NCBI RefSeq assembly: GCF_963853765.1
Contig: NC_088855.1
Span: 31,682,001-31,746,000 of the forward strand
Length of the DNA stretch: 64,000 nt
DNA from: Magallana gigas
Lineage: Eukaryota
Direction: 5' to 3'
How positions within the stretch are numbered: position 1 is the stretch's first letter; each line of letters starts with the position of its first letter. Position numbers and translations under genes: made by a program. Shown here piece by piece: positions 1 through 64,000 of the stretch. The notes under the pieces were generated by a model that worked only from the letters and a program-made list of their open reading frames with translations, was not told the origin of the DNA and did not search any database.

Positions 1-236
1 ATCATATTGCTGGATTATGATCCTGGTCATTCTGTTTTAAATGATTGTTTTTTAAATATATCCAACAAATCCATATAAATGGAAATTAAACCGGTGTTGT
101 GTCTTCCTTCGTTGTTTTGCTTGGGTTGGTGATCAATTCAGTATCGGTACGCCAGACAATGGGTTTTCTGTTCCTTTGTCATTTTACACTTCGATCGTGG
201 TTTTAAACTTACAAGAATTTAAAAAAAAAATCTTAC

Positions 237-2461
237 CCTTAACAGTGGTAGTGGATAATTCTTTTGTTACCATTTCTTTTGTTTCTTCTATGGGGTCCTG
301 ATTTGGTTTCGAATTTCCCTCCAATTTCGAAAATGTTGTGTCGTCTGTTAGTTCGGGCATTGGTGTGTCGTCTGTTAGTACGGGGTCTAATTCTTCTGTC
401 TCCTGTTCACTGCTTGTTGTAGTTTTCATGACGGGCATAGGAAGAGGGCATTTCATCACGTAATCTGTATAATTCCTCGCAAAATAACGCGCCATCATGT
501 GAATCTGAGGACATGTTTGACTCGTTGATAAGCATAATTCCAGGTCTTGGTATGTCCTAAGTAAATCAATATGCAAAAGATTATACACAGTTAAAAAATA
601 CAAGCATCAAAGATTACATACTAGTATTTCATTATTTATTTGAATTCCCACTTTGCATAATTATCCTCTCAAACTAGACTTGATAACATTCTTTTTTAAT
701 TTAACAATAAAAGCAAACATGTATAATGTTAGAATATTATTTTCTTAATATCAGAACTTAATTTTACTTATGTTTTCAGAAGGCACCCTTAAACGTTTGC
801 AGAATTTTACACGCATGTACAAAAATTCAATCCTAGAGTTGTTAATCAAAATTCTAAGCAATGATTGTGTACTAAATATTGATTTCCTTATGAATCATTT
901 TTTATAATTTGACACAGTACTTGCACTGTGATCCCGCTAGGTTCAGGTTGTGTGTGGTCGTACATCGCTCCAGGACATCCCACGCGGTGTCAATGTCAGC
1001 GCATCCTGGCGGGAAAAAAGTGCACAATGAAGTGAAACATACCGGCTAGAGACACATACAGGCTTAGAGCAAAAATCATGGTAACGATTAAAGTAATTAA
1101 TATAAGAAAGTAACCTTTTTAAAAATTGTTTTTCAATTTTATCAAGTTATGAACTTTAGTAATTTGACCGCGTCCCACATACGTGTTCATACAGGATGTA
1201 AAATGTCTATTACATACTTATTGGTTGAACTGATGTTATTTAGATTTACTGATAAAAAAAATATAAAAAGTTTTTTTTTTCGTTTTGGACAATGAATCTC
1301 TAATTTTCCACAATGAAACGGACTAATGCGCATGCTTCATATATAAAACAGTTTGAGTTTCGTTACCTTAATACGTGCGAATAATTTGTAAATGTATCAG
1401 TAATAAATATTTTACCGCGCAAAAAGAAAGAAATGGGAATTTTAGCCCTAATATTTTATATTTAAGTTTATAGCCCATATCTCCCTTAGGTAATAAAATA
1501 AGTAAATTGAGATTTTTTTTTTAAAACATCTAAGATCCCAGACCCACATTTGCTGTATTGAGAATTGCACGAGTCGTAAATTTCTTTATTAATATAAATA
1601 GTTTGGTAAAATAAAAAAAGGATATCATAAGTTCGGTAAAACAATTTTTTCAATAAAAAAAAGATGAATATTTGCAACACATTGTATGCTGAATCACCAA
1701 CAATCAGCAAAAAATTATGTTTCAATGAGTAGCTAAAAGTAGCTAAAATGCTTATTAAATAATAAATAAGTTTTTTCTATTTATAATAACAATCTTATTT
1801 ATATACTTCAACACATAAATTGTAAGAATAATAATTTTTATCCATTCCCCAATTTTATGACATAAATGCCACCACTGAACATATTTGGACGTTTTATTTC
1901 AAACCTTTACTAAAAAATTAGCTGCATGCCATCCTCACCGGATTCACAAATATATTCGAACACGCGGATTGTGTCGTCATCAAACCCACGTGAGAACAGT
2001 TTCTCTCCAAAGCTACATTGTGAGCCCCCGGACAGGGCAGTGGTTTTGCAATCCAGGCTTTCTTTGTAAGAACTGTGCCGAAAGGAAAGGAAACGTAAGC
2101 AGGTCTTTAGTGTATTTTTAGTTGAAGAAAATCTTAATACGACCACGCGTGAGTGAATGTAACAAACATTACAAAAACTTTATCTACAGTTGAAAGAAAA
2201 CTAACTTGCAAAATTGGTGAAATTTCTTCTCGAAAAACAAAACATTGTTTACATGGGATGGACACAACTGAAGATCCTCCATTACTGGACAAACTGTAAA
2301 TAAAGATTTAGCATAATATCAATGGGTACATACATCAACATTAGCAATATTAGATGAAAATCAACTTAACAACACCCCCCCCCCCCCCTCCTTTCCGCTC
2401 ACCCCCCCCCCCCCACCGCCAAATGAATAAAATCTAAACGCCTTCAACATTTTAGACTGCC

Positions 2462-2499
<38 letters not shown>

Positions 2500-3328
2500 T
2501 AACTGGATGTCGCAATCACATCTTCCTACACAAAGAATACCTAATTCGTTCGCTCTTACGTTCGGAACATTTTCCTTGCGTATTTCTCTGGACGCTTCGT
2601 AGTCTGTAGTACTCCTCTTCGTCTCCAGCCCATTCGCAATCAACTACGGCCTCATTCAAACATGATGTTTGGAAATCCTTTTTCTTCCTGTTGGCACCGA
2701 TGCAAAAAAAAATCAGACAGGAATTTAGTGCAAAATTTATTAATAATTCAGTTTAGCATTAATACTACACGTATTTCGTACAATAAATTTAATAGTTTAC
2801 TGTTAACTTTGTGCGACTAAGATAAAAATATTATAGTTTGACAATTATTTCAATATTTTACTATAAGAAATTCAGGATAATTCTTTATATATATATATCA
2901 TAAAAATTTAGAGTTCATACTCACAGACAGAACTCTATGACGTAAGAATCATCTATTTGTGCTAGTGTTTCGTTGAATTCTTCCCCCAACGATTGAGCAC
3001 AGTTCCCTGCCGTGGGACAAAGCCATGGCTGGGCATTTGTCTCCAGTACACACACACCTGTAACATGCATTTACCAGGGGTTTATTTCGTGGGGAAATAA
3101 AATCAATAAACATGGATGTGATAAAATATTGTTTATTATATGATTAGGTCAATAAAAATGAATAATTATGGGGAAAAAATATTAAGATCAGTGATGTTTG
3201 TTAAATGGAAAATTGCCTCTCGTCCATGTCGGAAGCATTTCGTCTATTCTATAACTGCAAATGGGATCAGAAAAAGTGAAATTCTTACCAAGTACAAAAA
3301 GATAAAGCAATGACAAAGTCCAAGCCAT
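237..3328 (-). CDS. Uncharacterised secreted or surface protein: signal peptide, Cys-rich N-terminal domain, Thr/Glu/Pro-rich mucin-like region (3' end unresolved)
   Basis: Phase-consistent GT-AG exons 3328-3289, 3057-2925, 2072-1939, 1005-921 and 556-237. They read MAWTLSLLYLFVLGVCVLETNAQPWLCPTAGNCAQSLGEEFNETL...FCLSYKESLDCK...YICESGCADIDTAWDVLERC...SQCKTYQDLELCLSTSQTCPQ...KTTTSSEQETEELDPVLTDDTPMPELTDDTT. The last exon ends at a GTAAG donor; I could not identify the next exon with confidence. Confidence 0.75.
2461..2497. repeat. (ATG/GAT)n microsatellite
   Basis: catgatgatgatg... run inside an intron of the first gene; it produces the spurious poly-Ile ORF 2452..2643. Confidence 0.9.
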
Positions 3329-5176
3329 CCTTGAAGCGCAATACCATACAGAAAAAAAGGTTATTTTACTACAGTAAAATGTTTGGTGATGATTAACTCA
3401 CTTCCGGGGCGACATCGAGTGGAAGTGCGTACTTGGTCTTATCATGCGCCATCAGTCAATTATATCTGGCCAAACTCTTTCAAAAAATTGTCTCATTCTC
3501 TTCAATTGTAACAAATTAAAAAATAACCACCACACACACCAAGAATTAAGACGCAAAGAGTTCTCGAGTCTCTCGAGTTTGCCTATAGAGACTTAGCTCA
3601 AAGCTCGAGAGTTTGAAAGTGTGACGTATCGTATACAATTAATTTTTATTTATATTCAGTATAAGGGACAAAATGACACTGTGGATGATTTACCACTTAG
3701 CGCACCAATTTAGCTGATGAAATTATGCGTCCCGATAAGTACTCTTTGTCCGGCAACCGTAAAAAAGCCCCTTTGGGATCCTTTACTGCTAGACTTTGTT
3801 GAATTCTGCTGCCTAGAGACGCTTGTAAAGTCTGCACAAATATGGACTTATTTCGGAAACTCTAACAGACAACATCAATATTGAACAATTTTTCATAGAG
3901 ATAAGCGCTGTTATCTTTTTTTTTGGATACGTTATAACGACCTTTCATAAGGATTATATTATCGGATGTAAAAGCCTGCATCAAAATGGGATAATCATTA
4001 AGTATCCCGGCAGCTTTCAGGGTACCCAATCGCAGTTCCTGGGGTCTTTCCGACAAGCTCTACCGGAAAGACCTGAACAATTGACAGGGTACCTTCCATG
4101 CAGGTCATATGAGCATGTGTACATGAAAATGTCAGTGCATGTAATTTATCGATCAGTAATCACGTGACAGGATGAAATACTTTAAGTTCAACAAGTATGT
4201 ATACTGTTCGCCCACCTACCATACATGTACATGTATGATCATATTATGCTGCTCTGCTTGTAAAACCGGTTATCAATGCAGGATATTTAGATCAATACTA
4301 CCAAACTATACATAGGCTGGAGAGATCTTTATCGTCCCTTCTATACCCTATCCCACCCAAAATATGAACAAGTCATGTAATTGAAGAAGGAATGACATAC
4401 CAAAATGTAGGAAAAAAAACGTGAATGTTTTGCTTTTGACATCGCCTATAAATCTCGGACCAACAAGGAAAATAATCCTATATCTACAGCTTTGATCTGA
4501 GATGAAATACAACAACATTTCCTTTGCTACGTGTAACTAAATATATGTTAGAATACGTCAACTGCACTTTACCACATGTGATGGAATGAATAAACTTCCT
4601 TATAAAAGGGAAAACCTCCGGTTTAATATCATTTTAACTTTAAGGTTCATTTATGCACGAAATATATTGCACTTGAAGATAGCATGAAAAAGAGAATAAG
4701 TAAAATGTTCCTTAATAATTTAGTAACGTCTTTATAGCTAGGATACCGCAACACAGACTCTGTTGCATAGAAAACAAAACAGAACCAAATTAGATGCATA
4801 GGGCGTCCCTCTACGCGTTTGAACAGAAACAAATCAACTGCTTTGCATGATTTCACAAACTGACCAATTCTACACGGACAAAGACAGACGGCTTAATTTA
4901 AGCATCAAATTAACAAGATTTATTGCGGCGGAGTGGGAGAAAATTTTTATCTTCCATCCATCGTTTTCCGTTCGCACTCTCAAGCCGCCGAGGTTAGAGT
5001 TCATTGAGAAGTCAGCGATCACATGGCGAGCTGTCAATGACTTTACGTAAACTGAAACTCTAATTATTCCGAATATTTAAAGACAATATCGCCATAATAC
5101 CTACATGCATGCGTGTCCGTTCGTCCTGGGTGAGTTAACAAAGGGTACTTTAAACCTATCCCCGCGATGGGATGCT

Positions 5177-5184
5177 ATAAAAGG
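5177..5184 (+). promoter_or_regulatory. Candidate TATA box upstream of ADAMTS-like gene A
   Basis: TATAAAAG lies upstream of a strong donor (ctaaag|GTGAGT near 5575) that may end a 5' UTR exon. The start site is not determined. Confidence 0.3.
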
Positions 5185-6077
5185 AGGAAAAAAGCCGACT
5201 GTTGAGATTTTAATGGCCGTACGTGTGTGTTTCTAAATTACGTATCCGCACGACATCTACGGGACTGAACTTTCGCAATGAATTTTGTATTTTTGCCGTC
5301 GGTTGTCAAAAAATGAAATTTAATTAAGCTTCGCTTTATGCATGCGGTGATAACAGGAAGATTAGCAATACAGTGACATGTAGGGAGAACTGTTGTGTTG
5401 ACTTGTTTACAGTTTACCACGTGTGTGTATCAGTGTGTGTTCATACCGATAATATGGTTTGTAGATGATGGTTTTACCAGAAGTAATGCCATCGCAGCCT
5501 CTGGTTGCTGTCTGTCTATTTGATCTGAAAATCGTGGATTGAATCCTGCGGTTTCTAATCAAAAACTTCCTAAAGGTGAGTTCAAGTTATCTACCTGTAT
5601 GAGTGAAAAAAGAAGGCGTGCCTTAAATCAATACCGTATTCATCGATAATTATATATTCAAATGTCAAATTTTTTTCAATCGCTATTTAAGGTATATTCG
5701 GAACTTGAAGTAGACGTTGGAATATAACTATGACAATCTATAAGTTTGGGAGGAGATAATTCACAGACGATTTCATAAATGGATATTAAATCATTTCTAT
5801 GGTTATCGATTTTCGTAAGTATAAATCTTATTTATCAATGGTATTTATTACGTGTTAATCGATTGATATGAATTTGAAAATAATGCTCATATCTCTCTCT
5901 CTTTTATCATTTGTTCGGTTTTAAAGAACAATCGAATTTGAACTTTGAATATTCAAGTAAAAATTACTCCAATATTCTTACTTTCTGCATTTCTTTTGGC
6001 GTAGTTTTTTTTACGTCACAGCTTTAAATGACGTCATTATCAGGAGTTTTAAATAAAAACTTAAATTCGTGATAAAA

Positions 6078-8414
6078 ATGAATTTGAAAGTACTGAGAGA
6101 CATCCTAGGTACTATCCTATTTCTTATAACGCAGCTTTCGTGTTTGTCGGCGGGACACACTGGTTCGAATTTCTTAAGGAACAAAATGGAACGCCAAGGA
6201 CTGACCGACATAGAGTCGACAAACCTTTTGTTCAGCAACAATGATATCAGGTATACATGAAATAATCAAAGTTTCTCTATGTGTTTAACATGAAGGTATA
6301 ACTAATACATGTATTATAAAAACGAAATTAAAATTGTGTTTAACAACATTTATTATACTATAAGTAACTGTTTCTTAAGTTTATACATAAAATTAGAAAC
6401 AAAAATTATATAATATGTTGAGGGTTGAATTTCCTGAAAATATGTACTGTTTTGTGACAAAGTATAGTGCATTCGATTGATCTCCCATATTATGATAAAT
6501 AGGTTCAAACGAGGAATAGCGAAGGGTGAGTTGTTAACACTTGAGGTACAGTTTGGATACAGAGGGGAAAACTTCAGTATACAGCTGAGTACTCCACGAC
6601 AGATTTTACACCCATCGGCCGAAATACTTTCTCAAACGGATGAGACAAGTGTTCGATGGACAAAAGATCATCCAGATTGCTTTCTTACTGGAACCGTGAC
6701 GTCACATCCTGGTATTGCCTCCTTTTCAATCTGTGATCAAATCGTACGTAAACTTAATTAACTTTTATCAGAAAAGCTTTTGCTTCTCTTTCTTTGTCAA
6801 TTTTACCATATAACGAATTATATCAAAGCTGAAAGCCTACAGTTTTAATATCTGCTAGCAAGACACTTAATTACATTTTGAAAAATTAACAACGTATTAT
6901 TCGTGATAATTTAACCTATTGGTTTTTAATTACTTTTACGAACTTAATTTGAAAAAGATTTTTAAAAAAATGAGGATGCAAATAGAAACAGTAAAATTAT
7001 GTGGTCAATATGATCTATTTTATCGGAGAGTAAAAGCGAATTTAGAAAAAAGCGAAAATAGCGATTAATTTTTTTTTCTAATGGCACTTTCAATCAAACA
7101 TTCATTAACCGCCAAAGTAGAAGGCATTTCGTCAAAATACAGAAGAATCAAAACAATTTCAAGCCCAGTGAGCTGAATTTAAGATATTTCATCCCATGTT
7201 ATCAACCCTGGTTTTTAACTTTTTGTACTAAAAATATGATTTTGATCAGTCATCTGTGAATACAGTGCACACTAGTATTTTTCATCCTTTGATGAATTTT
7301 TAATGCCAGAAAAATTGGTTCTTACGCATTCTTCTGTATGCCAAGTAATTTTACACTTTTTAGGAGTATTAATGTGCAATGTAATTGATTCTGATAATTG
7401 AAAAAAGATTTATCTAAAAATTATCATACACTACAGTGCAAATAGGTCAGGTTAGATTTATCACACCCATATAACTTTTTTTCCCTATTTTTAGAGCTAT
7501 TTAGAGGATTTATCCGCAGGGACTAGACCTAAATAACACAATTTTGGCATCACAAAAGACATACCTAGAAGCAATAAACGCATAACGACTTTATAGAAAT
7601 TACTTTGGTTATTTCAGATTGGGATTATAAAGGCTGGTAACAATGATCTTCATGTACACTCTTTATCTGGAACTTCAAAACGAGGATCTATACAGGTGCT
7701 TGTTGGGCGACAAAAAGAAAGGGATTCTCCATCAAATCATTTACACGGTAATTATTTAAATATTTAGACATAAATGTACAAAAAATTGAGTCTAGAGGTA
7801 AACATTTGACAAAACAAAGACAAATAAAGATAATGAACATGATTTTAGTTCATTTCAATGACCAATTCTTCAGCCAATTTAGAGAAGCTACAAGAACACG
7901 AAAGAAGCAGACGGTCGGTGACGTCACACAACATCACCATAGAGATGGCGGTGTACACGGACGCTGCCTACACACAGGCCATATTGGTGAAAGACTTCTC
8001 CAAGAGACTGGAACACATTCTTCTCAAGTATTACGCCGTACGTTTGTCATTAAAACAATTGGTACAAAAAATCTAATAACAGAAAAGATTTATGTCTATC
8101 GGATAAATTGTTGAAAAGTTGAGCTCTAACGTGTCGGTATGTTTTATCGCATACCTTTGTAATGGAATGAAAAGATTGACAGTTAAGATACTGTGATGTA
8201 ATGTTCATTGATTTTCATTGAGTCAGACCTTGATATAAAACAATCCTTTTTGACTCTGAATAATTGATACTAATTGCGTAATGAAGTGGACCAAAACTCT
8301 GACAATGAAAAAATATATCAACAGGTTCAGATGGAATGGTCAAGGTTCGATATGCTCGGGTACCACGTGCAACTTGTTCTGAAGAAAGTTCACTTCTATG
8401 AAACGAACCCTGTA

Positions 8415-8475
<61 letters not shown>

Positions 8476-11400
8476 AAATGATCTCATTCATGTATATCTC
8501 TAATTATCTCTTTCATCTCTCGGTAAATCAGTTAATTATTTTTTTTAAAATTAATTAAACAAAACGCATCCATTTCCTAGTCTTGGTACAACTCCTCGGC
8601 AACGTTACTAGGGAGCGTGCTGTCCACTTTCTGTGTGGCTACTAAGGATGATGGAGCATTCGATATACGATATATGCATGTCGGGTAAGAGACTGTTCTG
8701 TTTTACCACATTATAACATGCTTTCCACAGTTAATATATACGTAAATGAATATGTACACGAATACAAAGATAAACCCGTGTGCGTCATCATTTTTTTTCC
8801 TTATTTCTATAGTTACAGTGTATGACTTGAAAAATGTTTAATATTCTTGTTTGTTAGATACCTCCATATGTTTATATATTACATAACATAATTATGACAA
8901 AAAGAGGAAATATTTGCTGGAAGACAAGACTGTTTAGTCAACAAGAGCACCAACACAGGGCTTAAAAACCAATTATGTTTACCACCCCAAAACGATGTTT
9001 ACAGCTGTTTGCTAATTTATACTGGCAAACTTAATTTCGTGAAATAAATCATGCATAGGTTGTTTCAAAAAACTACCGTCGATTTTATGTCACTTTTATT
9101 ATGTTAATATGGGAAGTAATCGCAATTGCATTGGAAACTAAAAATATTTACCATACATGCAGTAAACCTATTTTAAAGCCCTTTTTTTAGGCGATTTTTT
9201 TTAGACAATCATATTTTTCTATTACTCTGTCCTTCATTGCAGTGACTCCCCGACCTGGATGTGTAGTTATGATTATGTATCAATTTTCTATCAATCTTTC
9301 CTCTATTACAAAGTCTGACCAACCTGGACGTCCTGGGGCGGGCCTACCAGAACTCTGTGTGTAACCCGACCTACAACTGTGCCGTAGACACGGCGACAGG
9401 CGCCGCCAGTTTTGCCGCCACGGCGCATGAAATTGGACACCTGTAAATATTTTCTTTACAATTAATATTGTTTACATAAATACCGGTATGCAATGAATCA
9501 TAATTATCCTAATTATTAACATGTACCATGTTTCCACATCAGACTTGTCAATGTAGATTACAACATTATGTGTATATGAACTGATTTGAATTCTCCATCG
9601 ATATTGTGTTTATACTGTACTCTCCACTGATCACTTTACCAGAAACGACAAGGGTACGTACATACATGTAATCTCTTGAACAGTGGTGCAGGGTTTTCGA
9701 TTGGGATGTAGAGGTGGTTTTCTTGAACTTTCAGCGTAGAATGTTATAAACCCTCCATGCATGTGTTTATATATATACAATATATGTAATTAGACACCCT
9801 TCAAGGTTTCTTTACTTTTTAATCCAGAAATAAGGTTTACTGGTACATAAGTATGTGTGGGAAAATATAATCTCGTTTCTCCGAGAGAAGCGAGACCGAC
9901 CGTGGCTTTACGGCATTGTGAAATCACGCGTATTTATCAGAGTGATTTCGTATTAGACAGGTTGCATTGAAATGATCTAGTTACTATGCAGATATATTTT
10001 TGTAACCTAAAACGTCCATCGTAAATTGAAAAATAATTGATTGCAGAATGACAATTGACAGTCTATTCATTGTTTTACAACAACATTTATGTTTAAATTA
10101 TGCGTGAAATGTTACGCGACCATTGAAAGAATAGAATACGAGGATACGACCAGAGAGCATTTCTGAAACAGTTAGTTATGAAATAAAAAAAAAACCATGC
10201 ATATTTTATAGTATCCAAATCGTTATTAGAAATGGTTATATATTATTCATAAATTCACGAATTTTGTTGTAGTATGGGAATGATGCACGATGCCGACCGA
10301 GGCTGCACCGGAAGTAACATTGGTGTGATGGGCGGATACGGAACTGGTTGGAGTAGCTGTAGTAAAAGCGACATGGACGCTCTATTGCAGTGAGTTTTAC
10401 AACCAACCGCGCGGGATATACTGTAACGTTGTTTTTGCTCAGACTAGAATGACGCAATGTCATTCGATAAAACGCGTCATATGATTTTCGTCATTGTTTA
10501 CAACTAGATTTCAACAAATGGCGGCCGTGACATTTTGTTTTCAATGAATGTCAAACTTGTCTTCAATTTACATATAGTTTTGGTATTCGAAAGAACAAAT
10601 CACTTAATAGGTTAGCTACTGGCATATTTCTGACACATAAGACCGTCAGTAACAAACATGTACGTAACTTCATTCAACCATGTGCTTAGTTGATACAATA
10701 CTGTGTACAGGGTTATTTTCGCCCCGTGTAATATTCGCCCTTCTACCTTTTCGCCATTTTGCAAACAGTTTCGCCCCGTCTTGAATTCACCAAGACACAG
10801 CTGTGTGTAAAGAAAAATAATTGAAGACATCAGAATTCGCCAAGTCTTAAATTCGCCCGCTAACAACGAGGGCGAAAAGGACGAAAATAAAACGGGAGCG
10901 AATATTTCCATGTAGACAGTAGTATCCAATTAAATTACGCGTGCGGTTATTGTTTACGGTCGTTTTAAAATTACTAACAATCTGTAATTTTACAATAAAG
11001 GAAAGGAGGGAAAAATTGCCTTTGGGAAGAAAATATTCCTTCCGGAGATGTTCAACAGAACCTGGCTGATATCGCAATCAGTCCCAGTATACCGGGTATT
11101 CGGATATTAAGTTATTTCTCTCTGACAAATTCGTAAAATTAATAGACTTTGATTTATAAGTTCTGATATGAGTTTTGATTCAGACATCGATTTACCCCAC
11201 TTCTTTTCAGGTCAGCAGTACTCGCCTGATCAGATATGTGAACTCAAGTATGGTTCTGGATATCGATTTCGGAAGTATCCAAAATTGGATGTATGAATAT
11301 TTATACATTTGCTATTTTAGCTTAAATTTAAAAAAATCCTTACTTCGCTTAAAATTGGCATTTATATTTAACCAATCCGTTTACTACCTTTTTAATAAGA

Positions 11401-14400
11401 TCAAAATCTCCTCGGATGATTTTCTTCGAAAGGACGTAATCGATAATTTTCAAACAAGTTATCTTTTCTAGGAGGTTGTGTGAATATATGTAAATTTTGA
11501 AGAATTGTCATTTTTGTATCCCATCTTTATAAGGAAGCTAAACAAACTTCTGAATTAACAAATAAAGTGTGTATATTTCAGTAAGATACAAATTAATTTC
11601 AGATCTATTTACTAAACTAGTTGATACTCACAATGCACTTAATGTAATGAAATGGATATTTTGATTTAACATTAGGTACAATTTGACTAATAAAAGAAAT
11701 AATGATAAAATTTACTTATTTTAATTTTTATAGTCGGTTTCTGCAGATCAGAATGAAAGATTCTTACGTTATTTTTTTTAAATAAAAAAAATTCAAGTTA
11801 CTAGTACTTAATTTATATTGTAAAATAACAAATTTTTAAAAAATCGCATCTTATTATATATTTTAACTATCACTCAAATTTTGTAGACAATTCTTCAACT
11901 TGATTGAAACTGTTGGATTATCTTGTAGGTGTGTGTGCTATACTCATGTGCCAATCACAATCATGCTCAAAGTAATTACGGCCAAATGTTTAGAGAAGGC
12001 ACGTCCATTTTTGGCATGTACTGTGATAAAAGTAAAGTAAGTTTACATTTTATCAAATATCGAAAAATTACGTTTACATTACGATAATCATTGATCAGAG
12101 TTTGCATCTAAGTGAACGGTTTCAATTATTTAAGAAAGACAACGAATGAACATGTATGTTCACCAACATAAAAATTAATTTGTTTGAAGATCTGTTTTAA
12201 AATGGGCTGTGTGGATGCATCAACCGCCAAACTAACCAACCTGGTGGAGCGTGAAGGTGGGTGGAGTCAATGGGGGCCCTGGACTGGGTGTACCAGAACA
12301 TGTGGGCGGGGCATCAACTACCGGAAGCGGAAGTGTGACAATCCAGCGTAAGCACGTGGTCAATGAAATTCGGTCCACTTTGCTACCCTTTAAAAGGGGG
12401 AGGGGAGTGGAGTTGACCGTAAACCCTGTCTACCGAAAATGACATAAGCATCGAACAACGTATATATAAAATCTAGAAGCATATCTTTTTTTTATTACTA
12501 AAACTATTATAGATAACTTGACAAACGTTCTTCCTTATTCAGTCCCATCAATTTCGAGGGTTGTCAAGGTGATGGATACGAAGCTGAAGCGTGCAATAAG
12601 GAGGTATTTAATATAGTATCTTTTGACAGTGCTTTCATTGTTATCTATAAATCTATACATAGAACAGTGATTTGTTAAGATATCACAATTCAACATCATA
12701 AGTTTCATATCACTGACCAGGAGTAGCGATTTCTTTCTATCTAGATTTGAAAAAAAATCGATTCAACAAATATTTGATGATCAATCGATGTAACAGTTTC
12801 AGATTATTGGTGAAAAATGATTGGTAAAAAATCGATGTTACAGATTTGTAAAACCGAAGTTACATATTTGTTAGTAAAACGTCGTATTTCTTCTTCTTTT
12901 GTTCTCAGCCATGTCCCAGTGATAGCTCTGACCTTGCAACATTGAGAAATCAGCGGGCAAGTGAGACGTGTAAGAGACTAAGGGACAACAATGTGATCAA
13001 CCCTGACCTCTACAACGAAACGGGGTCAAGGTATTCCAATATAGGTACACACTACTAATGAAGATAGTTTAGCCTAATGGTGTCTGAAAAATTATTCAAA
13101 ATTATTTGAAATATAAATAAATGACAAATTTAAAGTATTCAAATATATTTTTTATATATATAAGATACACACAAACCTAAAATTAAGATTTGTTTTACAA
13201 ATAAGACCACGGTCAATGTGAGGTGACCTGTGACCCCGCCCCCGGGCACACCACCCCAGACTTTACAAGATTCGGGTTTATGCCGGACGGTGTGGCATGT
13301 ACTGGAGGATCTGACCCCTGGGATCTAGACAACTGGCCCCGGAATTCCGGATCTTACTACATGTGCTTAGACGGTCTATGTCAGGTATGTATGCACTAAT
13401 GGTTATTTACTTGCGTTTTACTGATTCTGGCATTATGTTCGATGTCAAAAGAATGAATTTAGTTGAAAATGAATGATATTTTACTTTATAAGAGGTTTGG
13501 ATGTGACGATAAATACAACGGAATGACGTATGACGAATGTGGGGTATGTGGGGGAGATAACTCTACCTGTACTGTGGTATCGCAAGTGTTCACTCAGACA
13601 CAAAGCAAAGGTGAAGTACACATTTTTTCCTTTATTATTAAACTGTCACGACTACTTTAGAAGTGCAATACTTTAAAACTCTGTTTTTTCAACAGGTGGC
13701 CGCCTTACTGTTGCTACACTCCCCACTGGAGCCTTCAATATCCAATTTTGGTTTCCTTTTAAAGAGATGGGCGGCAACTATTTAGGTAACGTGACTTTTG
13801 TTTTCTTTTGATGAGATTTATTTGTCTATCAACACAACGAAATTTAGTTTTGTTTATTTAAAGAAAAAGTATTTTGGTTCCATAGAAATTTACGACAAGC
13901 AAGGGAAGGTAATTTTGGCCAGCCTGTATTCCGGAAAGTTTGATACAAGAAATGACCCAATAGTGTTCGCTGGTACCGAGTGGCACTTTTACTTCCATAC
14001 ACAGTTTCTTCACGCTAAAGGACCACTGAAAGAAACATGTGAGATCAAGGTACCCACCATCAATGATAATGCATGAAGTCCTGTTATTAACTTTTGATAT
14101 AAATCATAGTAAAAAAAAATAGACAGGTACTAATATGGATGAATATCTACAGTTGTTTCAGTATGAGGCCAACGGCAATGTTGGTGTAAACTACATATAC
14201 TCGGAATCTAAACCAGGTAAATTTGACCCCTTTCCTTCTTTTTTTTTTTTAGAAATCGTGTAAATACTTTTCCTTGTGTCTTTTTCCCATTATCTTAATA
14301 ATAAAAACAACATGTCCTTAATTCATTTACATCCATGTTTGCAGTGATTTTCGACTGTGATTTTGAGGGCTCTACGGGATGTGGGCTCACTATGAATGGT

Positions 14401-28400: not shown

Positions 28401-31400
28401 ACATCTTATAAATATATATAACAGGAATTTGAATAGGTTATGTAGTTAAAATTTAAAAATCTAATTGTTTATTTGTGCATTTTTCAGCTGTTTCAATTTG
28501 GTGTTAACAACAACACTGGAGTCTCGTTTACTTATTCGGAGCCTTTGGCAGGTAATACAGAAGAAAACATATAGTAATTAAATATAGTGAGTTACAGTTT
28601 GTCTTTAGATAAGATATTACTAGTGTTTGCCAATTTCTAACTGTCCTTAAACTGAAAAATATTAAATTACCCCCCCCCCCCCCCCCCAAAAAAAAAATAA
28701 AATAAAATAAATTATTAAGTTCAAGTACTTTGAAGTGAACATATAATACTACTACTGAACTACTTGTTTTCTTTAGTTAATTACAAGTGTGGATTTGAGT
28801 CGGGCTTAGAGAACTGTGATTGGTCAATTAACAATTTCACCAGGATAAAGTATGGATCAAACGAATCCTCCGTTCCGAATCAAGATGAAGAGTTTGGAGG
28901 CATGTTGCTTTTTCACATTCATTGTTTTTTAAATATAGAACTTAGCCAAATTAATAAACTTGAGTCTTTCCTTGTTGAAAATATAATAAGCAATTTAAAA
29001 ACAGTCATATTATTATAATATATGACGTATTTCATCGATACACGTATACGTATCTCTCAATGCTCTGTATCACCTTTGTTAAGGTATTCAATGTATAACG
29101 AAGGGGTATTGAACAATTTTGAACCATTTTAAACTAGTTAAATATGTATTGCTAGATAACAATGAAAGTGAAATGAACCAAATTCACATGACTGACAACA
29201 TATAAAAAGCCGGTCATTTTGCACCTTAATTTTTTAATGAGTTATCTCCCCTTGATGAAAAAAAGAAAATTTTAATTTCGCCAAAGTATCTGCGGTAAAT
29301 GATTCATTTTATTTCATATTTTAATAAAGAGAAAGTTTATACATGTATTAACCAAGAGAGTTTTACCAATTTTATGTTACTTTTTACAATATCTTAATAA
29401 AACATACGTTGCCCATAGACTTCAATGCAAAATTCAAGGTGTAATTAGTTGGACCATAATTAATATTTTGAAAATTCCTTTGGTGGAGTAATTTTATTTG
29501 ATAACATCTTCAAAATGATATCATGATTAAGAATATCGGACCATTCATTTATTAGGTACAAAATGTGGTCGTTATACATCGAATACCTTAAAGTAACGCT
29601 TATTTTTTGCTTCATTATCTTACAGAATACTTCATCCATATGTCTAGTTTAACCACTGACAACACAGCCACCATAACTAAGCAGAATATTCACGGAACCA
29701 GTTATGACCAGTATCTATCCTTAAGTTATCACGTCACCGGAATAGGTTCTAAAATTACAGTGTCGTTGCATGGTGGTATAAACACCAGTGTTTTGTGGAG
29801 TTCTGTAGATTCGTCACAGCTCGTGATCAATGAGTGGAAGTCTGCAACAATGAATATCACCACTTTTGAAAAATACGAGGTACTTGGAAGCAAATTTGTA
29901 ATCATTTTTAACAAATCAACACGAATGTATAAAAATTGTAATATCTATAAGCCAACAATTGGCATGTTCTTTAACATATTGGTTGAACCAGTCCTTTAAA
30001 TATTAATTATAATACAATTTAAATAAAATGATTGTGACATCTAGAAATTTTTAAAAAAATAAATCATATTTTATTTTTCCTGTAGATACGCATAACATGT
30101 GAAACAAAAGTTCGATATTCGGGAACAATTTCTTTGGACGACCTTAAACTTTCTTATTACGAAGATTCATATTGTAACGATGAAGGTAAGAAAAAACTCA
30201 ACGCCATATATCAGTTTATAAAAAAATAACACCCACTGTTAATGCTTCCTGTTCTCTCTATTACTAGATTCATGTGTCACGCCTTCCTTGGACCTTTCAA
30301 CATCAACTACATTCGTGTCAACTACAAAGTCAACTTTCACAACCCCTTCAACCACAGTGAAAGAGGATACAACAAACCCTGTAGCTTCCACCACTACAAA
30401 TTTGCATGAAACAACAACTAAAATTAAAGATATAACTGAAACTACCACCTCTGGATCTGAAACAACACCTGTAAGCCCTACAATAACCACAGAATCAACT
30501 TCATCAATAACAACTTTAACATCAACTAAAGCCACATCTACGCCAGAGATCAGAACGACTCTATCGACTGGAATCACAACAACAACTGAGACAGGAACTG
30601 CGTCATCAGAGACAACAGCTAAGACTTCTGGAAATACTACAACAGTTTCGCCAGTCAGTACAACAGAAACTGTGGGCACGTCGACAACAACAACCATGAC
30701 GACAACAACTCCCGTTGACACCGAAACTTCAACACAAAAGACAACAACAAAACTTACAACATCGAAAGAAGGTACATCGACCAGCACAACTGTCTCAGCT
30801 TCAACAGTTACGTCATCAGAAGAAATAACGACCGCTAAATCTACACTAGAATCTACTTTAAGTCCCACTACGTTTAATTCTACGTCATCATCACTAAAAT
30901 CAACCACGCCAGTATCTTTGAGTAGTACTACCACGATCAACGATGCAGGTACTAGTCCATCTATCATACCCAATCATACATTTTTAGCTGTTGTTGGACC
31001 ACAAATGCCATTGGTGTTACATCAGCTATTTCTCATATATTATCATTATGCTTCAATGAAACTAATCTGAACTGATTGAGTGAGGAAACATTTTTATAAG
31101 TCATTTTAGATTTGTTTGCTTTATATAAATGATTCTTCTGTTTCAAGGAAAGAAATCTACATATGACCATTGATTTAAAATGTCAAAAATATTTATCTAA
31201 AAGTTTTCAAAGTAGCTATTTCATATTCATTAGATTCATATGGGAGATATATGTTCATGGGTCTTGCGATTGCTGGTCCGTTTATTCTGATGCTGATAGC
31301 TGTCGGGATATTTATTTGTTGTCGCCGATGTTCAAAGTAAGTTTCGTAATTCAACGTCCAACTTTTTAACTAAATGAAATTCAACTTCATTTTAAAGGAA

Positions 31401-31698
31401 AATATTCAAACAAAATTTATCGATGTTTTTGTTCGATTGTTTCTCGCAAATAACTGATGCTTTAAATGTTAAATTTAATTATCTATACAAAGTTTGTTTT
31501 TAAATCTTTACTAGGTGTTCACCAAAAGGGAAAAGTCAAGAGAAATACCGAGTTTCCAAGCAATTCGATGGCAATTCCAGTCATATCGATGGATCTTCCA
31601 AGCCGTTAAGTCCGCAGTTTTGGCCGGATGTAAATGAAATCAAGATCAACATTACAAATGATTGTGATATTGATTTGGGATCAAAATCAGAAATTTAG
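19349..31698 (+). CDS. ADAMTS-like M12B metalloprotease with MAM domain, long mucin stalk and TM anchor (paralog B, about 1284 aa, 26 coding exons)
   Basis: Exons 19349-19408 (signal peptide [20 protein letters not shown], least certain), 19976-20091, 20529-20778, 20888-21014, 21103-21263, 21807-21893, 22140-22243, 22736-22864, 25501-25617, 25749-25843, 25972-26051, 26370-26477, 26600-26757, 26896-26956, 27065-27200, 27347-27525, 27639-27756, 27929-28018, 28210-28379, 28488-28551, 28777-28899, 29626-29879, 30086-30185, 30268-30948, 31234-31336 and 31515-31698 sum to 3855 nt. Motifs: RIRR|SVT; HEIGHLLGMYHD; GLMGG; TSP1; MAM; 227-codon Thr/Ser stalk; [25 protein letters not shown] followed by CCRRC. 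Confidence 0.87.
22883..25399 (+). mobile_element. Composite Helentron/HINE-type non-autonomous insertion(s)
   Basis: Two 5' ends ttttagctcacctgag (near 22883 and 24278), a (GTCC/GTCT)n tract at about 22935-22982, a satellite-like core and the 3' end caggtgagcgatgtggcccatgggcctcttgtt. This matches the described layout of oyster HINE elements. It lies in the intron that splits the zinc-binding motif of paralog B. Confidence 0.75.
24296..25055 (+). repeat. Tandem array of about 4.5 units of ~167 bp (Cg170-like satellite)
   Basis: The unit ...gggtggggccacaatggggg...aatctttaaaaatcttcttctcagaaactaatcagcc...agcatcctcaggtagtgtagattcaaagttgtgaaaatcat... recurs near 24297, 24469, 24636, 24802 and 24968. 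Confidence 0.85.
29083..29587. mobile_element. Non-autonomous DNA transposon with TTAA duplication (Kolobok-like), 505 bp
   Basis: TTAA|ggtattcaatgtataacga ... tcgttatacatcgaatacc|TTAA; 19-bp TIR with one mismatch. Confidence 0.8.
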
Positions 31699-33150
31699 TT
31701 CACTTTAAAGAATCATGATATTGCAACGAACAAACTTTATTGCTATGGTTCGTAGTAACATGTTTGCTGTGTATTGTTTTTTTTTTGTACTTTTATATAT
31801 GTTACATTAAAAATTATTCTAAAAGGTATTTTTTCCAATTTTTTTTTTCGATTTTAAAACTGTTTAATATTCTAGAAGTATTTATAGACGCGATATATAG
31901 TTTAGACCATTTTAACTTTGATGGCATTGAAACTTACGCTTATTATACAATTTATACAATCCCCAATTTAAATGGCATGGAACTTCGATATTCAAAAACA
32001 TCTCTGCTAATGTTGCAATCAGTTACTTTTTTTCTTCAGACATCTTGAAAAAGATGTGTAAATTAGTGTTCGGTCGAGGACAGATCATGAGGTTTTATTT
32101 TTTCCATGTCCCAACGTAACAGGAGCTAGTGTGGATATATTTCGCACAATTACCACAACCGTATTAGGAATACTTTGTCAGTTGCTCTCTTGGTAAACTC
32201 ACGACTTGAAATTTATACATTTTCCTGTTTAGTTTAAACATGTAAATGCCGTCATTCTGTGTCATAGAAATTATATTTATTACATCCACGAATGTTAACA
32301 TGTACTTGTATACAAATAGAAAGGAGGGAAGGAAATGTAAGGATTACTTGCTTTTCTTAACTAAACTCTTTTTAATTAAATACACTCTCAGTTGAATAAA
32401 CGATTGACAACCAAATTGATGTAATTCGACCACTGAATACTCATAGAAGGCTTGCGTTAAATATGAATAGAAATAATTATTCAACAACACGTAATTTAAT
32501 TTTTGAAACCACCATGTCTTTAAATATAAATGAACGAGTGCTTACACATCCATTCAACTAGGTTTTTCTGGTTACAATCCACATACACCCTAAATTAAAA
32601 AAAAATTCAAGCCGTAAAAAAGCGGCCTTTCAGCAATGAACGACGTAATCAAGTCTACTTCCAAGTATATTTTTAAAGAGAGCTTCGTTTTAAAGAATCC
32701 CTTTATTATTTGCATGCCATTCTGCTGTATAAGCGTCGACATGAATGAAAAATGAATGTCTCGATTCATTGTTTATACCTTTAAGGATCAAAACACTGTG
32801 TGATTTCTGTATTTTTTTTACACCCGAATATATCAGAATTTTCCTCTGGTTTTTCTTTAATTAAGTATTACTAGTAATTCAAGCGATCTATATTCAATAC
32901 TTCAGTTTGACAGTAAGTTAATATATATAAACTTCACTAACTTCTTGAAATCACACAAGTTTTCATAAAGGGACCTGAAGACTTTCTATAATATCAGCGT
33001 CAAATTTTCGAACAATTAAATATGGATAAACCGCATTGAATTCATACCGTGTTCAAGGTACATGTATAATAAAAGACATTCAACATTTTCTTTTAAATAA
33101 CTGGTCCTATGCCAATGTATTTCTCTTCCTGGTTGGACTGACAAACAACA

Positions 33151-36100
33151 ATGAAGAAGTTGAATCGCCGGCCATGTCTCTTGATTTCTGTCCACTTCCT
33201 CACCTTAGGCTTTATGATAGAAGGTATGATTTATTATATTACAAAAAACCCTAAAAGATCGTATTAAATTTTTTAATAGACTCAAATAAGACAATTTTCA
33301 TGTAGGAAAATGGGATCCATTTGTAATGAATGAAAGAAAGTTCACGTTTAACAGGGTACGTCACTGCATTCTTATACTAAACAGTTATTTGAGATATTCT
33401 TTGTAAATATCGTGCTTGGGGGTTGGAAGAAGTAAGGAAAGCCATAACTGTTTTAAGGTATTGTACACTAGTCAATATCAAAATACAAGGGGTGTTCCTT
33501 GGAACAGTGGGCCGTTTAAATAGCAGTTAACAGATTGCAGCTGTTTTAACATTTTGCATCCACAAAATTTTTAAAACTTAAGTAAAAATTACTAGAACGA
33601 ATTAAATTCGGTTGCAGGAAATGTGTTCACTAGTTGTGACTTTGAGGATGGATTTTGTGGCTGGACCAACCAAAACTGGAGTAGAACCGACGATAAGTCA
33701 CCTTTGGAAAAAACGGGCCCTGAGAGCGCCTATCATGGACGTGCGTTTGTCTTTGATTTGTTTATTTTTTTTTCTTCAGTCATTATATATTCGTGAAAAT
33801 ATTGTTAACATTTCGAAAAACGTACAGTTAAAAATACATATAGCTTTTTAGAAAAAATCAACTAGCATTTACTCAATCATCTGTCATCATTGAAAAAACA
33901 TTTTAAAGCCCAGGGGAAAATACACATTATAAAAAAATGAGTTCAAATGAATTATTTATTCCAAACAGTTTATTATATATACTCACACGGTGGGAAGATA
34001 GGCCACAACGTCACTGCGACTCTTGAGAGCATTGGCATTCCACCTTCCAAATATTGTTTGCTCTTTAACTATCATATGCTGGGATCGCATGTAGAGAAAC
34101 TAGAAGTGAAATTAAACGACCAAACAACGGCGATCTGGTATCGAAATGTTACAGAGCAGGGGAAGGAGTGGAAGTGTGCCGCCATTAATGTAACCATTGG
34201 TCAGCCAGACAGTCGCGTAAGTCCAGTCTATTCATTTTTCAGTGACATTTTGACCCATCAACTATATTGATCGGAAAGCATTGGTATCTTTTAAAAATTC
34301 TTTATTGCATGCATTTTTACACGATTTACAAAACCTCTTTAATATTTTTCATAGTGGTGATACATTTAAGTTTGGCTAATTTTAAATATTTAGATAAAAT
34401 CTCCATGGTTTTCATTTGTATTTCAAGAAAAGTATTTTTTTTTATTTCATAGATAATTGAAAAGCATGACACTTTTTAATGATTTTTTTTAATTACATAG
34501 ATACGATTTATAAGCAGGACAGGGAAAACAAAAAATTCATTATATGACATAATTGGATTGGACAATATCAAACTGGTGTCTGGCGTTTGTAATTCACTAG
34601 GTAATGCGTTGGTTATTTTTTCATAAAGTAAAATGAATGTGATTTATATTTCCTTTTAATTTTTTAAACATATAGTTAGGCCACATCAATATTATTTCTT
34701 GTTCGTCGGACCCCGCGTGCTCGTATATTTAAATAAAACTATACAAATGATATTATTATTAATTTCCCGCATCCAGAAAATTCTGCACCGTTTTCTGCTC
34801 TATTATGGCTCTATTTTTTGCATTTTAGATAGTTTTAATTTATAGATCAATAAAAAGAAGAAAAAATATAATCGTTTGCACTAATTATTATATGTACCGC
34901 CTAAAAATTTTGGCTCACCCGCTCATACCTTTTTTCACTGGATGTCCGACGAAAAAGAAATTATTTTAATTTTGGTGTGGCCTTACGTTTATTACTTCTA
35001 TAAACATCAAATGCTATTATATAAATAGTGCCTGTTTGGGAGGGTAACTGTTGAAATTGACAGCCCGAGACAACCATTGTCAACCGACGCGAAGCGGAGG
35101 TTGACAATGGTTTTCGAGGGGTCTCAATTTCAACAGTTACCCTCCCAAACAGGCACTATTTATCTTATTATACTGAATGTTTCCTTTTTAAAGAAAATTT
35201 TACTGCTTTTATATAGAAATGAAGTGAATTCTACGGCGAACCGTACGCGCATAATGTACGCGCATGTTACAATTCGTTGTGTTACCCGTTGCCAAGTGTG
35301 TTGCTAACGCTGAGGGTAATAGAACGGATTACCAACTGCGTCTAAACCAATCAGATTTCAGTATTTAACATGAAAGTATAATAATCCTATTTAACATTCT
35401 ATAAACATCAAATACTATTCTTATTTAACAATTCATTAATTAACGCAAGGTTCACTTTTGAAATTAATTGTTATTATGTTATAAATCCATACTTCAGATC
35501 TAGAAATGCTCGAAAAAGGAAAAGTTTCATATGTTAGTATAAATCAAGTTCTATTAAACTAAGTTCGTTACAAGTTTTAAATTCCCCGTGGTATGGTGTC
35601 TTTTAGAGAACAAAGAAGCAGATAAGTTGTTATCCCTTTACAAGGTACGCGACCCTTCCTCCGACCCTGTCCCTCTCAACATTCACGCCCCCATAACAGT
35701 TAAGACATAATTTTCTGTCGACAGATTGTGACTCGTCATTCAACGTAACGTCAACAACGACACGACAGCAACCAATATCATCAACGACAACGGATTCAGT
35801 GATCCAAGTACAGGAGTCGACGGAGACTGAATCATCGTGGTTTATAAGTAAGAATACCAAAAAACACCCTGTCTATTGGAATTCTGGGAAATGCTCAGTT
35901 TTAGATGTACGTTTAGAAAAACCAATATGGATTTGAAAAACATGTTACAAAATTAAAGAGATTTTGATAACCTGTTTCAGGGAACTTGCCCTATTTGGTT
36001 GGAGTGCCCGTGGCAGTTTTTCTCGTTTCGTTCGTCGTTATCGGCGCCTGTATTTTCCACTCTCACAAGGAAAGGTAATTCACTTTCGGTTTCTTAGCCA

Positions 36101-36583
36101 AAAAATCTTATACATGTATTAAATAAGTACTACTAACAGTAGCTGGGATTAGAACACTTTGAAACAAGAAGTAAAACATTTCTACCCACCAAACTAAGGG
36201 ATTCCTGGATAATATTTTAACTTTAGCGCTCAAACAAGAATTTAATAAATTCTTTCACTACTAGTTCCAGACGGTTGCCTGCTGGAATCATGCGTGGTCC
36301 ATACAGAGCCGATGGACTAAATGACAGATACCGAGATGATCCCACCAATCATCGGGATACAGGACATGAACTGTACTATTCTGAGCCGGACACGGACACT
36401 TACGATTATGTAGACGTCGTTCGAGACCCAGACAGTCTCTATCTGGACGTTATACCCGACTCATCGGGTGCAGACTGTGTTCAAAATGGCAGTCATCCGG
36501 CAGATGTATCTCCAAAACCAGGAGACTATTATAACGATGAGAGTCCGTATTGTGAACCAGTTAAAGCGACACAAGATAAATAA
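33151..36583 (+). CDS. Single-pass type I membrane protein: MAM domain, Ser/Thr stalk, TM, Tyr-rich cytoplasmic tail (gene C, about 357 aa)
   Basis: Exons 33151-33223 (signal MKKLNRRPCLLISVHFLTLGFMIEG), 33618-33740 (SCDFEDGFCGWTN...TGP), 33969-34216 (YCLLFNYHMLGSHVEKLEV...W), 34501-34600 (IGLDNIKLVSGVC), 35725-35847 (stalk), 35981-36074 (TM LVGVPVAVFLVSFVVIGACIF) and 36271-36583 (tail) sum to 1074 nt. Confidence 0.87.
34679..34982. mobile_element. MITE, PIF/Harbinger-like (TTA duplication)
   Basis: TTA|ggccacatcaatattatttcttgttcgtcgga ... tccgacgaaaaagaaattattttaattttggtgtggcc|TTA. Confidence 0.7.
34996..35419. mobile_element. Palindromic non-autonomous element flanked by 23-bp direct repeats
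   Basis: Hairpin 35023-35161 with a perfect 38-bp outer arm and a perfect 14-bp inner arm. Flanks ttctataaacatcaaat(g/a)ctatt at 34996-35018 and 35397-35419. Confidence 0.65.
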
Positions 36584-37111
36584 CAGAGAGAAAAAACCCA
36601 AACTTAAAATGCATGTCTTAAACAGTGTATGCATGTTTAATAATTTTATTCCATAGACAACGCTAAAACCAGTGGAGAGTAAACATTTCCATACTATGAA
36701 ATAGTTGTGACGGATAGTATATACTGTAATTAAAAGCGTTTCCATTACTGAAATTAAAACATAAACCATCAACCTTAACGTTAAATTCATAAAACACAGA
36801 ACCCAGCTGCTATTCAATCAAATTAAAATCAGATCCTCGATCTGGTCATCATTTCTTATTACTGCTACGGTAGCGACAGTAAAAAGATAAAGGAGCAAAT
36901 CTAGGATCTGATTTTAATCAGATTGAGCTGCCATATACAGTCATAACTCAACCAACAAGTTAATCGGTCTTGCATATAAATCATAACCTAGTACTGATTG
37001 AAGCTAGAGTTGTTGTTTGGCCATTAATACTGCTTCAGATCAGAATTGGCACTGTATTTCAGCGTCCTAATAAAAAAAATTATCCCTTATATATTTATAA
37101 ATTAAATCTAT

Positions 37112-40100
37112 TTACATGTTCATGTGACAATCATTACATTGTATACTGTATAAAGAATAGAATTCGTTAAAGTCTGTTGCTGTGTTGTTTGCACAATTTT
37201 TGTAATACTGTAAAGCATAGCTAATGCACTCTCTGTTCCCTTGTTGCGACTGGAGTTCGTCCATCAACTTCCGGCGAAGAGATTGTTCTACCGGAAGTGG
37301 TGGGGGAGGAAACAAGGTGTTGTTGCCTGTAATATATAACAAGTTTATCTCTTAAAAAAGATTGGTGAGCTAGCGCTGTAGCGATCATAAAACACAGAAG
37401 CAGATTTCTAAAACATTGGTTTAAATTTCTGAATCGATTAATATTATTAACAATAGGAGGCACAGTGGTGTACTGGAATTGTGCTGGAGTGGGGTCTCAA
37501 TTTGAAATTGTGAATCTAGAGTGGGCTACACATCGGCAATGACATAGCTCATTGTCTGTGCCTTAATCATAATGTATCTCCTGTAATTTCAATTTCGAGT
37601 TGAATTTTGTTTAGGAAGTCCCAACGATTGGTATTGTTTTGTAGCAATCGTATCTACTTGGGCCTTTCCGGCAAGCTCGGAAAACATATCCGAAGTTGTC
37701 TTCCGAACTTGAAGGAATTTAAGATAAAGCTAGCTACATGTTATTTATTATAATATTGAAAATAACTTTGCATTATAAGACCGAAGCTACTGTTACTTTT
37801 TGACATTAACGATAAAACACAAAACTTCATGTGAAGATGATAAAACGAAATTAAAATGGTACAGTTTATCTACAGTAGTACAGTATTCCCAGAATCCCCT
37901 ACTATGGAGTCGAGCATGCGTTTTCCAGTGAAAAGGACTAACGTAGTTGCTAGCGCTCGAGAGCGCTAGCAATAACACTGTCAGTATTTGGAAGAGCTCT
38001 ATTTGGATAAAAAATATTACTTGTGAAATAGAAGCATAAACGATTCAAATTTATAGCGATAAATATGACGGTTAATCATTTACATTGTACCATACATGTA
38101 CAATACGACTCAATATGCTTTGCTTACAGTTTTTGATATCTTCAGACACGATGACTTCTTCGTCTTCTTTCGAAGACCCTGAATTGAAAAATTAATACAC
38201 GTATGATTGAGACAATTAAGATAAAGTGTGTAATTAGAAACGCTCATCTTCATTATTATAAGATAGAAGACAAACCAGTTGGAGATACCCCGCACGAACA
38301 CAGTTTCATTTGTCGCTCAAGTTCCTACAATGAACCAATAACATTGATTAGTATTGCACAACTAATTCCTATTTTTTTTCTTTTGTACAAAACAAAGCGA
38401 GACAGAACATGTCGATAAATTATAATTTTAATTAATTACATGTATATCATTGAACTTACTGTTAAGCGTTTTGAGAGATTTTCAAAAGCTTCAGCTAAAA
38501 AGAGAAAATCAATTTTTAGCTATAAATATTAGCTGAATGTAATCATAAATAGTAATGTCGGCATGTCGTCATTCATTGTGAATTTTAGGATAATTATTTG
38601 ATTATAAATTGCTTTTTATAGGCGTACAAGTCATGTACAAATGAGACGACTGTACTGAAGATTAATCGTAGTAGAAGATTGCAAACAAATAGTTTCTCAT
38701 ACATAATGCAACAATTTTTAAAATACAGTGCAAGTAAAGCGCAATAAACATAAATAATAAATTACTACAGAACATATACAATGTTTTTAACTATATGTAC
38801 AATCTAGACGTAAAATAAGATAAAATGTCGTATCCCAAATCTAACCTGTTAGTTCCGGTGGAATACTTCCGGACTCTCCCTTTGGTCCCGGAAGTCCAAT
38901 TGTTCCCGGACGACCAGGGTTTCCTATTTCTCCTTTCCCGCCGGGAATTCCAGGTTTCCCGGGCGGCCCCGGTAATCCAGGAGCTCCTTCATTTCCCTTT
39001 TCACCCCGAGGTCCAGCATTTCCTTTAAGACCCCTCTCACCCGGTAACCCCGGATCTCCCGGCCTCCCGTTTGGACCTGGGGTTCCGTAATCACCCTTCT
39101 GACCCGGTAGTCCAGGCAACCCCGGTTCTCCTCTCTCACCCTTTGGCCCTACCGGACCGGGCAAACCTTTGGAACCAGTTTTACCAATTGTACTTGTGCT
39201 TTCCTTCATGGATTTATAGAAAAAAAGCATTTAAAATGTTTCATTCTTTAATTGAATCCCTTTCCCCTTATAAATAGATGGCATTGTAAAGGTAAATTGA
39301 TGTGATTTACTTGAAAAAAAAAAACCAAAATAATATGTTGCGTGTTTATTACAGGAATAATTCTTTAAATGTCAAATGCTTACGTCTACTCTTCTTTGAA
39401 GCTTGTAAAACTCCACCGCTGAAAAAAGATAACATTTTTTATCACATCTCTTCTCAATAATGTAAATCAAAATATTAAAAAAAAATACTCTGCATCACTG
39501 CCACATATGATGTTTGTATTACATACAATGGTATGGAAAGAATTTATATAACAGCCTTTCGGTGTTATATGTAGAACTTTCTTCATATCATATACAATTA
39601 GAGGGATGGTGGTGGAAAAAATAATAAACTGTAGAAACTTTTTGTGTAAATCTGTAAAATGTTCAATGTGATAGTTCATCTCATTACCTCCTACACAAAG
39701 CATTTCTAGTAAAAAAAACCCTCAAAACACTCCTAACAAATGCTTTCGATAATAAGCCTACCTGATATAGAGGTGGAAACCCCTGGTTCGCCCTTCTGTC
39801 CTCGTTGACCAGGGTTCCCTTTTTGTCCGTTGAGGCCAAATAACCCAGGCTCTCCCCTAGGCCCCGGAGGACCCATAGGACCTCTTTCTCCGGGGATTCC
39901 GTTGACTCCAGGAGATCCCTTAATTCCAGGACTCCCATCAACGAGTGCTGTAACAAATGCATAATCGTTTTGGTTTTTTTTAATTGCAACCTGACTGCTC
40001 AATGCTTATATAAATTGATTGATAATAATTTACTATTTACATATATTCTCGTTAAAATATCGTGAATGAAAAGAAAGGAATCTATAATGCCCAATGATGA

Positions 40101-41352
40101 TTGGTACATGTATACCGTGCACTCACCAGCGAAGCCCTCTGACCCTGGCTCACCCTTGTCACCTTTGATCCCGCGGAAGCCCCGAGGTCCCCTGGCACCT
40201 TTACGTCCAATCACCCCGATAGTACCATTTGAACCCGTCTCTCCCTTTAGCAATATTGCTGAATTGGCAGTGAACAATATTGTTTCTTACATGTATGAAT
40301 AAATGCATTTGGCAAGTGTTCGCCTCTATCACCATCAGTTTTTTGCTGGTTATATTATAGTGTAAACAATGTAAATGTAAAAAATATGTTGTAGGATTGT
40401 ATGACTACATGTACCTGCAGTAACGGCACAAGTCTGGCTGTTCAGTGGAATATAGTAGCGAAAGATCTTAGTGTACCAAGAACATCTCCCTGTCCTCCTA
40501 ATGGGAAATACAACGGTTTGTTTAGGATAGGGAGACTCAGTGTGGGACAATTGATTTCAAAAATGATACACAAATTTTAGATTTTAGAAGAAACTAAGGA
40601 TTCATTTATTTAAAAAATGGTCATTGGATTTCAAAATTTTTTTAGTATTTAAAGAAGCTACCCAGCCATCCCGCTCGTATTTTGTCGCAAAAGACAGACG
40701 TTAGACGTGGTATTATAAGCATAATCTATATGAACATAGATCAGCAATATAACTTACCAATTGTACAGGTATATTCTTCTGGCATATTGTTTTTCTTCGT
40801 AACAACAGTATCTGGTACTGCATTGCGTGTTGTAGGACAAACTTCTTTATATATACAACAAATAGATTTAAATATTTTAAAAATTCATCAACTAATTTTA
40901 TAAGCTCATACTAAATGCATAGAGAAATTGGCTTAAACTAACAAAATCTACTACTATTTAAACCATGTTCATTAAGTAGCCAAATTAAGGCCTCTATTAT
41001 CAGATCGAGTTTACACTAATCATCTGACCCCCATCATAAACATGGCCTATATATCTGCGGCAGTGTTGCAGGCGAACGGAAGCGATAAGCTTCTGCGCCC
41101 TCCTTTGATAAATACCATTTGTTGGGGGGAAAAGTAAACATATTGTATTTGCAGATTGCGTGTGCAAAAACTTCTTGCCTCCTCAAGAAAATGAACGTGT
41201 ATCAATGCATCACACATGGGACAACAATGATTTACAAAAACTAAAAAAGTAAAAAAAAAATCTCACCTGTTATTTCTTGTCTTTGAATATCCGCCAATTC
41301 CAACAAACAAAACACCGAATATCGTAAGTAGAATGGTCGCCCTATTCAACAT
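37112..41352 (-). CDS. Short secreted collagen-like protein (gene D, about 410 aa)
   Basis: Exons 41352-41267 (signal), 40844-40758, 40497-40415, 40258-40127, 39947-39762, 39418-39384, 39203-38846, 38178-38128 and 37326-37112 are phase-consistent (1233 nt). They give a Cys/Tyr-rich N-terminal domain, three interrupted Gly-X-Y blocks and a C-terminal domain [21 protein letters not shown]...[13 protein letters not shown]. Confidence 0.8.
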
Positions 41353-41996
41353 CTTACTAACTGCTGGACAGCGGTATAGGGATTTCTAAATCATTATCCC
41401 CATAGAAGAAGCCAAACAGATGCCTATAGTACTGTGTATCAACGTTTTTTTTGTCTTATATCACCAAGACATTCACCGTGAATACCATTATATACAAATG
41501 CAATCTTTGCTGAACAGATTAAAGGACTCCTCTTTAATACAAAGCTCTGGATAATGTAAATCCATGCTTCGCCCAAAAATCCATTGTGAATTCCCAAACA
41601 ATGTGAGGAGTTAATTGAAACAATGTCAAAACCTGAGCTCCGGTGTACGGTATATACACGTCTAAATGTATATCTCCGTAACACAGAGAGAACCCCCCTC
41701 CGACTTCTGACGGTCAGCAACTCTGACAAATGATCTCATTACCCCACAGAAAATCTGTTGGGGAGGCACAAGAATGATTTTTAAGTTGGGAATTGCTAGA
41801 TGAAAAAATACGTGTCTTTCCTAAAGTATTTTCCCCATGTTCACTTATATTAGTCATTAGCTGCCAAACTGTCAAACGGTTAGTTGATAAAGATGCAACA
41901 GTGCAATTATTATCTATTTATACAAGTACGTTATATTCCGTTAGTCACCGGTTACTTTAGAAACACTAGTTCTTGTTTCTTGCAATAATAGAAACA

Positions 41997-42196
41997 NNNN
42001 NNNNNNNNNNNNNNNNNNNNNNNNNNNNNNNNNNNNNNNNNNNNNNNNNNNNNNNNNNNNNNNNNNNNNNNNNNNNNNNNNNNNNNNNNNNNNNNNNNNN
42101 NNNNNNNNNNNNNNNNNNNNNNNNNNNNNNNNNNNNNNNNNNNNNNNNNNNNNNNNNNNNNNNNNNNNNNNNNNNNNNNNNNNNNNNNNNNNNNNN
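41997..42196. other. Assembly gap (200 N)
   Basis: N run next to an (AG)n tract, between collagen-like genes D and E; the true distance is unknown. Confidence 1.

Positions 42197-42250
<54 letters not shown>
42197..42250. repeat. (AG)n microsatellite
   Basis: Directly borders the gap and probably caused the contig break. Confidence 0.95.
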
Positions 42251-42253
<3 letters not shown>

Positions 42254-42505
42254 ACGACTTTGTGTAGTTATACCAATCTCATCTGAAAATTTTAAAATTC
42301 TTATAACTGATTTCAGTGACACTCATTTATAAGAAATAAGATTTAACAAATAAATATTTCTGTTTTTCATGTCTTTTTTTTAATTTTTCAAAATTCGAAA
42401 AGTATGCAAATGCACCAGTACACTGGTATATGTATATGTCCACTTTCTTTTATTAATAATTGCATATCACCAAAACACATGTATACTGTCTATAAACCAT
42501 AAACA

Positions 42506-45500
42506 TCATCGGCCATCCTCCGAGCACTGACTGTAGTATCGCAGTGCGTAGCTCACGCACTCTCCCCCTTCTTCCCTCAGTTCTTGCATTAACTTCCGGC
42601 GAAGACTGTCAATTGGCGGAAGTGGCGGAGGTGGGAAGTTTGTCAAATTCACTGAAATGTTTGAAAAATTAAAAGCGAGATAAGCAACATTATTGCTTAG
42701 GAATCAGTAAAATTACCACTAGAATTATCAAAAAGTTACTGATTATTTTCTCAACGTCAGTAAACGGGGGCATTTTTTGGGGGAAGGGGGGGGGGCAAGG
42801 CAAATGTCAGTCAATTAAGATGATGATGCCACATTACTGAGTTCAATGGCCTTAGATTTGAACGGACAGACAGACAGATAGAGACGGGTGGAAATAGGCG
42901 AGAAGTTGCGATTTTTGACGTGTACGGTTAGGAAAATACGAAAGAGGTACACATGCTTGTAAACCAAATTAAATATAAACCTATCCACCGACGATTTCTT
43001 TGCCGGGGGGGGGGGGGGATAGATCATTTCAATGGTTAGTCATCAAAAAGATTCTCAAAAAATTATAACAATGTGTTATAACAGTTGAATGCAGGTATAA
43101 AAATTAAATGTTTAAAAATTGTCAAAATGCATGGGTTAAAAATTCTAATAAAAGTAAAATGACGAATTGATGAAAATACGCTAAAGGGTAGCAATGTATG
43201 CCTCATTGCATAAGATCTGACATAGATTCGAATTGGCTTGGATACTAATATCCTTCACCGTTTGGCTACATTGGACAGCCACTAATAACAATTTCATAGA
43301 GATTTCAGATTTGGTCCAACGTTTGGTAGCTTGTCACGGTAAAATATTAATATCCGCTTTTTGAAGACGAAGGATCAAAATGTAAATTGAAGCGGGTGAC
43401 ACACACACTTAAATATCTCAGTATTAATGCACACAGGGAAATATTCGTCCTCGCCAAGGTTGTCAGTGGGCATATTGTTTTCAGTACTGAGTTAATATTC
43501 CCAGTTCTGGGCGAATTCAAGACGGGGTGAAAACTTTGGCAATTGTAGAAGGGGTAGGTGTAAAAGTAGTCAGGGAAATATTTCCCAGACATATGTCCCG
43601 CGATTTCCTAATTTCCTTTTTCGCGTCTAACTTATTTCCCAATTATTATTTTCAAAAACCATTAATCAGATATCAAAAAGCATCTTAATTTTAATCGATT
43701 GTATACTTTCTGCTTCATAATAAACATTAATAAGTTAAAAAACCGCCAATTTTCCTTCGTCAAAAGTGTAACTGTAGTCCTACTTTTACACCGACCCTGT
43801 AGAAGAAAACAATAACACGGGGCGAAAATAACCCTGTATACAGTGATTAAAACCCAAAATAAAGCTTTGACCGAGTTTTCAAATTGAACAGTTCGGAGAT
43901 TTGATGAAGGAAAGTATAGGTAAAAATATCTCGGTCAGGCCAAATTTCACCAAATTTCGTTGTCGAATCATGCCAAGTAAATTATTTGTGGTATGCATGA
44001 TGCGTTTGATACATATTAAATTATGCTTACCTGATTTTGTTGAAATTTGTTCGTCTTCAATCATAGGGGTTACTGAAAAGTTTTGGTCAGTTGATTATCA
44101 GCGCATGCAAGTACGTTCAGCCAATTTACACCAAGTGCTCTAGAATAGCTCTTTGTGTGAAAATTATTATATTCTTTCAGTATATACAGACTAAAAGTCA
44201 AGCAGTTTATTTACAGTTGATTTCAATATCTCGAACACTGATATCTCGAATAAAACATGGATATGTCGGAGTGATTTTGTAGGTCCCAATCACTTATTTT
44301 TAAGTAATTTACCCTCGATATCTCGAATATCTCTGAGTTTTAAAACAGTCCCATTTAGTTCGAGATATAACGAGGTTGGACTTATTAGTTCGAGATAACG
44401 AGGTTGGACTTTATATCTATATTATTGATTCTCGGAGTATTATAAGGTACAAAAATTTGTCCATTTCGTTGTTGATTTGCCCCTCGAAATCAAATCACGC
44501 TGAAGTTAATCGTTGTTAAAGATTTTTGTATGAACTGACATACTGTTGATTTTATTTTATCTGTGAAAATAAATGCCCTAAAATGTTATTGAATCTACAG
44601 TAGACAGTTGTATTTTAGTATTTTTCATTTGTAGGCATCGCAAATTTAGTTCAGAAATTTTAAAATAGAGAGTTTCATTATATTAAGAATAAAAAGCATT
44701 TTTATTGATAAACCATGGACATGCACTTATTAATTCACACCTGGATCTGGTCGCTCACAGGAACAGTCCTGGAGTTGACTCTCTAGTTTCTGCAATGGTA
44801 AAGTACATCAAAAGTACAGTACAGCCAACATTATTATTTCGGTTACAATTCAAACTTACGACTGCTACATGACCAGTCATGACCACCTCCGAAAATAATC
44901 AAGTATACTTACTTGTATTCGAGCTTCAAGGTCGAGGATGATTTCATCTAAAAGGAAAATAAATACGCAGTCTTATAAAAGCTTGAAAAAAATTCCCAAT
45001 AATTTGATTTTTTTTTTTATTTAAGGTACATCAACCAAATCTTTTAAAAGTTATGATGCTCTAATGGCTAATAATAAACTATAATTGGAATACATATAAC
45101 TTCAGCAAATCTGATGAAACAAAGAATTTGCCATTTTATCGGACAATTCTTTAAAGGAATGATAGTCATTTATCCCGTTGGAATTTATTTCTCTCATGTT
45201 CTTTACCCTACGAGAAACAAGTCAACCTAAAGATCTGACAAGTTGACATAAATATCTGACAAGTCGACACAGTCATCTGTCAAGTCAACAAAATCATCTT
45301 AAAAGTGGTGGCAGATCTATGCCACCATAAATTTGTAAACAGTTTAGCTAAGTACATACCAATGTCCTCAGTCGGTTCGCCCTTGTCTCCTTTCGGCCCC
45401 TGCGCCCCAAGGGAACCTTTTGGTCCCCTAATGCCTAGTGCACCGGGTTCTCCCTTTTGACCCCTTTGTCCTTGGGGACCCCGTGGAGGAGGTCCATAAT

Positions 45501-47827
45501 CATCAGTATCCCCGGGTTCCCCTTTTGGACCGACTGGCCCCATATCCCCCTTTGGGCCTCGATCTCCCTTTTCTCCCTTCACGATAACTTCTCGCAAGAT
45601 GGAGATACCGGGTACTCCTTGAAAACAAATGACAGACTGTACAAAATACACTGGAAACTTCCTCAATATTTACAAACCTAATAACTGGACGCTATTGACA
45701 AATATTTATACATGATTGTGCATGTGCAGCCGTGTAGCCCTGAATTCATTAACGTAACGCCAAACTCACAGTGATTCAAATAATCTTATGGTTAGTTTAA
45801 GGTTGTGGACAATTCGTACTGTCAATGTGATTTACGTAATTCATACATGTACCTGGTTTTCCCGTGTCGCCCTTTGGGCCTGGTTTTCCTCTGTAACCTA
45901 GACAAAATACATAATTATTCATAATTTGTTAAAGCACGTGTAGCACATAAGAATACACAGTCCTTATATGTTGCAGTTCTTTTATTCTTGATAGTTTATT
46001 ATTTGGTAATATTTGGTAATACAAATGTATTTGGTAATATTGACAGTGGTCCTAAGTAAGGAATGCTGTATTAGGGCTTCCGGCCACTGTGACTGTGACG
46101 TCAGCATATGAGGAATCTATTAGACAAAATGGTCTTTCCCCGTCAACATCTACGATGAAAATGCCGCCAAAAGATGGCCTACTGCCTATACCGTAAATTG
46201 ACCAATCAATGGACAGATTCACAAGTGTAAAAAATTAATAATATAAACTACTTACAACCGAATACTGATATTATAACAGTTATTCAATTAGGATATAAAC
46301 ATAAAAATACTTTTTCATTTCCAAATTTTAACTATTGTAGAAATTGTAAATGTGAATCTCGAACCCGATGTTAAATATACTTTGCCCTCATACACACGAG
46401 TTAGAACAATAGGCCAATAGGCGACATCGCTCGCCCAAGCAACACTATCCTAAACGGATCCAACTCTGACCAAAGCAGCTTACTCGCTTTACGATGTGAA
46501 TTACATATATTATAATATATTATTAAGATTCTAGATCTGTTATCTCCATTTTTCCATACCCCCTCTCCCAGGTCAAGTTTGGGGAAAAAAATATCAGAAA
46601 ATTCTTATAAAAGGTTAAACTAGCACAAATTGTTATAACCATTTTTATTTCATTTATTTTTTTTTTTTTTTTTTTTACAAAAGTTAGGGTGTAAGATACA
46701 TTAAGGTAAATAGATTTATCCAATTGTTGTCATTCGAATACCCATTAAAGATAACGGTTTGACTAATTTTAAACTTGCAAATCTCAATACTACATTATGT
46801 ACCTTCTAAACTAAGTTAACATTATATAGTGGCCTTAGGTTCTTCAGAAATTTTTTGACAAAATTTTAGATCTCTTGTTGTTTGTGACTATTGGTTTTGA
46901 TTCTTAAGAAAAAGGTGTTTGACACACCACACTCTCTTTTCAGTATTTCCTATTTACATGTATCTTCTATCAGCAAATCAGTGAACATAACTTGGCACCT
47001 TAATTTAAACGAACTTTTATAGCACTAAACGCAAGTATAACTGTAGAAATAGAACATGTAAAATGTTTTAAACGGACAGACGGACGGACCGACCAATTGG
47101 CGATCAGAAAAGCTAGATTGAGTTTCAGCTCCTGTGATAATAATGAAAACATATACCTTACTGAAGAAATTACTATTATGTAAATTAATTGATGAAAGTA
47201 TAATCAAAGCTACATCTTCTGAAATCGGTAGGCTCAATGATATACCAACAATACGTGAACAATATGCTACGTGTTTTATACTGACCAGGAGGAATTTCGC
47301 ATCTATTTCTCCAAAACTGGTTGTTTTCTATATACCTTAGATCGCCGGCCCAGAAACAGTTTACTCTAAAATAAAATAGCGTAGATGTTAAAGTGTTATG
47401 TGATAAGGGTAACAATTCCACGGATGTCTTCACCAGGGTTCACAACTGTTTTGTTTTCAAGGTTGAAATATCAGTGCTTGTAATAAATATTGTAGTAAGG
47501 AAGTATATCAAATAAATACATCTTACCGGAAGTTACGCAAAGATTTGATAAGAAAAAAAAAACCAAATGTCTCTGGGTTTTACAAATATTATTGTATGTA
47601 AATATATGTATAACTTAGAAAGAAACCTAATTATCATCTAATAAAACTTAATGCACAATTTTGGTAAACAGAAATCAAAACCAATGTCTTTTTCTTTTTT
47701 TTCAGACATAGCAATTCTACATTATTGCTCACCTGATTTGCGACGACTGTCCATCAATATCTAATACACACATCACTAAAATTATAATCCAAGATAACAG
47801 TCCTAATTTACTTTTAATTGCCATCAT
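42506..47827 (-). CDS. Short secreted collagen-like protein (gene E, at least 235 aa), paralog of gene D
   Basis: Exons 47827-47733 (signal [26 protein letters not shown]), 47365-47286, 45897-45853, 45617-45360 (Gly-X-Y), 44947-44913 and 44789-44741 ([23 protein letters not shown]), 42651-42506 ([20 protein letters not shown]...[13 protein letters not shown]). An extra small exon near 47160-47217 is possible. Confidence 0.72.
43430..43843 (-). mobile_element. Degenerate copy of the 10701-10919 MITE family
   Basis: acggggcgaaaataaccctgtatacag (43817-43843) and gggcgaattcaagacggggtgaaaact (near 43510) are near reverse complements of parts of the 10.7-kb element. Confidence 0.55.
44214..44411. 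mobile_element. Degenerate Tc1/mariner-like MITE
   Basis: Starts TA|cagttgatttcaatatctcgaac and ends with a duplicated ttcgagat(a)taacgaggttggact terminus; internal atatctcgaa repeats. Confidence 0.5.
46400..47135 (-). mobile_element. Degenerate HINE-type element, reverse orientation
   Basis: aacaataggccaataggcgacatcgctcgccc resembles the reverse complement of the HINE 3' end. acggacagacggacggac...gatcagaaaagct...tttcagctc resembles the reverse complement of the 5' end at 22883. Confidence 0.55.
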
Positions 47828-48725
47828 CCAGTGGTCACCGATGGCTACCTATCACAGCTTTCTGTGTGTGCATATCGAGCATTAAGTGCACCTCCCCCGA
47901 CTTAGTGCATCAGCGGAATTTCCTGTCCATTTGTGGGATTAGTTGTTGTAATTTTTTTTTCGTGAACACTGCTGAATTTCATGATTGATCATTACTCTTT
48001 CCAGAAATGAATTAGACATGTGAATTACACTGTCATCTGTCTAGCTAGAGAACGATCAGGCCAGTGGTTAATTAATTACATCCATCAGAGATTTAGGGAT
48101 TCGTGTAAATTTAAAAAAAATTTAAAAAAACAAAACGTGACGTCATGAACAGGTTTTTTTTTTCCATCGGCGCTTATCTCTCTTGGACAGAACGACATCA
48201 TCTTTGGACTACTGTATTATAACTATAACACGTACTCCTGATATCAAAAAATGATATTTTATAGGAATACAGTGTAAATGAGATGGCTACGAAAGGCAAA
48301 TTGCACGTTGGTCCAATGCTATTGTTTGTGCATAAAAATAGTTTAGATTTTATAAATGATTGTCTTTCTTCTTTTCTGTTGCTTGTTAATTGAAATGTTA
48401 AACAAGTAATAAACATTTAGAGCGTGCGCTTTTGCATATAAATTCTTATTGAATTGTTACAGATACACTTGAACTTTTGATAATGAAACTAAGTCATATT
48501 CATTAGAATTTTAAAGCATTTTTTTTTATTTGTGCACACATCAATGTAGGAAAACACAATTTAATTTGTAGATTATTTACAAAATGGATTTGGTATTATG
48601 CATGAACGAATGAAAGAAATCAACTTCAGTAACTGAACATTAATTGCTTTAACAGTCTTTGAAATTGTTTACATCTCATATCCATTCAACTAAAGTAAGA
48701 ACAAAATCACGATTTCTTGCTGACA

Positions 48726-50394
48726 TCATGAGGACGCTACATCATGAAAGTTCTCTTCTTCCTCAGCCTCGTCCTGACCTATGGTGTCGTCATCGGATAC
48801 GTCAGACTCAGCCTTCTCTTTGATTGGCGGTTTTCCGTCTCCAAGGTCATGCTCTAAAGGTTTTCCATCTCCAAGGTCATGCTCTAATGGAGCCTCTTCC
48901 TCCTCTTCTTCGGCATCGTCAACAGGGCGTTGGGCCTGCTCTTCGGATTTTTCCATCGGGGTTTTTTCTGTTAGTTCTTCCTCGCGGTTCTCTGCTTCCA
49001 TTTCTAGCGAGAGTCTGCTTCGTTCCAGTTCGTCCATTTGGCTAAGACCACGAGTTAAAAGCTTAGGACTACCAGACTTCTGGTACTCTGTTGAGTTGGA
49101 GGCTGAGGGAAACTCGGGAGGCAGATCATAAGCCACAGAATGGAGACTTATCGATAATCCCTTCTCCTTTGTTGTTGCTTCGCTTTCCTCCTTCGACATT
49201 CTGTATTCTCTGTAAGGGTTCAGTTCTTTGGCACTGTGTCGTATATTAGTTATATATACGACATCGTTAAAGCCAGAAAAGTCAATCTCCCATCTGCCAT
49301 TGCCAGCGTCAAATTCCTCAATACGATCGAATCGATGACCCCAAAGGATTTCCGAAGGTAGATAGGAAGTTCTAGCTTGACAAAACTCCCCAGTTGTTTC
49401 CAAGGTTCCCTCAATACAAACCACAAGTTCATAAGCTTCAGAGGACAAATCGGATGGCCTTATATCCCAAAAGGGGCTCTCTTGTGTAATTCTATGACTT
49501 AAAATAAGGGGCCACATAAGCATTATGGTATCCCCCATTTTGTTGGCCTGGAAATGGACATCGTGTTGAAACAAAGGGTAGGCTACTCCTTCCCGGGTAA
49601 CGTGTCTTTTGATGAGGATTCCGTGTACTTTGGCATCAATAAGATGGCTTTGTCGCATATCTCCTACGCGAATCTGTAAGCACGAGAATTACAAAAATAA
49701 ATAAAAATGCATTTATACAACAATTTCTCAGTATTCAAAAACCAAATTGATTTCGTAAACAAAGTATAAATCTTATAATTACCTGCAGACAAAGATCGCC
49801 TTCCTCTTGCGCAACACATGCCACTTTACTGAACATTATGGTCTTCCTTCGACGCTTTGGCTGAGCAAATTTGACAAAAATGAAGCCCAGGAGGACATTT
49901 TCCAACAGAATACCGACTGTGATCTGTACAAAGAGAAGTGGAAGGGCGCCACCACAGTCTGTATTTGGATAGGCGAAACCGTATCCGATGGTCGTTTGGG
50001 ATTCAATGGAAAACAGCATGGCGTCACCGAAACTGTGGACGCCTGCGACGCATGATTCCCACTTGGGATCGTTTAGGTGGTCGAGATCCCCATGATTATA
50101 CATCATCCAATACCACATGAGGGCGAAAAAGAAGTACGACAAAAGATGGACATTGAAGAGCACTGCCAAAGCATACCGCCATTTTAGGTCAATGAGAGTT
50201 ATGTAGAGGTCTTGGAAAAATTTGGCGCGGTACTCTTTTAGTCCCGTGTATTTCACTCTGTAGTGCCCGGATTTCTGTACAATTGCTCTCCGTTGTTCTT
50301 CTGGGTTATACTGACCAAGGTTAAATCTTTGTTTGACATAATTAACAAAGGGCAGTTTGCTAAGTTTTTCTTCCACTTTTTCTTCCGTAAACAT
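48726..50394 (-). CDS. Inward-rectifier potassium channel (Kir/KCNJ family), paralog 1, about 519 aa
   Basis: Exons 50394-49783 and 49673-48726 with a 109-nt GT-AG phase-0 intron. Motifs: LIDLKWR, M1, FSIESQTTIGYG filter, M2 QITVGILLENVLLG, IRVGDMRQSHL, YELVVCIEGTLETTG, RTSYLPSEILWGHRF, long acidic tail. Confidence 0.95.
48829..48890 (-). repeat. 30-bp coding tandem duplication (PLEHDLGDGK x2)
   Basis: ggttttccgtctccaaggtcatgctctaaa followed by ggttttccatctccaaggtcatgctctaat. Confidence 0.9.
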
Positions 50395-51441
50395 GGCGAT
50401 CGTTCGAAAGCTCGCGACCAATTGTTCGGTATGTGAGTTTCAGGTTTGCCTTTTTGGGGGATTTTTACGGTGGTCTAAAATTTTGACATCCCAAAATTAA
50501 TGGTAGATTTTTCCTGTTGATTAGTTAAATTACCAATAAATCTCAGTCAAGAAAAAAAAAATATATAAACAATTGTAGTAGGTAACCTAAGGGGCATAAC
50601 GCATCATTGCCTATAACGGTAGTGAGGCGGAAAATTCGTCAGGCGAAGCGTTTGCAAGTACATAAGTATCAATGTCTTGTTTCAACTGATGACAAGATAA
50701 AAGAAACCGATTAATGGGTAATCAATCAATAATCCTGAAATATCGATCTCTTAATTAATGGGTTTGTCCGCAACAAGAAATTGATCAACACAGTTTTTTT
50801 CAATTTACGCGTCAATTACAATGAAGGTGCTGAATCAATACTTTTCAACAAAGGCTGACCAATAACTAGTCAAAATTAAAACCTTGTTCCATATTTGCTT
50901 ACATCAATAAAACAATTATGGAATTTGTCATACGATTGAAACAATTTTTTTAAACTAAAAAATAATTAAAGAATAAAACATTGTGAAGCTTTTTTTCCCA
51001 CGTTGTATTTTACTAGTGCCCTTCTAGTGCCCTTAGCCCCCCCCCCCCCCCCCCCCAAAAAAAAATGTAAAGAATGTTTACATTTATATTCAGCATTATT
51101 TAAGAACCCATAATTTAATGTCCTGGAAAGGATTCCGTACGTGTATACATGTAAAACACAAGACATTATAAACATGTTATCAATGCATTGTAGAAGAAAT
51201 CAGAAATCGGACTACTTACACCAACACATGGATCATACATGTAAATCAAATAGCAATCAGATTTACTTGGGTAATTTGTAAATGATTTAGTTGAAAAGTT
51301 TGTAACAAGATCACTTGGAAATGTGTTTCAATTTTGGGGGGAAACGTGCATAAAACATGAAACTATTCACACACAAAAAGACCATGTAGAATTAATTCAT
51401 ATCAATACGTAAAGTCTCCAGCTCCGTTGAAAAAAAAAATT

Positions 51442-51445
<4 letters not shown>

Positions 51446-51484
<39 letters not shown>
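51446..51484. repeat. (CT)n microsatellite
   Basis: About 19 CT units in the region between the two Kir genes. Confidence 0.9.
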
Positions 51485-51487
<3 letters not shown>

Positions 51488-53073
51488 GGGTCCACATAAT
51501 ACACACATTACGTATAAATGTGCATTTCCTGAGCTATTTCCTTATCAAACAATCATTGCATATATAAATGGTCAATATGTGATTCACGTTCATAAGGCAA
51601 ATGAATGCGGAAAATCGTAAAAAACCGGTTTTTATTTAATATAAAATGAATCTTAACCCCATTTAGCCTGGGCTAGAGAATTCCGCACTAAATAATGGCC
51701 ATCGTTAGGCAAAATAAACATGACCATGCATTTGTGTGGAATATTAACTATAAATCTACAACTGGAGTAGTTTGTTAACCCAATTTTGTTGTCTTTAAAA
51801 CAGCCATAGCGGACAGCACTGTCCAACACCACATCATAGCGTTCGAGTGACTACTAAAAAAGCTCGGTCACTCTCGACATGGCGCGAAATTCTACTTGAC
51901 AATAAAGGCCGCTTTATGGCCGAAATGATGGATCTGTGATTATGACCATAAGTGTGGTATTCTTATTGATATTCTTTACTTCCCTTCATTATGCAACATG
52001 CATATGTTGTATTCATACACTCTTAAGAGATAAATGCATGCACCAAGTCTGGTCAAAAAAGGCATATAAAGTAGATATGGGTCATCATTCTTTTCTCCTT
52101 TTTTGAATTCCAAAGCATTTTTTTCTTTTAATTAAATCGTAAAGTAAATGCTCACAAACAGCGTACGGAATGGAAAAAAGTCGAAAACTTATCATTCTTT
52201 ATTTATGTTTTAAAAGCTTCTTTGCATACTTTGAATGAAAGTATTGCTTTTATATCATTTGATGTTGCTCATAAATAGTAAACATTTTTGTAAATATTAA
52301 CTAAATAAATTTACATTATATATCTGTGTAACTTGTGTTATTTTTTTCACTCATAACCAACATATTTTTCTCAAACATAACCAATAATTCTCCACGTCGG
52401 AGACTTGAAGAAGGTAAATAAAAAAATTCTTCACCATGAGCAAATAAAAAAGCGGGAGCTATAGCCACGAATAATTATGTTAATGCGATGTCTGTAGATT
52501 GTTTTGGTCAATATGACTACAAAAAACAATGTTGATTGTTGATCAGGTGCCCGGGGATCGATAATCAATCCACCTGTCCGGCGATAATATTCCAATAAAA
52601 GGGCACCGGTCGCCGCAAGGAATCGGCCTCGTTTTGAGGGGCCGGAGCGGGAGATCCGGAGCACGTGATTTACAGAATCTCCGACCAAAACTTGCAATAA
52701 AAAAGGCAACAGAGTCGTATTTTTACGACGGTCATAATTAATGGATATTTGACAGGTTGATATCGAATGCTTCCACTTCTTCTATCCGTCTTGTCGCGCT
52801 GTCGGGGACAAATCAAAAAGTTTTTTATGGTGAATCTAATTTGTAAAATCAAAGAGAAGGATTAAGATTGACTGGTCAGAGAACGTAGGTGATTCAGAAA
52901 TGTTATATGCCGACCAAAGCTGTTACCGCAATCATTGCAATGGGAAACGAAACAACTATTTATTATCCCGCAATCATCGCAGATTATTTCATACCAAAGA
53001 ATATAATACAAAGGAAAATAAACGTCTGCTTAGTCATTTTTACTTTTGCCGTTAGAAAATGTTGGTCAAAAAA

Positions 53074-54650
53074 CTGGGGCCCGTTTCACAAAGCATACTT
53101 AGGACTAAGTAATATCTTAGGAAAGAACTTTTTCCTAAGTTCCTTATTTATCCGTTTCTCTATTCCAGTCTTATCTTATGAAATTCCTAAGTTATGTCTT
53201 AACTTTAAGACAGGTAAATCGATGTCTTATGAACAAACTTAACATGGCGACTATTTATTTTATAATGAAATGAATTACATGCACATGAAAGTTGAACAAA
53301 AATACAAGAAAAAACGAATTATTAGGACTTGTTCACTTCACTTCCTAAATGAAAACTTTAGAATTATCAAAATAAACATATATTTCCTCAATTAATTTCT
53401 TTTGTGTAGACTTTTAATTTTAACATTATTTTAAGATTATCTGGTCGCACGCGCAGATGGGTAGCGGGTATTGTTATACATTGTAGCTAGTGCACTGATG
53501 ATAATGAAATTAGTCATGCCCGAGAATCACTGATATCTTTAGTAGTTTGATAAAAATAGGAATAAATAATAAATAAAACTCAATTACAAAATGACTGGAT
53601 GATTTGTCCTATCCCTCCACCAAATAAGCTTTTCTTTTACGAAAGAAATATTAGGTGTTTTCTTTGCGTGGGGTGACGGGTTGTTTATTTTAGTTTTTAG
53701 TTGGGAGGGGTAGGAGTGGCCGGCAAGTGGTTTAGGTATGTCGATGTCATCCCTGGGAATGCTGTTTCATTAAGAAATTGTTGCCTTTTATCCTCGCTTC
53801 TTCTATCAGCCAAGATGCATTTATTTGCAATGTTTCCTTTTGTTAAAAAAAAAACCCTATTCTTATATCAACAATGACAAAAAAAACACGCTTTACATTA
53901 AACCTAGTTTAAAAGTTCCACATCTTTCCATTCTAAATCCTACTTGTCACTGCATGTGAATATTGTATACAGTAAAGTCATAATATTTGGATATCTCACC
54001 GGGTATTTGTAATTTAGAATTAAGTATATCTGTATATGTTAACACGGACTTTTAACAATGGACCAACTAGACAAACAAATGCACTCGGTCATTTATAAAG
54101 AATAACAGAAATTCTAGCAGTAATAAATGTTTTCAAATGATTCATGCCGTCAAGAATTATATGTACAGTACATGTAGCAAAAACAAGAAATATACTGCGA
54201 TCTCTCAAATTCAAAAAGTTACGTTTTCAAAGAATATACGGTTTTATTACGTTATTTTTATCTACTCGTGTATGCACGTGAAGGTAAAATATTATACAAA
54301 ATTTCAGGACATGCGCATACGCACTACACTATTTGCACTCTATTTACACGTTTTAACTTTTTTTCTAATTTGTTTCTAGGTGAATAAGGGAATGTGTTTT
54401 TGCGTTTACTTAGAAAGTTTACACCCATGCCATATTGAAAAGAATTTACATAAACGGTATAAGTTAGGAATAACGAAAAGATTTAAAAGTGGCTTACAAT
54501 GTATCTTAAATTTAGTCAACTGCGTTACGCTAAGAAAGTTTTGTGAAACAGCTATGACAAATCTTAGGAACTTCCTAAGTTATAACTTAGGCATATCTTA
54601 AGTTCTGTCTCAGGAAACATCTTAGGAAGTCTTTGTGCAACCGGCCCCAG
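53074..54650. mobile_element. Non-autonomous TIR transposon (probably Harbinger-like), about 1.58 kb
   Basis: ctggggcccgtttcacaaag ... ctttgtgcaaccggccccag (20-bp TIR, 2 mismatches), with subterminal arrays of cttaggaa/ttcctaag at both ends. The target-site duplication is not resolved. Confidence 0.7.
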
Positions 54651-56851
54651 GTGATGACGAGACCTGATGGAGGGGGGGGGGGGGCATTTTCTATTTATTC
54701 TTACATTAACAAAAACATGAAGCCAGTCTCCTACTTTACTTACTTACGCCACCATTGTTAGAAATATACGTTTAACTACAATTGTTTTTGAGAACTCTCG
54801 TACACAAAATTTGTAAGAAAAAAAAAATAATAGAGGAAAAGAAACCGAACGAAAACAATAAGTTCTTTCGTTGCAAACGGAAGACCCTAATGATAGAGAA
54901 TAGAGAAAGAATTCATTTTTCCGGTGTGTATTTTCAGTTTGCATGCGTTCTTCTTGCTAAGTTATAAATGGATCGTTTCAGTAACAATAATGTACTGTAA
55001 CCCTCTATGGTTTTTTTTTTGGGGGGGGGGGGTGGGGTGGGGGTTAAATTTGAATTTTTCGGGTTAGGTACTTTTCCAAAAACAAAATGTAGTGAGTATT
55101 GTATTGTTGCAGCTAGGTCTTACTTACAAAGCCTGCTTCAAAGAATGATACTGCTTCTCTAAAATCAGATAAGAACATTTAGATATACCATTCTCATCTG
55201 TTACATGCAATAACCATGTTCTCTGACTATATTTAACATTGTTAAAGAATTTACAACAATGAGATAATACTTTTCGCAACACACGTCTGCATATACATGT
55301 ATATTTAATCTCAGAATGGTAATTCTGTATGCTTACAATTAGGAGACAATTTATATCGTAAAATTAGCGATATGGATATTGTAAATCATTTATACTAATT
55401 ACATTGATGATAATTATGTTGGTTAATTAATTAGAATCATTGAAACTCTTTTCCCTCTTTTCTAGACTATATATGCACGTTTCGTTGGCTGGTCAGTTTT
55501 ACATTCATGTATGCACAACTTGTGTTCAAATATCTGTATGTCATTGAGTTTTTGCATAGAAAAAAAACATCCAATTTTTATTCATTTGACCGTCTACCAT
55601 ATTTGATTGCGATTGATAGGAGTAGTCGTGTGTGGTCTATTGAAAGTTGGTAGCTTTCGCTTTTGCGTAAATTCATGAAAACTGAAAGTCAAGTTCAAGC
55701 AAAATTTATTTTTTAATGAAATATTTTGAAAATAGACTAAGATATCAGTGGAATTGTTCATTATAATAATTATTTACATTTATAACAGTACAAAATCACA
55801 GGTCTTTTTCTACGAATGATATTTTTCCTTATATAAAACACATTATTAAAAATTGTCCACACATGTTTGTACATGTACATGTTCTTCTAGTACAGTACAT
55901 ACTATAGTAAGATACTAAGCACGTCAAAAGAAGCGAAGTTCATGAGTTGTTTTTTTTGGTTTTTTGTTTTTTTGTTTTTTATTTTATTCTCAATCTATTT
56001 GTGATGATTTATTAAGTTTAATGCGTTATTTAACATTTAAATATTTGTTGACCATTAATATCATGTATTATTGATTGGATTTTATTTTCCCCCACAAAAC
56101 TTAAATGTAGATCCTGATCAAAGCCGATGAAGATCTACATTTTTTTGAAAGCTAATTACACGTACAATTATAGAAACACCCCGTCCTTCAATTAAAAAGA
56201 ATATTATAAAAAAAAATGTTAGTATAAAGAAGTATTATAAACTCCTGTCATGTATAAGCTTTTGATACATCTAACTGTAATTATTTAAATTTCATTAGAA
56301 ATGATTTTATTTTGCAATTTGTTTTGTATAGGTGCGTGGTTGTTTCACTCCTAACTTTAGATAAAACCCCTCCCCTCGTTGTACATACACGTAGACATAT
56401 TATGTAGGTAATAAATAAAAGTCACACCAATAGCGTGTACACTTTTTCAACATCATATTCTAATGTCTACAGTTTTTAATGTGTCCATTACAAGATCATG
56501 GTGGCCTTCAGGTAGCGCTCGATCGTGGCCTGGGGACAGGAGATTAACAATGGCCGACCCATCACATTCCTGCAGACATGCTCAGGTCGTCCATCAAATT
56601 CGATCATAATTCATCTGTCAAGACAATCATCGATAGCCGATTAAGAACATTTGTCTTTCAAGGGGGACCAGAAAGACAACCCCATCTTCGATCTGATTGG
56701 TTAAGATGTATTAATTGTCCGTTTGCTCAGAATGCCATTAAATAGGTATTTTGGCAAGACGAGTCAGTTCTCAAACATGAGCTAGAGCTTGCCTAAGAAG
56801 GACGTTTCAGCACGTCTTTAGAGACTTTTATTTCTTATTCTACAAAGCAAC

Positions 56852-59124
56852 ATGTTGAAATCTATTTCCAATCTTCATTTAAACAGAAAGAAGTCGGACG
56901 ACGGTGAGCAGTTGGTCGATTTCCCATCATCATCTGGAGATGATGCCTCACTTATTACGAAGCTGCGCAAAGGCTATCAACTTGGGCGTCCAGCACTGGT
57001 GAAGAAAACCGGGAAATATCGCGTTACCTACAAGGGCCTGTCCTCCTCCGAGCGGCGCTCGTTCGCCTTAGACTTGTTCCAGACTCTCATAGACCTAAAA
57101 TGGCGATGGGCAACTCTGGTATTTGTGTTCACCTTTTTCATTGTATACTTTGTATTTGCGGTAATATGGTACATTTTGGCAAAAGCGCACGGAGACTTTG
57201 AAAATCTTAATAATCCAACGTGGACACCTTGCATAGAAAGGGCAAAAACGTTTGCCGATCTTCTACTGTTCTCAATCGAGACACAAACGACAATCGGGTA
57301 TGGAACCTTCTATCCAAACACGTCATGCAGTGGCAGTTTGTTACTTGTCTTCGTTCAAATCACCGTGGGCTTTCTCTTGGAAACGCTTCTGGTCGGGTTT
57401 CTTCTAGTGAAGTTGTCAAGACCAAAGCACAGACGGCATACACTTCTGTTTAGCGAAAAGGCACTCATTTGCAAAGAAGACGGAGACCTTTGTTTGGAAA
57501 TACGAGTTGGGGATTTGCGGAAATCCCATCTCGTGGATACTTCATCCTTTGGAATCTTCGTCAGCGAAAAGGTTTCCAAAGAGGGAATTGTTTACCCTCT
57601 GTACCAGCAACAGATGGAGTTTGAGGCACACCAAATGCAGGATCGGGTCTTCATGATGTGGCCGCTGATATTGAGACACAAAATTAACGAAGACAGTCCC
57701 TTGTATGAGATGACGTTTGATCAAATGTTGTCAAATACGTTTGAACTTATCATTATCTTGGAAGGAACCATTGAAGCAACCGGAGAAATATGCCAAGCCA
57801 GAACATCGTATTCATCGAAAGACATCGTCTGGGGCCACCGCTTTGTCAACATGATCGACTTTGACAACGACAACGGTCAGTGGAGCGCTAACTTCGAGAA
57901 ATTCAACGCCACGGTCCCTACCCCCACCCCGAAATGCAGCGGGAAACAGCTGGCGGAGATTTACGGAGCGTCCAGCCGGACAAACCAGGCGCAGGAGACG
58001 GAGAACCTCGGGGGAACGTTCTGGAGGTCCCAGAGTCAAATCATCACCCCCATGACAGAGGAGACCAGTCTTACAAAGATACCTGACCGACGGTAAGGTA
58101 TGTTTTGTTTTCTTTCTTAGAGGGCTTCATGGTGATCATGGTCATTCTCATACTATTTACGTCTCCTGGGTTTGAGAAAATATTGGACGATATAGTCAAA
58201 ATCAGATTCAATTTCAGAGTCAGAAATTGTGGGTTTTTTTCTTTTCTGAATAATAGTTTATGTCTAGAAAAATCAATTTATTAAAATTATTTAGGAATAT
58301 GTTTGGAAATTGTCGATCACCCAGTCGCTCCATCCTTCTGCATGTTTATTGTGTATCTCTTTTGCTTTGCACATTGATTACTTTTGGATATATACCGGTT
58401 ATGTATTGAGTTTTCTTCATACTATATAAAGTACCATCTTTAAAGAAGGGTTTCTATTTTTTTGAGTTTCCTGTAATGTTTGTTTGCTTGTGTACGAAAG
58501 TGAATTCCGAGGACTTGGCAGCAACGAAACGCGTGATGTTAATTGTGTCCGTTTCTGCAATTAAAGAATATAACGAATTGTAGAAAACGACACAATATAC
58601 AGAACGTGAACGATCATCAGACGACAGATGCTTAACAACATTGTGGAAATGGATTCTTGTTTGGTTTTTGTCCGAAAAAAATTTCATTATTGATTTGTTT
58701 TGTGGTACTAGTATTCTTTTCTTCAAAGTGAACAAATGTATTGATTTTGTTTTATGAGATTTTAGATTAATTTGTACACTATATATCATAATTCTCTCAA
58801 CATTTTGTTAGCTTTATATTCTTCAATTGTTAATTCTTATCTTATTTTGAACATGTTCTTTGTTGTTCCGAAATTTGTTCCGATATATTTATACTTTATT
58901 TTATTTTTTTTCAACTTTCAGACTACCGTATTTAAAAAAAAAAATTAAATTATTTTGTTAAAAAATAGAAAATTTATACACCATTTATTCAATTCTTTTT
59001 TAAATTTGTACTTTTTAACTTTTTCAGACCCCGATCTTACCGACACAGTAGAGCACCATTGTCCTTTAGCGGATTCCAGTCCCAGCACCTTGAAATGGGC
59101 CGCGTTCTCAACATCTACAAATGA
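56852..59124 (+). CDS. Inward-rectifier potassium channel (Kir/KCNJ family), paralog 2
   Basis: Exon 56852-58092 holds LIDLKWRW, FSIETQTTIGYG, QITVGFLLETLLVG, IRVGDLRKSHL, LEGTIEATG, WGHRF. Donor CG|GTAAGG joins in phase to exon 59028-59124 (RPRSYRHSRAPLSFSGFQSQHLEMGRVLNIYK*). The unspliced ORF stops at 58096. Confidence 0.93.
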
Positions 59125-60001
59125 CCCGTTACCAGTCTAGTTTTCAAATTACGTGTACTGTAGAAATGGCATTCTGCAAAACTTTGTTAATTAGTTTATG
59201 TCAAAGCCAAATTGTAGTTTTTAATTTGAAGTACATATGTACATGTACTTGTGTGTTCTATTATTGCATGTAGCTACATGTAGGTTATTATTCGTCATTT
59301 AATATTTTTTATCTGCAAGTCCTGGTGGGGTGAAACTCGAAAAATTGAATTGTCTTTAAATGACCTGTGCTATGCTCATAAAAAATTGAGCTCAATTAAT
59401 GATATTAATTCCTTATATAAATCCACACTCGTTAGAAATAGATTTAAGGTTCAAATTCTAATTTTTGCAAAGGCAATCCTTACATCAATTTGTCAACGAC
59501 GAATCTTGTTAAAGGTCTACATTTCTCTATTGAAAATATATTAATGAAAACTCGGATAATGTATACTTTTAAAATATTCTTCATTTGCCATAATTAAACG
59601 AAATAGATAAGGAGAACCTACGATTTTCTAGTAATTTGTCGGGTTTTTTTTATCAATATTATATGCGATTTTTTTTTTATTAAACAAACACATTTTCAAA
59701 AAGGCATGTCATTTTTCAAGTTTCACCTCGGGATAATTCTACAATTATGATATAATGAATTTGTAAACGAAATCCGAAAGTTCATATAGTATCCATCGCG
59801 CGTGCGCAGTCCCATACCAAACAATAGGGAGAGTGATGTCTCTTTCATTCAGCATATCTTTGAAATGTAGTTAGATGTTAAACTTTATATTATACTTTCA
59901 TGAAACATTTTTGACTTTGATGAACATTCATATTCCATTAAATGACTCATATTTCTAATCACATTTCTTTGTTTTGTTATTTTCTTCTTTGTGTGTGTGT
60001 T

Positions 60002-60032
<31 letters not shown>

Positions 60033-61656
60033 TGGAAAGGAATACGGTTTTATGAACTGCTTTTCAGAAATGAAACATCATTTTTACTATCATGGTTCCA
60101 AAACGTCTAATTATATACTACATATATATGATAGTACATGTATCTGGTAGATTTATTTCTAATCGTGTATTAATGTCTTAAAAATTTCGGAAATTTTTTT
60201 ACGCTCCTGGGTATGATCAATGCTATATAAAAATACAAGGTTATGTGTAAATGTCCTTATAGTGATCTATGTATTCTAAAATTAGCTGTTTCTTTTTTAC
60301 TGACAGTATACCCAAGTTTTGAAACACAAATATCATCATAGAAGTAAAAAAAAATATGATAAAAAATATCAATAGGTCTTTCCAGAGAAAAGTGGGGAAT
60401 AATTATAAAGTAAAGCTCATACTATAACAGCATTGTTTTATTAAAAAAAAAAACATCATGGAACAAACTCTTTGGTCTTCATAAACTAATAATATACAAA
60501 AATAAAATGCAACCCTAAAAATGATGATTGATGATCCGATGTACAACTGTGTGGCCTTAGCTGCCTGAGTATTATATGAATTTTAATACAAAATGTATCT
60601 ATCAAATTTCCCTGATATTTTCTGACAAACACACAAGACAAGAGTTGTAAGCATGACGCAAACTTGTTTAAAGGCTTAAAAGTTCAGAATTCTACTGTAC
60701 CTAGCCCAAAACACAAAACTACCTGTGGGCATAACAACCAAGTACTTCAAATGCTGACATACCAGTATCTATACTTTGGCATTTGGTTTATCAAATAAAA
60801 AAGGCTTAGTTATTAAAATACTGCAGATAGTTGATCTTAAAAAATCTCTATCTAAGAGCTAAGTTAACGATAAAATAAATTTATGGCTTATTATTATTTT
60901 TTAGCTTTTAGATGCCAAAAAAGAAAGAAAAGAGAATTGATTGTCATATATGTGCATGTGGATTGTAAGAGAGTGCATCTAAGATTTTCAAAACTAATCC
61001 AGATATATATCAAAATAAGGAGGTACATGTACATATATACCAGTATGTAAATATGGATAAATTCTAAACTACACCAAGATATCTGAAAGTCTACTGAACA
61101 TACATTGTATTTATACATCAATCTAAAATATATATCAATATTTTTAAAAAGGAAAAAAACAAACAAGAATACTAGTAACGAGAAAACTAAAGGCTGTTAC
61201 AAAATCAAAAGTTCAAGTCTGTTTTCAGATATTCTTTGTCTCAAATTTTTTCTCAAGGTAAACTTGCCGTGAGTTTAAATAAACTGCACATTTTCCATTC
61301 CTAAAAATTATGACAGATAGAAGGCAAATGACAAACACTGATAGCATTATGCAATTGAGGACTAGAATAGAGAAACTTGTATTTGAAAAGATTGCAATCA
61401 ATCCCAACCAATTTACACACAAAAAGAAATGAACAAAAAAATTCAACTGGAATTTTTCTAACATACTGTTCATGGCAACAATGAAATGATGAGACATTCA
61501 TTCATGTTGCATGTACACCAGATGAGTTGCGTAATAACAGGTAAGACATTTCATAGCATGATCCTTATTCCTCATTGAATCAGCAGAATACAAGACAACT
61601 GTGTCAGCAGCAGATCTTGAGCACCATAGGTTTGACAAGTTTGAGGATATTGTCCG

Positions 61657-64000
61657 TTAATTTGGCTTTTTCTTCTTCACTATTTTGATCTTTGAGTTTT
61701 GTCCCTGTGGTCAAAAAGAAAATGATAATAGAGCTGAGGATTCCTATTGTAATGAAATCTTAGCGTATCAAACTCAAAACAAAATAAATTATAATAACAT
61801 CGCTTGCATACATGCATAAATACTTATAAAACTACCGGTACTAAAGAATACCTAACTATGTTTATTTAAAATTTCAGATATTCAATTTCATATACATGTA
61901 GTTAAATCAACTGAAAGACATCTATCCCTGAATAATTATTTGGTCTCTTTCTACTGAAATTTGAATGGATTGTGTGTTTCGATGACATCAATATTGTTTT
62001 AGAAATACAGGATCGGTTGAGATAAATCAGAACCCAATATTACATGTAGAGTAAACAAACTTTTATTCGCAATTACTCTATATTGCTATTTACCAGAGAT
62101 AAACTGGTTCACGGCAACAAATTTTCATAATCAAGATTTATATTTGATGATTGGTTCGTGGTGAAAAAATTAATGTGGCTCTTGAAAACCTCACGAAAAT
62201 TCCTTGTCCACAAATAAAAATGACGGTTGGTTTTTATAATTATCCATAATTCAACACTCACACTGCCAACTTGCACAGCTTTGAGGCCGAGATTGTCTGC
62301 TTCCTCTATCATACAGGCGATCTCTCCCAGCGTCAGCTTGTATGATGTGAAGGGAATCTCAGTCAGCTCGGGGTTGTTCTTAAACTCCCTGCAATTTGAA
62401 GCAAATTAATAACAATTTCTGATCTATAACCAATCAAGGTTTGACAAATTGCATGGATTCGTTTTTTAAATCCGTTTGATTCAAAACAAAATATTTCTGA
62501 ATTTCTACATTAACTTAATTAGCCATCTCTATTTTTTTTCACTAATACATGAATGTATACATGTACATACAAGTTACAATTATTCAAGGTTAATGTAGAA
62601 ATGTGTGTTTGGTACGTGTAATTTTGACTTAAAGATTACATAAAAACAGTAACATGTACAAAAATATGTTTGAATGTACATCAAAGACAACCCTTACATT
62701 AAATTCTCGATGGCGAACTGACGGAATTTCTCCGACACTTCCATACACTTTTCCTCTGCTTCTTGGTGTCTTCTGTTTTCTTTCTCTTTTTCTTAAAACA
62801 AAAAAGCACCTTTAAATCAGTATCAAAGAGACTTAACATACAGTACTAAACACTGTTACCAGTAATCAATGTATATATGCCCTTAACCTTTGACCTCACC
62901 TTCCTCAGAAATGCCCTGGGGTTGGGAAAACATCCTTCTGTAGGTCTCCTTTTCTACCAACCCAAACTGCTTGATTGATCTGGTAAAAATCAAAAAGACA
63001 ATTCTGTCAAATCTACTGTTATTTACTTCATCTAAGAATCACACATCAACAATCTTATTACATTTTGATACAACTGTTTACATATCGTCTGGATAGAAAA
63101 ATTACCATTGATACCCAAAATGAACATTTTCATCAAAAAAGGTCTTATGTACCAGACATTAAAAAGTATTTAGCAATTTTCATTACCAGTATTCTATTAA
63201 AGAATTACCTAAATACACAGTCAAAACTCAATTTTTAAAACTCAATAGGATTAAGATAAAATCTCTGAATCTGAGGTTTTAAGATGTAGAAGCTAAAAGA
63301 CATTAATCTGATAAAATTATAAACAGTACATAATGTGAACTCCCAGCTACATGTACCTTGAAAACGTATTGACTGTTTTAAGATTTCAATGTGGGAGAGA
63401 CCAAAATTCAACTATGATATTAATTAGTAATATTTCTTAAAATGAATATGATACACTTTGTACAATATTAATAACTTCTTCATCATTCAGTTGGAATGAA
63501 GGACTCCAGTTACCTGTCCAGTGCGACCAGTTCATTGTTAACAGACATGTTTCTTCCCCCGGAGAGTCTCTGGGCTGCTTTCAGTTTGTCTCTAGCTTGT
63601 TCAAAGTAGGACTGACTGTGCAGAGCCTGTAAAATTTCACAAATATTGTCAAAATCATGCATACTCAAACCAGATCACTAACGCAAAGAGGAAAAGAGAA
63701 AGGAGAAGTGTCTAGAGAAAAATCCATATTTGACAACAAAGTTATTAACAGATTCGTGGCAGTCTAAAAATTGTAACCAGTTATAGTTTTCCCCCCAATT
63801 ATATATGAATGAAGAAGTTAGAAAATCCATGAGGACAAATAGGATTGTTAAAAAATATTTTAAAACAATTTTTTATAAAAGAAAAAAAAAAATTTTTATT
63901 TGTACATGTATTTGTCTTATAATATACCTTGCCGTAATGGTAGAGAGCCTTGGTCTTTGAGGTGTTGTCAATACCACGGATCTCCAGGGCTCGTTTACAC
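61657..64000 (-). CDS. FKBP6: FKBP6/Shutdown-like TPR co-chaperone, 3' part, with an R3H-like C-terminal extension (5' end outside the window)
   Basis: Exons >64000-63928, 63626-63514, 62979-62900, 62791-62698, 62388-62262 and 61704-61657 read ...KALYHYGKALHSQSYFEQARDKLKAAQRLSGGRNMSVNNELVALDRSIKQFGLVEKETYRRMFS. From recalled FKBP6 sequence this matches the pattern KAL..G.A...ARD.L..AQ...NNEL..L...EKE...RMF. About 100 further residues follow. The gene symbol is tentative. Confidence 0.65.

Follow-up and report, generated by a model that had tools for sequence, protein, structure and literature searches.

Two tandem genes in the window, a 64,000-nucleotide stretch of Magallana (Crassostrea) gigas DNA, are expressed ADAMTS genes in which a MAM domain, a Ser/Thr stalk of the O-glycosylation type, a hydrophobic, transmembrane (TM) segment and a short, conserved cytoplasmic tail take the place of C-terminal TSP1 repeats and PLAC, and we consider it probable that their products are membrane-anchored proteases. 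Transcripts of gene 2 bear the full TM segment and tail. Judged by sequence comparison, both genes belong to an ADAMTS clade observed so far only in pteriomorph bivalves. As every RNA assembly examined for gene 1 carried a short form, stable TM tethering was demonstrated for gene 2 transcripts only.

Gene structure and the ADAMTS core

The two genes are paralogs with 26 exons apiece, both on the + strand, and their intron phases are all identical. All introns are GT-AG, except for one GC-AG intron at the equivalent position in each gene (Table 1). The original prediction had to be corrected at this one intron of each MAM cassette. It was right in the order of the domains, but the gene models also contain the prodomain exons 7618-7747 (gene 1) and 20888-21014 (gene 2), and the ATG at 6078 proposed for gene 1 falls inside intron 1, while the RNA-supported start is at 5779.

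In both genes the core runs from signal peptide, prodomain and furin site through the zinc motif and Met-turn to a disintegrin-like region, one TSP1, a Cys-rich region and a spacer. An ADAMTS core with intact zinc motif (HEIGHLxGMxHD) and Met-turn, as had been proposed, was recovered in both genes by Pfam and the spliced translations. The Pfam run on the spliced gene 1 product, a check suggested beforehand, detected this core together with the MAM (Reprolysin; ADAMTS_CR_2, 406-477; TSP_1, 495-544; ADAMTS_CR_3; ADAMTS_spacer1, 676-788; MAM, 797-937). Across 11 family members, relatives from scallop and mussel among them, no variation was seen in the furin site, the Met-turn or, within the zinc motif, the three metal-binding His, the catalytic Glu, the Gly and the Asp. 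R185 and R188 of the gene 1 furin site are invariant in alignment A3, and the Met following the third His of the zinc motif is invariant family-wide.

Table 1. Features of the two ADAMTS genes (positions in the window).
Feature	Position	Strand	Details
Gene 1 coding region, long isoform X1	5779..17680	+	26 exons; spliced translation identical to P0026 (NCBI XP_011415204.3, 1063 aa), exact fit to window
Gene 1 exons 1-9	5779-5814, 6135-6250, 6503-6743, 7618-7747, 7874-8037, 8325-8411, 8581-8684, 9314-9442, 10273-10389	+	
Gene 1 exons 10-18	11001-11095, 11211-11290, 11929-12036, 12190-12347, 12543-12603, 12909-13044, 13206-13384, 13493-13610, 13696-13785	+	
Gene 1 exons 19-26	13886-14049, 14153-14216, 14345-14464, 15608-15849, 16013-16112, 16336-16434, 16965-17052, 17515-17680	+	
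Gene 1 signal peptide MDIKSFLWLSIFLSCLSAG	5779..6155	+	Across exons 1 and 2; L001 joins 5813/5814 to 6135
Gene 1 furin site RSRR, prodomain end	7903..7914	+	Spliced translation
Gene 1 zinc-binding motif HEIGHLMGMMHD	9426..10291	+	Interrupted by intron 9443-10272; Pfam Reprolysin 40 bits
Gene 1 Met-turn Met355	10328-10330	+	
Gene 1 single TSP1 (aa 495-544)	12265..12914	+	Three exons; Pfam TSP_1 45.2 bits; RNA 12347>12543, 12603>12909
Gene 1 ADAMTS spacer (aa 676-788)	13577..14203	+	ADAMTS_spacer1 30.1 bits; RNA 13610>13696, 13785>13886, 14049>14153
Gene 1 MAM cassette, 462 nt	14345..16112	+	Exons 14345-14464, 15608-15849, 16013-16112; phase-1 introns either side
Gene 1 MAM-internal GC-AG intron	14465..15607	+	RNA joint GG..TA with 1 ambiguous base, equal to GC..AG
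Gene 1 Thr/Ser/Pro stalk exon	16336..16434	+	Phase 1-1; RNA and translation
Gene 1 TM exon, two donors	16965..17052	+	17052: TM and tail (X1); 17017: ...GCFFLV-stop (X2)
Gene 1 last exon	17515..17680	+	X1: 54-aa cytoplasmic tail ending PDYD; X2: Val, stop, 3' UTR
Gene 2 coding region	19349..31698	+	26 exons; spliced translation identical to P0040 (XP_034336567.2, 1284 aa), exact fit to window
Gene 2 exons 1-9	19349-19408, 19976-20091, 20529-20778, 20888-21014, 21103-21263, 21807-21893, 22140-22243, 22736-22864, 25501-25617	+	
Gene 2 exons 10-18	25749-25843, 25972-26051, 26370-26477, 26600-26757, 26896-26956, 27065-27200, 27347-27525, 27639-27756, 27929-28018	+	
Gene 2 exons 19-26	28210-28379, 28488-28551, 28777-28899, 29626-29879, 30086-30185, 30268-30948, 31234-31336, 31515-31698	+	
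Gene 2 furin site RIRR	21129..21140	+	Spliced translation
Gene 2 zinc motif HEIGHLLGMYHD	22848..25519	+	Interrupted by intron 22865-25500; Pfam Reprolysin 38 bits
Gene 2 single TSP1	26675..27070	+	Pfam TSP_1 41 bits
Gene 2 MAM cassette, 477 nt	28777..30185	+	Exons 28777-28899, 29626-29879, 30086-30185; phase-1 introns either side
Gene 2 MAM-internal GC-AG intron	28900-29625	+	
Gene 2 mucin-like stalk exon	30268..30948	+	231 aa, 56% Ser+Thr; L002-L004 cover exon and both flanking joins
Gene 2 TM exon	31234..31336	+	Hydropathy 2.69; RNA 30948>31234, 31336>31515 in three runs
Gene 2 cytoplasmic tail exon	31515..31698	+	Ends LGSKSEI then stop; RNA and translation

The MAM cassette and the predicted membrane anchor

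The MAM cassette consists in both genes of three exons between phase-1 introns. The gene 1 MAM scored 29.3 bits in Pfam against a cutoff of 26.4, and the junctions 14216>14345, 14464>15608 and 15849>16013 were found in RNA. The MAM of gene 2 itself stayed below the Pfam threshold; its orthologs P0015 and P0013 cleared the cutoff (40.4 and 26.6 bits), and the Pinctada MAM scored up to 49.8 bits. Two MAM cysteines are missing across the gene 2 clade. Searched against the PDB, the family profile matched the neuropilin-1 MAM at E 4.8e-7, followed by MDGA1, enteropeptidase, PTPRK and meprin alpha, while the AF2 model of the gene 2 segment, of low confidence (pLDDT 59), gave LAST-MAM, meprin alpha/beta, enteropeptidase, neuropilin and the PTPRK/PTPRM MAMs as best Foldseek matches. 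A profile search of its own genome also matched the gene 2 MAM, and only these two loci paired an ADAMTS with this MAM type in that search. As Saccostrea gene 2 orthologs wholly lack the MAM, the anchored form can do without it. The MAM-internal intron of gene 1 contains a repeat of ~1.04 kb, present in at least 40 genomic copies of 95-97% identity.

TM segments were assigned by hydropathy only: the C-terminal hydrophobic segments scored 2.7-3.3 (Kyte-Doolittle, 19-residue window) and are followed by tails of 54-64 residues. TM segments and tails are likewise present in orthologs of Crassostrea virginica, Ostrea edulis, Saccostrea and Pinctada, and the gene 2 tail motif YRVSGxFDGxSKP is common to its orthologs and gene 1.

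RNA contigs of gene 1 link every exon from 11929 to the 3' end, and in four runs from four studies all junctions between the TSP1 exons and the last exon were seen, those of the spacer, MAM and stalk included. One contig (X3, record 14) covers 13271-15847, crossing from the spacer into the MAM, and others cross from the MAM through the stalk to the TM exon. A 4340-nt transcript contig, L001, contains all exons and the whole 995-aa ORF of the short form. For gene 2, three contigs (L002-L004) connect the MAM, stalk, TM and tail exons. The spacer-MAM-TM junctions predicted for single transcripts were observed in this way in contigs of independent runs.

Isoforms of gene 1 and alternative readings

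In all RNA assemblies examined, gene 1 used donor 17017 and not 17052, giving a product without the full helix or tail and with a C-terminal hydrophobic run of 14 residues; this holds among the joints listed, in contigs that drop rare variants. The joint 17017>17515 was present in all four runs at a depth similar to the rest of the gene, and P0002 and the Logan ORFs P0034-P0038 (all five full-length Logan-derived ones in the cluster) terminate in GCFFLV. Since RNA showed the truncated-anchor junction only, the form with full TM and tail, NCBI isoform X1 (P0026), rests on that model and on the conserved reading frame of its tail. A TM segment and tail had been predicted for both genes; RNA contigs bore this out for gene 2, while in gene 1 they belong to the annotated X1 and did not appear in the RNA assemblies examined. 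Equivalents of the short isoform are annotated in C. virginica (X5), Saccostrea and Ostrea, and long isoforms are modelled by NCBI in M. gigas, M. angulata and C. virginica.

It is possible, though less likely than not, that gene 1 in practice encodes a secreted or GPI-anchored ADAMTS-MAM, the dominant mRNA stopping after 14 hydrophobic residues and the TM and tail being a minor or annotation product. A run of this length could not form a stable helix, no tail follows it, and the short joint in all runs, the Logan ORFs, the full-length L001 and the like isoforms of other oysters all agree with this. The tail frame, however, changes in the manner of coding sequence: compared with a related oyster it is 92% identical, free of indels and stops, while the UTR beyond is ~78% identical with indels. 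Its motif RVSGxFxGxSK, shared with gene 2 and its orthologs, and the long NCBI models of three species also argue for a real long form, and the residues before the hydrophobic run gave, on visual inspection, no consistent GPI omega-site across species. Gene 2 is unaffected, as its RNA contigs carry TM and tail.

That the MAM, stalk and TM exons are a separate downstream gene, fused to a secreted ADAMTS as a gene-model artefact, is extremely unlikely. The sole hint is that gene callers split off fragments (e.g., P0001, P0043-P0052), but these are unspliced pieces or ORFs broken by the low-complexity stalk. A separate gene was rejected because single RNA contigs run from the spacer through the MAM and stalk into the TM and tail exons, L001 holding the entire ORF and L002-L004 spanning the 3' half of gene 2; identical architecture is also modelled in five other species. 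A mainly adhesive or receptor role, played by MAM, TSP1 and stalk on a membrane anchor with an inactive or vestigial protease domain, is improbable too. MAM membrane proteins are often adhesive, with RPTPmu/kappa, MDGA and neuropilin as top sequence matches, and conserved cytoplasmic motifs suggest intracellular partners; yet a dead enzyme is not expected, given that neither the catalytic residues nor the furin site vary within the family.

We favor membrane-anchored proteases. Furin would remove the prodomain, and the long forms would then be type I proteins of the plasma membrane whose stalk holds the active protease clear of the bilayer. Their substrates would be matrix or cell-surface proteins near the cell, a pericellular function predicted from sequence; the sheddase activity proposed beforehand is likewise putative. 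By analogy with meprins and RPTPmu-type phosphatases, the MAM probably mediates self-association or binding of surface partners. Which donor gene 1 uses probably decides whether the product is anchored or is instead released or held by another anchor, possibly GPI.

Taxonomic range and relation to known proteases

MAM+TM orthologs were found in Crassostrea, Saccostrea, Ostrea and Pinctada. In Mytilus the relatives lack a MAM and bear mucin+TM or EGF-like+TM, while scallop relatives and a third oyster paralog group have EGF-like Cys-rich C-terminal modules and no TM, the scallop ones being secreted. These sister genes (Mytilus, scallops and the EGF-type oyster paralogs) are 40-47% identical from prodomain to spacer and keep the core order. 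The best non-bivalve match of the family profile was shark ADAMTS13 (E 1e-30), compared to 1e-180 or better within bivalves. The suggestion of a mollusc-lineage subfamily was sound as to lineage restriction, MAM+TM being found in oysters and a pearl oyster only, but too broad, because all matches are pteriomorph bivalves. As anticipated, automated annotation names only ADAMTS: NCBI labels the genes and their relatives alike 'ADAMTS 5', 'ADAMTS 16' and similar ('ADAMTS5/16-like'), after the canonical ADAMTS proteases.

The core domains and their order are those of canonical ADAMTS, especially the short aggrecanase type ADAMTS4/5, although the sequence distance is large. The predicted departure from the canonical secreted architecture was confirmed: after the spacer there are no TSP1 repeats or PLAC, but MAM, mucin stalk, TM and tail, joined in RNA. 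ADAMTS described so far are secreted (PMC4989167), and our literature search found no description of a natural membrane-anchored ADAMTS.

In meprin alpha/beta and Limulus LAST-MAM (astacin, M12A), a metzincin protease is likewise followed by a MAM; they are the best structural matches to the oyster MAM model, and meprin beta has the type I membrane topology predicted for the long oyster forms. Their catalytic domain, however, is astacin-type and that of the oyster proteins reprolysin-type, and meprins, which lack TSP1 and spacer, bear additional TRAF and EGF domains. Pfam Astacin had no match in the oyster products or relatives scanned. The resemblance is one of shared layout, not family membership.

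ADAMs (M12B) combine a reprolysin domain with a type I membrane anchor and a short tail of signalling type, the layout predicted for the oyster long forms, and splice variants such as ADAM12-L/ADAM12-S differ in whether they are anchored, as the two gene 1 isoforms would. Unlike the oyster proteins, ADAMs have a true disintegrin, ADAM Cys-rich and EGF domains and no TSP1 or spacer; the Pfam scan of the oyster products gave no match to ADAM disintegrin, ADAM Cys-rich or EGF families. Membrane-type MMPs are a subset of a secreted metzincin family that gained a stalk and a TM or GPI anchor and act pericellularly, although they are M10 enzymes that bear a hemopexin domain where ADAMTS have their ancillary domains. 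If our reading is true, the oyster proteins would be a bivalve counterpart of ADAMs, meprin beta and membrane-type MMPs.

Gene models and the ADAMTS core

When one MAM exon was used as a database query, we retrieved a 998-aa protein identical across that exon, which NCBI names 'A disintegrin and metalloproteinase with thrombospondin motifs 5 isoform X2 [Magallana gigas]'. Its 90% cluster also includes the longer isoform X1 of the same gene 1 (P0026, XP_011415204.3, 1063 aa), and the downstream gene 2 corresponds to XP_034336567.2 (P0040, 1284 aa). The latter carries the name 'ADAMTS 16' beside the 'ADAMTS 5' type name of gene 1, as expected from the original prediction that annotation would label both genes simply as ADAMTS-like. 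P0026 and P0040 were placed back on the window by splice-aware exact matching (see table). Introns were GT-AG throughout both genes, save one GC-AG intron at the equivalent position in each; the intron phase series was the same. As diverged tandem duplicates, the two loci share exon blocks with 71-93% DNA identity.

Features of the two ADAMTS-MAM genes (window positions) and Pfam domains of the gene 1 long isoform (residues)
Feature	Position	Strand	Basis
Gene 1	5779-17680	+	26 exons reproduce P0026 residue for residue
Gene 2	19349-31698	+	26 exons reproduce P0040 residue for residue
GC-AG intron, first of the MAM cassette, gene 1	14465-15607	+	Backed by RNA joints
GC-AG intron, first of the MAM cassette, gene 2	28900-29625	+	
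ADAMTS_CR_2 (disintegrin-like)	aa 406-477 of P0026		Pfam
TSP_1	aa 495-544 of P0026		Pfam
ADAMTS_CR_3	aa 630-673 of P0026		Pfam
ADAMTS_spacer1	aa 676-788 of P0026		Pfam
MAM (PF00629)	aa 797-937 of P0026		Pfam, 29.3 bits vs cutoff 26.4

The catalytic motif HExxHxxGxxHD reads HEIGHLMGMMHD in gene 1 and HEIGHLLGMYHD in gene 2, and Pfam Reprolysin scored 38-40 bits across the two gene products. The Met-turn residue Met355 was invariant, and the downstream Met was kept in every family member examined. Furin-type sites (RSRR in gene 1, RIRR in gene 2) lie immediately N-terminal to the catalytic domain and are predicted to be cleaved. The Pfam propeptide match was weak in both genes and above cutoff in relatives; Pfam run on single exons gave sub-threshold partial matches only. 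In P0026 the disintegrin-like region, central TSP1, Cys-rich and spacer modules follow each other in the family order. The core architecture that had been read from the DNA was retained, and the models completed its exon list with a prodomain exon (7618-7747 in gene 1, 20888-21014 in gene 2). The start codon had been placed at 6078; this position falls in intron 1 of the RNA-supported model, which starts at 5779 (MDIKSFLWLSIF) and is spliced to 6135.

Several alternative splice sites and readings were discarded. A donor at 14477 or 14468 with an acceptor at 15630 for the MAM intron of gene 1 was ruled out by the RNA joint 14464>15608 (GC-AG), and a direct link of exon 7 to exon 8 in gene 1 by the intervening exon 11001-11095. 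In gene 1, a candidate 'YDYVSIF' reading ahead of exon 8 carries a frameshift and is unused; the two genes differ by a 4-nt indel in this upstream sequence. In gene 2, a local duplication at 22590-22740, just upstream of exon 8 and including the acceptor region, leads to an in-frame 'YDYVSIF...' reading that is coding-like but unused.

Inside the GC-AG intron of gene 1 lies a repeat some 1.04 kb long (14480-15520); among 445 candidates genome-wide, at least 40 scored copies were 95-97% identical. Its depth in the RNA contig sets reached up to about 1700, compared to about 100 for exons. The repeat probably represents a young transposable element, non-autonomous and transcribed somewhere. A (GA/CT)n microsatellite at 8420-8480, in the gene 1 intron after exon 6, gives 'SLSLSL'/'RERERE' ORFs on both strands, and 200 consecutive N (assembly gap or masked) occupy 41997-42196.

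Transcripts and splicing at the predicted membrane anchor

Assembled contigs from four runs, each of a different study, were aligned to 11900-17700. These runs are not recorded as RNA; about the exonic fraction of words was present in them, and their contigs skip introns. They supported the joints 12036>12190, 12347>12543, 12603>12909, 13384>13493, 13610>13696, 13785>13886, 14049>14153, 14216>14345, 14464>15608, 15849>16013, 16112>16336 and 16434>16965, the last of these in three runs, with the loose ends of the fourth run in agreement. One contig spans the Cys-rich exon and the spacer and continues into the large MAM exon. A full-length contig of 4340 nt (L001) from a related oyster, with a coding sequence 91% identical to gene 1, carries a single 995-aa ORF comprising all gene 1 exons from signal peptide to stop. 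Gene 2 was matched at 97-100% identity by three RNA contigs, each from its own run, which link the last MAM exon (30086-30185) to the stalk exon (30268-30948) and continue to the TM exon (31234-31336), the tail exon (31515-31698) and beyond. On the evidence of these contigs, the MAM, stalk and anchor exons are part of the ADAMTS transcripts. The alternative that transcripts end after the spacer, with MAM and TM exons forming separate genes, fails on the assembled contigs examined.

C-terminal to the MAM domain both genes encode a Thr/Ser/Pro stalk, of 34 aa in gene 1 and of 231 aa with 56% Ser+Thr in gene 2. P0026, P0040 and their orthologs then have a hydrophobic segment of 23-25 residues (Kyte-Doolittle 2.7-3.3, 19-residue window), followed by a tail of 54-64 residues. 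The tail motif RVSGxFxGxSK is common to gene 1, gene 2 and gene 2 orthologs. The gene 2 product ends in ...SKSEI, which we take to resemble a class I PDZ ligand; the ...LGSKSEI end (window 31683-31695) occurs in gene 2 and its C. virginica ortholog, and the Ostrea and Pinctada ends differ. On the minus strand, the Thr/Ser codon repeats of the gene 2 mucin stalk exon create, as a by-product, a 244-aa antisense ORF across it (30239-30973); gene callers give this ORF as a 'gene' of 224-231 aa on the three gene 2 contigs (L002-L004).

The TM exon of gene 1 has two donors, both of which use the acceptor 17515. Splicing 17052>17515 yields the full helix and tail (X1), and splicing 17017>17515 changes the frame so that the protein ends early (X2). 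Among the joints listed, 17017 was found in 4/4 RNA runs at a depth comparable to the rest of gene 1; as assembled contigs drop minor variants and the listing left out nine joints, rarer gene 1 joints, that of X1 included, could go unseen. The short X2-type end is likewise found on every one of the five full-length Logan-derived ORFs of the cluster. The TM helix and tail originally predicted for gene 1 correspond to the annotated isoform X1; the RNA contigs show the truncating donor. The frame of the X1 tail is intact in the transcript of the related oyster (92% identical, no indels), and the UTR past it in the same oyster shows about 78% identity with indels. Annotated C. virginica isoforms are of three kinds, namely TM with tail, TM only and truncated, and the truncated isoform is also annotated in Saccostrea and Ostrea. 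From these comparisons we read the gene 1 anchor as the site of a conserved splice switch.

The short isoform of gene 1 has a hydrophobic end of 14-15 residues, present in four genera. It may be secreted; release, or GPI linkage through the hydrophobic end, are the candidate fates. By-eye inspection for a GPI signal gave no consistent omega-site across genera.

The MAM cassette and its distribution in bivalves

The gene 1 MAM match spans profile positions 1-154 of 158, thereby covering the roughly 160-residue domain with its N-terminal CxFE...C motif, and ortholog MAMs scored up to 49.8 bits. For gene 2 there was no Pfam report of a MAM domain at E 0.01; its orthologs from C. virginica (40.4 bits) and Ostrea edulis (26.6 bits) clear the cutoff. 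A profile of eight family MAM segments, compared to solved structures, matched the neuropilin-1 MAM at E 4.8e-7 and also the MAMs of neuropilin-2, MDGA1, enteropeptidase, PTPRK and meprin alpha. AlphaFold2 modeled the gene 2 segment as an eight-strand beta-sandwich with a pLDDT of only 59. The best PDB matches to this pLDDT-59 model were the MAMs of Limulus LAST-MAM, meprin alpha and beta, enteropeptidase, neuropilin-1, PTPRK and PTPRM (TM-score about 0.5, probability 1.0). The passing orthologs, the family profile and, at low model confidence, the fold matches support the identity of the gene 2 MAM. Two MAM cysteines, at the 'QCL' and 'sCa' positions, are jointly lost in the gene 2 clade, a paired loss that would fit one shared disulfide.

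The MAM cassette measures 462 nt (gene 1) or 477 nt (gene 2), and the stalk exon 99 or 681 nt, respectively. Phase-1 introns flank both, the pattern classically left by exon shuffling. Across the M. gigas genome, the family MAM profile matched only gene 1 and gene 2, besides unrelated MAM-repeat genes on other chromosomes; in the whole protein library, the 73-aa MAM exon had just 8 matching proteins, most of them fragments.

Distribution was searched with a C-terminal-half seed and a full-length family profile, only word-sharing candidates being scored. In these word-based searches, MAM-bearing members were found in Magallana, Crassostrea, Saccostrea, Ostrea (both paralog types) and Pinctada imbricata. 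The Pinctada C-terminal half, used as a region query, matched only itself, a word-based result that says nothing on wider distribution. In Mytilus relatives the shared core leads into either a mucin stalk and TM or EGF-like modules and TM. Scallop relatives, like a third group of oyster paralogs, have EGF-like Cys-rich modules at the end and no TM. By hydropathy, many of the Mytilus spp. models (P0073-P0088) have basic tails in the mucin type and Cys-rich tails in the EGF-like type, and some end in a short hydrophobic stretch like the oyster short isoform. Outside bivalves the next best profile match was a shark ADAMTS13 at E 1e-30, compared to 1e-180 or better within bivalves.

In a maximum-likelihood tree, gene 1 and gene 2 types formed sister clades; as each contains several ostreid genera, the duplication is older than those genera. 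Pinctada sits on a long branch without resolved placement. Two Saccostrea gene 2 orthologs (P0016, P0017) are modeled without a MAM, the spacer being followed directly by mucin stalk, TM and tail, although they nest within the MAM-bearing gene 2 clade. Either the phase-1/1 cassette was secondarily lost in Saccostrea, or its exons were skipped by annotation.

A probable membrane-anchored ADAMTS among known metalloproteases

The domain order encoded at both loci is that of an intact zymogen: the furin site and the substrate-recognition core of ADAMTS come first, then the MAM domain, the mucin-type stalk and a C-terminal hydrophobic anchor with its conserved tail. Both loci are expressed, with splice variation at the anchor. 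By analogy with module roles in ADAMs, meprins, MT-MMPs and RPTPmu, the long forms would be type I surface proteins that cut matrix or surface proteins beside the cell. The stalk would keep the enzyme clear of the membrane, the MAM domain could serve self-association or partner binding, and the tail motifs might couple the protein to intracellular partners. Overall, we consider the reading of architecture plus anchoring likely; the specific ideas of MAM oligomerisation and of sheddase activity are tentative and distinctly less probable than this.

We lean towards the view that pteriomorph bivalves (oysters, pearl oysters, mussels) possess the first natural membrane-anchored ADAMTS, in which exon shuffling swapped the C-terminal ancillary region for MAM, mucin or EGF modules plus a TM, and that the oyster gene 1 lineage switches between anchored and released (or GPI-linked) forms by a conserved alternative donor. 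Our literature search found no description of an ADAMTS with a MAM domain or of a natural transmembrane ADAMTS; the sole match for a 'membrane-bound ADAMTS' was engineered ADAMTS13. The genes are already in public annotation under vertebrate-derived names, and what is new is the ancillary and anchoring region on a known protease family.

If this view is right, the textbook divide between ADAMs (membrane) and ADAMTS (secreted) would be broken, and the natural occurrence of an ADAMTS core with a type I anchor would demonstrate that this core can act pericellularly. The phase 1-1 MAM cassette together with the phase 1-1 stalk exon provides a clean case of exon shuffling, and a splice-controlled anchor switch would be available for study. 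For oyster biology, the genes represent two unstudied surface or matrix proteases of commercially important species under misleading, vertebrate-copied names. The anchor would surprise an ADAMTS specialist; the lineage concerned is a narrow one, and, pending a substrate or phenotype for either gene product, the broader importance is modest.

MAM domains are otherwise found beside astacin proteases and in adhesion receptors. Meprins combine MAM, TRAF, EGF and TM with an astacin (M12A) catalytic domain that has the motif HExxHxxGFxHExxRxDRD, whereas here the motif is HExxHxxGxxHD and Pfam matched Reprolysin families only. ADAMs (M12B) carry ADAM-type disintegrin and Cys-rich domains, together with EGF, between protease and TM; in our proteins there was no Pfam Disintegrin or ADAM_CR match, and TSP1 and spacer are present instead. 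The catalytic motif, Met-turn, furin-type site and core domain order all match the ADAMTS family (M12B, adamalysin subfamily), which is set apart from ADAMs by being secreted and bound to the matrix through TSP1 and spacer modules. While that family is secreted and has no TM, P0026, P0040 and their orthologs have a TM and tail predicted from hydropathy.

Follow-up and report, generated by a model that had tools for sequence, protein, structure and literature searches.

Two ADAMTS-like protease genes and a gene for a predicted MAM-containing membrane protein form a tandem array in oysters

The window analysed in this work, a stretch of 64,000 nucleotides from contig NC_088855.1 of Magallana gigas, contains two tandem genes for ADAMTS-like proteases, called A and B, each of which ends in a MAM domain, a stalk, a transmembrane (TM) helix and a tail, followed by a third gene, C (Table 1). 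Across oysters, the locus takes the form of a tandem array with three paralogous MAM modules. All three genes are annotated but undescribed: the literature searched contains no paper tying ADAMTS, MAM and oysters together and no description of a transmembrane ADAMTS in molluscs. The exons of A, B and C were rebuilt from the genomic sequence of the window, and RNA contigs, taken from three runs, and NCBI models agree with all the junctions checked.

Table 1. Positions of genes A, B and C and of their main features in the window
Feature	Position	Strand	Description
Gene A	5779..17680	+	Predicted membrane-anchored ADAMTS-like metalloprotease, 25-26 exons; P0012 maps exactly onto the window
A catalytic exon	9315..9443	+	Ends in HEIGHL; with the following exon encodes HEIGHLMGMMHD
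A MAM domain, three exons	14345..16112	+	14345-14464 (120 nt), 15608-15849 (242 nt), 16013-16112 (100 nt)
A stalk, TM and tail	16336..17680	+	Stalk 16336-16434 (EAC start), TM 16965-17052, tail 17515-17680
Gene B	19976..31698	+	Second predicted membrane-anchored ADAMTS-like metalloprotease; older UniProt model P0157; 5' end provisional
B catalytic exon	22737..22865	+	HEIGHL..GMYHD
B MAM domain, three exons	28777..30185	+	28777-28899 (123 nt), 29626-29879 (254 nt), 30086-30185 (100 nt)
B stalk, TM and tail	30268..31698	+	Stalk 30268-30948 (DSC start), TM 31234-31336, tail 31515-31698
Gene C	33151..36583	+	Signal peptide, MAM, stalk, TM, tail
C exon 1	33151..33223	+	Start codon and predicted signal peptide MKKLNRRPCLLISVHFLTLGFMIE; ends in phase 1
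C MAM domain, three exons	33618..34600	+	33618-33740 (123 nt), 33969-34216 (248 nt), 34501-34600 (100 nt)
C stalk, TM and tail	35725..36583	+	Stalk 35725-35847 (DCD start), TM 35981-36074, tail 36271-36583

The product of gene A (P0012) is named 'ADAMTS 5 isoform X2' by NCBI. It matches the Pfam profiles Reprolysin (E=4.9e-10), ADAMTS_CR_2, TSP_1 (45 bits), ADAMTS_CR_3, ADAMTS_spacer1 and MAM, the latter with 29.4 bits (cut-off 26.4). The junctions are the same in the NCBI model, and the first MAM exon (14345-14464) is closed by a GC donor instead of GT. The tail exon of A was modelled in this work and agrees with the C. virginica orthologue; some isoforms of A terminate within the TM helix. 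A and B share 75.5% identity between catalytic domain and spacer, both included. The zinc motif HExxHxxGxxHD is intact in both proteins (HEIGHLMGMMHD in A, HEIGHLLGMYHD in B), and B matches Reprolysin (E=3.8e-9) and the same ancillary domains, but its spacer lies below the threshold. The first MAM exon of B (28777-28899) also ends in a GC donor, confirmed by RNA. The RNA joints of this gene are 28899/29626, 29879/30086, 30185/30268, 30948/31234 and 31336/31515, those of the MAM domain being present in X1, X4 and X20, and its 3'UTR extends to about 31.9-32.4 kb. The old Magallana model of B, devoid of the first MAM exon, reaches 24.5 bits with Pfam MAM, and the C. virginica B protein 40.4 bits. 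Pfam scans of individual exons gave no match for the MAM exons of B or for any short exon, which reflects length and divergence and not absence of the domain.

Both proteases carry a furin-type RxRR site and a Thr/Ser-rich stalk, the stalk exon of B being mucin-like. In A, B and their orthologues the stalk is followed by a putative TM segment, a hydrophobic helix of 19-23 residues recognised by hydrophobicity only. Canonical ADAMTS are secreted proteins that lack a TM segment, and because of the helix predicted after the stalk A and B are best classified as ADAMTS-like rather than canonical ADAMTS.

Gene C encodes a predicted type I membrane protein in which a signal peptide and a single MAM domain precede a short stalk, the TM helix and the tail. 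The first-pass annotation had placed the signal-peptide exon directly before the MAM domain, and the RNA joint 33223/33618, seen in three runs, bears this out; further joints are 33740/33969 and 34216/34501, and contigs also continue from 34600 into the stalk exon. In transcripts and in the NCBI model P0198 (359 aa) the acceptor of the tail exon is 36265, 6 nt upstream of 36271. This acceptor adds Ser-Ser without affecting the phase, and both P0198 and the transcript-derived P0152 carry the insertion. Position 36271 is the alternative acceptor, and 36583 is the last base of the stop codon. In the product of exon 1 a basic n-region precedes a hydrophobic core, and the TM helix after the stalk is conserved in six orthologues (both judged by hydrophobicity only). 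The MAM domain of C matches Pfam MAM (PF00629) over profile positions 1-158 with 69.1 bits (cut-off 26.4). The C orthologues bear the automatic name 'MAM and LDL-receptor class A domain-containing protein'.

The tail of C is acidic, has about 115 aa and contains two YL[DE][VI] tyrosine motifs conserved in five species. Compared with an ITAM (YxxL/I, 6-8 residues, YxxL/I), position +3 is often Val, and the motifs are separated by 6-9 residues in four species and by 15 in Saccostrea echinata. They are also compatible with YxxPhi endocytic signals. When the tail exon was searched against its own genome, only the self-match was obtained and no paralogue.

The MAM exon sizes and the Cys-containing starts of the stalk exons listed in Table 1 had been reported in the first-pass annotation and are reproduced by the rebuilt exons, as are the intron phases common to A, B and C (1-1, 1-0, 0-1, 1-1, 1-2, 2-stop). 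However, this 'exon for exon' identity is weak evidence of kinship. The annotation itself had named generic phases as an objection to its proposal, and the phases are largely generic to the MAM genes of the genome. In a sample of 19 other MAM units from six chromosomes (C1, C2, C3, C5, C6 and C7), every unit has the phase-1 intron near profile position 46, and 9-10 of the 19 have the phase-0 intron near position 136. This intron pair is not specific to A, B and C, because other MAM units of the genome have it. The phases inside the MAM domain are thus uninformative, and information lies only in the match of the TM (1-2) and tail (2-stop) exons, a coincidence of roughly 1 in 3. Intron phases common to copies of a mobile extracellular domain are in general poor evidence of kinship.

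The relationship itself is upheld by other evidence. The first-pass annotation had regarded C and the C-terminal module of the proteases as linked by local duplication in a three-gene cassette; this part of the proposal stands, not on the phases but on MAM phylogeny, profile ranking, unique shared characters and gene order. The phylogeny that it had suggested was built by maximum likelihood from 87 MAM domains, under a site-heterogeneous model chosen to limit long-branch attraction, and places C (three species) as sister to A+B with support 85/94. A tree of 36 rows gives (Pinctada,(C,(A,B))) with support 84/77. When a profile of A+B was run against about 860 MAM domains, the best matches other than A and B were the three C orthologues (84, 78 and 56 bits), the next domain scoring 54, and phmmer searches with A alone or B alone also ranked the C orthologues first. 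With respect to individual characters, C, A and Pinctada share a Cys at MAM column 122 that occurs in 0/846 other MAMs; a deletion of five residues common to C and the ADAMTS MAMs is found in 13 of the 846, and Asn83 in 12. The deletion together with T141, N153 and K155 is found in none of them. These sequence comparisons identify the MAM domain of C, among about 860 domains, as the nearest known relative of that of A/B. The Cys 'stub' at the start of the stalk exon, which lies outside the MAM exons, is likewise common to A, B, C and Pinctada, and the motif LP[FY][LM] precedes the TM helix in the Pinctada ADAMTS and in all C orthologues, which is weak evidence. No clear sequence similarity was found between C and A/B in stalk, TM or tail, and none is evident between their signal peptides.

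The array is conserved across four oyster genera. The gene order in S. echinata is A-B-C, B and C are adjacent in C. virginica and O. edulis, and a collagen-like gene lies downstream of the array in these three species. The synteny check had also been expected to polarise fusion versus fission, for which the taxonomic distribution gives no more than a lean, towards C as the derivative. The C family was found in Ostreidae only (Magallana, Crassostrea, Ostrea and two Saccostrea species), in a protein search outside oysters based on word matches, from which divergent relatives can escape. The Pinctada ADAMTS P0165 also shows the MAM-stalk-TM-tail arrangement, with phases as in A/B and 49.8 bits with Pfam MAM. 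Within 10 kb on either side of this gene there is no C-like gene, its own MAM being the sole match, and the flanks of the Pinctada and oyster loci show no similarity. The protease tree is a polytomy and leaves the orthology of the Pinctada gene to A/B unsupported. The Mytilus relatives of A/B lack a MAM, although mucin stalk, TM helix and tail are there. Both Saccostrea B genes pass from spacer to stalk, TM and tail and have no MAM exons; the cassette was cleanly lost, indicating that it moves as a unit.

How did C arise? Our preferred reading, to which we assign a probability of about 45%, is that C is a protease-less, partial 3' tandem duplicate of an ADAMTS-MAM-TM ancestor, formed in the oyster lineage. 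C is likelier to be a derivative than a donor because it is confined to oysters and the ADAMTS of the pearl oyster already has MAM and TM. The ancestral gene would have been duplicated in part at its 3' end; the copy would have retained the MAM cassette together with the opening part of the stalk exon, perhaps with the frame of the TM exon, would have gained a promoter of its own as well as a phase-1 signal-peptide exon, and would have evolved a new tail with tyrosine motifs. Against this reading, a search for relic protease exons between the B stop codon and C, and in the introns of C, gave nothing below E=2.7. The Pinctada branch is very long; AU tests on its placement and on polarity do not discriminate (p values from 0.45 to 0.64), and three Pinctada arrangements fall within about 1 lnL unit. 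The opposite course, which we regard as unlikely but worth serious consideration, starts from an older stand-alone MAM receptor similar to C. A duplicate of it, situated downstream of an ADAMTS gene whose product was secreted or anchored in some other way, would have been captured at the phase-1 junction. The signal-peptide exon would have been skipped at capture and the fused gene later duplicated into A and B. Since MAM-less ADAMTS are the general metazoan state, a MAM-TM donor must once have existed. The MAM of C is canonical (69 bits versus 24-29 for A/B), as would suit a donor that is conserved and a recipient that evolves fast; C exon 1 ends in phase 1, as does the final spacer exon of A/B, so their join is frame-compatible, and a tree of {A,B,Pinctada} with C outside is not rejected (p-AU 0.48). 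However, no C-type gene was found beyond Ostreidae, yet Pinctada has the fused architecture, which demands an extra loss or a missed gene. In addition, the RNA contigs contain no read-through joints from B to C, and the tails of C and A/B are unrelated.

Because stalk, TM and tail show no clear similarity, C and A/B possibly have only the MAM cassette in common. It could then be that the three-exon, phase 1-1 MAM with its Cys stub moved between neighbours, in either direction, and that the stalk-TM-tail parts are separate in origin and alike merely as those of type I proteins. This would agree with the MAM-less but anchored Mytilus relatives, with the Saccostrea B genes, in which the cassette proves removable and the anchor independent of it, and with the lack of a paralogue of the C tail in the genome. 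Nevertheless, we hold it to be improbable, since the extra Cys of A, B, C and Pinctada is located in the stalk exon, outside the MAM exons, and the TM exon (1-2) and tail (2-stop) phases are found in the same four, besides the weak hint of the pre-TM motif. The reading of C as an ordinary MAM gene that lies beside A and B by chance, with a generic structure and a position in the trees due to long-branch attraction, is already disfavoured, and we consider it very improbable. It could appeal to the generic MAM intron positions and phases, to the long stems of both C and A+B in the MAM trees, to the exons of C, whose best matches in their own genome are generic MAM genes and neither A nor B, and to a constraint of C with two generic MAMs, which is not rejected (p-AU 0.45). 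Cys122 and the joint set of deletion, T141, N153 and K155, both exclusive among the MAMs compared, speak against it, as do the first rank of the C orthologues in profile and single-sequence searches, the adjacency kept in four genera, and a tree model intended to counteract long-branch attraction.

With respect to function, A and B may act as membrane-tethered proteases of the matrix or the cell surface, and C as a MAM receptor for signaling or endocytosis that could associate with A/B by MAM oligomerisation. A more ambitious proposal is that the three proteins form an oyster-specific protease-receptor unit, a new membrane ADAMTS complex kept together since before the four genera diverged. Its paralogous, membrane-proximal MAMs would hetero-oligomerise, and C would be a non-catalytic subunit, decoy or substrate coupling protease activity to tyrosine-based signaling or endocytosis. 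We consider this quite a long shot. A complex prediction with the MAMs of A (P0012:793-948) and C (P0198:24-183) scored 0.00, which counts neither for nor against binding, and transcripts of B and C occur in the same RNA libraries, which falls short of showing co-expression. If C does work with A/B, they would be a tractable protease-pseudoreceptor pair with which to study immunity or the remodelling of matrix in an animal of commercial importance.

ADAMTS are secreted by definition, and tethered relatives appear in oysters, pearl oysters and mussels, the oyster tether being a MAM-stalk-TM module. The oyster locus is a clean example of domain-cassette evolution among neighbouring genes, in which a MAM cassette of three exons, phase 1-1, forms part of a protease gene (A, B), stands alone behind its own signal peptide (C) or is cleanly deleted (Saccostrea B).

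Different known systems share parts of these architectures. ADAMTS proteins, such as vertebrate ADAMTS1/4/5, have in common with A/B a pro-domain with a furin site, a reprolysin (M12B) domain with HExxHxxGxxHD, a disintegrin-like module, one central TSP1, a Cys-rich domain and a spacer. However, A/B lack C-terminal TSP1 repeats and continue through a MAM, a mucin-like stalk and a TM helix into a cytoplasmic tail. Meprins alpha and beta are also metzincin metalloproteases with a MAM in the ectodomain, which supports oligomerisation, and a single C-terminal TM anchor, but their catalytic domain is an astacin (M12A), the order is MAM-TRAF-EGF, and there is neither TSP1 nor spacer, so that homology to A/B is limited to the metzincin fold and the MAM. 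In the ADAM family an M12B catalytic domain is likewise tethered by a type I TM helix that ends in a short tail, whereas the other modules are disintegrin, Cys-rich and EGF, and TSP1, ADAMTS spacer and MAM are missing. The closest bivalve comparisons are the EGF-like paralogues of oyster and scallop and the EGF/mucin-TM ADAMTS-like proteins of Mytilus, with about 42-44% identity to A in the protease-to-spacer core. Like A/B, the Mytilus proteins have a mucin stalk with a TM helix as their putative membrane anchor, but these bivalve paralogues have no MAM and other tails, and their relationship to A/B is a polytomy. As for C, neuropilin shows a similar order of membrane-adjacent MAM, TM helix and tail. 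Unlike neuropilin, RPTP mu and other MAM receptors, C combines one MAM, in the absence of LDLa, CUB, Ig and phosphatase domains, with a tail containing two YL[DE][VI] motifs for which no relative was detected, and its MAM bears the extra Cys and the five-residue deletion seen in the ADAMTS MAMs.

A, B and C follow one another head to tail on the forward strand of chromosome C3 of Magallana gigas (C3:31,682,001-31,746,000), and the annotation of the three genes is automatic. Disintegrin-like, TSP1, Cys-rich and spacer modules are common to A and B, which both carry an RxRR furin-type site and an intact HExxHxxGxxHD motif. In both proteins the spacer is followed by a MAM domain, a Thr/Ser-rich stalk, a TM helix and a short tail; the stalk exon measures 99 nt in A and 681 nt in B, where it is mucin-like. 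Both proteases appear to be tethered to the membrane and competent for catalysis. The MAM domain of C is full length (Pfam, 69.1 bits) and its tail has about 115 residues; this gene is annotated as 'uncharacterized protein' XP_065935408 (P0198, 359 aa).

Genes and other features located in the window
Feature	Position	Strand	Description
Gene A	5779-17680	+	NCBI 'ADAMTS 5 isoform X2' (protein P0012), mapping exactly onto 25 exons
A exon stretch	7903-8043		92% identical to 21129-21269 of B
A catalytic (HEIGHL) exon plus ~65 nt of upstream intron	9250-9456		93% identical to 22668-22878 of B
A GC-AG intron after first MAM exon	14464/14465
A TM exon	16965-17052		Internal GT near 17021
Gene B	~19976-31698	+	Tandem paralogue of A; P0157 is an older model
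B partial additional copy	22590-22680		5' flank of the catalytic exon, just upstream of it
B GC-AG intron after first MAM exon	28899/28900
Segment in B intron	29079-29592		Between MAM exons 1 and 2
Gene C	33151-36583	+	Signal peptide, one MAM, short stalk, TM helix, acidic tail
Collagen triple-helix genes	38844-39230 to ~47.8 kb	-	Directly downstream of C; Pfam Collagen 70.8 bits
Run of 200 N	41997-42196		Assembly gap or masked
Kir gene	48726-50421	-	Inward-rectifier K+ channel
Kir gene	56852-58096	+	Inward-rectifier K+ channel

One of the two Kir genes is an intronless ORF of 414 aa; the other consists of two ORFs, with the IRK TM domain and the IRK_C domain. Apart from the two most similar stretches listed in the table, the exons of A and B are 71-81% identical, and the stretch around the catalytic exon looks, by its identity, like a gene-conversion tract. 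NCBI isoforms of the A orthologues from Magallana (P0012, ending in ...GCFFLV), Saccostrea and Ostrea (P0154, P0155) all stop within the TM helix, which suggests a conserved alternative 5' splice site in the TM exon that would replace the TM-anchored form by one that is soluble or GPI-like. The segment within the B intron is covered by RNA contigs to a depth of about 250-2100 in the three runs, 5-20 times the depth of the exons on either side, with loose ends accumulating at 29079 and 29591/29592; this suggests a transcribed repeat or transposable element.

When the exons were rebuilt, the structure described in the first-pass annotation was recovered: MAM exons of 120/242/100 nt in A, 123/254/100 in B and 123/248/100 in C, phases 1-1, 1-0, 0-1, 1-1, 1-2 and 2-stop in the three genes, stalk exons opening with the Cys-containing stubs EAC, DSC and DCD, and a phase-1 signal-peptide exon belonging to C itself. 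All five junctions of the B module are seen in RNA (contigs from three runs and some raw reads), including the GC-AG intron 3' of its first MAM exon; the GC donor of A is used by the NCBI model. At the same position, C and the Pinctada gene have a GT donor. For C, RNA contigs contain the first three junctions and the continuation from 34600 to 35725, and its last exon begins at acceptor 36265, 6 nt upstream of 36271, in both the transcript-derived protein P0152 and the NCBI model P0198. The 3'UTR of B ends at about 31.9-32.4 kb, separate coverage lies on the first exon of C, and no chimeric joints from B to C are seen in the RNA data. Transcripts of B and C occur in the same three libraries, a record of presence and not a measure of co-expression.

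The agreement 'exon for exon', read earlier as a sign of kinship, is mostly not meaningful. Searching the whole genome with the Pfam MAM profile gave many exon-sized matches, interrupted at profile positions 41-43 and 131-136. Twelve other MAM loci on chromosomes C1, C2, C3, C5, C6 and C7, comprising 19 MAM units, were aligned to a local MAM profile and their splice junctions solved: the phase-1 intron lies at the A/B/C position in all 19 units and the phase-0 intron in 9-10 of them (middle exons of 245-263 nt), and consecutive units are mostly joined in phase 1 when the best-scoring splice pairs are taken. Since these units share it wholly or partly, the pattern 1-1, 1-0, 0-1 represents the usual form of the MAM cassette in the oyster genome. 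This leaves the TM (1-2) and tail (2-stop) phases as the sole informative ones, and such a match has roughly a one-in-three chance of being coincidental. In exon-level searches of the same genome, the best matches of C are generic MAM genes on chromosome C5 (38-41% identity) and not A or B, which match only each other (34%).

Despite these generic phases, kinship between the MAM domain of C and those of A and B is real, as whole-domain searches and the proposed phylogeny bear out. The comparison used 856 full domains, taken from the 150 top-scoring proteins found among 1.84 billion representatives. With the MAM of A or B as phmmer query, C orthologues rank straight after the A/B orthologues; under an A+B profile, C of O. 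edulis, C. virginica and M. gigas score 84, 78 and 56 bits, the next-best among about 860 domains reaching 54. A maximum-likelihood tree of 87 domains under a site-heterogeneous model places C (three species) as sister to A+B (support 85/94), and in a tree of 36 rows, six of them C orthologues, the topology is (Pinctada,(C,(A,B))), supported at 75/79 and 84/77. C, A and Pinctada have a Cys at domain column 122 that is absent from all 846 other MAMs. Of these, 13 share the 5-residue deletion, which accounts for the short first MAM exon (~123 nt), 12 share Asn83 ('FNYH'), and less than 8% have T141, N153 or K155, each counted singly. No other domain among the 846 combines the deletion with these last three residues. 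The MAMs of A and B are 33% identical, against 75.5% for the core from catalytic domain to spacer; in evolutionary rate the module outpaces the core several-fold, and for this reason reverse searches from C miss A/B as top match. With this domain evidence set beside the generic phases, the absence of any relationship between C and A/B is very improbable.

The gene order is conserved among oysters. In Saccostrea echinata, the orthologues of A and B and a 359-aa MAM gene follow each other on one strand, and in C. virginica and O. edulis the C orthologue has the B orthologue immediately upstream; in all three species a collagen-like gene then lies on the opposite strand. The C orthologues keep seven exons (70-73, 123, 245, 109, 117-123 and 94-97 nt, then the tail). 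In both the protease and the MAM tree, the A/B split is older than the divergence of the four oyster genera. No member of the C family turned up outside Ostreidae, even when a profile served as query; C represents a small, new family of MAM receptors confined to oysters. Its tail contains two YL[DE][VI] motifs and a C-terminal Y-x-N-x-E-x-x-Y-x-E-P motif, conserved in five species, that resemble ITAM-like or YxxPhi endocytic signals, falling short of a strict ITAM because Val frequently occupies position +3 and S. echinata has a spacing of 15 residues.

How C and the proteases came to share a MAM can be read in different ways. The layout and phases of the A/B module recur in the Pinctada imbricata ADAMTS P0165 (MAM exons 111, 230 and 91 nt long; stalk exon starting ACD; TM exon 1-2, a 24-nt exon 2-2, then the tail exon), whose MAM has both Cys122 and the 5-residue deletion. 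Judged by distribution alone, C is no older than the fused form, which favours C being a truncated duplicate of a protease-MAM gene, a tentative reading with a probability of about 0.45. C would have arisen as a partial 3' duplicate of the fused gene that then gained a promoter and a signal-peptide exon. Constraining the Pinctada MAM to group with those of the three oyster genes improves the likelihood by 11 units. Its branch is very long and AU tests do not discriminate its placements; the protease tree is a polytomy, and no synteny shared by the Pinctada and oyster loci was demonstrated. The opposite course, in which a C-like receptor was joined onto an ADAMTS gene, is rather unlikely given this distribution.

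It is less probable still that the MAM cassette is all that C and A/B have in common. This would suit the Mytilus relatives, which have a mucin stalk and TM helix as their anchor but no MAM, and the B orthologues of S. echinata (locus L019:10001-30709) and S. cucullata (P0160), in which the spacer joins directly to the mucin stalk; MAM exons could not be detected in the S. echinata locus, and Saccostrea B represents a clean loss of the phase 1-1 cassette. The stalk, TM and tail of C also lack clear similarity to their A/B counterparts. Two features speak against it: the additional Cys belongs to the stalk exon in every lineage, and the phases of the TM exon coincide.

The value of the finding lies mainly in evolution and domain architecture; the literature search found no paper on an ADAMTS-MAM-TM architecture or on the C family. 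Among other bivalve relatives, Mytilus P0170, P0172 and P0176 have EGF-like repeats and a TM helix, and P0171 and P0175 a mucin stalk and TM helix, with tails that are Cys-rich in P0170 and P0172 and Lys-rich in P0171 and P0175; in the oyster and scallop paralogues the C-terminal end consists of EGF-like repeats and lacks a TM helix. Among pteriomorph bivalves, ADAMTS-like proteases anchored in the membrane thus seem to be widespread. MAM domains mediate oligomerisation in meprin, RPTP mu and neuropilin, so that an association of C with A or B through this domain is plausible. Unlike ADAMTS, for which secretion without a TM anchor is one defining feature, A and B are best called membrane-anchored ADAMTS-like proteases, and in function they would resemble both meprins and ADAMs.
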